A stretch of 60,491 nt of DNA, the filler included, from Hausera hauseri (taxonomy: Eukaryota): assembly GCA_046269625.1 (NCBI GenBank). It is 11 parts of 11 records of this genome, joined end to end, with 100 filler letters (N's around TTAATTAATTAA, not from the genome) between each part and the next. Parts side by side here need not be neighbours in the genome. Positions count along the whole stretch, not along the records: positions 6,354 to 11,337 come from JBJURY010370704.1; 10 more parts are not named here. The stretch is one strand, 5' to 3'. Within the stretch, counting starts at the first letter, position 1. Every line of letters begins with the position of its first letter. The notes beneath the pieces are model-generated. The model saw nothing but the letters and a program-made list of their open reading frames with translations, made no database searches and was not told the origin of the DNA. A program made the position numbers and the translations under genes. This document shows positions 1-60,491 of this stretch, piece after piece.

Positions 1-2519
1 GATACTGATTGTTCAGTATCATTGATCAGCTCATTTTCCTGTACGACTATGACATCGTAAGTTTTATTTATCTAATCTGTTGTTAGTTATTTTTGTAGAC
101 CGCAACAATCTGTATGCATTCCGACAAATTTCATTTTCAACAACAATACCGATATAAATACGGCAGTTCTGATTGGCACTGACAACTTTTGTTATTACAA
201 AGATAATTGTTTGTCTATTTCATTTTATTGATGTTTACTTATACGATAAACTCAGATACGTTGCGCAATTTCTATTATAGTGCCACCCCAATGAACATGT
301 TGTCAGTTGGTTATCAGTCACCGATAATCGACATAACAACAAAATATAATCCAAATACGACATTTAATTTTTCGACATATTCTGTTGGAATGGCGTTGTA
401 TACGTTGGTCAACAAATCGACTATTGGAAATTTGCGATTAAGTCGACCCGGATTGGATTCGTCGTGTGTTGATGGGCAGTCAGTTCGTGAGTGATTTTGT
501 TGTTGTGAATTTCAATGTTTTGTGTTTGTAAATAATTTGTGTAGAAGATGAACGTAGAAATTTTGTAACAGATGGGATAAATATTACATACGTCACGAAC
601 TTTGATTATCATAGCTAATAACACATATTTTTGTTTCATTAAACAGTAATCTACCCAGTGACAATCGAATATTCATCTTTCTTTGACTCATCGACTAACC
701 GACGTGAACTTCTGATTATTGTTTCGCTCTCGTCACGTTGAACAATCTGAACAAAATGACACTTTGGTTGCAAAGTAACTTCCTAACTGGGCATTTCAAC
801 GTCTACAGAATGAGATGAAGATTTACACACCGACAGTACTCGAAGTACAACGCCAGACAACAAGTATTCAGTACACCGAATACAATATTTACTGGGCAAA
901 AGTTTGTCGTTGTGATTTCTTTACCGTCATCATTTTTCGGTTTAAAGTCAATCGACAGTGGTTGTCCTCTACTGGCTGGTATACATGTCCATTACCGACA
1001 GTCAGAAATCTAGAAGGTCGAACTGGAAACTGCGGTTCCGAATTATATGATTGTCTATCGTGACCTGTATTTTGTAATGAGACGCTGCTGTTCTGCACTC
1101 TCTGTTTCTTAAATGAAGGATTTTTTTTTCACTTGATTATAATTTCTCTGAATCCTTCATGCTCCTTTCGCGTTACGTTCAGTCATGTAACGCTTTCTCA
1201 ATGATGTAAGCACCTGCATACTTATAATCGAAACCCGTGGCTCCTGTAAACTTTACCATAACCACATCTCCTACATCCAAACGTTCATCTTATCCGTTCT
1301 GGCTGTATCTTCTCGTTTCTTGTATTTTAAACTCGTCTTGTATATCTCTGTAAAGATTAATAAATTCCCGAACTATTCCCTATGTACAACGGAATATCTG
1401 GATCATCCTTTTTGAAAATCTTCAATCTTGTTTCATATTGCTCAAAAAATTTGTTCCAATACTGTTCGTAACGCCATGTTGAATAATGGGACAAATTATG
1501 CCAGATAAATAACAATTTCTAGTATACACGATTTAATCCTTTAACCCCGGAATAGAACTCTTTTCCGACCAACCTGGAACATGATTTATATACTGACACA
1601 AAACACAAGTATCAACGAGTAGTCCGAAGCTCGTATTATACATTTTAAAATCCAATCGATCTGTCAAAAATCCCAACGTTTTGAATCCACACATTTCAAT
1701 TTTTTTCGTATCTGTCAACTGGAATTAGCTACGGAAACAATACTGTTTTCAAATTCCTTCGATCAGTGCGTTAGTTCCGATTCTGTTCCGAATAAACCAG
1801 CTGCATAATCCAACTTCAAATCATACTCGTGTACTACAATCCGATTCAGCTGTAATTTAGAAAAATTTTAACGTCCTGACAGACGCTTTCTTTTCTCAGC
1901 CATGTAGCATTTTCTAACATTTTCCCGTCGGATTCAATACAAACTCCTTTTAATTGATCATTTTTCTCCACCCTACAGATGACTTCATCTAACAGCTTCA
2001 TGACGTTGGAATGCCGGTCATATTTGTGGTTTTTCTTACTTCATTAACACTATAACATTCAGTGACTGACATATTGACGCTTTGTTGACATTTCTAGTTT
2101 TTACTTTTCAATGCTGATTTTTTGGTTTGGAAATTAAAGCAACAAATCGTTTTAGCAAATATTTTAACATTTACTAAATCAGTCAGTGAAAGCCAGCTCT
2201 CCAAGACATCCGTGTGATTGGAGTATAAGAATCACCGTAACAACAGGAGTAAAGATTCAGACCTTCAGAATTTCACGCTGTTTCAAAACCGTCCCGCTGA
2301 TAGCGGTCGTGTTAGGGTCTGGAAAAATGGTTTATTCACAACAGAAAATAGAATATTGCGTCTTTATGTATCAGCAGCATCACCAACTGCTGAACTTTTG
2401 TTGCTAACTGAAAGTGTATGCTCAAGTGTCGTTTTCTATGGCTGATGGCAAAGCTTTTTCGCTTTCGTCCTCTAGCAGCTCGCACAGTTGTTGCAGTTGT
2501 ATACAAGGAAACGGATTTT

Positions 2520-2950
2520 ACGGCCAATTAGAAATTGTACTACTTTCAATGCTAGCTGATGACAGATCATAAATTAGAACTTTCTGTAAGAAGAATAAAG
2601 AAGGCCAGGCAAACGAAATCTGCGAGGATCGGGAAATTTACACTACCATATTTGAATTTAGATGCAGAGGATTATCACAGCCTTCTGAATTGGCAAGAAT
2701 TTCCTATAACCGAACCACCAATGTTTATGGCACAATCTAGCGATGGACTTCAAAATGCTATTAAGCCTCGACAAACTTGAACTTTAGATGTGTTCCAGTG
2801 TCACTGCTAGGCTGTTGAAAGACAAGAATTGTTTCACATGCAGCATCATCAGTTTGTGGCGAATTACGGAGATGTATACATTATGGCGAAACTCTTGTCT
2901 AGAACAAATATTTACCACTTTAGCTCAAAGAAAGGCCGGAAATATAATTA
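2520..2950 (+). pseudogene. Degraded C-terminal fragment of a DNA transposase (uncharacterised hAT-like family)
   Basis: Frameshifted translation includes LNLDAEDYHSLLNW..ITEPP and FQCHC*AVER..SSVCG, resembling the 'PCHxQxVER..VCG' C-terminus of a widespread invertebrate transposase family. Boundaries are approximate. Confidence 0.45.
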
Positions 2951-3914
2951 AGCTAGACTATTCTAATTAACAGCATAAGCATGTATCACAAAATATACCT
3001 TGTTGCAAAGTACGTAATAAACATATATTAATATCCGTTTGTGAAATATATGAATATTCTTCATTAATTAATACATGTAAGTTCTGATGTATGGTGGCAA
3101 GTGAAAACATGGTCTTTGAATGTTTAATTTTTGATTTCATAACGACCTGCACATCAGAACAACATTCTGCAACTATTATCAAGTGATACAATAAAAATAA
3201 TTTATACATAACCCACCCTATTCTATATATCGAAATGCCTTCGTGTTTTTGCTTATGTTAAACCCCCTGACGGATGTCTCCACCATTCCTGTAAAATGTA
3301 GATTATTGTTATTCAAGGAGGCAAAGTAATCAATTCATCAAATTTTCACCCGAGAATATTAGAATTATTGTCTCTTCATCTCTCAGATTTCCATTCATTT
3401 TATCCCATTTTATTTGGAACAAACATCAATAAAGCGTATCATAGAAATGCACAGGCGCCAATTTTGTATGAAGTATAGCACAAAAATCAAATAACCTATT
3501 CAAAATCGAATATATTTCTCTCGATTAATTAATAAATCAACACTGCATTAATTAAGTAAAAGTACAAGTCACAGAAGGATGGCCAAGATTTTAAAAATCA
3601 GAATTACCATACGGCCGGTGCCATTAACTAAAGCAACGGGGTCACCCGAATTCTGGAGAAGAAGCCCCAACTGCCGTCTAAAACTGTCGAAATCATCAAC
3701 TGTGTCAATCATACGCCGAATCACTCGCCGAATTTCTAAAAGACCAATGCCTTTCTAGAAACTGGATTTTTTCTTTGCAAAAGCAGATTTAAAAAATCAA
3801 ATATAAAAAAGAAAATATACACAATCTCGAGATATAAAAAAATTGCATAATATAGAAATACATGTGCCGCCGAGTCAATGCTTTTATATAAAGAATAAAC
3901 TTTAATCAATTTTA

Positions 3915-4870
3915 AATTTTCCAATTTGTTCAATAACTTTTTGTCAACTGTCTGGCAACTTCATGATTCCACGTTCATAAAACTTCTGATCCTTATCAAC
4001 AAAAGATTGAACCAAATGCGAATTTAGGTCATCATCATTAGTGTATATTTTACCATTCCATAAGTTTTACAAACTTCGAAATGAATGATAATCAGATGGC
4101 GCTGGATCAGGACACTATGGGGATGTAACATCGTTTCCCAATCTAGCTCCAATAATTTTACATGAGTTGTAAAGATGTATGAGGCCTCGCATTGTCTTGG
4201 TGGAACATGATTCCTTTGTGACTTGCCAAGTCTGGGCATTTCTCTTTGATTGCTTGCTCCAATTTCATTAATTGTTGACAATAAACATCTGAGTTTATCG
4301 TCTTGCTCTTTGGAAGTAGATCACAATACACAATACATTTGTAATTCCACCAAACTGACAGCATGATCTTTTTTGATACAATTCAGCTTTCAATGTGTTT
4401 TGTGCTGATTCATCACACTAGATCACGATCCGTTTTTCATCGACAGTGATGATTCACTTCAAAAAAGATCGCTACGTCAAATGGATCTCTTTGAAATTAT
4501 GCGGAATCCAAATGTCGAGCTTCTTAATAAATTCAATACATTTTAACTGATTTTCAATAGTTGTATGTGATACATATAACCTTTCTGCAATCTCTCGAAA
4601 AATTATTCAACGGTCTCTTTTAATCATAGCTCTGATTTGATCATCATCAACTTCAGTAGGTGGACCAGAACGTTGAACAACCTTGAGTGAGAAATCTCCA
4701 GACTGAAATATTTTATACCAATTTTGACACGGGCGTTTTGTTATACAATTAACACCATAAACGTCACATAGTCCATGTTTAAGTTGACGTTACACACAAT
4801 TTGTTTCTAACGTAAATTGCATTCTTTGAATAAATTGCATCATTTTGTTTTCTGTTCACATTTTAACTAC
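3915..4870 (-). mobile_element. Degenerate mariner transposase (mellifera-like)
   Basis: Motifs MLSVWWNYKCIVYCDLLP..TINSDVYCQQL, FHQDNARPH and GIMKLP..QKVIEQ, with multiple frameshifts. TIRs not identified. Confidence 0.85.
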
Positions 4871-5772
4871 TTCGTCTTTAGTACACTGTGAATGTTCCAC
4901 ATAACTTAAACCTACTCGATCAATAATCAGTCTCTAAGTGAGTCATTCATTAAATGTACACCGGCGACCGAATAGTTTTTGGTTTGAAGAACACCAATAG
5001 CACACAAGATGCAACATAGGGGAAGTAAACAAATTTTAGAATTGTGAAATACGTATCAAAAGTTTTACGTATGATGTTTATGCGGAAAGCAAAATGTGTA
5101 AGTGTTATATCTTTTTGGGTGATACTAAACAAGTACGTAAAAAATGTGGGGCATCTTTGTAATCCAATCTGTAATTGAGACAGTCAATGATGATACTGAT
5201 AACGGAGGAGGAAAACAATATGCCTTCAAGGTCACGATCAGTCATCTTGATGTACATCTTACATTGACTGGCTTGGCGAAGACATCTTATCCATGACTTA
5301 AAGTGGGTAATCGGTTCTCAGACTGTCTTATATTGTAAACATCTTTCTTGCGACTGCAATGTACCATTCATACTGTATGGTCGCAAAAATTTTACATACC
5401 GCTACTTCCTACATAAATGATTCCCACATAAAATTACGGTACAATAATTACCATTGTCAAGGTCAACAAATGTACATGACTAATGTCAGTCATGTGACTC
5501 ATTTTTATTCATTTGATATTGAAACAATTGTTGTCATATTAATTAAATTATTTTTATGAAATATTGTCGACTACAACTATAAATTTGTATCTGTTGTCAA
5601 TAACATCAATGAATTATACAAAGAGCATTGAATGAAAACATGATAAGGGACCATATAAATGGTGAAAATAAGTCAAAGCAACTGAAATATTGTCAAGTAA
5701 TTCATTATGAACAATCACTCATACAGTATGGTTACATAACAAACATTGTCATCATTCGAATGCCTTAACCAA

Positions 5773-6253
5773 TTAATTTAATCTGGGTACTTGGTAATAC
5801 CCCATATCATTTCTGTGGAATATCTGACATTCACCACTCGTTGCCTTAGCCATTTCAGCATCAAATGGCGTCATGGGGAACAGTCCCGATCCGAATAATT
5901 TTGCATAGGCTTCAGTCGAATAAACAAAATTGGATGCAGCAAATCTAACAATTAAATAACATTAATTAGGATATCTCATGTTAATAGGCACCCCCCACAT
6001 AATTTTATTATCACCTTTTGTGTAGTGGTGATTATTTTACGGTGGAATACATACGGTTTGTACCGCACCAGCATATTTTTTACCATAAAAAAAACAAAAT
6101 CCAACTCAACTCACTGTTTTCTCGTTTTCTCCAACTTTTCTATTTCTCGTCGCTCTTTTTTCTGTTTCATCCGTCGATTTTGAAACCAGATTTTAACCTG
6201 GCGCTCGGTAAGTAGCAACTGCTTCGACAATTCGGCCCTTCGTCCTCTGGCCA
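5773..6253 (-). CDS. Hox-class (ANTP/HOXL) homeobox gene, last two exons (5'-truncated by contig end)
   Basis: Exon 6253-6115 translates [40 protein letters not shown] (homeodomain helices 2-3). A GTGAGT donor at 6114 and a TAG acceptor at 5945 define a 170-nt phase-2 intron that joins in frame to exon 5944-5773, ending in TAA. Confidence 0.9.
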
Positions 6254-6353
6254 NNNNNNNNNNNNNNNNNNNNNNNNNNNNNNNNNNNNNNNNNNNNTTA
6301 ATTAATTAANNNNNNNNNNNNNNNNNNNNNNNNNNNNNNNNNNNNNNNNNNNN
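6254..6353. other. Artificial contig-joining spacer; also at 11338-11437, 16109-16208, 20665-20764, 26640-26739, 31145-31244, 36694-36793, 41425-41524, 45839-45938, 52659-52758
   Basis: Identical N44-TTAATTAATTAA-N44 linker with stops in all six frames, present ten times. Confidence 0.98.
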
Positions 6354-6625
6354 TTTTCATCTAATAATTTTATTTGTGGGTCAGTACTCTGGATTACATT
6401 GCTTAAATCTGTTTGTTTAGACAGGTTTTGTTTCGGCATAATTATCTCAACTGGTGGTTGTATATCTGCTCGAATGGTTTCATAAGGATAATAGTACATA
6501 AGTATTATGTATCTGTATGTCCGTCCGTAATTTAATTCGCAACATTTCTTGTAGATTCCATAATCAAATTCACAATCTTTTATTTTCTCGCTATTTTGAT
6601 CGGTAAATTTTATTCGAATTCTCAT
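6354..6625 (-). CDS. Cys-containing accessory ORF downstream of Gypsy pol (partial)
   Basis: Starts 4 nt after the pol stop (MRIRIKF..DCEFDYGIYKKCCELNY) and runs off the contig. May be a frameshifted continuation of the post-integrase extension. Confidence 0.4.
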
Positions 6626-6628
6626 ATA

Positions 6629-9600
6629 TTATCTAGTAGCCTTATTAGTCTTGAACCAGATACATGGTTTCTTCCAGTCTGCGTCGTAAGCTTTCATTGT
6701 TTTAAGGTTTTCTACGTCTTTTCTTCCTTCCATAAGTCGTTGATCTTCCTTGATTTTTGCTTCTCCTGCATTCTTTTTGATTCCGTATACATCTGCTAAA
6801 CTAGATTCATCGTGCCACCATTGAGTCTTAGTCTTTGGAATATAAGAGGCGATTAATGATAATGCTAAAATTATCTGTACATTGGATACTGGTCTATTAA
6901 CTATAGCAGAGGTTTTTATTTTCTTATTTTGACTCGGGTTTAAATTCTGATCCTTAGATCGTAAATTATAATGCTTATTTGGTTTTATTTCTGTTTTGAC
7001 AACTCTCTGTATGGATACTACTTCTTCTTTTCCGCTTTTATTGATATATACGGTAGTTGGTGTAGTTCGGACAACCTCGTAGGGTCCTCTTCCAGTGCGA
7101 GTAAGTTTCAGGGACGTACCTTTCTTTGCTACTGGGTAGTGTACGTAAACCCAATCTCCTTTTTCTAAATCATGAGGTTTGGCTTTCTTATCATATTGTT
7201 TCTTGAACTGTTCTTGATATTCGAGGGTTAGTGTTTTCGCTATATCCCAGCACTTTTGTAATCTTGTTTGTAAAACTTCCGCGAAGTTAGGTTCTAAATC
7301 TTCCGGGTTTGCCTGATACGGAGTCATTCCTATGTCCGTAGGTAATATTGCTTCGCGTCCGTACATCATAAAGAATGGCGTAAATCCTGTGGCTGGGTGT
7401 GGGGTTGTATTGATAGCAAATTGCGTTCCTTCTAGGAATTCATCCCAATCCTTTTGATCCTTTGCGACCACTGTCGATAAGACTCGTATAACGGTTGCGT
7501 TCATACGTTCGACCATTCCGTTACATTGAGGGTGATATGCGGTCGTAGTTAATCGTTCGATTTCGAAAATTTTAGTAATCTTATCAAATAACTCGCTCGT
7601 AAAGTTTCTTCCTCGGTCAGTCAAGATTTGATCGGGAGGTCCATATCTGCAAATGATTTTTCTTACTACTGCATCTGCTAGAGTTTCTGCTTTCTGATCA
7701 ACTAGTGCTACTAATTCAACGAAATGTGTTAATCGATCTACACACGTCAAGATATATTTGTTGTTTTTATGGGTTGTAGGTAGTGGTCCTACTATATCCA
7801 TGGACATAGCCTGCATAGGCCTATCTGGCACGTTGATTGGTTTTAATTCGGCTATATAATTTTTCACTTTCTTTTGTTTCGTTGCACAAACTTCACATGC
7901 ATCTATCCAGTTTTTCACGCCGATATAGATACTAGGCCAATAATATTTATTCAATATTCTCTCCAATGTCTTTTTCCATGACATGTGTCCAGCTAAGTAA
8001 GAATCGTGTTCAGCCATTAATACTTCTGTTCGTAATCCTTTCGGAATGACTACAAGTTTCCGTCCTTTTCGTTCGTAATACAAAATATTATCTTGGTCTG
8101 ATGCATAGTATTTGTGTCCGTGCCTTTGTAGATGTTTCTTCAGCTGGCGTCCTTTTGGCTTTTCGTCTTGTTCGGCAAATTTGACTATCTGTTGAATAAC
8201 TTTATCTTTGGCTTGTTCTGAAGATATTTTGATCGTTTTATTCAGTGTCAAGGTACGCTGTCGTTCCACCAATTCTTCAAGTTGAGCTTTCTTCATTGTC
8301 GTAATAGTGCTTGTTTTTGTCTTAAGCCTTGATAAAGCATCTGCGTCAATATGCTTACTTCCGGGCTTATATTGAAATTCGATGTTGTACCGTGATATTT
8401 CTTCGATCCAACGGTTTAGTCTACACGTTGGGTTATTAGCTCGTCCTTTCAACGTTGTGACAGCCTTGTGATCGGTTACTATAATAATTTTCTGTCCGTA
8501 GACGTATACGTTGAAGTGTCTTAAGGCTTCTTTCACAGCTAATGTTTCTAGTTCGGTAACTGAATAGTTTTTCTCTGCTTTCTTAAGTGATCGTCCCCCG
8601 TATGCAATTGGATGTTCTAATTCTTCATCTTCTCGTTTTTGGGCCAATTCGTAGCCGATTCCTTCTTTGCTTGCGTCTGTTTTAATTATAAATGGTAAGT
8701 TGAAATCGGGATATCTTAATACTGGCTCGCTTGTTAAAATTTTCTTCATTTCATCGAATGCCTTTTGTTCCACATCGGTCCATTTCCATTTAATTCCCTT
8801 TTTTAATAATCGGTATAATGGCGCATTAATTTTCGAATTGTCCGGTACATAGGTGGCGTAATATCCGCATAATCCTAGCCAGTGTCTCAGTTCTTTCTGA
8901 TTTTGAGGCTCCATACAGTCCGATATTTTATTTAATAGAGATTTATCTGGTTTCGATCCTCCTTCTCCGACTATATGTCCGAGGTAAGATACGGCATTTT
9001 GTGCCCATTTACATTTCTTAGGATTTAATTTCAACCCCGCTTGCTCTAGTCGCATAAGAGTGTCTTCAATATCTTTTACATGTTCCTCTTCAGTTTTCGA
9101 CGCTATCATTACGTCATCTAAATACGCGAATGCGTGATCAAGTCCCATTAACATTTTATTCATCATCCTGGTAAATATAGCTGGGCCGGTTGTTATGCCA
9201 AATGGCATGACATTAAATTCATAGACTCCATCATGTGTTTTAAACGCTGTTTTATAACGATCATCTTCTTCGATTTCTACCTGCCAATAACCGGATTGTA
9301 AGTCCAGTGTGGTAAACCATCTTGCTCCTGACAGTCTATCTAATGCTTCCTTCACAGATGGTAGTGGAAATGAATCTTTCATCATCAGAGTATTTAGGGC
9401 TCTATAATCTATGCAAAATCGGTGTTTGGTAGTATCTTTCTTTTTAACCATCAATATGGGTGAATACCATGACCGGTAACTTGGCCGTATTATGTCGGCC
9501 TTCAGCATACGTTCTACTTCGGCAGTAATCTCCGGTCTTAATGAATGAGGTGGCGGGTACCATTTAGGCATTTTCTGTTCCTCTAAATCAATTTCCTCAT

Positions 9601-9907
9601 TGGAGCCAGGTTTCTTTTTTAGCGGTATTGTTAATCTCAGAGCCTTTGCTCGGCCTATGTCTTCTTCATTTTGGGCAATAATCGACTTGTATTTGCACAA
9701 AAGTTCGTAAAATTGACAATATACTTCTGGCGAAAATTTAGTTTCAACGTGAGGTGGAAATTCAGCATATTTGTATGGTTTCTCTTCGATCGTTATTGCT
9801 GATACTTTATAAGTGTGGCCCAATGTGGTATTGGCGTACAACTTTATGGGGGTCGGCGCATTATTTACCAACCTAATAGGGACTCGTCCTGTTGTTACTC
9901 TTGTCAA
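6629..9907 (-). CDS. pol: Ty3/Gypsy Pol (RT-RNaseH-integrase-GPY/F) with C-terminal hydrophobic extension; family A copy 1
   Basis: RT: RFCIDYRALN, LDLQSGYWQ, YLDD. RNaseH: TDAS..ELE..TDH. Integrase: HHCC (H..H..CEVC), DDE (SMDIVG, LTDRG, MVERMN), GPY. Uninterrupted 1092-aa ORF. Confidence 0.97.
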   Translation of the reverse strand: MTRVTTGRVPIRLVNNAPTPIKLYANTTLGHTYKVSAITIEEKPYKYAEFPPHVETKFSPEVYCQFYELLCKYKSIIAQNEEDIGRAKALRLTIPLKKKPGSNEEIDLEEQKMPKWYPPPHSLRPEITAEVERMLKADIIRPSYRSWYSPILMVKKKDTTKHRFCIDYRALNTLMMKDSFPLPSVKEALDRLSGARWFTTLDLQSGYWQVEIEEDDRYKTAFKTHDGVYEFNVMPFGITTGPAIFTRMMNKMLMGLDHAFAYLDDVMIASKTEEEHVKDIEDTLMRLEQAGLKLNPKKCKWAQNAVSYLGHIVGEGGSKPDKSLLNKISDCMEPQNQKELRHWLGLCGYYATYVPDNSKINAPLYRLLKKGIKWKWTDVEQKAFDEMKKILTSEPVLRYPDFNLPFIIKTDASKEGIGYELAQKREDEELEHPIAYGGRSLKKAEKNYSVTELETLAVKEALRHFNVYVYGQKIIIVTDHKAVTTLKGRANNPTCRLNRWIEEISRYNIEFQYKPGSKHIDADALSRLKTKTSTITTMKKAQLEELVERQRTLTLNKTIKISSEQAKDKVIQQIVKFAEQDEKPKGRQLKKHLQRHGHKYYASDQDNILYYERKGRKLVVIPKGLRTEVLMAEHDSYLAGHMSWKKTLERILNKYYWPSIYIGVKNWIDACEVCATKQKKVKNYIAELKPINVPDRPMQAMSMDIVGPLPTTHKNNKYILTCVDRLTHFVELVALVDQKAETLADAVVRKIICRYGPPDQILTDRGRNFTSELFDKITKIFEIERLTTTAYHPQCNGMVERMNATVIRVLSTVVAKDQKDWDEFLEGTQFAINTTPHPATGFTPFFMMYGREAILPTDIGMTPYQANPEDLEPNFAEVLQTRLQKCWDIAKTLTLEYQEQFKKQYDKKAKPHDLEKGDWVYVHYPVAKKGTSLKLTRTGRGPYEVVRTTPTTVYINKSGKEEVVSIQRVVKTEIKPNKHYNLRSKDQNLNPSQNKKIKTSAIVNRPVSNVQIILALSLIASYIPKTKTQWWHDESSLADVYGIKKNAGEAKIKEDQRLMEGRKDVENLKTMKAYDADWKKPCIWFKTNKATR

Positions 9908-11337
9908 AATATTACTGAGGATAATATTTGGATTAATGTCTTCTTGTGGCTCAAAAATACCGGTTGTTCGTCCTCTTCTAGAATTTGAGCGTAAATTAAC
10001 ATTTCAGTTCGCGGAGGTATGTTTTCGTCAACGGGAATCCATACTTCTCCTAATTTCCTTTCTTTCATTGTTTTAACTCCTTTTGCTGGTCCAAGTTCAA
10101 TCAATTTTCCAGTCTGTAAATTTATTGCAATGCTGGGTAGCTGTTTCAATATATCACAGCCTAATACTACATAATCGGTTAGCTGATCCATTATAGCAAA
10201 CTCGTGCTTAAGGGTTTGATCCATTAGATGAACTATGGGACTCCATTTAAATTTTGGCTTGGATTCTTGTCCGAAAGCTCCTATACTACTTGGATCTGAT
10301 GAGGATGCTGGTTGCAACTGTTTTCGTAATGTCGGCGGTATTGATTCTAGCTTGATAAATGATTTTTCCGAGCCTGTGTCCACTAAGGCATAAACTTCCC
10401 AGTCCTCAATGGTAACTTTTGTAAAGGGTCTTCCTTCCACAACTGTCCCGTAACAATTTGATACAGCTTTGGGGCGTCTAATCGTAGAAATCTTATGTCC
10501 GTTTATCGTTATTTCTGGTGATGAGACAATATTTTCGGTTAATTGCTTCAGTTCCTCGTTTGGGTATAAGTCGTTACTTACTATGGCGTTTTCATTGTTC
10601 CTGATTAATGGTTCTTGAATTCTTGAGTTTGGAAACGATCTCACTTGAGTTTCCCAGATCGTCGATTTGGATTTTATATTGCGAGGTATTCTTGATGAAT
10701 ATATTATTCCATGATCATCTTCTGCTCGTCGTTGGTTAGTAATTTGCATTTTCTTTAATACTCCATATTGTTTTGTTCCTTCATAAGGGTCTTCGAAACG
10801 GAAGGGTTCTTGGCAGAAGGCTGATCTATAAGACATAGTAGAAAATTTGTCACAATCTTCGTATATTGGGGCCGTCGGTGGCATGATAGGTATTGGTGCT
10901 GAGTACATTTTGTATCTATTTTGTAAAGGAAGCGCTTCTCCTCCCTCAGGCTCGTCATCATCTGAGCCATTTCTTCTAATTATCGTTTTCTTAGTTTTAC
11001 GTTTTGATAGAAAGAAAGGTCTTGACCGGCGTTTGTAATTGTGGTAGCCAACATGTCGTTCTACATCATTTTTCCATCGGTTTTCTTCGTAGGCCTTAAG
11101 CATTTTACCGAAGGGTGTGATAATTGCAGTTAAAATTTTGCAAGAAAATCCTGTTAGCGTAAATATTTCGTATCCATTTATAATCGCCTGAATTACGGCC
11201 TTTACTAATTGCACCATAAAATAGATTGCTAAGAATCCCGATGCGGCTTGTCCGAAAATTAAAAATCTTCCCCAAATTTTGTAGAGTATTTCCGTAGTTA
11301 CTCGTTGATAGTGATTTACTCCTAACAATGATTCCCA
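9904..11337 (-). CDS. Chuvirus-like glycoprotein C-terminus (TM) fused in frame to linker and retropepsin protease (5'-truncated)
   Basis: WGRFLIFGQAASGFLAIYFMVQLVKAVIQAIINGYEIF aligns with the C-terminus of the glycoprotein at 25145-25417. The same ORF contains the aspartic protease motif ALVDTGSEKSFI..VVLGCDIL. A 1-nt shift in a T-run near 9955 separates it from RT. Confidence 0.85.
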   Translation of the reverse strand, partial: WESLLGVNHYQRVTTEILYKIWGRFLIFGQAASGFLAIYFMVQLVKAVIQAIINGYEIFTLTGFSCKILTAIITPFGKMLKAYEENRWKNDVERHVGYHNYKRRSRPFFLSKRKTKKTIIRRNGSDDDEPEGGEALPLQNRYKMYSAPIPIMPPTAPIYEDCDKFSTMSYRSAFCQEPFRFEDPYEGTKQYGVLKKMQITNQRRAEDDHGIIYSSRIPRNIKSKSTIWETQVRSFPNSRIQEPLIRNNENAIVSNDLYPNEELKQLTENIVSSPEITINGHKISTIRRPKAVSNCYGTVVEGRPFTKVTIEDWEVYALVDTGSEKSFIKLESIPPTLRKQLQPASSSDPSSIGAFGQESKPKFKWSPIVHLMDQTLKHEFAIMDQLTDYVVLGCDILKQLPSIAINLQTGKLIELGPAKGVKTMKERKLGEVWIPVDENIPPRTEMLIYAQILEEDEQPVFLSHKKTLIQILSSVIF

Positions 11338-11437
11338 NNNNNNNNNNNNNNNNNNNNNNNNNNNNNNNNNNNNNNNNNNNNTTAATTAATTAANNNNNNN
11401 NNNNNNNNNNNNNNNNNNNNNNNNNNNNNNNNNNNNN

Positions 11438-11960
11438 GAATTAAGTTTCCATTTCTACAAAATTCAAATTCATCCACAGTTAATATGAGTTGATTTAGCT
11501 TCTGGATAATGATTTCCTCAATAACGTCTGACAGACTAACGAATGCTGTTAATCTCTGTGGTGAACTTAACCATCAAAACATACGTTTTTGTACGGCTAC
11601 ACAAGCCTACTGCAATTATTTCAAAGCCATTGTATTCACAAAAGATTTTAGTTTGGTGCGCTATTTCTTCGCATGGAATTGTTGGGCCTATTTTTATAGA
11701 TGAACATTTAAATTCACAACATTATCACGATTTGATTTCAACTCCTAATTGTTGTTTGTTTGTCAAGATAATAAATTAAATTTTGACATCCAAAATTTCC
11801 AACAAAACGGAGCTACATGCCACACCACGGTGGCTGACTGGTATTTTTTAAATCATCGTTTTAATAATTGTGTAATTTGAAACAAAACTGATTTCAATTA
11901 CCCGCCTTGATCAGCAGACTTGTCCTTTGATAATTTCTTTTTGTAGGGTTTCCTGAAGGA
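11438..11960 (+). pseudogene. Tc1/mariner-superfamily (rosa/DD41D-like) transposase fragment
   Basis: PLYSQKILVWCAISSHGIVGPIFID, FQQNGATCHT and degenerate YPP*SADL..FFL*GFLK motifs. Confidence 0.75.
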
Positions 11961-12285
11961 AAGAAGTAAAAGGAAGTGAGGACACTGGGCCAAACCTCCA
12001 GGGAGAAAAATTGATGTGGTTCGCGGATGAGTCATAAGGTAGAGAAAAAATACACACATACACGTTTAATAGAGCGTAGATGGGAGGTACACAGTTACGA
12101 AAGTGATACACACAAGAAAGCATACTGTATGGATTTGTAGTGGATAAAAAATTAAATTTCGCGCTAGCAAAAGAAAATATTGTTTAAATTTCGCGGTAAA
12201 AAATTTTGTTTAAATTTTTCTTTTAATATTGGTGGTTGAGTATAAATATAGGTGTGCAAATAACTTGACACTGTTTTAGCAAATA

Positions 12286-13572
12286 TTAGGTTGGCAACTA
12301 AGTAACTGCCGATTTAACACATAAATATCTGTGACTATCTTTTTTAAAGACTTCTGTCAATGTTATGATATTTTCCTTCTGACAATTGTTAGCCGTGACT
12401 CTTACCCTGCATTACAATCAAATTTGGCATATTTTTGTTTAAATTTGTCAACTTGGTGTCAATTTTAATATGGAGTGCAGAAACGAGCATTTTTGCCAAA
12501 TTTTACATTTTTATTTCCATAAAGGAAAGAACGCAGCGTAAGCAGCTAAAAGGTTATGTGATGTGTATGGTAAGGAAGCCTTAAAAGAAAGACAGTGCCG
12601 AAATTGGTTTAACAAATTTTGTTCTGGAGATTTTTCTCTCAAAGATGACCAACGTTCAGGTCGACCAGTTGAGCTTGATGATGACCGAATCAAAGTTATA
12701 ATCGAGTCGGATCGTCGTGGGACTGTGCGAGAGATTGCAGAGAGGTTGAATGTATCACATACATCGATTGAGAAACATTTAAAACATCTTCAACTCGCTA
12801 AAAAGCTTGATATGTGGATTCCACATGAATTGAAAGAAATTCATTTAACGAAGCGCATCAACGCTTGCGATTTGCATCTTAAACGAAATGAAGTCGATCC
12901 TTTTTTGAAACGAATTATCACTGACGGTGAAAAATGGATTGTTTGCGATAACGTCAATCGAAAAAAATCATGGTCCAGGCGTGATGAGCCACCGCAAACC
13001 ACTTCGAAAGCTGATATCCACCAAAAGAAGATTTTGTTGTAAATTTGGTAGGATTGGAAAGATGTGGTGTATTTTGAGCTGTTTCCAAGGAACCAAACGA
13101 TCGATACAAATATGTACTGTCAACAACTGGACAAATTAAATGCAGCGATCAACGAAAAACGGCCAGAAATTGTCAATCGCAAAGGTGTCACTTTCCATCA
13201 GGATAATGCTAGACCACACGTATCTTTGGTTACTCATCAAAAATTGATAGACCTTGATTACGAATTGATGTTACATCCACTATATAGTCCTGATCTAGCA
13301 CCATCATGTTACTATTTATTCCGATCTTTGCATAATTTCTTGAATGATAAAACTTTTGATAATTAGGACGCTGTGAAATCGCACTTGGTTCAGTTTTTTG
13401 CTGATAACGACCAGAAGTTCAACGAGTGTGGAATCATGAAGTTGCCAGAAAGATGGCAAAAGGTCATCGAACAAAATGGAACATATATCGTTGATTATGT
13501 TTCATTGCAAATATAAAAATAAAATCTTTTGTTTGTATGAAAAAATTGGCAATTACTTAGTTGCCAACCTAA
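12286..13572 (+). mobile_element. Full-length (1287 bp) mariner, mellifera subfamily, inactivated transposase
   Basis: About 30-bp TIRs (TTAGGTTGGCAACTAAGTAACTGCCGATTT / AAATTGGCAATTACTTAGTTGCCAACCTAA) with TA on the left. Motifs WIPHEL, FHQDNARPH, HPLYSPDLAPS, with in-frame stops. Confidence 0.95.
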
Positions 13573-16108
13573 CATATCTCGAGATCTCTTCAATCCATCT
13601 ATTCAACCTACACGTAGGGTTCTTTGCTCGTCCCTTTAAAGTTGTAACTGCCTTGTGATCGGTAACTATTATTATCTTCTGTCCATATACGTAAACGTTA
13701 AAATGCCTTAAGGCTTCCTTTACTGCTAACGTTTCTAGTTTTGTCACTGAATAGTTTTTCTCTGCTTTCTTCAGGGAGCGTCCTCCATAAGCGATTGGGT
13801 GTTCTAGTTTTTCATCTTTGCGTTTCTGTGCCAATTCATATCCGATACCTTCTTTACTTGCGTCTGTTTTAATAATAAACGGTAAGCTAAAGTCAGGATA
13901 TCTCAGTACCGGTTCGCTAGTTAGTATCTTCTTCATTTCGTCGAACGCCTTTTGTTCAATCTCGGTCCATCTCCATTTCATTTCCTTTTTTAGTAATCGG
14001 TATAACGGTGCATTAATGTTTGAGTTATCTGGTACGTAAGTGGCATAATAACCACATAGACCTAACCAATGTCTTCGTTCCTTTTTGTTCTGAGGTTCCA
14101 TACAGTCTGAAATTTTATTCAGTAATGATTTGTCAGGCTTAGATCCTCCTTCGCCAACTGTATGGCCAAGATATGACACGGCGTTTTGGGCCCATTTGTA
14201 TTTTTTGGGTATAGTTTTAACCCAGCTTGTTCTAATCTCATAAGAGTGTCCTCAATATCCTTCAGATGCTCCTTTTCGTCTTTTGATGCAATCATTACGT
14301 CATCGAAGTACGCAAATGCATAGCTGGTCCAGTGGTAATTCTAAACGGCATAACGTTAAATTCGTATACGCCATCATGAGTTTTAAACGCAGTTTTATAA
14401 CGATCTTCGTCTTCAATCTCTACTTGCCAATACCCGGATTGTAAGTCCAGAGTAGTAAACTATTTTACTCCTGAGAGTCTGTCCAAAGCTTCTTTTACAG
14501 GTGGTAGGAGAAAAATCCTTCATCATAAGAATATTCAACGCTCTATAATTGATACAAGATCGATGTTTCGTGGTTTCTTTCTTCTTGACCATTAGAATAG
14601 GTGAATACCAAGATCTGAAACTTGGTCAAATTATATCGGCCTTTAACATACGTTCTACCCCTTTAGTTATTTCCGGTCTTAGGGAATGCGGCGGCGGATA
14701 CCATTTTGGCAATTTCTGTTCCTCGAGATCGATTTCATCATTAGATCCGGGCTTTTTCTTAAGTGGTATAGTTAATTTTAACGTCTTTGCTCGGCCAATG
14801 TCTTCTTCGTCTTTTGCAATAATTGACTTATAGCGACATAATAGTTCGTAAAACTGGCAATAAGCTTCTGGCGAAAACTTCGTATCGACGTGTGGTGGAA
14901 ATTCGGCGTACATATACAGTTCCTATTCAACCGTTATTGCTGATGCTTTGTAAGTATGTCCTAGAGTAGTGTTAGCATATAATTTTACTGGAGTTTGAGC
15001 ATTATTCACTATTTTTACCGGTATTCGACCTGATGCTACTCGGGTCAATATTTTGCTCAGTATTATATTCGGGTTTAGCGTTTTTTTGGCTCGAAATATA
15101 CTGGTAAATCTTCGTCTTGACAGATTTGTGCAAAGATCAATAATTTCGTTCTAGGCGGAATGTTTTCGTTGACTGGAATCAAGACTTTTCCGGATTCTCT
15201 TTATTTACCTTAGTTCCTTTTATCGGTCCGAGCTCGATTAGCTTCGAGGTATTCAGATCTATCGCGACGTTTGGCAGACGTCTTAATACATCATATCCTA
15301 ATACTACGTCGTCTGTTAAGTGTTCCATTATAGAAAATTCATGTTGAAATGTCTGTCCCATTATTTTAAGAGTAGGATTCTACTCGAATTTCGGTCTTGA
15401 TTCTTGTCCGAAAGCTCCTATACTTCCGGGATCGGTTGTAAGTGGTAGTCGTAATTGATTGCGCAACGTTTTCGGTATCGATACGTCTTTTATGAATGAT
15501 TTCTCTGATCCGGTATCTACTAATGCGTATACTTCCCAATCGTCAATAAACAATTTGGCGAAGGGTCTACCTTCTTTTATCTTAGGTTGTTTAACGACTA
15601 ATATTTTGTACCCGTTCACGCTAATTTCTGGTGATTTATTCTGGGCTACTTGTCTTAATTTTTCAATGGGATACAATCCATTATTTACACTGTTTTCGTT
15701 GTTTCTATCCGGCGTATTGATTAGCGGTTCTTGGTTGTTTTGGTTATGGAAGGATTGCATTCGTGGATTATCCCATATTAATGATTCAGTTTCTATATTC
15801 CGCGAAATCCTTGGAAAGTATGTTACCTTGCGATCATCTGCCGGTTGGCGGCATAATTCGGATTTTTCCCTGGTTCGGTACATTTTCCGTAACACGCCGT
15901 ATTGTTTTGTCCCTTCATAGGGATCTTCATAACTGAAAGGCTTTCGATATATTTCCGAACTATAGGAGTTAATAGATCTCTTATCGCTGTCTACATATTG
16001 TCGTGCCAAAGGGGGTAGCATCTGTAAAGGCGGCCTAAGCGCCTTCCGATTGCTTATCTTGGAGACCGCGTCTCCTCCCTTAGGCTCATCATCATCCGAA
16101 TCGTTTTT
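13573..16108 (-). pseudogene. Gypsy family A copy 2: linker-protease-RT-RNaseH, frameshifted, cut by the mariner
   Basis: Near-identical peptides to 6629-11337 (ALVDTGSEKSFI, KWYPPPHSLRPEI, TDASKEGIG). Homology stops at EEISRY, at the mariner TIR. Confidence 0.93.
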
Positions 16109-16208
16109 NNNNNNNNNNNNNNNNNNNNNNNNNNNNNNNNNNNNNNNNNNNNTTAATTAATTAANNNNNNNNNNNNNNNNNNNNNNNNNNNNNNNNNNNN
16201 NNNNNNNN

Positions 16209-16340
16209 ATTGGCAGTAAGAACCACCAGCTCATGACCATCACATCAAAAAAGAAAGCACTGGATCCCTTTGACGATAAACGACATTGGGTTGATAAAAA
16301 CCACAGTGTCGCCTATGGACATTATTCATTGATTGTGTAA
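16209..16340 (+). CDS. Protein-primed PolB C-terminal end (Polinton/adintovirus-like)
   Basis: IGSKNHQLMTITSKKKALDPFDDKRHWVDKNHSVAYGHY* carries the typical DDKR..YGH terminus. Confidence 0.85.
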   Translation: MGSKNHQLMTITSKKKALDPFDDKRHWVDKNHSVAYGHYSLIV

Positions 16341-16640
16341 ATAAATTTTTATTTCTTATGCCTTGTTCAATACCGCTTTGTTCCGGGGTGGGAATAGTGA
16401 AACCATGACTGCGGCAGAAAATGCTTTGTTCCGGGGTGGGAATAGTGAAACCACGACTGCGGCAGAAAATGCTTTGTCTAACAAATACTGCTCTCCTATT
16501 GGTCAGTTTTCCTTCCTTCCCCCATGACGTGTCCTCTTCCCATTCGCCAGTTTCACTTCCACCGATGACGTGTCCTCTTCCCATTGGTTTCTTTCCTTCC
16601 CCGGGGGGGGGTTGACGCCAACTCCTCACATCCTACTACT
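16341..16640. repeat. Polinton terminal (TIR) region with a 48-bp tandem repeat (16375-16470), TGACGTGTCCTCTTCCCATT x2, ending CTACTACT
   Basis: The end reads AGTAGTAG on the minus strand, the canonical Polinton/Maverick terminus, and directly follows the PolB stop. Confidence 0.75.
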
Positions 16641-18330
16641 TCAGACGTATCCATATGCTGTGCCAACTTAGCAGAGTTCTCATAAATGTCCTCCGTGTAG
16701 ATGTGATAGATAAAACTATCAGTATCCATATACATCAGCTGTATGTACTTGAATATGGGGACCATGATGTCATAGTGGAATTTGTACATCAAGGTCGTTG
16801 ACAGGTCCAGTATTGCCATACCCACATATGTGGGCTTGTTGAATTGCAAGGATGTTTTTGGCATATGGATGCTGACTACGTTCTCCGCATATATGGTGCT
16901 GCTGTGGAAGTTTGGCTTGGCAATGAGCTTCTTTACCCGCTTTCATTCAGAGACCAGTTCGATGTAGATCCTGTTGCGGATGTTTTCCATGATCTTGCCA
17001 AAACGCAGTTGTTGTAAAGCTTGAATTGATCCTTCTCAAAGTCGTTCTTGGCATTTTTTCGCAGCTTCGTATTAAGACCGATATATGGCTTCAGCCAGTT
17101 GGACTGGCTGAACTTCAGGGCCCGATGGATCTTAGTAATGCGGAGTCCATTGCTGACAGCTTGCTGGAGATTTATGTAATGGACTACATATCACTCCCTA
17201 TTATCCAGATGGCAAGGCAGCTTTCTATGCTTTCCATGGAGCGGAGACTTTCTCTCAGGGAGGAAAGGCAGCTGTTGATGCCTTGTGTGGATAGAAGCCG
17301 GATATTCCATATCCACCTCTAGTATGAAGCCAGGTCCAGTATAGGTATGTTTTCAGGATGCTCGACCCACTTGAAGTCATAATATGGCAATGGGACGCCC
17401 ATTACCCATCCATACAAGTCGTTGGCATCCAGGTATGATATATATGAGTATTCCTTGTATGGATCATACTAGGCCATATACTTGTTGTTGGCCTCACTAT
17501 ACCTATGAATGGCCTGGCATATTCCGCCTCTAATGTCTCTCTCAATCATGAGGATCATGTCGTAATTTTTTATGATCTGCATTCTAATACCGATATAGCG
17601 CAGAATAGCTGCTCAACTCATCCCTGGAGCCGTGAAGGAATGAGCTGAATCCAATGCATTGCTCTTTATCGTAACATCCTTAAAGCTGTCAAAAAGATTC
17701 GTCAGAAGCAGCACGTCCGTCTAGAGGTATATATAGCTGTATTCTCCTCATTTTCGGCATTGGAATGCATACCAGATGTTCTAAGCATGCTGGTAGTCCT
17801 CATCACTGATACCGCTATCTGAGAAGATATTGTAAAAGTCCTTCTTGGCCGGCAATGAGGTCTCGTCCAGTGTTCCCCATGATGTTATATAGTCATAGGG
17901 AAACACGCCTTTCTTTTAGCAAGGTCAAATGTAGTGGGGAAGAACCGCTTCGTCTCCTTGAGTTCATCTGCAGGGAGGTTCTTCACTAAACTGTCCAGTG
18001 AAAACGACAGGAAACGAAAGCTCTCTATGAATCGAAGTTTAATGCGGTCCACATAATTAGTGTAAGTGATATATTTCTCCACAATGTTTTGTATCACATC
18101 TATATTACCATCAATGTTGCCTAATTCACGGATTATTAAATGGGAATCATAGCCACTGAGATTATGGAACACTACAGGCACATACGTACATGTTTTGCAA
18201 CCTAGATTGCAGTTGTTTCATGCTGCCCCTCCATATGCACCTGTAAAATGGCAGTGATCCTTGACTTTATAATTATCCTCGGTGAAGGACTTGTCGCACA
18301 AGTAACATGCTGTTGCCTTGTGCTATTCTT
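16641..18330 (-). pseudogene. Polinton/adintovirus PolB, degraded
   Basis: PVVFHNLSGYDSH (exonuclease), YLDANDLYGW (motif A), YMDTDS (motif C), with many frameshifts. Confidence 0.9.
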
Positions 18331-19880
18331 ACTCTTGAAGTAATGATTAAACGTTTGTCGTTATATTTGAAGAATGTAGCCGCTGATGCTTATAACGAGC
18401 TTCCTAACGATGAAAAGAAATCTTGGTCATCCTTGGTAGGAGGATTGAACCGAAAATTATTGCCGACAGTAACATCGCAACAGAACTTATGGCATTTAGA
18501 AATAGGGTGAAACAGAAGGGTGAATAGATAACACAGTTTGCATTTGCATTAAAGAAACTAGCTAATGGTTATATGAGCACCTTGAGAATAGCTAATGTAG
18601 CAAAAACTAAAACCGAAGCTGAACGCGAACTCGCAGAAAAAGCAACTCCGTCAGATTTTGACATCATGATGGCGACGCATTTAATTAATGGTATTTGGTC
18701 CCGAGATTTAGTGAAACAGTTGATTTTGGCCAGACCTGAGAATTTTGAAAGGACTTTACAACTGCCCCAAGACTTAGAAATGGCACTTGATAGATATGAC
18801 AGACATAATGATAGAAATGATAGAAATAATAATCGAAATGGTCGTAACGATAAAAATCGCAATGATAATCGCGGAAGACATGATACACGATTTAAAAGTA
18901 ATAGAAATGATGAAAATAAAAACAGTAATAACGACTATGGGAATAGTCGAAACAATAATTATGTTATCGATCGAAATATGAATAAGTTGAATCCCAATTC
19001 GGATAGAAATCGAGGAAACTACAAAGGTTCTAATTATCAAAATCGTTACGATGATAATCAAAATAATGATAGTCGACGAAATATAGATAGTACGCAAAGT
19101 TTGCCGAACCGGTACAATAGAAGCACAAATATGTCTAAGTCACCTATTAATGAAGGCGGTAGACAGAGAGTCAACAGAAATGGAAATTTAGTTTGTTTCA
19201 CTTGCAGTAAGAAGGACATATTGCAATGTCATGTCCAAACCCGCGTAGCCTAATAAGACTAGTATGATCAACGTTAACGAGAACTTAGAAGCGAAATATG
19301 GTGTTCATGGAGATACAGGTACTATTATCGACATACACGATTTGCGAAAATTTCTAGACGCTTAGCCTGAGACTACTAATCCACAAATTCTGATGGCCAG
19401 AAGAGAGTACGGAGATAAACTAAGATTATTAGAGGTCTACCACGGTTTAGCCGAACCAGAAACAGAATACGAGCATGCTATAGCACCCAAGCTAATCGAT
19501 ATGACAGGGAAGAAGAGTATTCCAATAATTAATAAAACGGTAGAAAAACAAGGAACTTTGACATAAGTCGACTTAGATGCAGAGCCTGAGTTCACAATTG
19601 ATAAAGCAAAAGAGTATCGAAGACGATATAGCCAAAAAAGAATTTATGGAACCATTAATACTTAAAATTACGAAAAGTAGAGGCCATAGCTCTTGACTTA
19701 AGTCGAAACGTAGAATTCTTTCATTATCTCAAGTAACTAAAGAAAAATTAGAAGAAGTAAAAGATATTAAAATCGCTGTAGAAAGAGACGCAAGACCTAG
19801 TTTAGACACACCACGAATTGGTTTAAACCCATCGAGTTGGACAAGACCGTAAAGTCGATTAACGAAATTAATGAGGACAA
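18328..19880 (+). pseudogene. gag: Gypsy gag fragment (same family as 37665-39056)
   Basis: EVMIKRLSLYLKNVAADAYNEL..WSSL, an N/D/R-rich tract and the knuckle VCFTCSK.GH, colinear with the gag of contig 8. Confidence 0.88.
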
Positions 19881-19977
19881 GTGGTATTAGACCTGAGCAA
19901 GTTGCGGATGTTCGAGCTACAGTATCGCGATTTGGCACGTTACCGGCAAATGTTTCACGGCTGTGATATTAGTATAG

Positions 19978-20463
19978 TTGCCGGTGACAGACAGTTTTTT
20001 TCTGCGGCTGAAAAAAGTCAATCGCGAACAGCTACTGCAGCAAATGCAGTCAAATAGATTACTGGACACGTCGAACTATCATCCGTTGTACAGCAGCGCG
20101 ATCACCAACAAAATCGGCTGCTTCAAGAATGAAAGTGAAGGTCGGGTTCAGTATCGGAAATGGATATTCCTACGCCCAAAGTACTACATTCCTCTGACGG
20201 ACTGTGGAATGAAAATGCCGGCAAAAGGAGTCCAGCTGAGACAGACGGAAATCAACCACAGTGATTATCGCTGTATACATGAAGACGCAGCAGCATAAGG
20301 AGGACAATCAGTGGCTGTTGTGTCTCAAACGATGATCCGATCAATTGAGCACCAGTTGTACACAATAACTAGTGCAAATGTCGCTTTGTCATGTAACGAT
20401 GATAAGCGAAAGTGGATGGGGCGAAATAAGAGTTTGGCGTACGGACATTGGCGGCTGAAATGA
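19978..20463 (+). pseudogene. PolB C-terminal fragment of a more divergent family
   Basis: LDTSNYHPLYS..KIGCFKNE..FLRPKYY..AKGV..NDDKR..LAYGHW*. Confidence 0.8.
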
Positions 20464-20764
20464 AACACATTCGGTGGTGTCAGATGAGATCAGATCAGAT
20501 ACAGGCAATTCAATCTGATCTGGATATTGTGACAACTATTGACAATGATTATCTTTTGTATATTGTTTTATTTCAATGGTAATAATTTACTTTGTTCAGT
20601 GTCTTTTGTGTTTTGTTTTCGGTTACTTACTTAACCTATTATTAGTAAGTAAGATAGAAGTAAANNNNNNNNNNNNNNNNNNNNNNNNNNNNNNNNNNNN
20701 NNNNNNNNTTAATTAATTAANNNNNNNNNNNNNNNNNNNNNNNNNNNNNNNNNNNNNNNNNNNN

Positions 20765-23700
20765 ATGCCGTGTAATTCTTTACGTAACTTAGTAAGCAGT
20801 CGTATTTTTGTAATTCGAGATCCCTTTCTTAGTCACGCCAAGGGATTAACTGAATCCCTATTAAGTATTGTTTTGACAATGGTTTTGACACATAAAAGTT
20901 TACACATCTTGTAGGTAACATTAAATTTTATACTGCTCAATAAATAATCTTCGGCTATAGCTAAGGGTGTCGTATTTTAGCTTGCTGTATTTCTGTTTCT
21001 GTCATTTTGGTCAAAGCGCCTGGTGCTAGTATACAAATTAAAAGGAGAAAATACTTTATTAACCATAATATTTTGTTACTTGAGATCCTCGCAATTTTTT
21101 TCTCTACCATACTGCTAACATATCCCTGTTCATCATTCCTTAGTTTACTTTCTTTAGCCGCCGGTTTACATATATTAACATGAACTTTAAGTGTCGTATT
21201 ATTCTTTTTAAGGCTTATGTTGGGTACGTCTACCTTTTCCACTTCATACGGTCCTTTATATGGTCTATCTAGCTTTGATGTCTTGTCCTTTTGCTTAAGG
21301 GTGTGTATAACATCATTTTATCTCCTGGTTTTATTTTGGATTGCTTCGTTTTTTCACCATAATACTTCTTATGTTTTGTTTTATAATCTTTCTGATTATC
21401 CTTTACTATTTTGTAAGCTAACTGGAGTCTTTCTTGCATCAGTTGCTTGTACTCTTCTATTTCCATTAAATGAGAAGTAGGATTTACATTGAAATCCAAA
21501 TAAATTGGTAGTCTGGCATCTCTTAGATACATCAGGTAAAAAGGTGTCTCTTTTGTGGCTTCGTGTACTGACGTTCGGTTTACGAATACACAGGCACTGA
21601 TATATTTATCCTAGTCATCTTGTCTGGTATTGACAACTGTTTGTAGTTTACTTTTTAGGTCTCCAATATATCGTTCTACCATTCCGTTATTCTCAGGGTG
21701 TCCTGGTGTCGATCGTAATTTTAATATTCGCATAATGTCATAAATAGCTTGCATTACGTTTCCCGTCAAGTTTGATGCTTGATCCGTTAATAATATTCTT
21801 GGGTCTCCATAATTAAATATTATATTCTCCACGAATTTTTCGGCGATATTTCCCACCTTAATGTCCTGAATAGGTAATGCTACAACCCATCGTGTAAAAT
21901 AATCTAAAAATACTAGAATATATTTATTTTCGTTTGTAGTTAGTGGTAAGGGTCCGATTGTATCCATTGCTGTGAATTCGAAGGGGACTGGTGGGTTATC
22001 CCATACTTTTAAAGGGGCTTTGAATTTAGATCCGGTATTCTTTCGTGTGGCACATAGTTTACAGTTGTCACACCATTCCTGCGTATGTTTTATCATGGAT
22101 GGCCAAAAATATTTCCTTTTTAATTTATTAGTTGTCTTTCTTGATGATTGAAGCCGACCTAGTAGCCCGTCGTGATACTGTGTTAACAATATTGCTCTAT
22201 TTTTCTTGGAAATTACAAGGGCTAGTCCATTCTGATGAATGTAGTATAGAAATTCTTCTTTTTCTTCATATGCTTCGCCGAATCTGGCTAGGTGACGCGC
22301 AAGCCCTTTATCTGTAGGAATAATTCTGTTTTGCATAAAACTTCTGATAGCTTGTATCTCAATATCTTCCTCTTGATTTTCTTTTATCTTTTCTGGTGAT
22401 CCGTCCATACTCCATACTGCTGCTACTATAGCTTTATTCGTGTTTGATTTTTCTGGCATTCTCGATAGATAATCGGCATTCGCATTATGTGTTCCCGGTT
22501 TATATTGGAAATTTATAGTATATGGTTGCAATTTGAGAGCCCATCTTAATAATCGGCTATTTGGATTGTCGTGTTCTTTTAACCATTGCAATGGACGATG
22601 GTCAGTGTATATTACTAACGGTTTGTTTTCACTGATATAAGGTGAAAATATATTTAAAGCGAATATTACTGCAAATAATTCCTTTTCAATTGTTGCGTAT
22701 TTCTTTTGATGCTTGTTTAGCTTTTTCGATGCATATGCTACTGGATGTTCCTTTCCATCCTCGCATTTCTGTGATAATACTGCTCCCACTCCATAATCAC
22801 TTGCGTCTGTAGCTAATATGAATGGTTTATTCATGTCTGGATAAATTAGAATGGGGGCACTCAACAATTTTTCCTTAAGCATTTCAAATGAATTCTAACA
22901 TTCACTTGTCTATATTACCTGTTCTAAGTCTTTACAAAGTAGTTCATATAGCGGTTTGGCTATTTTACTGAAATCTTTAATAAATCTACGGTAATAATTT
23001 GCCAATCCTAAGAATCTTCGCAACTCTTTAACTGTAGTTGGCTTTGGGAAGTATTTAATTTTTGCAATTAATTTCTCTTGCGGCTTAACCCCATTTCTGT
23101 CTATCCTATGTCCCAGAAAGTTGACTTCTTGAGCAACTTAACATTTCTTGGGATTTATTTTGAGTCCCATTATTTCACATCTATCGAACAGATCCTGTAG
23201 ATCTTTTAGATGTTGTTCGAAATTTAAGGATGCAATTATTACGTCATCAATATATACCATCACATGTAATGCGTCCAGTAATAATAATTCAGTTCCTCTC
23301 TGAAACGTAGGTGGTCCGTTATTTAATCCGAAAGGCATTCTGTTAAACTCCCATAATTCTTCGCCTATGGAAAAAGCTGTCTTTTGTTTGTCTTCTTCCT
23401 TCACTTGTACTTGCCAATATTCTTTCTGTAAATAAATAATTGTAAATATTGTAGATCCATGTAATTTATCTAATATTTCATCTATGCTTGGTAACAGATA
23501 CGTGTCGGTTTCGGTAATTTCATTGAGAGCTCTATAGTCGATACAAAATCTCATTGCTCCACCTTTTTTCTTTACCATTACTACTGGGGCAGTCCATGGA
23601 GAACAGCTTGGTCGTATTATTTTATTATCGCTCATTTCTTTTATAATTTTCCGGGATTCTTCCTTCTTATCATACGCGAAGCGATAAGGCCGTTTCTTTT

Positions 23701-24829
23701 TTGGTTTATCTTGTCCGTTTTTTAGTTTAATAGAATGTTGTATAACATTCATAACTCCTAAGTCATAATCATTTTGTGCAAAGTGATCATTATTTTTTAT
23801 TAGGAGTTGTTGTAACTTAGTCTTTTCCTCGCCTGTCAAAACTTTACAGTCCTTTAGTTTCTCATCCCAATTGATAATACTAGTTTTACCTTTTGTCGCC
23901 CCTTTGTTCGTTGCGTTATTTAATTTAGCTTCCATCATTTTTTCAATTGTATCTACTTCTGAGATGACAGAATTAGTGCCTTCCCTAAAACTTTCTAGCG
24001 TATCTTCTGCTATTATTACACATCCCATTCTGGTATTCCTTCTTAGTTTCATTTCATTTCGTCCCGTGTTGCAAATCCGTAGATGGATTTTCCCGTTTCT
24101 TATTCTGTCTATATGAGGTGCTATGAGTATCTCATACTTTTCCATGGTTACTAGGGATGGTTCGAAGTATACGTTTTTACCAATAGATTTGCCTTCTATT
24201 TTTCCAGATACTACCATTTCAGAACGAGGTGGCATTACAATGTCCTTTGTCAATGACACTGCTCCATTATGCTGTTTCGTATTGAATCTTCTTATCTGAC
24301 CTGTACTTAAGTCGATGTAGGCATCTTCTAACTGATTCAGGACATCACATCCAATTAATATTTCATTTGTTAAACGTTTTGCCACAATTACAGTATGGTT
24401 AATTACTTGATTGCATATTTTAATTTTGGCATCGAGGACTGTCCTTATTTGTTCTTCAGTGCCAAATGCTGCGACGTTTATTAACGTCTCGGAAGGTTTT
24501 TTTAGTTTCTTTACTAATTCCGGGGGCAACTGGTTTCTTCCCATTATTGTGGTTGTAGATCCCGTGTTTATTAGAGCGATCATTGGGTACCCATTTATGT
24601 CAATCATTATTTCCGGCCTTGTTGATGACTGTTTTTCATAATCCTCACTTATTTTACAAGTGGTATCGCGATTATAGGGCATCGGGTTTTCGTCATAATT
24701 ATGTTTCATCCTTAATACTTGGTATATTGGGTACATTTCTTTCTGATCTGGAAGGTATTTTTGCTCTGGCGTTATTGATTCCATAAATCGGGGTGACGAT
24801 CCCGTATATTGGGGTGCTGTTGGAATCAT
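20765..24829 (-). pseudogene. pol: Gypsy family B pol (PR-RT-RNaseH-IN-GPY + hydrophobic extension) with nonsense mutations
   Basis: ALINTGS (protease, D>N), RFCIDYRALN, YIDD, ATDASDYG, AMDTIGPL, TDQA, MVERY. ORFs 23138-24829, 21611-22882 and 21269-21532 share one frame. Confidence 0.95.
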
Positions 24830-26639
24830 TACGGCTTGACAATTGTATTCATCGGCGAAATTTATTTTCGGTAATTGTGACAGTAATGTTTTCTTGTATT
24901 TTCGATTTCACGACGTCCATGAAACTCGCCTCAGTCTTTTTATATATTTATTGGTAGACTTACTTACATTTGGGGAAGTATTATTATTGTCATCCTCCTG
25001 TCCATTAAGCGTACTGTATGGTGAGTTATTCTCTAAATCTTTATTTTTGTCTTTGAGTATTCTTCTTTTTCATTTTGCGTCATGTCTTGCTAGAAAACAA
25101 CTATCTGCTGCTGGTATGAAGGCGATTAAACTTTTCCATGAGCATCAATCTGCTGCGTGGATCTCATAAGCTTTACTGAGAACTGTAAATATCGTTCGCA
25201 GTGTGCTAATTATGAAATATATAGCTAAAAATCCTGAGTCTCCTTTGCCAAAATATAAAAACTTTCCCCACATCTTTTCCACTACATTTCGAGTGACCTT
25301 TATAAGGTAATCTCGACCCATCAGATTTTCCCATTGTGGTGATCCTTCACCATCCCACATCACTTTTCTGGTTAATTCTGTTATTACTCGTTGTCGCTGT
25401 TGTGGAAATAACAGCATCCGTCTATATCTTCTAAATTCTGTTCGGTATAGATTTTTTCCTGGGGTATAACGGTAAGTGGTTCAAATTTATGATTTTTCTG
25501 TAAGTTTATTAAACTGAGTGTTTCGGGCGGTGTTACACGTTCCCGTTTCGGCATTCTTATCCATTGATCGTTTATCTTAAACATTGGCTACATATGTGCA
25601 ATTTATCAATAAGGTTGGCTTAACTTCAGCGTCTAAAAGAATTCTTGTTACTGGCATCACGTATCTTGGCTCGTTATTATAGTCCACCGGTAGTTCAGTC
25701 GTACATTCCGTAGTGGGTCTCAATTTAACTTCTACTTTCTTGCATTCTATTGTAATCAATACTTCACCCATAATCCTTCCAATTACTCCTTCGCCAAAGG
25801 GCATTACTGGTGCTACCATATCTGGATTAGTTATCACTACAGCCAGGTTATTCCTCATTATTTCGTAATTCAGCTTGCATTCGTTCATTATTATTTCTCT
25901 GTATAAACTTCTGATCTCTGTTCTTATCTAATTGATTAAGAAATCAATTTTGTTATCAAAATACTGCGTTAACTTTATATCCCTTTTATCTAATTTCATT
26001 CTGGCACCATGGATTTCTTTTAATGACAAATGTATGCCTTTGTAATTGGTTTTGGATATATCTTCATTACATTTTCTTATCGTTCCGGGAATTTTAAGTC
26101 ACATCATATCCTCAGGATTTTCTGAGTATAACACCGTAGCAACTTCCGTCATTCTTACGTCTTTTTGTCCTTCCTTAAAAGTAGCTGTTTCTTTTTCTGC
26201 TCTTTCCTACCGTTTTATTGAACTTTCCTTCTTTTAGTAACGTAAGATAGCATTTACCCATTGATACTTCCCACGTCATTTTAGATTCTCCGGTGTCGCA
26301 TTCGCCGTTTTCATACTCACATTCACTCATGGTAGTCATTATTTTGGTTTGGGAATCAAACAGTGCTTCATATTCTTTTAATTGGACTTGATAATCCTCA
26401 ATGGCAACTGTTCTTGGCGCGATAATACCTCCTACATCATAATTTATTCCAACATAATAGCCTTCACTAGATTTGTTAATCTTTCCAGCTATGAAAATTC
26501 GAGTGTATTTTATTTTATTCCGTACAGCTAGTATTTGAGCGTTTTGGACAGTGATCACTCCTATTTTAAATGCATCCTGACATTCAGCTCGTGAAATAAT
26601 TATCGGTTCGAACGGAGTTGTAGGCTCTACTATGGCAGA
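24830..26639 (-). pseudogene. env: Chuvirus/Jingchuvirales-type (class III, gB-like) fusion glycoprotein (env), upstream of protease
   Basis: Cys pattern and motifs typical of chuviral G: ISRAEC, CEYENGECDTGESKMTW, CKLNYEIMRNNLAVVITNPDMVA, GEVLITIECKKVEV..CTTELPV..PVTRIL, FKINDQW, IYT, LFPQQR, WGKFLYFG..GFLAIYF. Confidence 0.85.
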
Positions 26640-26739
26640 NNNNNNNNNNNNNNNNNNNNNNNNNNNNNNNNNNNNNNNNNNNNTTAATTAATTAANNNNN
26701 NNNNNNNNNNNNNNNNNNNNNNNNNNNNNNNNNNNNNNN

Positions 26740-26900
26740 ACTACCACATACTCACACTTTGTTCTGCATAGCGGACAAGACATTTTCCTGCTTAGCCATT
26801 TCTACAAACAGCCTATGCAGAAAGTATGTGTGTCGCATGTCGCCAATCTCATTGTTTTATCAGACATCTGCTCCCAACAAATCGGATAAGTTTTCAACAT
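26740..26900 (-). pseudogene. RING-finger ORF downstream of Polinton PolB
   Basis: MLKTYPICWEQ..TCDTHTFCIGCL*KWLSRKMSCPLCR; the first Cys is replaced by Tyr and there is one in-frame TAG. Confidence 0.75.
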
Positions 26901-27074
26901 TTTGAAATAATGAAAGATTAATGCAAGTAAATGTCGCTCTGTATTGATTATTCAAAATTATCGATTTTATTGATCTAAGTTTTACTTGGTCTTAACATAT
27001 ATAATAGTTACATGGCCTTATCCCACATTACTTGATCAAAAAGACAACACGATATTTCTATACAACATTTATTG

Positions 27075-27119
27075 AACAAAGAATAACAAAGAATAACAAA
27101 GAATAACAAAGAATAACAA
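27075..27119. repeat. 10-bp tandem repeat (AACAAAGAAT) x~4.5 in the PolB 3' region
   Basis: Direct reading; the homologous region near 53965 has a single unit. Confidence 0.9.
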
Positions 27120-27130
27120 TGTGTACATAG

Positions 27131-30100
27131 TTACAATAATGCCACATGTCCATTAGGTAGTGTCTGAATTCCGTCTTCAAGAATGTGCCTCTTGTTATCG
27201 AACCAATCGAGACTTTTCTTCCGCAGCGCAACTGTAGCAATCTGATGTACCCGGGACTGGATCCTTTTCATATCGCTGACTATGTGACTTTGCTCCCGCA
27301 ACACTCTCAAAATCTCCAAAGCCATTGTCTTTAGCTAATGTTGCCCTTTGAACTCCCTTGGCTCGCTTCTTTACCTGACCACTTATATCGATGGCGTATA
27401 TTGTTTATCTCAATGCCACCAAACGGGTGATGATCTTCCCATTCACCTCGTTTTAGAACTTCCCGAGGACCATCTTGTTGGTTATTGAATAATTTGGATG
27501 ATCCTTCGGATAGTATGAGGTATCCATATACTGCGCCAATTTTGCATACTTTTCAAAGACATCATCTGTGTGGATCTGGTATATGAAACTGTCCGTATCT
27601 ATGTACATTAGCTGGAGCTACTTTAATGTAGGGGCCATGATGTTGTAATGAAAATCATACATCAATGTCTTGGATAGATCCAATATGGACATGCCCACAT
27701 ATATAGGCTTGTTAAACTCAAGTAATAGATGCTTACCAGGTTCTCTGTGTAGATTGTGCTGCTGTGGAAGTTGGGCTTAGCGATGAGTTTCTTTTCCCGC
27801 TTCCAGTCACATACCAGCTCAATGTTTATCCGGTTCCGAATGTTCTCCATAGTTTTGCCAAAGACCGAATTGTTGTAAAGTTTGAATTGGTCTTTTTCAA
27901 ACTCGTTCTCGGCATTGGCCCTCCATTGGGTATTGAGGTCTATGTATGGATTCAGCCATTTGGACTGGCTGAACTGTAGGGCCCGATGAATCCTGATGAC
28001 TTGGAGACCACTTTGGATGGCCTGTTGGAGATTTATGTAGTAGGATACATACCTTTCCCTGTTTTCAAGGTGACAGAGCAGCTTCTTATGCTTTCCATGG
28101 GGCAGAGACTTGCTCTCCGGCAGAAATCGCAGCTGCTCATGCCTTGTGAGGTATCTATATGGGTATTCTACATCCATCTTCAGTATATAGCCCGTATTTA
28201 CAGTGGGATTTAGGTCTAATATTTGGATGTCTTCAGGATTCTCGACCCATTTGAAGCTATCATAGGGCAATGGGTTACTCATTGTCCATCCATACAAGTT
28301 GTTGGCATCCAGATATGATATATATATGAGGATGCCTTTGATGGATCATAATCTTCTATGTATTTGTTGTTGGCCTCACTGTACCTGTAAATGGCCTGGC
28401 ATATTCACCCATGATGCTTCTTTCAACCATAAGGACCATATTGTAATCCTTCAATACCTGGAGCCTTATGCCGGTATAGCGCAGAATCGCTGCCCAGCTC
28501 ATTCCTGGAGCTGTAAAGAAATGGCCTGGATCTAATTTATGACTCTTAAGGATCACATTCCGGAAGCTGTCGAAGACATCTGTAAGCAGCAGAACATCTG
28601 TGAGGAGATAGATATCACTGTATTCCCTTATTTTCCTGCACTGGAAGGTTTGCCATACTCTTTGGGCATGCTATAATCAGCATCGCTAATATGACTGGAT
28701 GAAAACTGACTATAAAAATCCTGCTTGACCGGTAATACTTCTTCATGCAGTGTTTCCCATAATGTTATATAGTCATAGGGGAACACGCCTTTCTTCTTGT
28801 CGAGGTCAAATGCAGTGGGGAAGAACCTCTTCATCTTCTTGAGTTCTTTTGCAGGGAGGTTCTTCACTAAATAATCCAGTACAAAAACATGAAGCGGAAG
28901 CTCTCTATGAATCGAAGTCTAATGCGGCCCACATGCTTAGTGAAGGTAATATATTTTTCCTCACTGTTTGGAATGACATCAGTGTTCCACTCAATATTAC
29001 GCAGTTCCCGAACAATAAAGTAGGAGTCATAGCCACTGAGATTATGGAAAACTATAGGCACATATTTGCATGTTTTGCGACGTAAATTTCAGTTGTTGCA
29101 TGCTACACCTCGATATTTGCATGTAAAATGGCAATGATCTCTGACTTTATAATTATCCTTGGTGAAGGGCTTGTCGCACAAGTAACATGTTGTTGCCTTG
29201 CGCCACTCATCTTCTTGCTACTTCGACATGCTCATATTATCCTTATGCTGTTGAAGTATGTTTTCAAGTCCTTTCATGAAATGTGCTGCTGCACCTGGAC
29301 CTCTGAACAGAAATGGTTCATTGTTCAGTCCTTTGGCATACATACAATATGGTGAGAGTTCATGATATTGGTATGCTGTCGTGCTGCTATGTTGGAGATT
29401 AGGGCTGCAGCTGTGAACTGGGCTGAGAATGGCCTCAAAATCACAATAAACGACAATCGGCACCTTCTGCGTCTTCTCGAACTCCTTGAATTCCAGGTAA
29501 TCCTCCTTGGGGAATTCTGCTCGGATGCAATAGTTTGTATTACAGTAGGTCTTGTGTGTCACCAGCATTTCTGCGGCTGTGTCCCCATTAAAATGAGTAA
29601 AGTATCTCTTGCATATTTCCAGCCTTGATTTATGCTTGGATATTTGGGATTTTACGAGGTGCTCAAAATTCTTGATAAAAATAAAATGTCTGATTTCTCC
29701 ATCATCTAGCACGAGTATATCCCTGTGATCCTTCAATTTCTTCTTGCACATATGTAGTGGATAAAATTTGTCCTCCTCCAATCCGAAGATGTTGACTGAG
29801 ATGTTGTTCACGCTATTAAATTTCACGACTTCATCTAGGCTCAGCGGGAATGAAGTACAGCTGAAGTCGCATGTGTGCTGCACTTTGTCATATATTCAAA
29901 TTCGGAAAGCATTATGTTGATCCTGGACTAGTTTTGATAAAATGGCATACATGAAACACATATTGTCATTATTATGGACATTAACACATGTCCTTTCTTA
30001 ACTATTCACTCAGGAAGCAGTATGTAGGACCTGCCTCTCATGGGAGAATACTTGTGTACATGCACAAGTAATCTCTTTATTGTTGATAAAGTCCAACCAC

Positions 30101-31110
30101 TCTTTTTTCTTGGCTTTCTTCGGTTTCGCGCATGAGCCTTGCATAGTCCACAGTAATGAAATTCTTAATGTCAAAGGATTTCAATACTGTACTGTTCTTT
30201 GTCTTAAAGGCTCTATTAGACGGCTCTCCTTAGACATTGGTGAAGGTGGCTTCCAATTTGAAGTTCCACTTAAGGGCTTTCAGCTAAAACAAGTTGTTTT
30301 GGAGAATTCATGCTGCCTCCTCCTTTGAATATTGCAAGAATTCATGGAGCGATGTCCGCCCCAGTGCTGCTAAATAAAATATCGGCGAACTTTATTCTTC
30401 AGTGCAGCTGCGTCAACTGGCCGCTGCCTTGGCTTTATGATGGAGCATCTGCGGATAATACTTCTGATAGGCGTTTTGGTCCTGCATCAAGCCTTGCAAC
30501 TAAAGCAGGCTGTACAACTGGCTGTGTTGTTACAGCAGGATGCTGCTCATTAAATATAACCTTCTTTGGCTTTGAATTGAAGTCTGTCAAATGGGCAATA
30601 TGATATTTGTAAAACTGCATGTATTCTCCATCACATACAGCCTTATATTCAGGGCAAATATAATACAGGACTCAACTGAATTTGTATCCATAATTGCTCC
30701 TCATGGAATTGTGGCAATTCTGAGGCTGTGTATTGCACATGTGCAATACACATATGAACTGCATCTTTAATTTTCCTTTCGCATGGAAGTCGTTATTGGC
30801 ATATTGGTACTGAATATTTGTTTTTACGACTTGGTGAAGGAAATCAATTTCCGTTTATGGACATTGTAAAATTCCTCATAATTGATTTGGCACATTACCT
30901 CACATGTAGGACATATAATACTAAACCCTGTTGTACATATGGCCAAAGTACTTCTTCATAACACTGTGGCAATTTTCCGGCTCGTGGATTTGAGACAAAC
31001 ATTTGCTGTAAAGTTTGCACATCTAAAATCAACCAATTATTTGAGGAGCATAATTAAAAACTCACATTTCGTTGAAGTGATTTTGGAAATAATGAACAAT
31101 ATTGCCATAT
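27131..31110 (-). pseudogene. Near full-length Polinton/adintovirus PolB with Cys/His-rich N-terminal region, degraded
   Basis: VVYCDFEA, DHCHFTC.YRG (endonuclease VII-like insert), FHNLSGYD, KGVFPYDY, YLDANNLYGW, KLYNNSVFGK, YIDTDS, FDNKR..GH. The 5' boundary is approximate. Confidence 0.9.
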
Positions 31111-31244
31111 CACCGTGTACTGCCCCGCTTATTGACTGGTTTTANNNNNNNNNNNNNNNNNNNNNNNNNNNNNNNNNNNNNNNNNNNNTTAATTAATTAA
31201 NNNNNNNNNNNNNNNNNNNNNNNNNNNNNNNNNNNNNNNNNNNN

Positions 31245-31449
31245 TGACTACAATTTTATACTTGGAAATAATTATTTCCCTTTTATCTATCGGTTGCTTA
31301 CAACCCATTATTCTACATTTACCATTTTTGAAAATAACCAAAGTATATTTGTCCAATCTCAGTACACATTGTTGCAGTTTCCATTGATTGAATTGTAAAT
31401 GTTCAACTGTTCCACGTGTATAAAAAAGATAATTTATTGTTGCAATCAT
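31245..31449 (-). CDS. TBP-fold-like protein of probable viral/mobile origin (partial)
   Basis: LRLDKYTLVIFKNGKCRIMGCK resembles the TBP repeat signature (TALIFxSGKxVxTGAK). Intronless and highly divergent from cellular TBP. Confidence 0.5.
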
Positions 31450-32466
31450 ATTGCTTACATTTACTTTTTCTTGCGCCTTATATAGTTTTTATGTCTATGT
31501 GTGTGACGATTACATCCATAAAACATAACTAAAATCGATATTTTTATAATGCATTTGTCTAAAACCACATAAAAGTTTATGTTTTTCTTGCGTCTTATAA
31601 ATATTGTGTGTGTGTGCGACGAGGTTGATATCATATTGGTTACACCTAACTTTTTCTTGCGTCTAATATATTTATTTACGTGTGTGTGTATGTGTGTGAA
31701 AAATCGATTTTTACCTCAAATATTTGTCTATAACCGTATAAAAGTTCATGCGTTCAAAGTTCACATAAACGTAAAAAATTCGTTTTCCTCTTCTGTACGT
31801 TGATGGAGATGCGTATAAGCTTTGCGACACACATATTCATAATCTGCAACCGATGACCGATCGATTGAACCCCATTATGTTTAATTTGGACGACTTTTTC
31901 CCGTTACCCCTTGCCGATATTCGACGTTTCTCTTCGCACTTCTGTTCCGGATCGGGTTTTTTCCATTTGTACACCGTTTTCGCATAGCCCGCGTCTTTGG
32001 CTTTCATTCCATATGCTACTCGACACGGGCCGCCTTCATCAGTGCACACACTCGGGCTCATGTGACGTCATCGGTGCATCGTGCACCTTTCTTTCCGTTT
32101 CCGTTCGCCTACCCGCCGCCCAGTTGTTACGGGACCATGAACCGTTGGTCGATAACGTTTCCCACTTCCTCACAAACCATATGCGGGTTCTGGATCATTT
32201 TTTCCCCTCGCTCCGTGCTTCTGCGCGGCATCCGATGGATTTCGTTCCTTCGCCATTCGATGAGTCTTCCGTGTCCCATCATTTCTATGTGCCACACATG
32301 ACCGTGCACCACTTCCTTCTAACATCCGCATTTCTTCGTGCACTTCCCCTGCTTCCGGTGTGCACCGTACACCATCCACAGTGTGTTTTTTGGAATCGAC
32401 GTCGCCGATTCTATCCAGCCTTGCGGGTGTGCGCATCAAGTACGCTTCGGATTGGCTGCATGGGCG

Positions 32467-33332
32467 TGTGATCCAGAACCAGAATTTCTATACTAATGCC
32501 ATTTATTGCATTTTTTCATAAACATCAAAACCAGCTACTTTTTGTTCCAAATTATTTGGCAAGATTTGTCCAACCGATGTATCTGCTCTCACCGATAATC
32601 AATTCCTTTTCATAAAACGATGACACAGGTGAATTCTTCTTTAGTTAAATTTTTTTGTGTTGTAGCCTTAATACAGGTCAATAAAGACGCCCCAGATAAA
32701 AATTCAAAAAAGACGACAAAGAAATAAATAAAAAGCGAGTAAAATGCTCAACATAAATGCTCAGGCCGGTTGAGGTCTGCAGTGTCGGCAAAGAGGAATC
32801 GGCATATCTTCCGAACTGGAGATGATCAGTCTTGGGCGTCGGTTCCTGCGGACTCGACAGTTGGGAATCAGCTGGCTCTCTTACGGGACCAGCGATTTGA
32901 AGAGGCAGTGTACCATAGCTATCAGACTAATAAAGACGGCCAGGAACACCGACGAATCGAACAGTCGCCGACTCTTTTTGTCGGCTTAGAATTGGTCGAG
33001 TGTGGCAATAGGAAATGTTGGCTACGTGTGCATCCACGCTGACCACATCGTCGCCCAGCTTGGGTAGGGTTGGAAAATTCCCCCTTCCTGGTATGTCCGC
33101 AGAAGCAGAATTGGATCGTTTCTTGTGCTTACTCATTGAAAAGTTAACACCAGTTGTTTAAAATTTTATTATATCACAAAATACTGATTTTGAAACAAAT
33201 TTTCAGAAATTCCAAAATCAAATCACACTTTTAATATTTATATTTTTAATTTTAAATTCATTGTCGAATTTTAAAATTTAAAAATTTTACTAATTTAAAT
33301 TTAGAATTTCTGTTCTCAATTATATCCTCACA
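32467..33332 (-). repeat. 3' LTR (~866 bp) of Gypsy family C
   Basis: Termini TGTGA...TCACA, preceded on the minus strand by the purine tract AAAAAGGAG. The 5' part is homologous to 41680-41876. Confidence 0.75.
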
Positions 33333-36300
33333 TACTCCTTTTTAAGAATCTTCGTAGCTTCTCTACGTTTCTCTCCAAGGTTTGGCCATCTTCATGTCGT
33401 AGTACATATCGTTTGTCGTGTACTTTCTCAATGATCGTGTACGGGCCTTCGTATTTGTCTTTCGCCTTTGTTCCGGATTCCTTCCGTACCAGCACCTAAT
33501 CCCCTACTTCAAACGTCCTTTTTACTGTGGGTCCATCCTGATTCTCTGTGATCGTCACTTCTGTTACCCCCTTTGTCCCTACCATCTTTCTCTCTATATC
33601 TTTCTGCCAAATATTATCTCTGCTGGGCTCTTACTTGTCGTCTTCTGGATTGTCGCATTCAATGTAAATTCTATTACTGGTAGTATCTCGCAGTCCATTT
33701 TCGATTTTTCTGCTATCGTGGCATTTTCATAGTCTCCGATTGTTCGGAATTGTCAATGATACCTTTGTGTTGAGGTGGTATGGGCTCGAATAGCACATTT
33801 TATCTTCCTTTCTGACGCCATGTCTTTTATCAATTTCGACTCAAATGCTTTCCCGCNNNNNNNNNNTATTTTCATTGCTAAAATGTATCTTTTTTCTCCA
33901 TGTTTCGTTCATTGGTTCACAGATATCTATGTATATTTTCTCGAATAGTTCGTTTGCAGATGGGTTTACTGTTTCTTCCTTCGTGCACGGTGTGAATGTT
34001 TTTGCTGCGGTGACAAGCTTCGCAGTGTCGAATTCCTGTCTGAACTGCGTCTCGTATGTTATCCATATCGTAGTTACTATCAATGTATTTTATTACCTTT
34101 TCTGATCCTGCATGATATGGTTGTGTTATCATTTCTACTCGTCTGATCGTGGGTATCCAAATCGTACCTGTTTGTGTTTTTATTATTTCACTTTCTAGCA
34201 TAAATCTTCCTTGTTTTCTTCGGACAATACTTTCCTTTATTTCTTCGATTTCCCTGCTGTCCTTCTGGTATTGGTATGTTTCTGCTGTTTCAACGACGTT
34301 TACCCCCTGAGTCTTGCTTTCCTGTATTTTGGCGTCGTCGTGTTCTTGTAGACATTGGCTGCCTGTTTCGCAACTCATGCGAGATAGCATATCTGCGTTC
34401 ACATGGTCTGTACCTTTTCTGTACTCCACGTTGATGTCTAGACAGGATAGATAGTTAATCCACGTCTAAAATTGGGCTGTTATCGGTTTTTTGTCTTTAC
34501 CATTGCCTTGTCCGTTCTCAGCGTGAACCGTTCCGAGTTATACAAAATCCTTTTTCATGGTTGTTCATTGCGTGTGATCCGTTCGCAATCACCCCCTCGC
34601 ACTCCAAACTATCCTTCTGTGACAAAATAACTCCAATTGTGTCGAAGCTCACGTCCGTATCGAAGCGCTGCGGCTAGGGCTCTTTTCATTGACTAGAAAG
34701 TCTCATTACATTGCTCGGTCAATATTAGTTTCTTGTTATTTAATCCGCATGGTTGCAACAATGATTTGACCTTTGCTGCATAACCTTGAATAAATCTTCT
34801 GTAACAATTGAAGATCCCTAAGAAGCTTCTCAAATTCTTGATACATTTTGGTTTCTCAAAGGACTTAATTGCTTCCAGTTTTGATGGATCTGTCTGTATC
34901 CCCTTGTCATTCACTATATGCCCTAAAATTTTTTTCTTCTTTCTTGAGGATGTGACATTTTTCGGGGTTTACTCTCAGACCTGATTCCCTGATTTGCTGC
35001 AATACTTTTTCTAGTATCCTATAATACTCTTCTAGAGTCCTAGAGAAGATTAGTTTATCATCTAGGTATACTACTGTATGTTCAATGTTCCCTAGTACTT
35101 TATTCATTAGTTCTTTGAAGGTTTTCGGGGCTACTGCTATACCGAATGGCATCCTATTGATACAGCACTGCCCTAATTTGGTTAAAAACGCCGTCTTCAA
35201 AAATGAGTCTTTTTCTAACTCGACTTGATAGTATGTATTCCCTAGGTCGATTGACGTGAAAACTTGGTCCCGTATAACCTGTCCAATATTTCTACCACGT
35301 TAGGCATGGGGAAGGCCTGCCGTTCCGTTGTAAGATTCAGCTGTCTGAAGTCCAGGCATATTTTGACATTGTTCTTGTCCTTCTTCCATACGCATATCAT
35401 TGGTGTAATCCATGCTGAATTACATGACTTGATAATGTCGTTTTCCCATAGGTTTCGGATGGTCTCGTCGATCTTTTACCCTACTTTCGCTGGTTGCCTG
35501 TGAGGTTTGATATTGATTGGCGCTCCTGTCGTGTCTATTCGGTGTTTGATGAGATATGTGCACCCTATGTCCCACTTGTCGGCCATGAATACCTCTGAGT
35601 ATTTCTGTATGATGTTGAGTTGCTCTTTGTTGTCACTCTCGTGAAGAACTTCTTTCGCCCTGTTGACTCGTTTCTGTTGACTTGTTGACTGCCGAACTTG
35701 GCTTCTAGGTTGCATATATTTTGCTGCAATGTTTCCGTTTCCATGCGTTTCCACCCAGTTCTATTCCGAATGCCTTTTGCAGGTCCACTTCACCTATTAT
35801 TTCTGTGCGTAATTCCGACATTACCAGAAATGTTACACATTTCCGTAGACCCTCGATTTCTACATCTGTTGTCAGTGTCTCAGGATTGTCTAATCCAAGG
35901 GGCTATTGTGCGCACATTGTGGTATGGTATCCGATTTCTCTGTGTTTGGCAGTTTATTTGCGGTCTTCTTGCTTATGACGTTTACCCTGACCTCCGTGTC
36001 CAATAAGCAATCTACCCATCTGTCCTGTATCTTTAATTTGATCCCTGGTCGTTTATTAAACTTCCTGTATGATATCTGTTGGACGTACAATTCTTCTAGC
36101 GTGAAGATCTGCGTATCGTTCCCACTTTCTCCCATTCCGTTAAAGGATACTTCCGGGAAATTTTCCGTTTTCATAAATTTCCGTACTTTTTCCTGTGTAC
36201 TTTTATCCATCGCTATATCTCCGTGTCCCTTTCTTCTTGATACGTCTATACTGTTTGATATACTACTACTATTATATATAACGATATTTTGGGAAACTGA

Positions 36301-36693
36301 ATCTATTGTAGTGCCTCGATTTTCTCCACTTCTATCGAGGCTCTGCCTTTTGGGGCAACTGACTCCTGTTCTGATTCTGTTTCCTCTTCCTCAACTTTTG
36401 CGACGTCCCCCCGTCTTCTGTTCAGATTATCCTCGTACCTTCTTAAGACGTTGTAGATATTCCGTCCTGGTTCTTTTTTCTCCTCCAACCTTGTGTATTA
36501 CTCCTTTTCGGTATGTCCTCGATGGTGGCATTTCGCACAGCTAAGGTTGGTACAATTTCTGTAGCATCTTACTGGCCTTCTTTCGGGACACTGCCTGCTT
36601 ATGTGTCCTTCTTTTCCACACCCAAAGCATTTAATCGGTCCTCATGTGGTGCAGTTTCTACTCGTATGTCCCTCTTTTTGGCATGTGCAACAC
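33333..36693 (-). mobile_element. Degenerate Gypsy family C internal region (gag knuckles, PR, RT, RNaseH, IN)
   Basis: Repeated CCHC (CTCQKEGHTSRNC, CFGCGKEGHISRQC), DCLLDT, RMPFGI..YLDD, YRKGTDHVNADMLSR, IYIDI. Confidence 0.9.
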
Positions 36694-36793
36694 NNNNNNN
36701 NNNNNNNNNNNNNNNNNNNNNNNNNNNNNNNNNNNNNTTAATTAATTAANNNNNNNNNNNNNNNNNNNNNNNNNNNNNNNNNNNNNNNNNNNN

Positions 36794-37664
36794 ATTAAGG
36801 GAGCAATATCTATTAGGTCTATATCCAATATTTCTATGTCGATATTACTTCGATTACTAACCGGTTTTTCTCTGAGCCGGTGAATCATTTCTAGGCGAAT
36901 TTCATCCATCATACATTCTAAACTGCGAGCTGCTCTCTTTAATTTCGGATTTGCTTCCAAAGTGGGCAATAATGTCTGAGCTTTATTGACTTTTAAGTTG
37001 ACTCTATCTTCATTTTTATTCCATCCTTCTGAAAATTCTACTCCGCTTTTGATCAATGATTCTAACTCCTGCTTCCATTTTAATAACGTTTCGGTTGAAA
37101 CTTCTTTGGATTGTTCTAAGTCAATTGCCTCAGCAAACTTCCCCTCACTACGCAGTTTCAAACTTTTATATAACTTTTCAGCGTATTGCTCCTTTCCGGA
37201 TATATCTACCTGTTCGATAATTTGTTTAAGCCTTTCTAGGTCAGACTGTAATATTTCTGACTTATAACGTTTGTTTCTCAATTTCATTAATTTATTGGCG
37301 TTTTTCCATGAATGTCGGACTTTCCACTTCTTGGGATCGAAATCGTCAATATTTGTTGTTTCTTCCTCACTAATGGCAAGTGGGCAGATCTCGTTAATTT
37401 CATTAGTTGAGTCTTCAGATTCCGCTACTCCGACAGGTGTGTAAACCAATTTCTGGTGTATCCAAACTATGGTCTGTGTCACCTCTTACAACGACGTTCG
37501 GGTTTTCCGTTTCTTCAATTTTTTCTCTGTTTATTTTGGAACGTAAACGACTTCTTCGCTTAATTTTTAAAGAAGGGCTACGACCTCTATTTTTCGTACT
37601 TTTTAGTATTAATGGCTCCATAAATTCCTTTTCTGCTGTATCCGCTGTATCATCCTCAGTGAGC
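36794..37664 (-). pseudogene. Frameshifted continuation of gag region (charged/coiled-coil, unknown function)
   Basis: ORFs 37415-37621 and 36794-37482 follow gag and are partly conserved in the copy at ~19600-19880. No protease motif. Confidence 0.55.
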
Positions 37665-39056
37665 TTAGCTACTTTTTCGACTAAACTCAGGATCTGCGTC
37701 TAAGTCGACTGCCGACGGTTTATTGCTTATCGGAATACTCTTTTTCCGTGTCATATCACTCCGTTTCGGTGCTATCGCGTGTTCATATTCAGTTTCTGGT
37801 TCTGCTAAGCAATGGTACACTTCTAGTAATCTCAGTTTATCCCCGCATTCTCTTCTGGCCATCAGAATTTGTAGGTTAGTGGTATCCGGTTGAGCATCTA
37901 GGAATTTTCTCAAATCCTGTATATCGATGAGAGTGCTTGTATCTCCACAAATGCCATACTTTGCTTTTAAATTCTCATTGATTCTAATCATACTAATCTT
38001 ATTTGGCTTAGTAAATGAGACATTACGTGAGTTTGGGCATGACCTTGATATGTGTCCTTCTTTGCCGCAAGTAAAACAAACCAAATTGCCATTTCTGCCG
38101 ACTCGCTGTCGACCGTCTTCGTTCACTGTTGACTTAGATCTATTTGCACTCTTATTAAACTGGTTTCGCAAACTTTGCATACTATCGGCAGTTCGTTTAT
38201 TATCATTGCTTTGGTTATCACCGTTTTGATTCGAGTAGTTTGGACCCTTATAATTTCTTCTATTTCCATCCCAGTTTGATCTGTTCGTATTAGCATAATT
38301 ATTACCTCTGCCATTTCTGTAACCGCCATTATTATTTCGATTCCCATAATTTCTGTTACCTGCAAATCGTCCATCGTCTCTTTCACGATTATCATTGCGG
38401 TCATTCCGATCATTATTCCTGTCGTTTCTATCATTATGTCTGGCATATCTATCTAGCGCCATTTCTAAGTCTTGAGCTAGTTGTAACGTTCCTTCAAAAT
38501 TCTCAGGTCTAGCTAAAATCAACTGTTTAACTAAGTCTCGTGACCAAATACAATTTATTAGTTGCGTCGTCATCATCACATCTAAATCTGGTGGTGAAGC
38601 CTTCTCTGGGGCGTCACGTTCTGCGTCCGATTTAGCTTTAGCTATGTTGGCTATACGCAATGTGTTTATATAACTGTTAGCGAGTTTCTTCAACGCAAAT
38701 GCGAATTGGGTTACTGATTCACCTTTTTGCTGTACTCTATTCTGAAATGCCATAAGCTTTTGCTGCGGCGTAACTGTTGGCAGTAATTTGCAATTTAATG
38801 CTCCTACCAGGGAGGACCAAGATTTCTTCTCGTCATTAGTGAGCTCACTATAAGTGTCAGCGGCTAAGTTTTTCAAATATAACGACAATCGTTTTATCAT
38901 TACTTCAGGAGTGAGGCTGGCACCTTCTGCGTGCAATTTATAAGTTCTCAAGAATTCATTAAGCCCGTCTAGGTCTTCATCATATGCTGGCAGGTTTAGA
39001 GAGTCAAAGGTAAAGATGTCCAGTTTCTGTGCTACTGGTGGATTATCAGTTGCCAT
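37665..39056 (-). CDS. gag: Gypsy-type Gag (capsid region, N/D/R-rich tract, CCHC knuckle)
   Basis: FQNRVQQKGESVTQFAFAL (MHR-like QxxxEsv) and CFTCGKEGHISRSC; lies downstream of an LTR and PBS. Confidence 0.92.
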   Translation of the reverse strand: MATDNPPVAQKLDIFTFDSLNLPAYDEDLDGLNEFLRTYKLHAEGASLTPEVMIKRLSLYLKNLAADTYSELTNDEKKSWSSLVGALNCKLLPTVTPQQKLMAFQNRVQQKGESVTQFAFALKKLANSYINTLRIANIAKAKSDAERDAPEKASPPDLDVMMTTQLINCIWSRDLVKQLILARPENFEGTLQLAQDLEMALDRYARHNDRNDRNNDRNDRNDNRERDDGRFAGNRNYGNRNNNGGYRNGRGNNYANTNRSNWDGNRRNYKGPNYSNQNGDNQSNDNKRTADSMQSLRNQFNKSANRSKSTVNEDGRQRVGRNGNLVCFTCGKEGHISRSCPNSRNVSFTKPNKISMIRINENLKAKYGICGDTSTLIDIQDLRKFLDAQPDTTNLQILMARRECGDKLRLLEVYHCLAEPETEYEHAIAPKRSDMTRKKSIPISNKPSAVDLDADPEFSRKSS

Positions 39057-39432
39057 TTTATTTACGTTATTTGGTTCTAAATTTGCTTTATTTGCTTTAG
39101 GTTTTTCGAGTGCTATTTTAAACTGTTTATTTTGTGCGAAAACGTCTTATTTAATCTTATTCTCGGAATTTGAAAGTTTATCTACCTTTTTTGTTTCTCT
39201 GTTTATATTTCTACGCGTTTCACGCATAGGTGAATTGTCTTTTAATATATGGTTTATTCCTGGCCTATCAATGTTTGTTCACAAGTTTTGTTTACTTATC
39301 CCCGTAAGAATAGCCTATATACCCAATTTAAATTTCCGATTTTGAAAAAATCAAATTACTCGATGTAATGGCGCTGTTCGCCGATGTGTAATTATTTAAC
39401 TCTGATACGTAAAGTTTAGCTAGGTACAGACT

Positions 39433-39450
39433 GTCCTGCTAGGGTCGCCA
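39433..39450 (-). promoter_or_regulatory. Primer-binding site (18 nt, probably tRNA-Arg)
   Basis: TGGCGACCCTAGCAGGAC lies 2 nt after the LTR CA end and is complementary to a tRNA 3' end ...GUCCUGCUAGGGUCGCCA. The tRNA identity is inferred. Confidence 0.8.
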
Positions 39451-39452
39451 AA

Positions 39453-40102
39453 TGTTATATATTGGGGTGGACCTTATGCAGCTCCCACTGTACAACAATT
39501 TATTATACTTAAAATTAGATTTCTATGCAGGCCGGTCTACCGTAATCGAATAGACTGACTGTACCTTAACGTTAAAACACTGTGCGGGTTAATGCGTGCG
39601 GTCCTGTGCAATTTGTTAATGAAATTCTTCTCTTAACTATGAAGTTTACGTATAGAATTTAGCCTTAATGTCGTCTAATCACCCTTAAGGGGCGATGGAA
39701 ATTATTCAGGGATTTTGAAAATCAACACGGAATTACCGATATCTTTATTCTGCACCACAGATCAACAATTTGATTCGATCACTCTTAGATAAGTCTTTAG
39801 AAAGAAATTTTTTAGTTCGCACTCTTCTCTATTTCAAAACTTCTGACTTCTGGTTTTTGACTTGCCTTTTATATATCTCACGCTAATGATTTTTTTACGC
39901 CTCAGCCAATTTTTATTCAATACTTTTGAATTTCCTTTATTAAATATTTATTTTTCTTCAATTCTTTCTCATTTAGTTCTAAAAATTTTCTGTACATAGT
40001 ATCGATAATAAATGAAAATACTATTTTATGTTCATGAATACAATTGATGCTTGATTAAACATTTATATACACTATTGTTGTTTGTCTCCTCATTTCACAA
40101 CA
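39453..40102 (-). repeat. LTR (650 bp), TGTT...AACA
   Basis: Inverted termini, bounded by a PPT upstream and a PBS downstream. Confidence 0.88.
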
Positions 40103-41155
40103 TTTCTCCTCCTTGAACGGCATCCTCGGATGTGCCTATTGCGTCAGGAGAGGTGCCGAGGCGACGGGGATTCCGCAACAATTCCATTCGTTGTCTTAGA
40201 CTGGGTCCAGAACTGGTACTAGGCTGTTCTTCTCTGGGATTAGGTTCCAATTCATAACTATGGTAGGGCTTAATTCTAACTATTCGGGTATGGCTACCGT
40301 TCGAATAGTACTTCAGATCAGCAGCTTCGGCTCGACATACTGGACATGTGGTCTTCCCATTATCCAGCGTCTATTTCTCCAGACAGTCTCTACAATATTT
40401 ATGTCGACAGTCGGGGTTATTTAGCACAACGTATCCTTGCTTCAGGTACGCCTCGCACACTGGACATTCGTCTTCTTCCTTTGCCCAATTCTCATCGTCC
40501 AGATCCACTCTCAACAGAATCTCAATAGGCTCTACTATCAACCCTTCTTCATCTTGGTATAAATAAGCGTATATCCTTTTTTGCTTCGGATTTATGGAAC
40601 TGTTCTTAGGATCACACCCAACGGCGATTAGGGTCAAATCGCTGAGAGTGTATCGATCTACATCCAGAACTTCACCAGTCGATTGGTATTTTTGATATTG
40701 TTTCTTTAACAGCAGCTTAAGTGATTTATCCACAGGAAATAATACTTTACCATTTTGTTTGTACTGAAATATTGGGGCAATATACTTTTCGATTTTGGGA
40801 TTTTCCCAGACATACGTGTTCGGGTAAACTTGTCTGGCAGGCAATAGTTTGACAAAAAACATCGCTTTTTTAATCTTCTGTTTACTATAGTATTTGTGGC
40901 TACTAACATCCTTGAGTAGTCTGCAGTTGTAGAATAATGGACATTTTCTGTGGATGTCTTCTTTCGTAAGACATTTATTTTGGTTATTTGTTCTTCCTGT
41001 TTTCTTTTTGGTTTTACTACGGTTTTTTCTATACGGGGCTGCATCCTTGGCCCTGCGGGTTTTGCGGTTGATCGTTCTGGTTTAAGGTCCTTTCTGCCCG
41101 TTTTGGGTTCCTCTTTCGATCTCCTTTCACCTCTCTTGCTTTTCTTCTTGAACAA
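40095..41155 (-). pseudogene. 3' accessory ORF of the LTR element with a C3HC4 RING finger
   Basis: CPVC-x15-CRHKYCRDCLEK*TLDNGKTTCPVCR. After the single TAG at 40371-40373 the frame stays open through the PPT and ends at TGA 40095-40097 inside the LTR. A Lys-rich upstream part is in another frame. Confidence 0.8.
40103..40114 (-). promoter_or_regulatory. Polypurine tract
   Basis: AAGGAGGAGAAA immediately before the LTR TG. Confidence 0.8.
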
Positions 41156-41524
41156 GTAATCGAAAAAGGAGGTTTTACTTTTTGTTGTTTTGCCGCTTTC
41201 AATCTCTGACTTTCTCTGTTCCTCTTCTATGCATTTTCAAAGTATTTCGGGTATCTTAAATGGACTATTGCTTGCTGTGGCACCATAACTGGTACTGGGT
41301 CTTCCGTTGGTGCGTGCTTTATTTACTGTCTCCTCCGTATTCAATCCCTGTATGGTTATTTGGTAGTTCCAGTCTGGTTTAATTTCAACATTCCTGGGTG
41401 GAGAGTACGAGCACAAATGCCTACNNNNNNNNNNNNNNNNNNNNNNNNNNNNNNNNNNNNNNNNNNNNTTAATTAATTAANNNNNNNNNNNNNNNNNNNN
41501 NNNNNNNNNNNNNNNNNNNNNNNN

Positions 41525-41876
41525 AAGAATTTTTCACATTCTTTAATGAACCTCTCCACGCCGTCGCCATTTCTGAATTTGTTGGGCAACAATTGATTCG
41601 CGAAAATGTAGGCCGCGGGCGCATCCACGCCGTCCTGGCATATCCGTTAAAGCAGAATTTAATCGTTTGTAATTACTCATTGCAAAGTTAACACCAGTTG
41701 AAGAAAATTTTATTGCATCTCAAAATACTCGTTCCGAAACAAATTTTCCGAAAAATCGAAAAATAAATTATACTTTTAATATTATATTTTTAATTTAAAT
41801 TCATGGTCGAATTTTTAAAATTTAAAAATGTTTCTCATTTGAATTTAGAATTTCCGTTATCGATTATATCCTCACA
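41525..41876 (-). repeat. 5' portion of an LTR related to family C, inserted in a Tc1 transposase
   Basis: Starts TGTGAGGATATAAT like 33332; clear similarity between 41680-41876 and 33135-33332. Confidence 0.75.
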
Positions 41877-42241
41877 TTCATAATTTCGTCAATTTCATTC
41901 AACGATTTTCCTTCCATTTTGAGTTCAACAATACGTCTTCGAACTTCTTTTCGTTAGTTGGCATTTTTCTCTAAACGTCGTTACTTATATTAAAATATAA
42001 CAAAACTATTTACTAGATAAAATCACAAAACTAAATAACACTTTATAATTAAAAATCACTATACTGTGTGTATTTTATATGTTTTTGCTTAAGTGTATGT
42101 AGACTTTTCTACCATAAATTTTATGACAACACTTACCTTCGAACGAGGAGTAATTAATTTATATAAAAAGTTATTTGAATGTTAATAAGAAAGGGTAAAT
42201 AGAGATTTTAATGGATGTATGTAGACTTCCGTGTATAACTG
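41877..42241 (-). mobile_element. 5' end of an IR/DR-type Tc1 element (Sleeping Beauty-like TIR) with transposase HTH start
   Basis: TA|CAGTTATACACGGAAGTCTACATACA terminus, inner direct repeat AAGTCTACATACACTTAAG, and peptide EVRRRIVELKMEGKSLNEI. Confidence 0.75.
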
Positions 42242-43037
42242 TATATGTAAAGCACAAAGGTAATATTACGTCCGATCGAGATGGAATATTAATTGTAAAT
42301 CAACAACTTTCAATGGATGCAAATCAACAAGTTTTTATGAACATCAACACACTACTTGGTCAAATACGGTGCGCCTAAGTAGAAAAATGTTTCATTGGTT
42401 AAAAGGACTGAGTTTAAAACTGTAAAAAGTATCGGACATTTATTCAGTACTCCCCCATTTATAAGAATGTATTTTCTGCTTAAACGAAGTTATACCAATT
42501 TTAATCGCTAATTTTTCGGTACATAAAATATTTCACTACTTTTCTCTATTTAGTGTTTTTTCATGTTCTGTCAATCTAAAATGTATTGGTTTAATTCACA
42601 ATAGCATAATACGTCATGTATAAATTTTGTCTATGCACATGACTGACCAAACTATATTCGATGCATATTTTTATTTCGTCAGAACATAAAACGGCATAAA
42701 TAGAATATCAGCTCGAGAAAGGTTGAATATTCTTAAACGTAGTGAGCGAGATTTGAACAAGTGCGAAAAGCTGTAACATTTAAAGGTTACCATTATTTTG
42801 GATTTCTTTACATCTTTTTTCATATTATTAATTAATATATTTTTACGTTTGTGACCTTGATTTATTGTAAAATTCGTTTCCAATTTTTAATCGCCTATTT
42901 TTCGGTATATTGAATTGCAACGCCCCCCCCACGAAAGGTCAACAAAGAATTGAACATGAACACTATATTTAAATAGCAAATTGTATGAAACTCTGACTCG
43001 CTGTACTGACATTAAATACACACAGACACATGAATAA

Positions 43038-45381
43038 TCAGGATTGGTTTACAGTGGCACGGAAAACACCGTACACAACACAGACGTCATCAGGAACGGG
43101 CACCTTCTTCAAAAATTCATCTAGTTGTTTCAAGACGAAATTGTGCGGCAAGTCAGTCTGAAGAAAAAACCCCAATTAAATGCGGTGGCATTCACTCCAG
43201 TCCATTTAACGAACATTAATCAACAACCCCTCCAGTCGACCGAGTAACCAGAACCGTGTCTCATCGGTAATGGCCAATTGAGGATCGACGACAGCTGGTG
43301 GATTGGTCATGTAATCTATCAGCAATTCCGACAGACTCATCCGGTATTTCGATTGACGGACGGGTTTCGTGGAGTACTGGTTCAACCGACACAACAGACC
43401 GGACAACACCTGAATCACCTGGTCCATGTATCGACGTCGGGCAGCGCTGTAACTCTTCTTCGCTTCCGTTTTCGACAGATCACTCTCGTCATTTGCATCT
43501 TCGATTTCCTGCAGTTTGTTCCACGCGCTATTCTCTTCGATCGACGCTTTGTCGAGTGCACTGTTGATAATTTCCCAGATGTAGAAACAATTCAGTTGAT
43601 TGAACATTTCATCGGAGAACAGCCAACAAATGACGACAGACGGCTGGACGAGTTCGACATCTATCAGCCGCTGCGTGATCACGACCAGAAACTGCTGTTG
43701 CTCCTGCCAGACGCCGAACAGACTGTGCATCATTTCCAATTGGTCTTCGTCAGTCGACATTAATTCTTTGATGACTCGGGAAAATTTGTCGATGAACAGA
43801 AACGTATGAGTGAACGTTTTGCATCCGACACTCAGTAACGCCGTCATGAATGCGTCGATAACGCGTTTCGTTACACCCGGATACAGACCGTCACCAAGTT
43901 CAATTGTCTCGTTCTTCGGTGATTCAATGGTCGGTTCTTCCACTGGCAACGGGGAATCCACTTTCTCATCTCCATAGTTTTCCGTTTCCATTTCCCCGTT
44001 CTCACTGTGGTTCTCATTCACCTCGGGTGAATCTCCTTCGGCCAATTCTTTCTTTGGTTCAAGGCGTACTTCATCGATAACCTCCATTTTCAATGGTCCG
44101 TTGTTTTTTTCGTCCTCCAATCCATTGAGAAACGCGATTATGTCATCCGACGACGAGCCGCTTCTCAGTAAAATCATCAATCGTTGAACGGCTTTCTGGC
44201 ACGGTAAACTCCCTGCACACACCGAATGACCGTCAAATAAACCAAATGTAATTACTGGGCGCCCCTTCGCCGTATTTATTGACGGATCCCGGCGGTTTTG
44301 GTAACAGTCGTAAAAATTCCACGGGTACGATGGACTTAATATGGTCGAAAAACGCCAGTCGCATAATTCGCTGAAGAACTTCCATGATAAATCGGGGTTT
44401 CGGTTTATGGAACGAATCAGCAGCACAGTATAACCAATCAGACCAACTCCATTGGTATTTGAAATTACTCAGATGGTGAGAGAACCACAACATGAATCGA
44501 TCGATACAGACCGGACGCATACGTTCCAGTCTATCAAATAGAATTTCCGTAACCTGGGCAAGAACTAATGGAATGGAATTTGATGCTTCTCGACACAATT
44601 CCAACAAGACAGAATTGTAGTACAATTGCTGGTGATCGGATCGTGGTAATTTGAACATTTCCCCTAACACAGTCTCGACAATCATGTACGATATCGGCAG
44701 ACGAACTCTCATTGGCAGGGCAATCAATGCCTTAGCACTATGTGCGGGATATGAACCGATATCAACAAACATTTCATTTACCAAATTTTCCGGTTCGTGC
44801 AAAATCCATTGAGGATGATACGGTACTGTTCCTCAACGAGAAATCTCTCGATTGAATGGGACCCCGGTAAAATCAATTGTTCGACTTGCGGTTTCATTTC
44901 AACGTCCATTTCTTCTTTTGTCGAAACGACTTCCGGATTGTTGTTCTTATCCTCCAAACTGGGGATTGCTTCGGTTTTTGTCGTCTGTAATTCATCTTCC
45001 AACACATCGGTGTAATCCAACAAACGGAATATCACCATTGGTAACGGGAAAACACAGACAGACAATGTCAATGACAGCTAATTTGGTTTTTGTAACTATA
45101 TGAAAGGTGAGAAACGGATGAACTATCTACCTGTGGCAGTCGATGTGGTCGTGATTGTTGTACGTGAACAGCCAACACTGGATCGTTGTATAGTCGCCAG
45201 AGAACTCGCTCTCGCCAACCTTGAGTTCGCATATTTCGCAATTGATTCCACAAACAATCAATGTACTGGTAAATGCGACGTGAAAAATGGATGAACGACA
45301 TTTACAAATAGACTCACGTCTTCTTGAACCTGGTATTCATTCGTTGTCCATACTTGAAATATGTGTAAATAAAACGACACC
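43038..45381 (-). CDS. NCBP1: Nuclear cap-binding protein subunit 1 (CBP80), spliced, 5'-incomplete
   Basis: QED|YIDCLWNQL, VIFRLLDYTD, LPGSHSIERF, YMIVETVLGEMFKLP, WFSHHLSNFKYQWSWSDW, KTFTHTF. GT-AG introns at 43158-43214, 44213-44255, 44738-44781, 45078-45130 and 45266-45317 restore the frame. Stop at 43038-43040. Confidence 0.92.
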
Positions 45382-45938
45382 TAAAAATACGAAAATTTCA
45401 AAAATGAGACATAAGAAATGATGTCTGCAATGTATTTTAATGCATCTTCAGTTATATAGACTACTTCATATCCATTGAATCCGGTAATTGCCATAGTTGC
45501 GTTTCGGAATTTCTAAGAAGTTCTTCGGAACAGTGTCTCATACATTAAAAATTGACACTTTTATCAGCGTATCTGTTCTTCGATCTAATATTTGGTTTAT
45601 TATATGTCGTTTTTTATATACCGCCTCAGACTATGACTATTTTTCATTGAATGAATTATTACAAGTGGAACATTCAGTGCTAAATTTCGTTTAAAATTTG
45701 ACAAAAAATCAGAATGGCTAAGTTTGACTTAACTATAAAATGAATATCCTTATTTTCCTGGGATTCCCAATGATCCCACATTATATAACATTTACGTTAA
45801 TAATTTGTTATTTGCCAAACTTGTTGCACAGTGTTCTTNNNNNNNNNNNNNNNNNNNNNNNNNNNNNNNNNNNNNNNNNNNNTTAATTAATTAANNNNNN
45901 NNNNNNNNNNNNNNNNNNNNNNNNNNNNNNNNNNNNNN

Positions 45939-46095
45939 ACAATGTCACTGTCAAGCTCGATAATCCAATGTACCTACCTGTGGCATATACATCTATAAAC
46001 AATGTTGAAGTGAATTTTCGATGTGAAGGGGGCTACCTTATTGAATTTCCATATGGTACAGCAACCAGTCTAACTATTCATTTCCGTCGAATCCA
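45939..46095 (+). CDS. Polinton/adintovirus minor capsid (penton) C-terminus
   Basis: NPMYLPVAYTSINNVEVNF..G.LIEF..TSLTIHFRR is the typical penton C-terminal pattern. Confidence 0.7.
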
Positions 46096-46336
46096 ACAAC
46101 AACAACAACAAGGCGGTGAACTGCCGTATTTCGTTTGTAAACAGTATGGCTCTGGGTGGTTTTGTACATTGGCACGTTTAGCATTTCCGGTGTTGAAGCG
46201 TATTGGAGCCGTGGAAGCAAAAACAGCACAGGACGTACTATATGTAAACAAATCGATTTTACCATCAGTGAAGGAACATGCCTTGTCAGAAATAAAATTC
46301 ACTACAATTGGGTTGAGAAAACCTCGTAGAGCATAA
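46096..46336 (+). CDS. Polinton/adintovirus small virion protein (amphipathic, pVI-like)
   Basis: QQGGELPYF..QYGSGWFCTLARLAFPVLKRIG: a QxGxG maturation-protease-type site followed by an amphipathic helix, located between penton and hexon. Confidence 0.6.
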
Positions 46337-46402
46337 TCGAGCTCATCAACTATAAACAAATGTCGCTGTTGTATGATTTTCGATTGATTGACAGATAGAC
46401 AA

Positions 46403-46670
46403 ATGGCATCTACAAAATCTGAATTGTGTATATTTGACAAAGGCGAACCACAAGTTGTTATTTACAATGCGGCATTTGAAGAAATCTATCCCGCTGATTC
46501 GGTTTCAACGGACGATAATATTACCATTCAATTCAACATTATGGCTTCGGGCAATGAATACCTGGATTTGAACGATACACTACTCTATGTAAAAGTCATT
46601 GTTAAAAAGGATGCATCACCGGTTCTCGCTGAAACAGACACTGTCACAACGGCTAATTACCTTTTCCTCA
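46403..46670 (+). pseudogene. Polinton/adintovirus major capsid protein (hexon) N-terminus, interrupted
   Basis: TKSELCIF..PQVVI..FEEIYP..IQFNI..GNEYLDLNDTLLYVKV; homology is lost near 46670. Confidence 0.8.
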
Positions 46671-46682
46671 CTATCGTAGAGT

Positions 46683-47238
46683 TGTGTGAGGTGAGAAAAG
46701 AACACGGCAGCTATACTTGGTTTGTTTGTTGTCGTTTGTTAAAGCAGAAGATACAATACATCGTTAAAATAAATCGAACTACATATGAACTCACATTTTC
46801 GTTCGACGTGAAGGTATTTACACTGTTTGAATTTTCAGATTCGGATTTCAACGAAGTTAAATCTTTGCAATTAGCATCGTTCATCAACTGATTAGGAAAA
46901 TAGAAGCTGTCGGATTTTGTGTCAATATCACTGTTCTGAGATATAACAATTGAATAAAGGTCTGTTGTAGAATAATGGTTGGTATGTTGTATCGTTTGGA
47001 TTGAGGGGATTCAGTATTTTGATGTTGTATTCGCGTACAAAGGAATTGTTCTGTAAAATGAGGGCATTGTATGAAATCTCGAAGAGGGATCTATAGATCT
47101 GGGTTGTTGTGGTCCGGATGAGATATTCTGGCACGATGAGATAAAATCAAAAAAGCATATCAACTCGTCAGCGATGACAAAACAAAGAACAACAAATGAG
47201 AAAACAAGAGTATTTAAAAGTCCTTGTTGGGCACATCA
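46683..47238 (-). repeat. Putative 3' LTR of Gypsy family D
   Basis: Begins TGATGTGCCCAACAAGGACTTTTAAATA right after a G6 tract (47239-47244); a related sequence begins at 52199. The left boundary is uncertain. Confidence 0.55.
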
Positions 47239-47244
47239 CCCCCC

Positions 47245-48724
47245 GTGGCAAAGCAAAGACTAACGAGGTAAGAAAGTAGAAAATGGATAGAAACGGTGCA
47301 GGCAGTCTAAGTGGTCTTTGTGTGGATAAGGTGAACGACAATTTAGATGTACCCGAAATGTCTAGTGATTCTCCTGAAGCCGTAAATAACGATTTAGCGT
47401 TGAATGGTGAATTTTATACAGGGAAAGTGAGTGGTAGCAACGAAACCGCAGCGCCTGTGTCGATAAGGAAATCTATGGATTGAGTTTGGTTGAGTGTGGT
47501 TATCGAAGCCTTTAGTGTAAAGACTGCAAAAGAAGTGTGTCGACAGGTAGTATTAGAGAAGTTGCCTTTGCCAGACTCTGCCGTGAGTACGGGCGGCGAA
47601 ATTAGTTTTTTGAAAAAGGAGAAACATGGCAGCTGTTAGAAGGGACGTTTGTGTGTTCTTCATTTGCATGATGAGATTTTTTTTTTAAAGTACAACCAGA
47701 AATGCATCTGCGTGCATTATGTCGGAATTTTGCATAATATATACAAATGGCGTTATCTGTATGTATCTTTGATTATAAAATTTGCACCATAGGTGGAATT
47801 TCTGTGCATTATTATCAAACCTACCATGGTAGTAGCAAATCGGTGATCGTCCAGTTGAGGATGAACGACCACGGGATATTGAACGGTTACGGTCACGTAT
47901 GAAACTCCTTCGTCCAGTCAATGAAATCTCGTTCACTTTTTTGTTAATATTACTTATTGTTGTTTGTAGGGCCGCATTTTCGGCTCGTAGTTGATTTAAC
48001 TGCTGTTCGAATGTAGCGTTATTGGTAGTAACGGCTGCAGAAATGACTGATTGGGTGTGTACATTCAAAACCTCGTATGTTTTATCTGCCAGTTCGGCCA
48101 ATTTATCAAGTGTCGGCGATTTTTCGACAACAGTAAGTAATGTCCTAGTTTGTATTGGCAATGCGTTCAGGAAGTAGTGTCGCAAAAGATCGGCGTTATG
48201 TTGTTTAGTCACGCCAAGTGTTTGAAGTTGAACAAGTGAAGTTCTAAGGAAATCTGATGGTTTGTAGATCCCTATGAAGAACCAATGAGTTATGGAGTCC
48301 ATAGATGGTTCGGTAAGATTTAAAACGGCATTGTAAAAATGGGTGTATGGATCTGGTTGCTGGAAGATGTCTCGCAAATCATGAATGGACGTTTTTACAG
48401 TTGTCGGTAAAAGACAATGTAGGTCNNNNNNNNNNTGTAGGTCATGAGCTTTGGTTAGCGGATCAGTAATGTTGTTGGACTGCAGCCAAAGTATGTGAAA
48501 ACTAAGCCAAGTTTTGCTGGATTTTTCGTGATCGATAAAATACTCCGTGCATAGAGAAGTGCGTTTGGCTGGCGAAATAGAAATGTATAACTGGTGAAAG
48601 TAAATGGTGTGGTTACGGTCGTTGCTCTCTGGTGAAAAGCAAAGTGATGGTTTAGAGGTAATTTTGTCAGTGGTGTCAATGGTGGGTGAAGAGTCCATTC
48701 AACCACGTATGCGCAAATGTACAT
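47245..48724 (-). pseudogene. Gypsy family D gag + protease, lacking RT/IN
   Basis: Gag with KPSDFL..LQ, FLNALP..LDKLAELADK and ICYYHGRF..AQK..CKF; protease FLIDTGAAVSLLP near 47440-47475. Confidence 0.8.
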
Positions 48725-49192
48725 GGATAATTAGGTATGGTGTTGCAGAAGAAAAAAGTTGCGAACATTAGCATTAAAGATTGGTATATTATTAAGGGTT
48801 AAGTAAGTCTGAAAGAGCAGTAAAATGTTGTACATATTTGTGTAAGTGCAGTGAGTTTATATGGTATGTCGTTTTGCGCACCAGCATTTGTGAATTATTT
48901 AATAAAAAGTAAAGCGAAAGAGGTGTCACATGCCATATTGGGTGGTGTGGCGATAGAATGAACCATGGTATGGGACCCACTGACAAAGGACGGACGGTTG
49001 TGTAGTCGGTCACGCTGTGATTCGCTTGTAACTCGAGAGTATTGTTGCACGCATATGGACAAAAATCTGAACTATGGAGGTAAATGAACTGCAAAGGACA
49101 ACCGCAACGGAGGGCGAAGTTTAAAAAGGGTGTTGTTGTGTCAATAATCGTATGGATAATTATATATGGGAAAATAAGGAAGAGGGATATCG

Positions 49193-51730
49193 TTAATAAA
49201 AGGTTTTTGAAAAATATTTGCCGGGCGAATAGTGCACAATGATAACTCTCGCCTCATCGTACTTCTTATTGAATGACGACAATACATTCGAAACATCTAC
49301 CAAACCAACAAGGTTATTTGGATTATAAAATCGACTTCCGAGACCTAAGAAGTCTAGCAAAACCACCCAAATTTTCATAATGACTGGAAGATTCTTTTGT
49401 AGTTTCTTCCATTGTAGGTTCTTTTTCGTAATTTTATCAGCAATGGTCTTCAGATTTCTTATTGAAGTTGTGTAATGTTTTTCAAGATCGTATTCCTTCG
49501 TGATTTGTTGCATAATCTGCACCATGTTTTCTTCTGGTACATGTCTGGAACATTGGACAAAGGACTTCCACCATTTCTAATATTTCTTTCACATCCTCGA
49601 GAAATAGCTGTTTGATTACTGGAAGACTCATAAATTGGAATTCTCGATGTTACTGAACACGATTCCATAGAAACTGTCGCGGTACTTCTTAAACAACCAT
49701 CCATAATTTTCGACTTGTCGACATAGAAAATGAAATTTGGATTTTTGGTCATATTTATCCAAAATTGTAGTACAAAAATATTACTTTTCCACAAATACAG
49801 AGTAACTTCATCGGTAATTGAAAGAGATTTTTCAATGTCATCGAAAAGTTCGAAAAGAAAATAAACTGGCGTTAAATAGGATTCTTTTGACACAAGAAAT
49901 TGAGAATGGAGATATGAACATTTTCCTAATAATTGAGATGATGCATTTAACTCGCCACTAATTGAATTGAACAAAGAATTTGACTAGTGTTTGAGATCCT
50001 CTGGTTTCCAATCCATGATGCATTGGAAAAGTCATCAATGGATGGATATAAACTTTTTTCTTTGCTAAAAGCATCATCAGTGAAGATTCTTTGTTTATAC
50101 CTTCAGTGAATGAATTAAATGGAAATTTGTCTTGTCCATCCATGGCTTGATTTAATGAATCGGCACTCGGTAAAGAATTGACTCGCAATTGTAAATGAAC
50201 TTTGTTTTAATTTCTCATAGAATGTGTAAGTCTCTCCGATTATACAACATTCATTGTATCTGTAACTTCAACTGACTCCGAAAGAAACTTATTTCCACGT
50301 TGCATATTATAATGTTTCAGTGTTAATGACAACATATTCCTGGTTCAACACTGACACACTACTCGTACGATCGATATCGTTTAATGCGATTTTCGTGGCA
50401 TTGCTCATGAAATAGCGACAAGTCTTTTTCATAAACTGTGGATAAACATTCCACCGTTTGGGATTTTTCATGGTTTTCTGATTCAGCAAATACCATAATA
50501 GCATAATCGAGAATTTTTTGTTTTACCTGATATATACTGTCCAATGTCAGCACTTCAACCTCCATATTTTCCATATCGATTTTCAAGAACAATTCTGAGT
50601 TGTTCATCAGTTTTAAATTTAACTTTACACTGGCGAATATTTTAATAGTTTCATACTCAATGTCTCCAACTAATATATAGTCGAATGTCAACACATATTT
50701 TGCCTTATCTGCTACGCAGTCGACTAATCCTTGATTTATTTTGCACTTCATTGCTCTGTATAAATTAAAAAAAACGCTTTCTAATTTCTCCAGCCTTATA
50801 ATTATCACACGTGCAGATACTGAACCAGTTGCTAATGACATTTTCCACGATTGCTTCTGATCTTCGAAACAGCAGTTTTTCTTCGCAACTTTTCTGGAGT
50901 TTTTCTGCCACTTTGTGTATAAGAATTTTCACAATTTCAATAAAATATTGTGGATGTCGAAACAGTATCAAAGTCAAAAGAGATGCAGTCAAACTTCTTT
51001 GTTGAGAACTACAAGTACTCTCCATTATACTGATTCATTCAAGTAACTTTTCCTTTGTCAGTAAAACCTTTTCGAATTCTTCATCGATCTGATCATAATC
51101 TTTCGGTGTTTTCGACAAATCCAAATTGAGGAGTTGACTCAAATAGTCATTAAATGATAGCAGTTGTCGAGAAGTCAAAGTTCCCTAATTTGAATAAGAA
51201 TTAACGGCCGTGTGGTATTCCAGGAATGCTTTTCTCTGTAAATTCAAGCAGCTCATTTGTCTTTCATCTCGTTGAATCGATACTTTTAACGTAACGTTTA
51301 TCTTTTTATAGTTATGTAGCAAGTGGTAATAATTCCAGGATATTCTTCCGATGAATCCAACCAAAATCATGACGATTAAAATGAAACACGCACAAGGTAT
51401 GAAAATTACGTTAAATACAGAACTTCTGGAACTAGTTGTCTGGATCACTGGCAAAGTTGTAATATATTTGTTTTATCCAATATAACGTGTCATTTGACGA
51501 ATTACAAAAAGTATCAGGAACCGAATTATTGCAAAGAAGTGAACAAAAATCGTAATCATTGTCTTGTATGATACACAAAATATTCAGAAGTTTGTTCTCA
51601 ATCGTATTTATCTGTTGAAAGTTGACACGTCTCTCCATAATTTGGTTACAGAATTTTCCAAACACAAGAAATATTTCCATATTTGTTTCCATATTTATCC
51701 CACTTCTAACTCCATTGTTGGTTACCAATT
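49193..51730 (-). pseudogene. Plexin-like gene (TM + cytoplasmic RasGAP/RBD), intronless and frameshifted
   Basis: TM VIFIPCACFILIVMILVGFI; cytoplasmic motifs LLFRRSEAIVE..NWFSIC, GLVDCVADKAKYVL, DSIYQVKQKILD, YFLFELFDD, LWKSNIFVLQFWINMTKNPNFIF.VDKS..MDGCL. Confidence 0.85.
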
Positions 51731-51989
51731 TTAATTATTTCCACTATTTAAGAAAAGCATAGAAATATAACCACAAATTATATTTAAATTCCAAAAATTC
51801 AATTATCAATAATAAAATCGATATTTATATACAGATTTAAAAACATATCAACATTCACACACATATTTATATACAGTTCATATTACAGTTTGAGAATTTC
51901 GTAATGATGAGCTTTGAATATTCGATGAATATTTTTGTTTTGGCAGAACAACAAGAAAACACTTGAGCAAAACTTTTGTTGAAATATTG

Positions 51990-52199
51990 ATTAACCTGCC
52001 TTTAAATTTTGTTTCAATTATCGCTTGTCGTTATATTTTCAGAGGATCTCTCAATCGCAAACAGGAATCTACAAATTCAAATTGTTGTAGTCTTGATGAG
52101 ACACTACGACACGACGAGGCAAAACGACAAAAGTGAGCAATTCGTCGGCAAAACAATTAACAGCAAAAGGATATTTAAAAGTCCTTGTTGGGCACAACA
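51990..52199 (-). repeat. LTR-like fragment related to 47050-47238
   Basis: Starts TGTTGTGCCCAACAAGGACTTTTAAATA and stays alignable for roughly 170 nt. Confidence 0.55.
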
Positions 52200-52758
52200 G
52201 TCCTTTTTTGGAACGTTACATTTTTATTGTTGTTTTTAGAGTGTCAGTTTTAAGTTTAATTTATATAAAATATTGTTAAATGGATTCCACTATTCGTGTC
52301 TGAATTAACAAATATTGTTTTCTTTACTTAATTGTTGTCAGCAGTTCCTGAAATTTGCATAATTTAGTTAGATTTAAAAAGTTTTGGCAAATAATGGATT
52401 AAATTCGTTTAAAATTATATATCTAAAATGTTTGAAAATATAATAAAATCTATATAGCACTGTTCCAATACAGGTTAAAAGGTTTTTTCCCATATTTCCA
52501 CTCCATTAGGCACTGAAGATTTTCAACTACTTTAGTTATGTCATATTTAAATGTAATTAAAAGCATGAGAGAAAATGTGAAAAGAAACCTTTACCCTACA
52601 CTGGAACTGTACTATATAGATTTTATTATATTCTCAGCTTTTGTAAATAATTAATTTTNNNNNNNNNNNNNNNNNNNNNNNNNNNNNNNNNNNNNNNNNN
52701 NNTTAATTAATTAANNNNNNNNNNNNNNNNNNNNNNNNNNNNNNNNNNNNNNNNNNNN

Positions 52759-53575
52759 ATCCCAAACAGTGAGGAAAAATACATCACTTTCACTAAGCAT
52801 GTGCAAAATCAGGTTTCGCTTCATAGACAGCTTTTGTTTCATGTCGTTATCACTGGATAGTTTAGTGAAGAACGTCCCTGCAGAAGAACTCAATGAGACG
52901 AAGCGGTTCTTTCCCACTGCCTTTGACCTAGTCAAAAGGAAAGGAGTGTTTCCCTATGACTATATAACTTCATTGGAAACACTGGGTGAGTCCTCATTAT
53001 ATCAGTGATGAGGACTACCAGCATGCTCAAAACGTCTGGTATGCATTCCAATGCAGAACAATAGGGGAATACAGTGATATTTACCTCAAGACGGATGTAT
53101 TGTTGCTGACGGATGTCTTTGAGAGTTTCAGGAATGTTACAATGAAGAGCCATGCATTGGATCCGACTCATTTCTTTACAGCTTCAGGAATGAGTTGGTC
53201 AGCAATGCTGAGCTATACCGGTATTAGGCTGCAGATAATTAAGGATTATGACATTATTGTTATGATTGAGAGAGGCATTAGAGGCGAAATATGTCAGGTT
53301 ATTCATCGGTATAGTGAGGCCAACAACAAGTATATGGCAAATTATGACTCATCCAAACAATACTCGTATATCATATACCTGGATGCAAAGAACTTGTATG
53401 GATGGGCAATGAGCGCCCCATTGCCATATATAATAACTTCAAGTGGTTTGAGCATCCTGAAAACATCCCTATACTGGACCTGGATCCTACTGGAGATGTG
53501 GGTTATATACTGGAGGTGGATATGGAATATCCAGCTTCCAACCACACAAGACATGAACAGCTATACATTTTCCCA
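52759..53575 (+). pseudogene. Polinton/adintovirus PolB internal fragment
   Basis: RFIDSFCFM..SLD.LVKN, KGVFPYDY, YLKTDVLLLTDVFE, YLDAKNLYGWAMS. Confidence 0.9.
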
Positions 53576-53979
53576 AGTTTGTCACATTTTACATACATCC
53601 ACACAGGCAAACACACAGATATATATATTAGCTATACCTTTTCTCAGGTTAATTCCACTTTACATGCACAGACATACACATGCACACCATATATCTTAAT
53701 CATTCATTTCTCAAGTTACTCACATTTTTACACACACAAGACATAATCATTCATTTCACAAGTTACTTCATTTTACCCATACAAACACACACACACTATA
53801 AATGTGTTTAGCGTTATGTCAAAGTTATATTGTTACTAAATAAATGTGTTATGAAATTAGTTAGTCGTAATCTATATAAGTTACATACTTTTACTCGGCC
53901 TTATCCTATATCCCACATTACTTGATCAAGAAAAAAACACGATATTTCTATACAACATTTATTAAACAAAGAATAACAA

Positions 53980-56900
53980 TATTTACAATGCCACATGTCC
54001 GTGAGGCAGTGTATGGATTCCATCGCTCTGGATCTGCCTCTTGTCATCCATCCAGTCTAGGCTTTTCTTATGCAGTGTTACTGTTTGGATGTTATAATCC
54101 CTAGATTGGATCCTTCTCATTTCCAATATGATGAGTCTGAACCGGCAGAACTCTCACAGTCCTCAAAACTGATCTTGGCGAATGTAGTTCTTTGAACGCC
54201 CTTGGCTATGTTTTTGATCTGACCACATACATCAATTGCATATATTTTGGGTCTAAGAGCTACAAATCTCGAAATGATTGCTACATTCACCTCGTCTTTA
54301 AATTTAGCAAGGACTTTCTTATTGGCAATTGAAAAGTTGAGATGTTCCTTCGGATAGTCCGAGGTATCCATATGTTGGACCAATTGGGCAAAGTCCTCAT
54401 ATATCCTCTGTATGGATCTAATAGATGAAACTATCAGTATCAATATACATCAGGGTCTTTGATAGATCCAATATTGCCATACCCACATATATGGGCTTGT
54501 TGAACACCAATGCTGCTTTCAGCATATGGATGCTGACCAAGTTCTCAGCATATATGGGGCTGCTATGGACGTTGGGCTTGGCAATAAACTTCATTGCCCG
54601 CTTCCAGTCACATACTAGCTCAATGTTGATCCTATTGTGGACATTCTCGATGGTCTTGCAAATAACGCTGTTGTTATATAGTTTGAATTGATCTTTTTTA
54701 AAGTCGTTCTTGGCATTAGTCCGCAGCTTCGTATTGAGATCTATGTATGACTGCAGCCGCATGGACTTGCTGAACTGCAGGGTTCTATGGATCTTAGTAA
54801 TACGAAGTCCATGACTAACTGCCTCCTGGAGATTGATGTAGTGAACTACATACTTCTCCCTATTACCCACATGACAGATAAGCTTTCTCTGCTTTCCATG
54901 GGGCGGAGGCCTGCTCTCCGGAAGAAAAGGCAGCTGTTGATGCTTTGCGTAAATAGAAGCCGGATATTCCATATATACTGCCAGTATGTATCCCGTATCT
55001 CCACTGAGATCCAGGTACAGTATAGAGATGCTTTCAGGATTCTCGAAACATGTGAAGTTATCATATGGCAATGGGGCGCTCATTGCCCATCCATACAAGT
55101 TGTTGGCATCCACGTATGATACATATGAGGATTCCTTAAATGGATCATACTGAGCCATATACTTGTTATTGGACTCACTATACCGACGAATGACTTGGCA
55201 TATTCCGCCTCTTATGCCTCTCTCGATCATAAGGATCACATCATAATCCTTAATGATCTGCAGCCTAATACCAGTATAGCGCAGCATAGCTGTCCAACTC
55301 ATCCCTGGAACCGTAAAGAAATGAGCCGGATCTAAAGCATCGCTGAAACTCTCAAAGACATCTGTAAGCAGAAGCACATCTGTGAGGAGATATATATCAC
55401 TATATTCCCTTATTGACCTGCATTGGAATGCATACCAGACGATCTGAGCATGCTGGTAATCAGCATCACTGATATCGCAATCACAGAGGATATTGTAAAA
55501 GGCCTTCTTGTCCGGAAATGAGGTCTCATCCAGTGTTTCCCATGATGTTATATAGTCATAAGAAAACACGCCTTTCCTCCTGACGAGGTCAAAGGTAGTG
55601 GGGAAGAATCGCTTCGTCTCCTTGAGTTCTTCTGCAGGGAGGTTCTTCACAAAACTGTCCAGTGAGGACGACACGAAACGAAAGCTGTATATGAAGCGAA
55701 GCCTGAATTTCCCAACATGCTTGGTAAAGGTGATGTATTTTTTCTCACTGTTTGGGATCACATATATATAACGATCAATGTTGCCTAATTCTCAGATTAT
55801 GAAATGGGAATCATAGCTACTGAGATTATGGAACACTACAGGCAGATATGTACATGTTTTGCAGCGTAGATTGCAGTTGTTGCGTGCCGCGCCTCGATAT
55901 ATACATGTAAAATGGCAATGATCCTTGAATTTATGATTCTCCTTAGTGAATGATTTGGAGCACAAGTAACATGCTGTTGCCTTGCGCCATTCTTCTTGTT
56001 TCCACGAAATGCTCATTGTATCCTTATACTGCTGTTGCATATCTCCAATCCTATGAGCCATATCTTCAAGATATGATTCGCTGTAGTCATTTGGCATACA
56101 TGCAATACGAGAGTTCATGATATTGGTATGCCGTTGTGCTGCCATGTTGAAGACTGAAAGTGCAGCTGTGAACTGGACGCAGGATCGCTTCAAAGTCGCA
56201 ACAAATAACTATTAGGACCTTGATCTTCTTCTCGAACTCCTTGAATTCAATATAATCCTCCTTGAAAAATTCTGGCCTGATACAATAATTGTTGTTGCAG
56301 TACATTTTGTGCACTGCAAGCTTGTCCACTGCTGAATCACCACTGAAATGGGACAAGCATCGTTCACATGTTTCGTAATTTGGCATCTGACTAGACGCTC
56401 AAAGTTCTTGATCCAAACATAATGTTTCATTTCTCCATCATCTATTAGGAGCAGATCCCTATGGTTTTCCAATTCAACATCGCATATCCGCAGGGGATAG
56501 ACTTTGTCCTCATCCAATACAATGATATTGATTGATATATAATCATGATTCGACTCAACTTATTTACTTCATTTATGGATGGTGAGAACTTCATACATTG
56601 GAAGTCATAGTTGTTCTGAAATCCTTATATAGCCAAACTCGAGCAGCATTATATTGATCCCGTAGAACTTTTGATAGAATAGCATACATGAAACACTTGT
56701 TGTCATCATTAAAGACATTGATGCATGCCTTTTTCCCTACGATGCATTCCGGCAGCTGAATATAAGAACTGCCAGCATTGGAGAGTACTTGTTCACATAC
56801 ACAAGCAATCTCTTGATGGTTGCCAGAGTCCATCTGCTCTTCTTATCCTAGCTCCCCTCAGCCACATAGATCAGCTTCTCGTGCGCTTCTTGCATCCATT

Positions 56901-57560
56901 CTGCTATATTGGTGTTTTCCAATATGGGTGTATTTTTGGTCTTGAAGGCCCTATTGGATTCTTTGCCATCAACATTAATGTATGTGGCCTCCAGTTTCAT
57001 ATTCACCTTAAGGGCTTTGAGCTGCGCCATGTTGTCCTGGAGAATCCTCTCTGTCTCGTCCTCTCTGTATAAGAGGAAGTCTTGGAGCGTTGTTTGGCCA
57101 GTTGCATCAATAACATAGCTGCGGACTTTTCTCTTTAATGCTGCAGAATTAACTGACCGCTGTCTGGCTTTTTGGTGGAGCCGCTATGCCTGATGAGCCT
57201 GGTGCGCCTGATGGGCCTAATGGGATGTGAAATAAGCATAGGAACCGCACATCTGATTTTCTTTTGGGACACTAGTCATTGGCATATTACTTTTGAATGT
57301 CTTTCTTCGATTTTGTGAACGAATCCAGATACTGTTTATGCTGGTTGTAAATTCGTCGTAACCAATCCGGCACACTATCTCACATGCAGGACATACATAG
57401 TATTGAGTCCAATTATGTTGGTACGCAAAATAATGCTGCATTACACTGGCAATTCTGCTCCTCGTGTTTCTGCGCTATGCAAAATTTGTAGAAGTTGCAA
57501 ATCTAAACAAACGAATTATTTGAGGAGGGCATATAACAAAACTTACCATTCTTGGGAGTA
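53980..57560 (-). pseudogene. Near full-length Polinton/adintovirus PolB (same family as 27131-31110), degraded
   Basis: GSSYIQLP..KKACIN..DNKCFMYAIL, CDFEA, KDHCHFT, YVDANNLYGWAMS, KLYNNS, YIDTDS, FKDE..LRPK.Y. Shares 3' flanking sequence with 27005-27150. Confidence 0.92.
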
Positions 57561-57899
57561 AATTTGGAAATAATGAAATATGTAGCCATACCAACATACA
57601 CTATTTTTATTGATTTTTATTTTAGTTTGATAATTGATGCAGTAAAACAAAACACACTTGTAAGGAAAAATAAATAATTTTAATTATAGGGTAAATTGGG
57701 CACTGCATTTGTTTTAATGAATCAATTGCATGAACTTGTCACGTAATTTGATTAATTTAACCAAAACTCAAGGTAAAGCTTGCTCACATGCATGAATCCG
57801 TGATTATGCTACTTGTATTACCATCGTATTGCATTTGTGTATTTGTTGTAATACATCATTTGTACATTTGTTTTAATGCATCAAATAAATTAAATGCAC

Positions 57900-59624
57900 G
57901 TGGGCGCCTATTTCAATTAGGTTTTCGATCATGAGGAATCGAATGACGTCATTAGATTCTTTGAATAATGCATTCTTGATCGAGTTTTCGAGTTCGAATC
58001 GATAATTTTTCGATTTCAAATAATGTATTCGAATATCTGACACGAGATTCAGATTCTCCATATATGGATTTCTATCTGTCTATGCTTAAAGATTTATTGA
58101 TTTCAGTGTACATAAGCTCCAATTTCACCGTCAATTGTGCAATCAAAATAAGCACCGTTTAATTACTTAGTATTTTTATGTACTTTGTAGTCTTTATTAA
58201 ACCTTGTTTTAATACATCGCGGTGCGCTGCACCGTGCCGATATTGATTGCCCTATAGGTTTCCGTGCATGGCGAATCGATTAAAACCATCAGATTCTTTG
58301 AATAATGCATGTTTGACCGAGTTTTCAACTTCGAAAAGTTACATATTCGACTCGAAGTTCGAATTGGAATATCTGACGTCATATTCCGATTGGTCATATG
58401 TGCCTTCCTATCTGTGTGCGCTATTAGATTTATCGATTTTTGCTTCACTGGGCTTTAAATGCACATTTTGCTTAATTCGGAATATTGATTTTGTACCTAT
58501 ATAGCACATTTTTATGGAATAAGTTTAATGTATAAGGAGGTATTCGGATATGAAGAATCAAATGCCGTTGTTAGATTTTTCGAATAGTTCGATATTTGAT
58601 ATTCGGGCCAAAAATTTTCGAATTTCGAATATTCGACTCGATATTCGAGATCGCCATACTCGATTTCCTATCTGTTCCCGCTAAATGTTGTATCGAATTT
58701 TGACTCCTTAGGACCTAAAAATCCTATGGAAAGTCTGTCTCAGTTGCACATTGGACCGATATTATTCGAAATTGACTCGATCGACTTAAATTCTAATTGC
58801 ACATTCATATAGTGCATCGTATTTCCAATCGATTGCACCCGGTGCCGTGTGCTAATCATCAATATTGGAATTATCGGAAATCCGATATTATTGATTTTTG
58901 CACACTTGCACTTGTGCTGCGCACCTGTGCGGTGCATATCAAGATGCATCTCGATGTGCTCTATCTACCTGCACTTGGTCCCGATCGATTGGAACATTCC
59001 TAGGGCGTACAGCAACAAATATGTGAAGTGTAAAAGTGACATGGCAACCGTGCCCAAAGATACGCCAGCATTGAGCATTTCCATTTGGTAGTGCACCGTA
59101 TGTACTACCGACCAGTACTTGCCCCAGATCGAAATTATCGATTTTTATTTTATAGCGGAAAGGCCTATGGGAAGTCTGCCTCAGTTGGCAATTATTCGAC
59201 AACCAATCAATATATTTAAATTCTAACTGCACATTGACACTGTCCATCATGTGTGCTTTCGATTGCACCCGGTGCCGGGTGCTAATCATCAATATTTGGA
59301 TTATCGGAAATCCGATATTGATTTTTGCACACATGCACATGTGCTGCACATCTGCACTGTGCACCAATCGATGCGCACTGATATGTACTGCCGATTAGCA
59401 CTTTGTCCCGATCGATTCAACCAATACTGCACTGTGCAGCGATCGATTTGTGAAATGTGCAAAAATGTGCATAGCAACGGTGCCAAAAGGCACCGTCGCC
59501 TAGCACACTACCGATCGATAGTACACAGTGTACACTATCGATTGGCACACGTACAAAATTGATTTATTGATTAACCCCCGTCCCCTTCCCCGGGATGAGA
59601 CAGACCTCCCATTTTTACACTACT
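57900..59624. repeat. Putative long Polinton terminal region with internal duplications, ending ACTACT
   Basis: Duplications at ~57920-58080/58270-58440 and ~58720-58930/59160-59370, many TCGA palindromes, a minus-strand AGTAGT terminus at 59624, and a nearby CTTCCCCGGG also found near the 16640 terminus. Confidence 0.55.
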
Positions 59625-60491
59625 AGAGAGCATTTAAGTTGTCAAATCGAATATTTGAATTGAAATAAAGGGGTTCGCCAGGCCAAAGAAATAAAATTTC
59701 ACGAATCGGTCGAACTCACTCGATCATTTAGAAATATTTAAATTAACGTTTTTAAATTTTGTTTAAAAAACGTTAAATTAACGGTCATTTGCTTTTTTGT
59801 TTTACGATCCGAAGAAAACGTCGAACACAGTGAAACATTTATGCCAACGCTTGGATTCGTCAATGTGGCAGTCAAATAAAATTCAGAAATCAGTTCAAGA
59901 ATTCTTATAGGATGCATCTTATATACTATTGTAAGTTGGAGGTCTAATTTGGATTTTGAAAAATCAATAATTTTGAAAAAACTGGTTTCTCGGGTTGTAC
60001 ATGTATAATTTTCCAAATCAATTAAATAATTCATTGCTGATTTTTTAATTCAACCCCGTTGTCCGTTGAACTCAATAGAATTTCAAATTTGATTTTTATA
60101 ATATTGGTGAATTGGTTTTTCTTTCTCGGTGATTTTGTGAATTCGGGTATTGCGACTTGGGTTGATTTTTTGAATACTGACTCATGAATTTGGTATTTCC
60201 CAAATGTCAATTTATCAATGTACTTTTGGGAAGTCAGCTTATAATGCTAATTGACCTTATTTATTTGATTTATTTAATTTTTGTAATAACTTTGGATTTA
60301 ATTTTATATTATCTGTTCATTTGTGTGAAGCTCTAATGAATGATGAGAGTAATTTTAGCAGTTTGTGGTGATATAAGTCATTCAGTTCATTAAGTAATTA
60401 ATTTGCCGCCTTGGATAACAACAATGCACATTTAAACTGAAATGGTGGAGATACCAGTATATAATTTTCCAATCGTTAAATCCGAGAGTAT

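Follow-up and report, generated by a model that had tools for sequence, protein, structure and literature searches.

Comparison of two decayed Ty3/gypsy elements, families A and B, with long relatives gives good support for an architecture in which a gB-type fusogen precedes Pol and a second, membrane-anchored protein follows it. A single frame of these relatives contains Gag, a signal, the fusogen, an anchor, Pol, a second signal, repeats, a stalk, a second anchor and a tail. The second membrane glycoprotein is a clade-wide feature, and we infer that it serves in attachment next to the fusogen. The complete explanation, including this role in attachment or tropism, has in our judgement an even chance of being correct.

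The window analysed, a 60,491-nucleotide stretch from Hausera hauseri with a GC content of ~30–47% per kilobase, consists of 11 contigs joined via N44-spacer-N44, and as a result families A and B are both cut off. Both elements lie on the minus strand (family A on contig 6354–11337, family B on contig 20765–26639), are truncated by the contig ends and have broken reading frames. Both contigs start within env, with the gag region outside them; no LTR pair is present among the repeats listed for the window, and the element ends fall outside it. Pfam searches reveal the Ty3/gypsy pol order PR-RT-RH-IN in both families, with PF24664 (Monjiviricetes/gB-type, class III env) directly upstream of the protease and no ankyrin between env and protease in these copies. 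Ubl, BCL2, BIR, MATH or ankyrin cargo is found on none of the window contigs, where the upstream part of the elements is absent.

Family A begins inside the gB-type env, of which the contig retains the C-terminal part (11074–11337, minus; PF24664, E 3.5e-15), and the env membrane anchor is placed by hydropathy at about 11235–11179. The aspartic protease (10138–10434, minus; PF00077, E 1.1e-7) is in the env frame, and the break between this frame and that of the RT falls within the overlap at 9904–10003. RT, RNase H and integrase, up to the motif YNLRS, occupy 6956–10003 (minus; Pfam RVT_1, RT_RNaseH, Integrase_H2C2 and rve). Their frame (10003–6632) continues through GPY (starting at 7087), YNLRS (6970–6956) and a basic stretch into VQIILALSLIASYIP (6880–6836), followed by PKTKTQWW and Cys-containing sequence. 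An earlier note on this DNA had described Pol running past GPY into a basic and then a hydrophobic stretch in both families; the hydrophobic stretches could be located, at 6880–6836 in family A and 21074–21009 in family B, and the Cys-containing sequence that it mentioned for family A is indeed in frame. The stop codon of family A at 6631–6629, the five stops of family B and the truncation of both elements by contig ends were absent from that note.

The extension of family A can be divided into five segments, all on the minus strand. The basic spacer (6899–6955) is devoid of Met, so that no Met separates integrase from signal and the second protein has no start codon of its own in this copy. 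It is followed by the internal signal-peptide-like segment (6824–6898, hydrophobic core 6880–6836, putative cleavage position), a charged N-terminal segment (6710–6823) that in P0075 is predicted, with low confidence, to be helical, and a first Cys-containing, presumably β-sandwich (FN3-like) repeat (6425–6709), which is 40% identical to repeat 1 of P0075. The structure model of this repeat is all-beta with a pLDDT of 59.6, the evidence for FN3 coming from relatives. A linker towards a second repeat (6354–6424), aligned with P0075 up to residue 189, runs to the contig end. The hydrophobic stretch is the most hydrophobic of its 1124-aa frame, and shuffled surrounding residues reach its score in 52/5000 cases (13/5000 for that of family B). 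However, an RNase H strand of family B is as hydrophobic over 11 residues (2.66 versus 2.58); since a globular strand scores equally, hydrophobicity alone is not decisive and comparative evidence is needed.

Such evidence is provided by P0075. A word-index search with the family A extension gave 0 matches among 230 candidates, but when 133 of its residues were compared by full HMMER with 1.84 billion representatives, P0075 emerged as the sole match (E 2.4e-14). With the stop read as X, the alignment of the two sequences extends to the contig end and covers 184 aa at 42% identity (E 3e-47), and their signal cores are nearly identical. Because the homology runs on across the in-frame stop at 6631–6629, which lies inside repeat 1 and after which the frame is open again to 6354, the stop interrupts a longer gene. 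P0075 is a complete type I membrane protein of 479 aa, in which a signal-like core and a charged segment are followed by three Cys-containing repeats, then by a T-rich stretch and, at ~429–450, by an anchor that leads into a short basic tail. It is known as a protein alone, and its in-frame link to an integrase comes from family A of the window. P0075 by itself matched no PDB sequence and no meaningful Pfam family, fn3 being absent for both P0075 and the window extension; a global alignment of P0075 with full polyproteins was smeared across gag-env-pol and was discarded, unused for folding. The rest of the second protein was found by tblastn on no other window contig. A hydrophobic stretch arisen by chance as the 3′ sequence decayed would be in keeping with the in-frame stop of family A, the five of family B and the initially empty homology search, but the homology to P0075 beyond the stop refutes it for family A and leaves it only for the sequence after the segment of family B. 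Given also that the same layout recurs in 9/9 relatives, we regard this explanation as hardly credible.

In family B the gB-type env is in pieces, with stops and frame breaks, and is cut by the contig end (25085–26639, minus; PF24664 in three fragments, and tblastn with P0030 and P0032). The env tail, protease, RT, RNase H and integrase, likewise in pieces (21144–24907, minus; Pfam), are 40% identical to P0030 over 1117 columns. The signal-peptide-like segment, KILWLIKYFLLLICILAPGALT, occupies 21009–21074 (minus) and is reached by the alignment of P0030 residues 3508–3607 to 21293–21042. Decayed sequence (20765–21008, minus) with five stops in the signal frame fills the 244 nt to the contig end. 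Over 33 comparisons, its best in-frame scores against the second protein were reached by 13 and by 24 of 500 shuffles, and homology is only suggestive: comparisons with P0075 by BLASTP (E 3.6) and with the repeat profile (0.5 bits) were null, and a six-frame profile search of the window detected family A only. An eye-catching in-frame likeness to repeat 2 of P0075 was rejected as not significant. The proposal that an internal signal starts another protein is thus supported for family A, through its homology to P0075; for family B the signal-like segment alone is found and the downstream protein is unconfirmed.

PTAP motifs are present in the cytosolic env tails of family A (10878–10867) and family B (24823–24812), and LYPxxxL motifs in both copies of family A (10569–10549 and 15676–15656), all on the minus strand. 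These motifs resemble ESCRT late domains and are read as budding signals by analogy with retroviruses. The second family A copy (13556–16108, minus) is more decayed, shows 74% nucleotide identity and is cut in RNase H; it is adjoined by a mariner-type transposase (12542–13518), a related piece of which lies at 3882–4743. A gag ORF with a CCHC knuckle (39146–37668, in region 36794–41424, minus) matches the gag of long relatives (E 2.5e-17 to P0080) and has a related piece at 18320–19828 (plus). It is preceded by a RING-finger ORF (41081–40374) and followed by a charged ORF of 230 aa, and the region may represent the 5′ end of such an element plus an upstream accessory ORF. A third, unrelated gypsy element (33000–36693, minus) is heavily decayed, with gag-pol and no env seen. 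The window, rich in mobile elements, further contains a type B DNA polymerase (PF03175), which we take to be of Polinton/adintovirus type, in several decayed copies (16644–18337, 27019–31112 and 52759–57593), a stretch that resembles a capsid-type fragment by eye and lacks a Pfam match (46388–46888), and animal-type host genes at 43209–44832 and 49462–50928 (minus), encoding an NCBP1/CBP80-like MIF4G protein and plexin cytoplasmic domains.

Relatives were collected by an integrase search among proteins of 1968–5000 aa, where 2 of the 74 matches (P0030 and P0032) have PF24664 before pol, and by a search with the P0030 env among proteins of 2231–7100 aa, which gave 9 matches, itself included. 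Together these yield 10 distinct polyproteins; both searches could recover long uninterrupted frames only. P0077 stops short of RT, and the other nine reach integrase. All nine contain an in-frame basic-then-hydrophobic segment and an ectodomain of about 210–390 aa, their frame remaining open for 480–760 aa beyond GPY. A clear C-terminal anchor (KD15 at least 1.9) and a tail are observed in eight, P0083 having a weaker terminal hydrophobic stretch instead. The conserved downstream ORF expected in full-length copies is therefore present, and of the suggested secreted or surface protein the surface, membrane-anchored form stands (in P0075 and 8/9 relatives) and the secreted form does not. One to three FN3-like repeats make up the ectodomains, with Ig in one case, and an S/T-rich stalk is usually present. 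In 9 relatives env is continuous in frame with protease-pol; family A also has env and protease in frame, but the window copies of A and B are broken. Gag markers precede env in P0030, P0032, P0076 and P0077, and late-domain-like motifs occur in the env tails of 5/10 relatives. P0030, P0032 and P0076–P0082 have two or three protease-like domains, situated behind env, ahead of RT and behind integrase.

The signal segments have an uncharged hydrophobic core (15–27 residues being the expected length) in 12/12 cases and a net positive n-region in 11/12; small residues at −3/−1 were judged by eye, and an uncleaved anchor remains compatible with these sequences. As a control, the 66 of the 74 integrase-search matches with a GPY motif were used and the other 8 dropped. 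With a cut-off of 2.2, a hydrophobic window after GPY is present in 9/66, namely P0030, P0032 and 7 of the other 64, and 4 of these 7 have long membrane-protein-like tails. One of the 7, P0039, is a classical gag-pol-env element whose env opens with the same kind of internal signal after pol, which places the second protein in the classical env slot. Gag, pol (with a chromodomain) and the gB env of P0039 share one frame, and past env come another protease-like domain and a hydrophobic stretch. The hydrophobic segment might mainly tether Pol or integrase to the membrane at budding, with the ectodomain as passenger cargo, as its position is conserved and the sequence and repeat number of the ectodomain are not, and as integrase and segment are separated in 6/9 relatives by an additional protease-like domain with D[ST]G. 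A tether alone, however, would not need the open frame of all nine relatives with its repeat motif, Cys residues, anchor and tail, and we consider this explanation very unlikely.

A repeat profile built without P0075 finds the third repeat of P0075 with 22.5 bits, compared with a best score of 7.8 in 300 shuffles, and such leave-one-out profiles outscore shuffles for 7/9 proteins. The profile scores only 3.6 bits on the window repeat of family A and −0.7 bits on a host FN3 domain in P0060. At E ≤ 10, a 9-domain profile retrieves 45 PDB sequences (best E 0.012); going by their names, 38 of these bear FN3 domains. The folds nearest to the second ectodomain are FN3 domains of receptors and adhesion proteins. 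The 9-domain profile aligns with the FN3 chains at the tyrosine-corner segment before strand F. The tyrosine-corner motif L-x-P-x-T-x-Y or close variants occur in 16 repeat units, which were picked by that motif, and the motif is degenerate in the family A repeat of the window. As 0/9 domains match Pfam fn3 above the cut-off, the repeats are labelled FN3-like and not fn3. In P0083 the second protein opens with an Ig domain (residues 2673–2748; PF13927, E 1.5e-5) and not with an FN3-like repeat, which suggests module exchange. A second fusogen after the integrase was rejected, PF24664 being matched upstream of pol only in these elements; of the two envelope-type modules flanking pol in the earlier note, there remain the gB fusogen upstream and an FN3/Ig-like protein downstream. 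A complex prediction for the P0076 fusogen ectodomain and the second ectodomain scored 0.00 with the controls not folded and the alignment unused, and is neutral on binding.

Quick trees, comprising 7/9 relatives and 12–14 controls and no named Burro, Schmidtea or nematode sequence, place family A on one branch with the relatives (RT-RH-IN, SH-aLRT 96), and families A and B together likewise (RH-IN, SH-aLRT 97). In a careful RT-only tree family B groups with five relatives (84/93) and family A is unresolved. Within this group the second ectodomain diverges fast. In P0080/P0081 it is 57.5% identical, with env at 94.1% and RT at 94.3%, and in P0078/P0079 it is 40.7% identical, with env at 94.4% and RT at 87.9%; overall the two close pairs show 41–58% for the second ectodomain versus 81–98% for env/pol. 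Between families the values are 21–33%, which is near alignment noise, versus 39–68% for env. Judged from sequence, this would be the pattern expected of a host-interface protein. The family-specific hypervariability could also suit superinfection interference, in which the second protein would occupy the entry receptor and thereby shut out related elements; retroviral Env interference is a precedent. This alternative requires a receptor interaction that fits attachment equally well, and we consider it very unlikely.

The main alternative keeps a genuine type I membrane protein but places it on the surface of the expressing cell and not on the particle, where it would serve as an adhesion factor in cell-to-cell spread or as a cytokine-receptor-like decoy that modulates the host. 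Host-manipulating cargo does occur in the same polyprotein, with ubiquitin/SUMO-like (PF11976) and ankyrin domains in P0030 and ankyrin and Bcl-2-like domains (the latter at E 0.0015, below the cut-off) in P0077, as it does in Burro in the available text of PMC6431247. The nearest folds are those of receptors and adhesion proteins, the second protein of P0083 opens with an Ig domain, and YxxPhi-like motifs are present in the tails of 6/9 relatives. On the other hand, a single frame shared with Gag and fusogen in 9/9 suits a structural protein, and the stalk-plus-anchor layout fits a spike, neither being exclusive. We regard the cell-surface role as rather unlikely.

We favour a particle protein. 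In the proposed mechanism one long frame would encode Gag, a signal, the gB-type fusogen with its anchor, protease-RT-RNase H-integrase, a second signal and the second type I membrane glycoprotein. By established ER topology rules this polyprotein would thread the ER membrane, leaving the two ectodomains in the lumen and Gag and Pol in the cytosol. Signal peptidase would free both ectodomains and the element's protease would free Pol. The second protein would then enter budding particles with the fusogen, with which the PTAP motifs of both window env tails are consistent, and would act as a variable attachment or tropism factor while gB performs fusion.

Two-glycoprotein entry is well established in herpesviruses (gB with gD/gH-gL) and paramyxoviruses (F with H/HN/G), and Atlas viruses have a phlebovirus-like envelope. 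The entry systems with two glycoproteins pair a fusogen with a second surface glycoprotein, as here, by analogy and not by membership. Unlike in those systems, both proteins here belong to a single retroelement polyprotein, one on either side of pol, and the fusogen's partner is FN3/Ig-like, without detected homology to the proteins of those systems. The abstract of Sacco et al. 2022 reportedly mentions extra small ORFs in nematode ERVs, and its findings may overlap with those on the second protein. Gag-env-pro-pol ERVs of nematodes also have env before pol, as cited in PMC13524379, but the nematode env rows shown there look unlike the present envs by eye.

Families A and B and their relatives resemble a known kind of element, the planarian Burro and the GAG-ENV-POL errantiviruses. 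As described in the consulted parts of PMC6431247, Burro/GYPSM1 is a planarian giant gypsy element with a single giant polyprotein, in which an env akin to mononegavirus glycoproteins stands in frame after gag and ahead of the protease; its Ubi2/SUMO-like (PF11976), BCL2-like and ankyrin cargo is like that of P0030 and P0077. Burro measures 25–30 kb; the likeness to it rests on layout and, in the relatives P0030 and P0077, on cargo. This account names no post-integrase membrane protein in the same parts, 'transmembrane' appearing once, on Terminons. The GAG-ENV-POL HSV/gB-type errantiviruses of Platyhelminthes_C1a (PMC13524379, in the portions available) agree with them in gene order and in the type of env. 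YQE, a motif invariant in the relatives, opens all 6 Schmidtea Platyhelminthes_C1a env rows shown in supplement 2 of that paper, and downstream env motifs agree with the Schmidtea rows when compared by eye and motif search, without alignment. Together with the Burro-like cargo of P0030 and P0077, this makes flatworms the probable hosts. In its main text, as far as available, 'fibronectin', 'immunoglobulin' and 'Burro' do not occur, and chromodomains alone are discussed after the integrase. The sORF2 of the MDG1 group, in the available text of PMC11952523, is also an extra transmembrane protein serving retrotransposon spread, but is a short fusogen of env-less elements, whereas here a large ectodomain protein occurs besides env. 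The literature covered, which includes few subscription journals and some sources in part, holds no description of a post-integrase FN3/Ig membrane protein in these elements. The env-before-pol layout is thus already known, and the second membrane glycoprotein after the integrase appears undescribed.

For env-bearing gypsy elements outside insects, movement between cells and the choice of target cells are so far matters of hypothesis: in the parts consulted, the provirus idea of PMC6431247 is put forward as such, and the catalogue of PMC13524379 covers env only. The closest described relatives are abundant in Schmidtea, with 45 and 215 intact copies in two families (PMC13524379, same parts), and Burro1 RNAi has already been used there (PMC8532177, available text), which makes the idea of the second protein directly testable. 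The placement of enzymes between two membrane proteins is a polyprotein layout unusual for a retroelement. A second surface protein, conserved in place yet fast-changing, is a concrete candidate for the specificity factor, and a separate variable protein of this kind would account for the fusogen staying 94% conserved. It is possible, though in our view somewhat short of probable, that these elements form an invertebrate ERV lineage with a two-component entry machine. One polyprotein would then supply both a class III fusogen, which is conserved, and a separate FN3/Ig protein for receptor binding, which is hypervariable and swappable, with Pol held between two membrane anchors; exchange of the second protein would set cell or host tropism.

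Follow-up and report, generated by a model that had tools for sequence, protein, structure and literature searches.

A decayed Ty3/gypsy copy from Hausera hauseri with an in-frame Env-protease fusion, and a putative second membrane protein after integrase in its relatives

Nematode endogenous retroviruses (NERV), said to have been described by Sacco et al. in 2022, reportedly have a continuous gag-env-pro-pol ORF. The env/pol order of NERV is cited as flipped in PMC13524379 (Chary & Hayashi, eLife), which describes GAG-ENV-POL Ty3/gypsy elements with a gB-type Env from flatworms, nematodes and bryozoans. The planarian Burro/GYPSM1 elements are giant Gypsy LTR retrotransposons of 25-30 kb; according to the text of Arkhipova & Yushenova (2019, PMC6431247), they have a single ORF of 4873 aa, in which env lies in the same frame as the gag and pol that flank it, and BCL2, ankyrin, MATH, BIR and RING accessory domains. 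With regard to arthropods, the text of PMC10084718 (2023) reports no clear Gypsy capture of a chuvirus glycoprotein.

The window, i.e. the whole 60,491-nucleotide stretch of Hausera hauseri DNA that was analysed, is made up of eleven contigs of 4.3-7.7 kb each, chained by N-TTAATTAATTAA-N spacers, and contains mostly animal transposon remains (mariner, DNA polymerase B elements, gypsy). The fusion locus, here family B, is on the minus strand of the contig at 6354-11337. Both ends of this contig are within coding sequence, such that the family B ORF breaks off where the contig stops, at 11337; the contig contains neither the family B ectodomain nor its gag or LTRs. The features of family B, of its sister copy, of a second family (A) and of a gag on another contig are as follows.

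11074..11316, minus: family B Env (chuvirus/gB-type glycoprotein), C-terminal membrane region (PF24664, E 3.5e-15)
11182..11265, minus: main hydrophobic segment, likely a single transmembrane (TM) helix (Kyte-Doolittle, rough insertion energy)
11098..11169, minus: a weaker, amphipathic second segment that likely lies against the membrane on its cytosolic side (Kyte-Doolittle, rough insertion energy)
10435..11073, minus: Env-protease linker, about 210 aa, coding, in frame (stop-free; pN/pS)
10138..10434, minus: retroviral-type aspartic protease, DTG at 10372-10380 (PF00077, E 1.1e-7)
9945..9965, minus: frameshift, of the copy or the assembly, between protease and reverse transcriptase (frame switch relative to 4 relatives; gaps in X1 contigs)
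8969..9448, minus: reverse transcriptase (RT), YLDD (PF00078, E 9.5e-39)
8387..8782, minus: RNase H region (PF17919, E 8.7e-35; PF17917, E 6.6e-32)
7529..8047, minus: integrase zinc finger and core (PF17921, E 2.7e-17; PF00665, E 8.3e-15)
6836..6880, minus: signal-like hydrophobic segment after integrase, family B, at the same position as in 12 of 14 relatives but weaker
6356..6631, minus: stop at 6629-6631, then 91 open codons, possibly a remnant of a second membrane protein
13556..16108, minus: older family B sister copy with linker, protease, RT and RNase H; a mariner insertion at about 12283-13574 cuts it
about 20765..26639, minus: family A, decayed, with Env ectodomain pieces, TM, linker, protease, RT, RNase H, integrase and a signal-like segment after integrase
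37668..39146, minus: Gag with a zinc knuckle, followed by non-protease sequence (PF00098)

The window also includes decayed mariner copies at 12283-13574, which has inverted ends and splits the family B sister copy, and at about 3880-4790, together with related copies of an element encoding a family-B DNA polymerase (16785-18306, 27138-29996 and 52805-56733, with PF03175 at 54421-55791), which is Polinton-like or similar. Fragments of a host nuclear cap-binding protein subunit 1 (MIF4G-like) are present at 43209-44832, where GC is higher; the best match to the fragment is 73%, and two echinoderm matches are at 46%.

An earlier note on this DNA had proposed that one stop-free ORF joins the glycoprotein (G) membrane region to the DTG protease. 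This was confirmed, since PF24664 (Monjiviricetes_fusion, aa 8-88, E 3.5e-15) and the RVP protease domain (aa 302-400, E 1.1e-7) share frame 9907-11337 on the minus strand, which is stop-free for 477 codons up to a stop at 9904-9906; the motifs WGRFLIFG, GFLAIYF and GYEI, which the note gave, are all located in it. The family B Env membrane region can be aligned with those of 22 fused relatives. The adjoining frame, 6632-10003, comprises 1124 codons from stop to stop, about 1092 of them below the point where the first ORF ends, and holds RT, RNase H and both the zinc finger and the core of integrase. The order PR-RT-RH-IN is that of Ty3/gypsy (Metaviridae-type) elements, and gypsy-type proteins are present among the closest Pol relatives and in the trees, which have no BEL/copia outgroup.

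The in-frame passage from Env to protease in family B, and the whole Gag-Env-Pol ORF in its relatives, resemble the arrangement given for Burro in the text of PMC6431247, as do extra domains in relatives, i.e. ankyrin and ubiquitin-like domains in P0122, ankyrin in the 4844-aa P0067, and a weak Bcl-2 match before Env in P0011. By contrast with Burro, which was compared by description only, the family B linker is short (about 210 aa), there is one protease, and ankyrin is absent between TM and protease. As with the gB-type GAG-ENV-POL elements of PMC13524379, a chuvirus/gB-type Env is upstream of pol in families A and B; Gag is upstream of Env in relatives, with the gag of the window being on a separate contig. 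NERV belong to a nematode clade, and one nematode Env row in the supplement of PMC13524379 is without the flatworm-type motif. The Anakin elements carry the same chuvirus glycoprotein family on an LTR retrotransposon (Dezordi 2020; PMC10084718), but, unlike family B, are BEL/Pao rather than Ty3/gypsy and are described from mosquitoes. The layout, in which the earlier note saw an unusual way to package Pol, is already published in the texts of PMC6431247 and PMC13524379, and families A and B are two more families of a published but unstudied class. By eye, an Env motif pattern is common to the relatives and family A and to the Schmidtea 'Platyhelminthes C1a' rows of PMC13524379; because the Schmidtea rows share the pattern, the element, which is an animal one, is likely to be from a flatworm. 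Six short Smed motifs from the same source had zero exact occurrences among the proteins collected.

The gag at 37668..39146, which is on a separate contig, may represent the 5' portion of a related element; the 12 matches listed for it are all to N-terminal ends in the P0128 cluster (37%, E 1e-18). Two related gag copies are seen in the window, at 36794-41424 and 18286-19563. In the former, acidic/coiled sequence follows gag instead of protease, and a C3HC4 RING ORF (40374-41081) upstream of this unlinked copy recalls the Burro accessory ORFs.

Database searches revealed that the fused layout is widespread among related proteins. A HMMER scan with the TM-protease ORF gave 66 matches; 18 were selected for length or for two matched stretches, and in 13 of these the glycoprotein is followed by protease. 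A Pol query against long proteins gave 136 matches (120 listed), mostly merged gene models, and PF24664 precedes RT in 10 of 14 that were scanned. Among 124 RT-bearing proteins collected, 15 have a PF24664-type glycoprotein, before RT in all 15 cases. A protease motif follows the glycoprotein in 26 of 75 homologs, the remaining 49 ending soon after the TM without one (free or fragmentary G). In intact relatives Gag-Env-PR-RT-RH-IN is one ORF, with Gag first in P0002, P0122, P0123 and P0126, and also in P0010 and P0017, which end before RT. The open frames of relatives are 2.5-4.8k aa (longest P0067, 4844 aa), and there are two clusters of near-identical members (n=21 and n=20; 3.7-4.0k aa).

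Because fifteen database polyproteins have the glycoprotein upstream of RT within a single ORF, some being recovered about 20 times, the layout is no artefact, as the earlier note had argued; its occurrence in the same order in family A and 26 database proteins likewise bears out the view that it is old and conserved. These observations bear on whether the junction arose as a chimera during assembly, or from a viral glycoprotein fragment nested beside an ordinary gypsy pol. The contigs are repeat-rich and 4-8 kb in length, run X1 contains only 54% of words, TM to protease is spanned by no single X1 contig, and family B Pol is on a long branch, all of which would be compatible with an accident of this type. 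Given the identical order elsewhere, an X1 depth that is high across TM, linker, protease and RT alike, and conservation of the linker in the sister copy, such an origin is nevertheless extremely unlikely.

The proposal that two families share an uninterrupted fusion holds in part. Family B is stop-free, and the TM-protease order and frame are common to family A, in which TM, linker and protease are in the same frame; however, there are three stops from TM to protease in family A. The Pol pieces of the two families are 39% identical. PF24664 is upstream of RVP in both. In the quick tree the family A RT groups inside the Env-before-Pol polyprotein clade with an SH-aLRT of 99, whereas the position of family B varies with the tree. 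In that quick tree of RT-RH, which kept 59 of 121 rows after dereplication, it is outside this clade on a long branch; in the RT-RH-IN tree, family B with P0167 is sister to the clade (97); and in a careful RT-RH-IN tree of 19 rows, from which P0073, P0164, P0176 and P0186 were dropped, family B alone has a group of 8 Env-before-Pol polyproteins as its sister (85/83, unstarred). It is thus likely that family B Pol is sister to the Env-before-Pol clade, with a placement that is unstable across trees.

Several other observations on the relatives may be mentioned. The polyproteins P0003, P0010, P0067, P0126-P0130 and P0135 each contain two to five protease-like motifs (DTG/DSG), of which some immediately follow Env and others come after integrase. 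A complete Gag-Env-Pol-membrane-protein polyprotein, P0002 (HBK71150.1), is annotated as a hypothetical protein in a MAG assigned to Flavobacteriaceae, the likely reason being animal contamination of the bin. P0139 (Logan) is a divergent single-ORF Gag-Env-Pol with another Env subtype, is outside the main clade, and is without the post-integrase protein. A search of viral contigs gave zero relatives; in metagenome contigs there were 12 loci at 27-42% identity, and zero matches to the Env or post-integrase queries.

The linker between Env and protease was compared with that of the sister copy (15383-16108). Amino acid identity is 51% over 168 codons, and synonymous sites are saturated (pS 0.73); pN/pS is 0.40 for the linker (bootstrap 0.31-0.50), compared with 0.20 for the protease and 0.06 for RT-RH. 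The pattern of substitution thus shows that the linker is under coding constraint. Constraint on linker amino acids in the Env/protease frame is not what would be predicted if the genes were fused but the proteins made apart, with splicing or internal starts yielding Pol or Gag-Pol without Env, and Env being short-tailed. Such separate production would avoid a 1:1:1 Gag:Env:Pol ratio, which on general grounds is wasteful for particle building, and joints in X1 contigs do skip parts of the element; yet these joints are of DNA type with non-splice ends. Moreover, relatives hold frames of 2.5-4.8k aa open, which is unexpected for read-through that is not needed, and single-ORF Ty3/gypsy elements are common. 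Taken together, separate production is improbable, and synthesis of Env and Pol as one chain is preferred.

How the joined protein is disposed about the membrane can be considered from 23 fused sequences, one further sequence lacking the anchor. The end of Env has a strong hydrophobic stretch (mean peak Kyte-Doolittle 2.0), followed by a second with a mean peak of 0.97 and conserved Lys/Arg and Pro, which is kept in 23/23. By a rough estimate, the mean insertion energy over 20 sequences is 0.8 kcal/mol for the main segment versus 4.5 kcal/mol for the second; in the family B copy the values are 2.5 (main, marginal) versus 3.8 kcal/mol (second). A single membrane pass with cytosolic protease and Pol is likely on this basis. 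Were the Env C terminus to cross the membrane twice, the downstream part would be lumenal and Pol would need another route to the cytosol. The conservation of the second stretch in all 23 sequences, and the difference of only 1.3 kcal/mol between segments in the family B copy, might be taken to favour two passes. By contrast, the mean of 4.5 kcal/mol for the second segment and its conserved Lys/Arg and Pro disfavour its insertion, RT and integrase must act in the cytosol and nucleus, and a cytosolic Pol would agree with the further signal-like segment that follows integrase; two passes are thus very unlikely. At the other end of Env, an internal signal-like segment lies right before the ectodomain in 15/15 relatives with the start located (18 tried).

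The window copy itself is not intact. The earlier note took it to be young, with a single 1-nt shift near 9955, a description that does not survive, there being at least two lesions and only 575 of 15,598 aligned X1 contigs being at least 99% alike (7,545 are at 90-95%). The element is of a high-copy family, and the window copy is not among its pristine members. A shift near 9955 is present as proposed, 4 relatives changing frame relative to the window at about 9950-9965, but it is not shared: all of the run X1 depth there (74.6/74.6, 3 contigs) is gapped relative to the window. Two of the three X1 contigs across the frameshift have at least 31 letters on either side, with 8 of about 525 pieces listed. 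Because each X1 contig crossing 9945-9965 has one gap relative to the window, the frameshift is private to the window copy or an assembly error, and is not a programmed feature. As to the 1092-aa RT-RH-IN ORF described as intact, RT, RNase H and integrase are indeed in frame 6632-10003, but its end is probably a premature stop: beyond 6629-6631 the Pol frame is open for 91 more codons up to the contig end, and the stop is missing from the X1 contig that has the greatest depth at this codon (219.6 of 232), so the Pol ORF is probably cut short. The window copy would be dead in cis, owing to the frameshift together with a stop that is probably premature.

The region after integrase is the less familiar part of these elements, the fusion itself being known from Burro. 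In 12 of the 14 complete relatives, i.e. Env-before-RT proteins that include integrase, the ORF runs past integrase into a signal-like segment, an ectodomain of about 100-390 aa and a C-terminal hydrophobic segment (P0002, P0003, P0067, P0070, P0122, P0123, P0126, P0128, P0129, P0130, P0135 and P0142); the extension is absent in P0127 and P0139. A post-integrase membrane protein is unmentioned in the Burro text of PMC6431247 (text only, figure aside). The main text of PMC13524379 is without the terms 'polyprotein', 'in-frame', 'fused' and 'fibronectin', from which it appears not to discuss processing or a post-integrase protein. In the literature searched, which included the main text of PMC13524379, nothing relevant was found on a fibronectin type III (FN3) protein in such elements.

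A unit of about 95 aa is repeated one to three times per protein in this region. A profile built from seven proteins also detects P0129 and, weakly, P0130, and gave no match to P0123, P0126 and P0142; a Pfam scan of 10 units returned no named family. When folded with a 10-sequence alignment, the P0122 unit is predicted to be a seven-strand beta sandwich (pLDDT 91.9), with FN3 as the best structural match (Z 10.7, rmsd 2.6, 86 residues aligned); the top 50 structural matches listed are all FN3-containing entries. The predicted structure thus assigns the post-integrase unit of the relatives to the FN3 fold, and most of the 12 extensions carry such units. Profile matches to FN3 receptors in the PDB (best E 9e-4) arise partly by construction, the units having been pre-picked on an FN3-like motif, and an ESM match of 0.88 to the unit is a lead only. 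In family A a signal-like segment follows integrase at 20964-21100. The family B post-integrase piece, which is truncated by the contig end, has no significant similarity to the FN3 unit profile (930/1000 shuffles score equally high; hhalign probability 0.25%), and a C..L...TY motif can be aligned between the piece and the unit with a score at shuffle level.

Overall, the locus is most probably a decayed copy of a Ty3/gypsy element of the Burro/GAG-ENV-POL type, in which Env-PR-RT-RH-IN is likely produced as a single polyprotein threaded through the membrane, Pol being likely cytosolic. During translation, Env and the FN3-containing type I protein would be threaded into the ER lumen, leaving Gag and Pol cytosolic, and host signal peptidase would cut after the signal-like segments that precede the ectodomain and follow integrase. 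Gag and Pol would then be tethered to the same membrane as Env and the FN3 protein. The protease domains may be brought together as Env trimerises and Gag assembles, whereupon the element's protease would free Pol and Gag, so enabling entry of Pol into particles without a Gag-Pol frameshift. The earlier idea of Pol as the cytoplasmic tail of Env stands insofar as the fusion is real and family-wide, but is incomplete, in that Gag is upstream in the same ORF and a membrane protein is usually present after integrase; with a second membrane protein in that position, Pol would be tethered at both ends.

In PMC13524379 the entry of elements with a gB-type fusogen alone is left open, herpes gB needing partner glycoproteins. 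A second membrane protein with FN3 domains, encoded at a conserved position within the polyprotein that also holds the gB-type Env, is a concrete candidate for such a partner. We tentatively suggest, as a possibility that is on balance doubtful, that these are flavivirus-style enveloped retroelements with two surface proteins, a gB-type fusogen located between Gag and Pol and a captured FN3 attachment protein downstream of integrase, both released by signal peptidase, with Pol doubly tethered. If so, the receptor-binding trigger, which gD/gH/gL provide for herpesvirus gB, would here come from the FN3 protein, and this would explain how retroelements with only a gB-type protein enter cells. The signal-TM-signal-TM layout leads to testable predictions on the processing of Gag, Env and Pol, and on their packaging without a frameshift.

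Follow-up and report, generated by a model that had tools for sequence, protein, structure and literature searches.

Predicted ESCRT late-domain motifs in the Env tails of GAG-ENV-POL Ty3/gypsy elements with a gB-type glycoprotein

Whether env-carrying Ty3/gypsy elements outside flies exit their cells, and by which route, is a question addressed by short motifs in the Env tail of retroelement pieces from Hausera hauseri. The relevant passage of a 2012 review describes the use of ESCRT by errantiviruses as not known (PMC3383448). In the sections cited here, P(T/S)AP is described as binding Tsg101, YPx(n)L as binding ALIX and PPxY as binding Nedd4-type ligases, and these late-domain motifs function independently of position and are often paired (PMC7995964, PMC2651531, PMC3907061), one type replacing another in viruses (PMC7995964). 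Judging from sequence features, we give slightly better than even odds (roughly 0.55) to the reading that late domains in the Env tail recruit ALIX or Tsg101 for budding. Since the motifs can be named and lie in a defined tail, the question of exit becomes testable with peptides and inert reporters. Were the reading true, it would account for the way in which a virus-derived Env comes with its own exit signal, and for the viability of the GAG-ENV-POL order.

The window, that is, the whole analyzed stretch of 60,491 nucleotides (filler included), consists of 11 separate contigs of 4.3–7.7 kb each joined by spacers, and contains pieces of retroelements, DNA transposons, polymerase-B genes, and host genes. 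The motifs lie on the contigs of family A (6354-11337), copy 2 (11438-16108; 74% identical to A over 2 kb), and family B (20765-26639), all read on the minus strand. These are internal pieces of 4.7–5.9 kb that start inside Env or the linker, all three copies are broken and, as the contigs are separate, the three copies and the Gag pieces are not physically joined to one another. Only A among the window copies retains Env anchor, linker, and protease in a single unbroken frame, which spans 477 residues (9907..11337, minus strand), is open at the contig end, and runs from the Env C-terminus through the membrane anchor and the linker into the aspartic protease. Within this frame, the C-terminal part of a gB/chuvirus-type fusion glycoprotein (11074..11328, minus strand; PF24664, E 2.7e-15), including two helices that are moderately hydrophobic by hydropathy (about 11110-11274, minus strand), is separated by a linker of ~220 residues from a retropepsin-type protease domain (10138..10434, minus strand; PF00077, E 1.1e-07), placing a gB/Monjiviricetes-type Env directly upstream of Pol. 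The RT, RNase H, and integrase of A, with a hydrophobic C-terminal extension (6632..10003, minus strand), occupy a frame other than that of the protease, so this copy is broken there. The contig of copy 2, a diverged relative of A, begins within the linker and preserves linker and protease start (15383..16108, minus strand), with Pol in many pieces. In family B, Env is split over several frames (25148..26639, minus strand; PF24664 on the first piece), and stops lie between the Env pieces and the PTAP-bearing frame, which comprises the linker end, the protease, and the RT start (23141..24907, minus strand).

The Ty3/gypsy Pol order PR-RT-RNase H-IN is present in the window element, its RT being 40–50% identical to that of homologs. 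The homologs have the GAG-ENV-POL layout as one frame of 2,700–3,200 residues, and Gag was seen upstream of Env in the same element in P0067, P0017, P0066, and L002. Window pieces of Ty3/gypsy Gag with a zinc knuckle (37665-39146, minus strand, and 18528-19253, plus strand) match the Gag of GAG-ENV-POL homologs at 24–30%; the contig of the first also holds a RING-finger frame (40371-41081). By these predicted domains, the window pieces are of the known GAG-ENV-POL errantivirus layout, that is, Ty3/gypsy with a gB-type Env (PMC13524379). The parts of Chary and Hayashi's paper used here describe the same placement of Env between Gag and Pol, a class III (HSV/gB)-type Env, and PR-RT-RH-IN, in elements from Nematoda, Bryozoa, and Platyhelminthes; unlike those elements, the window copies are broken fragments (PMC13524379). 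Its main text contains none of the terms late domain, ESCRT, PTAP, Tsg101, cytoplasmic, or budding. Hence, the element type is known, and the tail motifs appear not to have been described so far. The papers listed by our literature searches include none that deals with late domains in tails of this kind; a mention may be present in Sacco et al. 2022, reportedly the first description of the nematode elements.

The preliminary description of this DNA had reported a PTAP in A and in B, LYPNEEL in A, and LYPIEKL in copy 2, in A and B linkers that could not otherwise be aligned, and these observations hold. The Tsg101-type PTAP motifs are at 10867..10878 (A) and 24812..24823 (B), the ALIX-type LYPx3L motif of A is at 10540..10569 (LYPNEELKQL, with LYPNEEL at 10549-10569 and a predicted short helix behind it), and LYPIEKL is at 15656-15676, all on the minus strand. 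Family B additionally bears a hydrophobic-Y-P motif upstream of the protease, MYPIYQVL (24713..24736, minus strand), which the earlier list lacked. The candidate late domains thus carry the consensus forms P(T/S)AP and (L)YPx(n)L. In A the motifs follow the two hydrophobic helices and are continuous with the protease; a single-sequence model of low confidence (mean pLDDT 44.5) renders this region as coil, apart from a short helix (residues 261-271) directly behind the LYP. The tail LYP may resemble the LYP in herpesvirus gB tails.

The A and B linkers align no better than chance (108 of 500 shuffles match the score). The alignment of A with copy 2, by contrast, is strong (0 of 500), and the motifs of these two are, by this homology, not independent. 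Copy 2 had been said to lack a clear PTAP, and the position aligned with that of A indeed reads PLAR (16001-16012, minus strand), which may represent decay or a PTAP-less subfamily. The RTs of A and B are 40% identical and not sisters in an RT tree that has little resolution (a star on 1 of 6 branches) and fits both retention and convergence of their PTAP, either of which may apply. A block common to A, B, and copy 2, YxVL(R/K)xM, looked suggestive and was discarded, the alignments with B being not above chance.

How readily could such matches arise in any proline-rich, disordered tail, or as a structural turn that binds no host partner? Across the six reading frames, the window contains no P[TS]AP other than the two PTAPs. 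When the residues of each linker are shuffled in 20,000 trials, P[TS]AP arises in 0.55% for A and 0.37% for B, and [LM]YPxxx[LI] in 0.56% for A and 0.74% for copy 2. Bare [LIVM]YP, in favor of chance, is common in shuffled window linkers (14–15%). Homologs were collected with phmmer, which gave 65 proteins; in nearly all of them it was the Env membrane region, not the motifs, that produced the match. Further searches added 6 proteins and 2 loci. The resulting 74 sequences, including A, show the Env anchor in 70: 18 homologs in which a protease follows it, 51 in which none does, some of which may be incomplete gene calls, and A itself. Named homologs include ant, wasp, and chuvirus glycoprotein sequences. 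Among the 18 Env-Pol linkers, [LIVM]YP is present in 11 (shuffle mean 1.1), PPxY in three, and P[TS]AP in two, both close relatives, while three have no late-domain motif. The preliminary description had made its reading depend on conservation in further families, and here the outcome divides: the hydrophobic-Y-P motif recurs, whereas for P[TS]AP the expected conservation did not appear. Protease-less tails of at least 15 residues (42) have P[TS]AP in six (0.25 expected) and [LIVM]YP in eight (0.82 expected), with PPxY not enriched (one, 0.67 expected).

We scanned 48 tails, chosen for similarity to the Env membrane region, blindly for 10,664 short patterns after dropping A, 7 close relatives, and 14 tails of fewer than 35 residues, using composition-preserving shuffles and a look-elsewhere control from 150 shuffles. 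YP.L ranked first (11 of 48 tails, 0.56 expected, score 10.6), followed by LYP (9, 0.61 expected, score 7.7), PTAP (4, 0.08 expected, score 5.8), and P.AP (10, 1.36 expected, score 5.7). The best score within a shuffle had a 95th percentile of 5.6 and a maximum of 6.5; YP.L and LYP exceed the best pattern from all 150 shuffles, which makes YPxL secure and leaves PTAP alone borderline. P[TS]AP in both forms occurs in 6 of 48 tails against 0.25 expected, patchily, and a strict late-domain pattern in just 17. The conserved element is hydrophobic-Y-P, and P(T/S)AP is sporadic. In the Env tree, which excludes family A because its piece is below the length cut, three deep branches bear the motifs, namely a chuvirus-like pair, the Env-Pol clade, and an arthropod-type clade. 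YPxL and LYP are, judging from the enrichment, conserved under selection across the relatives. The homologs are few and in part related to one another; the enrichment nonetheless persists after the composition-preserving shuffles, the removal of the close relatives, and the look-elsewhere control, so the blind scan largely refutes chance for YPxL, and we regard chance or a bare turn as very improbable for the motifs overall. We conclude that the tail motifs are real and non-random, and that they are predicted late domains on a known class of element. YPx(n)L, P(T/S)AP, and PPxY are all present and substitute for one another in homologs; both the short YPxL and the long LYPx3L form precede the protease. 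A proline-rich motif is present in 12 homolog tails, of which 8 also have a YP, and in these the proline-rich motif always comes first.

The YPxL motif also fits the tyrosine-based YxxPhi endocytosis signal, so it might serve trafficking, either as such a signal or through ESCRT sending Env to endosomes or lysosomes, which would keep the fusogen off the cell surface with no release of particles. In that direction, non-proline YxxPhi is enriched in the protease-less tails (18 vs 7.7 expected), pointing to ordinary sorting signals there, and the HSV gB tail is described as directing sorting to multivesicular bodies in the passage cited (PMC7995964). Plain endocytosis signals would not account for the proline at +1 in 18 of 48 YxxPhi sites (8.5% expected, p = 3e-8), nor for the hydrophobic residue before Tyr in 17 of 23 sites; moreover, the Env-Pol linkers show no enrichment of non-proline YxxPhi (19 vs 16.5), and LYPNEEL does not fit YxxPhi. 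We consider trafficking rather unlikely as the main role.

Alternatively, hydrophobic-Y-P could be an aromatic-proline cleavage site that frees the protease from Env or trims the tail, as in the MLV R peptide, with PTAP incidental. Cleavage between Y and P would place the catalytic Asp at position 30-32 in 4 of 18 linkers (P0006, P0026, P0067, P0068), giving a protease of usual retropepsin length; the motif also sits in the last part of the linker, and removal of an R peptide is documented in the portion cited (PMC3265304). Against a cleavage site, the distance from Y|P to Asp varies from 30 to 62 residues, with 62 in family A; the motif is rare elsewhere in the polyprotein, and it is found 9–27 residues from the end of nine tails that have no Pol. 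Phe, in addition, rarely replaces Tyr in the motif context: YPx[LIVM] accounts for 18 of 109 Tyr and FPx[LIVM] for only 1 of 56 Phe (p = 0.004), the in-context contrasts (p = 0.004–0.02) resting on patterns picked after inspection of the data, and the raw contrast of Y-P with F-P (23/111 vs 8/61, p = 0.30) being not significant. A cleavage site also leaves PT/SAP unexplained, including that in the tail of the chuvirus glycoprotein P0064. We judge it unlikely that cleavage is what the motif is for, and cleavage and late-domain roles could coexist.

Recruitment of ESCRT by the Env tail also agrees with where the motifs are found. For the 18 homologs, their density is 7.36 per 1000 residues in the linker (16 in 2,173), 0.15 on the Gag side (a single motif in 6,555 residues from the 12 of 18 homologs with such sequence, some partial), 0.12 in the ectodomain, and 0.75 on the Pol side, and the window Gag pieces, on other contigs, contain none of the three late-domain types save one LPxY. 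The earlier proposal that the signals reside in the Env-Pol linker rather than in Gag is thereby borne out with respect to Gag; with respect to the linker it is too narrow, since Env tails with no Pol behind them and a chuvirus glycoprotein tail carry the motifs too, which hence belong to the Env tail and not to the linker as such. Its overall interpretation is partly supported. A PTAP also occurs once inside an integrase (P0003), which indicates that PTAP can arise with no late-domain role.

On these grounds, the motifs that follow the Env anchor in GAG-ENV-POL Ty3/gypsy elements are likely to be late domains: YPxL or LYPx3L would recruit ALIX, and in some lineages PT/SAP would bring in Tsg101 or PPxY Nedd4-type ligases. 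The recruited machinery would pinch off enveloped particles or vesicles at the plasma membrane or the multivesicular body. The linker is presumably cytosolic, as the enzymes fused behind it (protease, RT, and integrase) have to be, and only one of the two hydrophobic helices should in that case cross the membrane. A membrane-spanning Env would tether Gag and Pol at the membrane, which is why the budding signal can sit on the Env tail, and the protease would free Pol later. As a broader and more tentative proposal, to which we assign somewhat less than even odds, class III (gB-type) Envs of invertebrate retrotransposons and chuviruses would bear natural, interchangeable ESCRT late domains in their tails; the GAG-ENV-POL polyprotein would anchor, bud, and later release capsid and enzymes, and Env, not Gag, would drive scission. 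In the experiments as cited, fitting a glycoprotein tail with an ESCRT motif can bring about the release of particles, and HIV p6 (PTAP plus LYPxnL) on such a tail gave little or no release (PMC10121106).

Known systems offer partial parallels. Foamy viruses have an Env unrelated to the gB type. According to the excerpt cited, that Env can itself release particles, with the late motif in Gag (PMC7828637). HIV-1 p6 (PTAP plus LYPxnL) and EIAV p9 (YPDL) are described as holding the same motif types in a disordered stretch just before the protease (PMC2651531, PMC3907061, PMC7995964), and the homolog P0010 carries YPDL, as EIAV p9 does. Retroviral late domains are in Gag, whereas the motifs predicted here, read from sequence only, follow the Env membrane anchor. 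As described in the passages cited, a budding signal outside Gag or matrix is found in bluetongue virus NS3 (PSAP, PPxY), which is non-structural (PMC7995964); a glycoprotein-tail motif, of another type and speculative, is proposed for hartmanivirus GP2 (PMC6261641); and the signal is on the glycoprotein tail in spike-EABR particles, which are artificial (PMC10121106). None of these three is a retrotransposon Env.

Variation within family A was assessed with run X1, in which 18,791 contigs lie on the A contig, mostly 80–95% alike, so A is part of a large, diverged family. In the stretch 10815-10935, which was centered on the PTAP and on which 59 X1 contigs at least 80% alike lie, the summed depth is 4,400–6,800 over 10850-10889, whereas positions before 10845 and after 10899 stay under 600, and loose ends mark either edge of this island. 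Excluding near-end variants, which are unlisted, four variants are listed in 10846-10899, all silent and at third positions, two of them within the PTAP, and a fifth just outside alters a residue. Cover in the bin of LYPNEEL is low (734 vs about 10,000 alongside), which indicates that this stretch varies between copies.

Among the searches beyond phmmer, a word-based one found no longer Env-linker relatives in 802 candidates, and scans of viral and genome contigs found no relatives; a metagenome scan gave the 2 loci noted above, and a chuvirus glycoprotein search one new protein, too few for a chuvirus-only test. No RNA run with the element was among the sequencing-run matches listed, PDB searches returned proteases only or no match, and Atlas leads scored below 0.9, three of the four among those listed being PF24664 clusters.

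Several other features of these elements and of the window deserve mention. A helix-like YxxL(R/K)xxL motif recurs near the ends of protease-less Env tails (P0023, P0032, P0034, P0056, and P0025), and Y.EL occurs in 5 of 48 tails against 0.56 expected; this motif may, we presume, be a non-canonical ALIX site. P0067, P0068, P0002, and P0003 encode, after the integrase and in the same frame, a membrane protein with two hydrophobic segments, and the related P0067 and P0068 have a PPxY directly behind its last membrane segment; a hydrophobic segment also follows the integrase in window A (about 6356-6900) and B (20960-21100), both on the minus strand. The polyproteins of P0066 (1172-1233, 2588-2695) and L002 (848-903) have extra domains: a Bcl-2-like match immediately ahead of Env, weak and short of the cut-off (E 0.0015), ankyrin repeats, and a ubiquitin-like match, also weak. 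In P0003, P0007, P0010, P0015, P0017, P0066, L001, and L002, Env is followed by at least two protease-like domains, and in family A a short stretch (10480-10525, minus strand) resembles, by eye, the first strand of the protease just before the real one. The P0002 polyprotein is filed under a Flavobacteriaceae MAG and most likely stems from a mis-binned eukaryotic contig. Three window contigs hold broken, Polinton-like pieces of protein-primed DNA polymerase B (PF03175; 16785-18306, 27138-29996, and 52805-56733), and the host-gene pieces on the minus strand (43206-44832 and 49459-50928) comprise MIF4G-like fragments of the cap-binding protein type, split over two long frames that overlap, and fragments of a plexin cytoplasmic domain.

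Follow-up and report, generated by a model that had tools for sequence, protein, structure and literature searches.

The genome of Hausera hauseri very probably holds a decayed Ty3/gypsy copy in which a chuvirus-related glycoprotein (G) stands in frame before protease, reverse transcriptase, RNase H and integrase (PR-RT-RH-IN), and which is a likely deep-branching relative of the Burro and GAG-ENV-POL elements. The window analysed (the whole stretch of 60,491 nt) is composed of unlinked contigs joined by N-linkers, and the focal element lies on a single contig, 20765-26639. Pfam profiles placed the G pieces first on its minus strand, with three collinear matches to PF24664 (Monjiviricetes_fusion), followed by RVP and RVT_1 within 23141-24907 and by RT_RNaseH, Integrase_H2C2 and rve within 21614-22894 (see table). 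The order given in the earlier note, a chuviral-G-like sequence before PR-RT-RH-IN on one contig, was thus confirmed. With stops read as X, a single frame from 26203 to 23141 joined the C-terminal G piece to the protease ORF. Because the contig begins inside G, it lacks the N-terminal end of the glycoprotein as well as gag and any 5' LTR.

Table. Features of the focal contig and of two further contigs in the window
Feature	Position	Strand	Evidence or remark
Fusion glycoprotein, N-terminal half, cut by contig end	26178..26639	-	PF24664 profile 104-225, E 1.1e-6
Fusion glycoprotein, central part	25425..26203	-	PF24664 322-420, E 2.6e-24, on 25580-25927
Fusion glycoprotein, C-terminal part and predicted membrane anchor	25148..25417	-	PF24664 479-578, E 2.6e-14
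In-frame G-to-protease linker, three TGA codons (25147, 25072, 24910)	24623..25147	-	Frame read with X at stops
Aspartic protease, active-site motif degenerate	24326..24622	-	PF00077 E 5.9e-8; motif scan
dUTPase-like domain between PR and RT, probable, weak	23981..24268	-	dUTPase, E 1.6, sole PDB match at E<=10
Reverse transcriptase with YIDD; a single stop, at 23140	23050..23575	-	PF00078 E 1.4e-24
RNase H, Ty3/gypsy type	22520..22837	-	PF17917 E 2.9e-39
Integrase core and H2C2 zinc finger, interrupted by a stop at 21613	21290..22207	-	PF17921 E 6.7e-13, PF00665 E 1e-9
Integrase tail (other frame), GPY/F-type motif, then signal-peptide-like hydrophobic stretch	21003..21305	-	15-residue hydropathy 2.67
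Family A, separate contig: G C-terminus and protease, then RT-RH-IN	6632..11337	-	Pfam
Gag-like ORF, one zinc knuckle, separate contig	37668..39146	-	PF00098

The G pieces matched PF24664 with E values down to 2.6e-24, and BDV_G gave an additional match to 25580-25927 (minus strand, E 7.5e-6). The N-terminal piece (26178-26639), which the contig end cuts and from which the signal peptide is missing, was 27-34% identical to intact relatives. The central part (25425-26203) was interrupted by three in-frame stops, and a short segment of it, at about 25425-25500, lay in a different frame. The C-terminal PF24664 match spanned 25148-25480 on the minus strand, and residues of 25148-25417 aligned with the region that holds the hydrophobic anchor in relatives. 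An AlphaFold model of G read with X at stops (412 aa), built from 10 sequences only, had a pLDDT of 49.5 and a pTM of 0.24, and a wide fold search with this low-confidence model returned generic coiled-coil/helix matches only (Z<=6.6), which is uninformative either way. The G profile had no matches among PDB sequences at E<=1, and shallow word-index searches for G relatives gave three and two matches.

The focal pol has the Ty3/gypsy PR-RT-RH-IN order, and its RT matched Ty3 RT best in PDB (E 9e-41), followed by caulimovirus-type (1e-30) and foamy (2e-11) RTs. BEL/Pao-specific Pfam families gave no match in the focal pol at E<=0.01, and gypsy-type RNase H and H2C2 integrase were present. The GPY/F motif, described as a C-terminal hallmark of Ty3/gypsy integrases (PMC12440569), was found in the integrase C-terminus of both the focal tail and a second family in the window (family A). 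The region 23981-24268 between PR and RT had no Pfam match. The signal-peptide-like stretch after the integrase corresponds to the start of a second membrane protein in intact relatives; the post-integrase tails in the window had no Pfam match, and tblastn searches of the window with the membrane-protein portions from the C-terminal ends of intact relatives gave no match. Comparison of the post-integrase domain with fibronectin-III and cytokine-receptor clusters gave atlas scores all below 0.9, a lead only.

The G C-terminal ORF lies in the PR-RT frame and is separated from it by the three TGA codons of the linker, as the earlier note had described. Its view that two of these codons are products of decay also held: the family-A ORF has ordinary residues at the alignment positions of the codons at 25147 and 25072, and the first of these positions is a nearly invariant column. 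In the focal copy 231 residues separate the anchor motif from the protease motif, and in family A 295; of 14 intact relatives measured, 13 have 128-215 residues there and one has 664. Programmed read-through or recoding that governs the ratio of Env to Pol in a working element would fit the finding that all three junction stops are TGA, but we consider it extremely improbable, because seven further in-frame stops (TGA, TAG and TAA all occurring; 10 stops with the junction ones) and four frame breaks (near 26200, 25490, 25425 and 21290) fall within G, RT, RH and IN, because the junction is stop-free in family A and intact relatives, and because run X1 contigs show small indel differences at two of the frame breaks or next to them (four contigs each). 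Judged from the sequence, decay is the supported reading of the focal stops, and this copy is unable to make an Env-Pol protein.

Family A carries the G C-terminus and protease in one stop-free ORF (9907-11337) and RT-RH-IN at 6632-10003, both on the minus strand; its pol is 38% identical to the focal pol at the amino-acid level over 866 residues and belongs to the same pol clade. A database search with the G C-terminus plus PR as query, which favours env-first matches, yielded 66 matches, from which 21, mostly long or two-stretch, were chosen for scanning. G was followed by protease within one protein in 12 of the 21, and G-PR-RT-RH-IN occupied a single open frame in P0002, P0003, P0067, P0070 and L001 (an ORF of 3,426 aa; L001 showed no LTR pair). 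The domain order recurs elsewhere, and the Env-Pol polyprotein proposed in the earlier note is supported by these five relatives and by the stop-free junction of family A. Hydrophobic segments were present on either side of G and after IN in P0002 and P0070, and gag lay upstream of env in P0010 and P0017. The gag-like ORF in the window (37668-39146) aligned with the N-terminus of the G-bearing P0027 at 27% identity across 107 residues (E 3e-9). A scan of metagenome contigs reduced 596 pattern matches to one locus, and scans of genome contigs and viral contigs gave no confirmed relatives.

These comparisons also bear on the alternative that G, as an independent endogenous viral element or through a chimeric assembly, lies beside a gypsy pol by chance. 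The related contig pieces from run X1 (6,996) reached all 30 bins, those of G as well as those of pol. The assembly is made of short contigs, none of the run X1 pieces listed covers the whole focal stretch, and the summed depth drops around the linker, all of which would suit a chance neighbour; the same junction nevertheless occurs in family A, only 38% identical in pol, and in over half of the scanned database proteins, and the frame is preserved across it. The chance reading is largely refuted, and we assign it a negligible probability.

The pol tree separated nine env-first or linked rows, as a single clade (100/99), from 36 other gypsy rows, and the env-first clade had an SH-aLRT of 93 in a 125-row pol tree; the focal pol nested among gypsy-type rows in these trees, which were built without BEL/Pao or Copia rows. 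Both window families branched outside the clade's seven database rows, as its deepest branches. In the G tree, the focal G grouped with 11 other env-first G sequences (100/99), apart from five stand-alone G sequences, one being a chuvirus G. Since both trees group the focal copy with env-first relatives, G is, on phylogenetic grounds, an inherited part of the element and no chance insert. The trees contain no named Burro or published errantivirus sequence, and the likely tie to Burro and the GAG-ENV-POL elements comes from the architecture and from a by-eye comparison of short motifs with rows of the supplements.

The earlier note had instead proposed an independent capture of a chuvirus G that created an enveloped Metaviridae lineage with env before pol; on this reading the lineage would have no kinship with Burro or other published elements. 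The deep position of the window families, the identity of just 28-36% between the focal G and that of long env-first relatives, and the occurrence of env-first elements in several clades, the GAG-ENV-POL elements being not monophyletic (PMC13524379), are in favour of such a capture. However, G and pol both fall with the wider env-first clade; the chuvirus G P0065 (24% identity over 367 residues, E 7e-24) is less similar to the focal G than every env-first G compared; and clade members carry Burro-type extras, namely ankyrin repeats in P0067 (4,844 aa) and a weak Bcl-2 match, under the Pfam cut-off, ahead of G in P0011. We regard an independent capture as very unlikely, and even if real it would have produced an architecture that is already published.

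In GYPSM1/Burro from planarians (Repbase Reports 2007), gag and pol flank an in-frame, mononegavirus-like env, and, as in the focal element, env precedes pol within one polyprotein; its env, like the focal G, matches mononegavirus fusion glycoproteins, it has a dUTPase-like domain between PR and RT, for which the focal element has a weak candidate (PDB E 1.6), and copies decayed by stops and frameshifts, as the focal one is, are on record (PMC6431247). Burro as described is a giant element with gag, LTRs and MATH, BIR, ubiquitin-like, BCL2 and ankyrin modules, none of which is visible on the focal contig; the focal element, known only from a truncated contig, has one protease and no ankyrin match between G and RT. 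GAG-ENV-POL Ty3/gypsy errantiviruses with an HSV/gB-type, chuvirus-like env have been catalogued in Nematoda, Bryozoa and Platyhelminthes (PMC13524379). They share with the focal element a Ty3/gypsy pol and a chuvirus-like env before pol; their env is class III, whereas the focal G is class III by prediction only, and six Schmidtea env rows of that article have short motifs in common with the focal G, by eye. The survey was restricted to intact elements, whereas the focal copy is decayed. The words 'polyprotein', 'in-frame' and 'fibronectin' had no match in its main text, so that the fusion and a post-integrase membrane protein are not discussed there in those words. Nematode non-canonical endogenous retroviruses have a flipped env/pol order according to the same article, and are presented by title as a metavirus that captured an RNA-virus glycoprotein (Sacco et al. 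2022, doi 10.1099/jgv.0.001739). They were described from nematodes, and their likeness to the focal element is one of description. Their gag-env-pro-pol ORF is reportedly continuous; the term 'gag-env-pro-pol' itself was not found in a literature search. Anakin likewise carries a chuvirus-related glycoprotein (PF24664 type) on a retrotransposon, but it has a BEL/Pao pol and occurs in mosquitoes, unlike the Ty3/gypsy focal element (PMC7642597, PMC10084718). Troyka was considered as a counterpart and rejected, since it encodes no env (PMC12440569). As env-first gypsy elements are published and catalogued (PMC6431247, PMC13524379), the earlier claim of an undescribed architecture fails.

We infer that the active form would make one long polyprotein, running from Gag through accessory domains, where present, to an internal signal peptide, the G ectodomain and its membrane anchor, and then through PR, dUTPase-like domain, RT, RH and IN to a second signal peptide, a small ectodomain and an anchor. 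Judging by hydropathy alone, on which both processing and topology are modelled, the signal peptidase of the host would cut Gag away from G and thread G into the ER, and the G anchor would bring the chain back to the cytosol; Pol would therefore start tethered to the G tail at the membrane, from which the element's protease would cut it loose. G, as a predicted class III fusogen, may allow enveloped particles to pass between cells. A bolder reading, which we hold to be unlikely, is that the env-first lineage comprises enveloped retroelements with two glycoproteins, a class III fusogen before Pol and a separate small membrane protein cut from behind the integrase. The window families would then be the deepest branches of this lineage and would come from parasitic flatworms, a group without elements annotated in the published survey, whose flatworm elements come from three free-living species (PMC13524379). 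An atlas search with an NCBP1-like ORF placed the host no more finely than Eukaryota. The small protein is possibly fibronectin-III-like and an attachment protein.

The focal element establishes no new architecture; if the two-glycoprotein reading were true, a Metaviridae element would show a paramyxovirus-like split of attachment and fusion. Enveloped gypsy elements that make env and pol as a fusion form a small class on which little work has been done; the two divergent families add to it, and they confirm G and pol as long-time travelling companions.

Analysis of the focal contig (20765-26639, minus strand), a single contig within a window of unlinked contigs chained by N-linkers, showed that the feature described in the earlier note, a chuvirus-related fusion glycoprotein (G) ahead of a gypsy pol and sharing its frame, is real and was correctly described. 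Three collinear pieces match Pfam PF24664 (Monjiviricetes_fusion), and are followed by protease (PR), reverse transcriptase (RT), RNase H (RH), H2C2 zinc finger and integrase (IN) core domains. In a single frame from 26203 to 23141, read with stops as X, the C-terminal part of G runs into PR and RT, and this reading bore out the three TGA codons reported to separate G from PR. The element is a decayed copy, with 10 in-frame stops and four frame breaks over G, RT, RH and IN, and a degenerate protease motif. Because the contig begins within G, gag and LTRs are out of view. The best solved-structure match of the RT was Ty3 RT (E 9e-41), with caulimovirus-type and foamy RTs behind, and a GPY/F-type motif is present at the integrase end. 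Its Pfam family and published work suggest a class III fold for G.

The G-PR junction is ancestral. In family A, a second G-bearing gypsy family in the window (contig 6354-11337) with only 38% identity to the focal pol, the G C-terminus and protease occupy one 477-residue ORF without a stop. A search of 1.84 billion representatives with this ORF gave 66 matches, of which 21, mostly long or two-stretch ones, were scanned for domains; G followed by protease in one protein was found in 12, with RT and RH too in 3, the query itself being biased towards matches joining G and protease. Of five additional cluster members, P0067 (4,844 aa) and P0070 (3,003 aa) show the order G-PR-RT-RH-IN, as does a 3,426-aa frame of another relative, L001; gag-type motifs lie ahead of G in P0010 and P0017. 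The G anchor motif and the first protease motif are 231 residues apart in the focal copy; for the 14 relatives with a measurement, the distance is 128-215 in 13 and 664 in the other, and one further relative is without the motif. A search for related contig pieces (run X1) returned 6,996, covering 30 of 30 bins along the focal stretch, G and pol alike, with a depth that does not equal copy number and none of the pieces listed spanning the whole stretch; this coverage points to a multicopy family, G included. A complete eukaryotic-type G-PR-RT-RH-IN polyprotein, P0002 (HBK71150.1), is annotated as hypothetical and assigned to a Flavobacteriaceae MAG, probably through binning contamination.

A tree of 125 RT-RH rows placed the two window families in one group with eight rows that are env-first (G before pol) or linked (SH-aLRT 93). 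The env-first/linked group received 100/99 support in a tree of 45 RT-RH-IN rows (9 env-first/linked and 36 chosen from neighbouring groups), where the window families were the two deepest branches of the group. Among 20 G rows, the tree grouped the focal G with env-first G proteins (100/99) and separated it from the five stand-alone ones, which include that of Wufeng shrew chuvirus 2; the focal G shares 28-36% identity with the former versus 22-24% with the latter. Since the trees are unrooted and without named Burro, BEL/Pao and Copia rows, what they show is that G and pol were inherited together; they give neither the direction nor the date of capture.

Features of the focal contig, the rest of the window and relatives
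Location	Strand	Feature	Remarks
PF24664 profile 104-225	minus	G piece 1	E 1e-6
PF24664 profile 322-420	minus	G piece 2	E 3e-24
PF24664 profile 479-578	minus	G piece 3	E 3e-14
21003-21305	minus	signal-peptide-like stretch after GPY/F	focal copy
6632-7060	minus	signal-peptide-like stretch after GPY/F	family A
L001:8900-10279		signal-peptide-like stretch after GPY/F	
P0002: 368-386, 931-949, 2257-2275, 2539-2557		hydrophobic segments/anchors, in order: ahead of G, G anchor, post-IN, C-terminal anchor	
L001:2-10282		3,426-aa frame: G, three protease domains, RT-RH-IN, C-terminal membrane protein	membrane cassette between protease domains
L001:10617-12107		RNase T-type exonuclease ORF	downstream of 3,426-aa frame
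11438-16108		second family-A copy	more decayed; 74% nucleotide identity
33917-35736	minus	third gypsy pol, unrelated	no G match
36794-41424	minus	region with gag-like ORF (one zinc knuckle)	separate from focal contig
40374-41081		RING-finger ORF preceding gag-like ORF	resembles Burro accessory ORFs
18320-19539	plus	stretch related to 36794-41424 gag-like region	
43209-44832	minus	NCBP1-like (MIF4G-like) piece in long ORF	possibly retrocopy
49462-50928	minus	plexin cytoplasmic-domain piece in long ORF	possibly retrocopy
16785-18306, 27331-29895, 52805-56538		protein-primed DNA polymerase B element copies (Polinton-like)	decayed; 73-88% alike

In intact relatives, G is preceded by a hydrophobic segment and followed by an anchor, IN is followed by another hydrophobic segment, and a further anchor lies at the C-terminus; of these, the focal copy retains the anchor of G and the segment behind IN. 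The signal-peptide-like stretch following GPY/F in both window families also occurs in the relatives P0002, P0070, P0075 and L001, and in P0002, P0070 and L001 it opens an ectodomain ending in the C-terminal anchor. Of the 9 clade rows, 5 had a post-GPY/F 15-residue hydropathy of 2.0 or more, as against 1 of 95 other gypsy rows, an imperfect control in that the motif picked there was often far from the C-terminus. We propose that one polyprotein would be threaded through the ER membrane, with Gag cytosolic and freed by signal peptidase, G in the lumen, Pol cytosolic and tethered to the G tail until cut loose by the element's protease, and a second small membrane protein after Pol. A lineage with two glycoproteins, placing attachment and fusion in separate proteins, seems unlikely.

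The earlier note's background, which places chuvirus G capture in BEL/Pao (Anakin) elements, agrees with an arthropod survey in which no clear capture by gypsy was seen (PMC10084718). Its suggestion of an undescribed architecture did not hold up, as Burro/GYPSM1 and the elements of PMC13524379 are already published. According to Arkhipova and Yushenova 2019, planarian Burro/GYPSM1 has a 4,873-aa polyprotein in which Gag is joined by accessory modules; its env region, lying between BCL2 and PR, matches fusion glycoproteins of mononegaviruses, and PR and RT have a dUTPase-like domain between them (PMC6431247). Both the size of P0067 and its ankyrin content match Burro, and a weak match to Bcl-2 lies directly ahead of G in P0011. 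PMC13524379 likens the env of GAG-ENV-POL elements to Chuviridae glycoproteins, argues for ancient acquisition and cites Sacco et al. 2022 for nematodes; six Schmidtea env rows from its supplement, compared by eye only, have short motifs in common with the focal G. The novelty lies in the two families, both divergent, and in the membrane protein that follows integrase, of which no discussion was found in the portions searched of the literature on such elements. In the available part of the PMC13524379 genome table, 23 of 24 cestode, monogenean and trematode rows (24 of ~50) have no ENV-POL env match, whereas 5 of 5 free-living flatworm rows have 5-253; therefore, if the host is parasitic, the known range of env-first elements would be modestly widened.

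Follow-up and report, generated by a model that had tools for sequence, protein, structure and literature searches.

The minus strand at one contig end of our window is best explained as the 3'-terminal part of a Ty3/gypsy-type (Metaviridae-like) LTR retroelement in which a large accessory gene immediately precedes the 3' LTR, and the sequence of this gene points, with a probability of roughly 60%, to an element-encoded RING E3-type ubiquitin ligase whose target is left open. The window, i.e., the whole stretch of Hausera hauseri DNA that was analysed (60,491 nt), is made up of 11 short contigs with N-padded linkers between them. The RING-bearing contig occupies positions 36794-41424 and reads, on the minus strand, basic region, conserved domain, RING, tail, polypurine tract (PPT), LTR, primer binding site (PBS) and gag. 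Its features are as follows, P0001 being an intact relative of the accessory protein.

36794..37699, minus strand: coding stretch after gag, about 900 nt, running to the contig end, of no assigned family and without a protease motif
37665..39056, minus strand: gag, with a capsid-like region, an N/R/D-rich spacer and one CCHC knuckle (zf-CCHC 28.4 bits, above cut-off)
39433..39450, minus strand: PBS, Arg tRNA type, beginning 2 nt past the LTR
39453..40102, minus strand: LTR, 650 nt, with TGTT...AACA ends, bounded by the PPT and the PBS; single copy in the window
40095..40895, minus strand: accessory gene, 3' portion; homologue of P0001 residues 610-870 (126/271 identical), with one TAG inside
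40103..40114, minus strand: PPT, 12 purines within the reading frame, followed by TGT
40335..40466, minus strand: RING-HC (C3HC4) finger with all eight ligand positions present; three Pfam models above cut-off
40371..40373, minus strand: premature TAG between ligands 6 and 7, by which the window copy loses the last two ligands; P0001 is open in this region
40467..40895, minus strand: conserved domain of about 140 aa, 61/143 identical to P0001
40896..41424, minus strand: decayed basic linker whose frame differs from that of the RING part; contains a stop (41239-41237) and runs off the contig end
41425..41524, no strand: artificial assembly linker that terminates the RING-bearing contig

The first-pass annotation had described a complete C3HC4 pattern once a single TAG is read through, and this was borne out by our analysis. 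The eight ligands lie at 40466-40335 on the minus strand with the spacing C-x2-C-x15-C-x-H-x2-C-x2-C-x12-C-x2-C, a pattern with a single occurrence in a six-frame search of the window and none in 60 block shuffles. With the TAG read as X, the window copy scored above the cut-offs of zf-C3HC4 (26.4 bits, cut-off 21), zf-RING_2 (31.6, 27.3) and zf-C3HC4_2 (29.4, 27), while the RING of P0001 passes natively. The frame ends, as previously reported, in VQGGEML and a TGA at 40097-40095; the LTR begins with its TG at 40102, so that the stop closes at LTR base 8. The absence of an integrase before the PPT was likewise corroborated, since a Pfam search upstream of the PPT on this contig found neither an integrase nor any other family besides the RING.

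The window copy itself is a pseudogene, with two stops and one frame change, and is unable to work as such because ligands 7 and 8 are missing and further breaks are present. The span of 40095..41424 originally proposed for the gene is upheld by homology from 40095 to about 40895, where the homologous frame begins, whereas the sequence upstream of this point is in a different frame and holds the stop at 41239-41237. In the frame from stop to stop, the initial 62 residues (41081-40896) gave no match to P0001, and 40896..41424 resembles P0001 residues 459-622 weakly, in one of three frames, at a score that was reached by 27 of 500 shuffles and is not significant. The earlier description had missed that the window copy is dead and that its intact relative is about three times longer and contains a degenerate DEDD exonuclease domain.

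This relative was obtained by a full HMMER scan of 1.84 billion representative proteins, which returned 77 hits, 12 of which were scanned with Pfam. One of the 77 was a true relative, P0001 (870 aa, library E 1.3e-60), spanning query residues 63-328 end to end; 75 were centred on the RING and one was a repeat artefact. P0001 is 46% identical to the window frame over the aligned residues (pairwise E 6e-70) and is open through the RING, which lies at residues 747-790 with the same spacing; the stop at 40371-40373 has no counterpart there. Outside the conserved domain, identity amounted to 30/43 in the RING, 14/31 in the next stretch, 13/40 in the tail and 8/8 in the last residues, suggesting that the RING and the cis-acting junction are under the strongest constraint. 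A tblastn search of the window with P0001 gave one match, at 40895-40098, the three other matches having E values above 2. Word-indexed searches for further relatives yielded none among 1910 candidates for the window frame (180-574 aa) and P0001 itself alone among 7295 for P0001 (478-1523 aa), and whole P0001 had no usable match in the protein atlas. The architecture of the accessory gene is accordingly described from two sequences, the window copy and P0001, the latter represented once, on a contig of 16,242 nt.

The final eight residues of P0001 are those spelled by the PPT/LTR junction of the window. Because the PPT and the opening LTR bases supply the last codons of the window frame, this conservation is most simply read as that of a cis-element translated in frame, the alternative being a conserved C-terminal peptide motif, and the last residues of the P0001 tail would be dictated by the PPT and the LTR start. 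P0001 is very likely itself of element origin, its PPT and LTR being deduced from residues. A 46%-identical protein that is open through the RING and has the same junction-encoded end argues for an element-borne gene, as the first-pass annotation had proposed, and strongly against the possibility it had raised that the RING frame is host flanking DNA. An explanation by such flanking DNA, or by an assembly chimera, beside a solo or 5' LTR could appeal to the short, repeat-rich contigs, to the order 3' ORF-LTR-PBS-gag, which can come from repeat collapse, and to the second LTR not found in the window. It is, however, largely refuted and barely credible, given that the PPT lies inside the frame and that the diverged P0001 ends in the same junction residues; even a join within a shared LTR would still put the ORF inside the family of LTR 39453..40102.

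We also consider it highly improbable that a fragment of a host gene was captured passively, with no benefit to the element. The window copy is broken and only one relative is known among the 77 hits, as would be expected of idle cargo, but an 870-codon intronless frame has stayed open at 46% identity with uneven conservation, and no cellular parent spanning the RING and the adjacent domain occurred among the 77 hits.

The surroundings of the gene are in keeping with a Ty3/gypsy element. A TG...CA-ended LTR bounded by a PPT and a tRNA-type PBS was found, its limits being deduced from the TGTT...AACA ends, the PPT and the PBS, and a gag with capsid and CCHC knuckle follows the PBS. Among the minus-strand purine runs of at least 12 nt in the window, 29 in number, the PPT is the one with TGT directly after it, and the first eight bases of the PBS are unique in the window, both strands counted. 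The gene crosses the PPT, as does nef among the retroviral nef/bel-type 3' genes. Nef has no ligase function, and its gene covers a large part of U3; the description "nef-positioned" given previously holds for the crossing but not for the extent, the LTR overlap of the RING gene being only 8 nt. Neither a second LTR copy nor a target-site duplication was found within the window, in which the RING-bearing contig is short, and Rfam gave no match at E up to 1 in this contig. In the accessible supplement of PMC13524379, the nine terminal PBS bases match tRNA ends typed Arg_CCG and Arg_UCG_UCU.

LTR 39453..40102 closes the RING-bearing unit as its 3' LTR and at the same time opens the gag-bearing unit as its 5' LTR. 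A single LTR that is preceded by a PPT and followed by a PBS and gag would reflect an LTR-sharing tandem, the integration of a one-LTR circle or a join made in assembly within the LTR; in each case the RING ORF and gag belong to one LTR family. The pol gene of the RING-bearing unit is out of reach because the linker 41425..41524 closes the contig; pol genes in PR-RT-RH-IN order sit on other contigs of the window, none joined to the RING-bearing contig.

The gag matched Retrotrans_gag below the cut-off (E 0.0085), and a word-indexed search with its capsid region (362-2000 aa) found nothing among 1052 candidates, which is weak evidence; a long polyprotein for this gag was not found. A second gag copy, 73% identical in DNA, lies at 18320-19828 (plus strand), abutting a polB fragment. 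No D-S/T-G protease motif occurs in the three frames of the 1.24 kb after the gag knuckle, which fits a gag-env-pol rather than a gag-pro arrangement. On two other contigs, a gB-type fusion domain (PF24664) was found upstream of protease and RT. These contigs (11337-6629 and 26639-21611, both minus strand) represent two gypsy families, A and B, 41% identical in the RT region, with a gB-type Monjiviricetes fusion domain before the protease; at 11337-6629, env and protease share one frame. The similar divergence of two family A pol copies (74%) gives a weak hint that gag 37665..39056 may belong to family A. After the integrase of both pol genes (about 6889 and 21071, minus strand) we observed a hydrophobic signal-like segment and then coding-like sequence, which after the family A integrase had no Pfam match and is possibly another 3' accessory gene; by tblastn, P0001 had no sequence link to the post-integrase regions of either family. 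A link between the RING-bearing unit and the env-bearing elements is plausible but indirect, the two not being physically joined in the window.

Fragments of gypsy-type pol, polB-type and mariner-like sequence abound in the window as a whole. Protein-primed polB (DNA_pol_B_2) is present in several decayed copies, at 16644-18337, 27019-30446 and 52759-57181, which are presumably Polinton-like, and two diverged copies of one transposase (3882-4743 and 12582-13518) were labelled by eye and are taken by us to be mariner-like. Domains of the MIF4G-like (cap-binding protein type) and plexin cytoplasmic kinds occur in long uninterrupted frames at 43206-44832 and 49459-50928 (both minus strand), which are possibly retrocopies or intron-poor host genes.

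P0001 comprises a hydrophobic N-terminus, a DnaQ/DEDDh-like region at about 245-415, a basic linker with an NLS-like KKRRK stretch at 547-551, the ~140-aa domain (610-740), the RING-HC finger and a tail. The N-terminus is its sole hydrophobic segment; if it were a cleaved signal peptide, the RING would lie outside the cytosol. A globular-looking region at 100-235, before the exonuclease-like domain, had no match in any library searched. The ~140-aa domain matched no Pfam family at E up to 10 and had three weak PDB matches, none convincing, and beta-propeller matches of this domain (P0054; PDB 1l0q) were rejected as summed repeat noise. The predicted structure of P0001 was of low confidence (pLDDT 30.9 alone, 33.4 with a two-row alignment).

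Homology of the nuclease-like region to the DEDD fold is indicated by concordant weak matches in five libraries, all below curated cut-offs where such exist and covering mainly the first half of the fold. With residues 236-417, both PDB matches were DnaQ/PolC (E 1.1e-4 and 4.5e-4), 10 of 11 NCBIfam matches were named DnaQ, PolC, DinG or 3'-5' exonuclease, the single Pfam match was RNase_T (E 0.012), and eight of nine plasmid records were annotated 3'-5' exonuclease. Phage records gave an exonuclease type in 16 of the 25 matches listed of 31, these being near-identical phages at E 3. Whole P0001 had one PHROG match (PHROG 192, E 1.1e-4) and none among phages. A profile of three exonucleases gave 36.5 bits, 1000 shuffles reaching no more than 2.8; the test is circular rather than independent because these enzymes were chosen as P0001 matches. 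Of the four acids that, with His or Tyr, make up a DEDD active site, P0001 keeps at most one, in an alignment whose register is uncertain at Exo I and Exo III; judged from these residues, the domain is very probably without nuclease activity. It is seen in P0001 alone and not in the window's family, because its counterpart would lie beyond the contig end.

The RING itself has features suggestive of a ligase. The best PDB matches of P0001 were RING E3 ligases, e.g., RLIM and listerin. In both the window copy and P0001 a hydrophobic residue is retained between the first two ligands, Pro follows ligand 7 and Arg comes immediately after ligand 8; these are E2-contact and "linchpin" positions of active RING ligases. 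Through the conserved ligands, these E2-facing positions and the PDB matches, the RING domain suggests ligase activity, and E3 activity in intact copies appears quite likely. A structural zinc or dimerisation module devoid of ligase activity would be in keeping with the observation that RING fingers also dimerise, as noted for RAG1 in the accessible part of PMC1131882. We regard this as improbable, since neither copy has lost the E2-facing positions and no other domain is as well conserved as the RING.

As for the purpose of the putative ligase, counter-defence is a tentative reading that we place somewhat below even odds, and it is drawn from analogy with the Burro cargo, ICP0 and PML-1 (see below). 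The RING would recruit a host E2 and act as a ubiquitin ligase, while the dead nuclease fold would bind nucleic acid and bring the ligase to host factors, such as silencing or restriction proteins, on element RNA or cDNA; these factors would then be tagged with ubiquitin and removed. Lentiviral Vif, Vpu and Vpx borrow host ligases and encode no RING, and a RING counter-defence gene of its own is not known from any vertebrate retrovirus. In animal LTR retrotransposons, protein-level counter-defence is poorly documented, and a conserved 3' RING/pseudo-nuclease gene would be an assayable candidate whose substrates would name the host factors restricting these elements.

Alternatively, the protein may serve the element's own cycle by binding, exporting or protecting genomic RNA, as CERV does, or by ubiquitinating Gag for particle release. 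The nucleic-acid-binding type of fold and the NLS-like basic stretch of P0001 would suit such a function, CERV is a nuclear accessory protein required for genomic RNA export in Cer1 (accessible part of PMC10309623), and the rotifer DEDDy ORF3s have been proposed to process element RNA ends (accessible part of PMC5408684). We nevertheless hold this to be unlikely. RNA trimming by P0001 would not be expected because the nuclease acids are mostly lost, and CERV has helical, multimerising, G-protein-like domains, with no RING-HC finger or exonuclease described in the accessible part of PMC10309623. Homology to CERV was likewise rejected because of the domain content given there.

Accessory ORFs of LTR retroelements are already known, and what is unusual here is the RING and pseudo-nuclease architecture at the 3' end; in the literature searched, which was mostly non-subscription and did not extend to Repbase or Grohme et al. 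2018, we found no LTR element whose 3' gene encodes a RING, or that has a gene combining a RING with a pseudo-exonuclease. One of the closest settings is that of the GAG-ENV-POL errantiviruses, whose env-before-pol order is reported, in the accessible parts of PMC13524379, only in nematodes, bryozoans and flatworms. These elements have a gB-type env before the protease, like the two other contigs of the window, and their set, in which a PBS was found for 1151 of 1512 elements, includes Arg-type PBSs, as in the RING-bearing contig. The env at 26639-26175 resembles, by eye, the six Smed (Schmidtea) rows in the accessible supplement of that survey; together with the reported range of the env-before-pol order, this makes a flatworm the likely host. 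All six Smed elements lack a recorded LTR, the method of the survey having used 3-kb flanks, 99% identity and an upper limit of 14 kb; their 3' ends are therefore undescribed in the accessible parts of PMC13524379. A long 3' region could explain the missing LTRs, as could other causes. The main text of the survey, as accessible, contains no occurrence of RING, zinc finger, ubiquitin or accessory. Our analysis suggests that the 3' regions of GAG-ENV-POL elements, unannotated in these parts, may hold multi-kilobase accessory genes.

Burro/GYPSM1, a planarian giant gypsy with env between gag and pol, carries cargo tied to ubiquitination and apoptosis (MATH/TRAF, BIR, BCL2-like and SUMO-like domains), and an "AIR1 with RING Zn-finger" motif is listed (section covered of PMC6431247). 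Its cargo resides in a 4,900-5,100-aa polyprotein or an upstream ORF, it has two or three knuckles compared with one in the window gag, and a 3' RING-HC or pseudo-exonuclease ORF is not described in that section. In the 30 window ORFs scanned with Pfam, most of the element being missing, no BIR, MATH, BCL2 or ankyrin family was found. The DEDDy ORF3 of the rotifer elements Juno and Vesta is, like the domain in P0001, a DnaQ-superfamily exonuclease carried as part of an extra ORF of an LTR element; its catalytic residues are intact (DEED), it is RNase D-like, and RING does not occur in the accessible text of PMC5408684. P0001, in contrast, is DnaQ/DEDDh-like, has mostly lost the acids and has a RING after the nuclease-like domain. 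RING domains are also found near transposon-derived RAG1-like genes (accessible part of PMC1131882), and the accessible text of PMC7264820 contains no occurrence of RING.

Outside retroelements, HSV ICP0 provides a virus-encoded RING acting on host defence, by the titles cited in the accessible part of PMC13659232, although from a DNA virus. According to the same source, human PML-1 combines in one chain a RING and a catalytically dead DEDD fold (PXL, nucleic-acid-binding). PML-1 is a host defence protein with the reverse domain order, B-boxes and a coiled coil, and the likeness to P0001 is an analogy only. It is a doubtful proposition that env-bearing invertebrate (probably flatworm) retroelements carry the gene for a ubiquitin ligase of their own, which a dead exonuclease fold directs to host defence proteins bound to nucleic acid; if true, the accessory protein would be a retroelement mirror image of PML-type defence factors.
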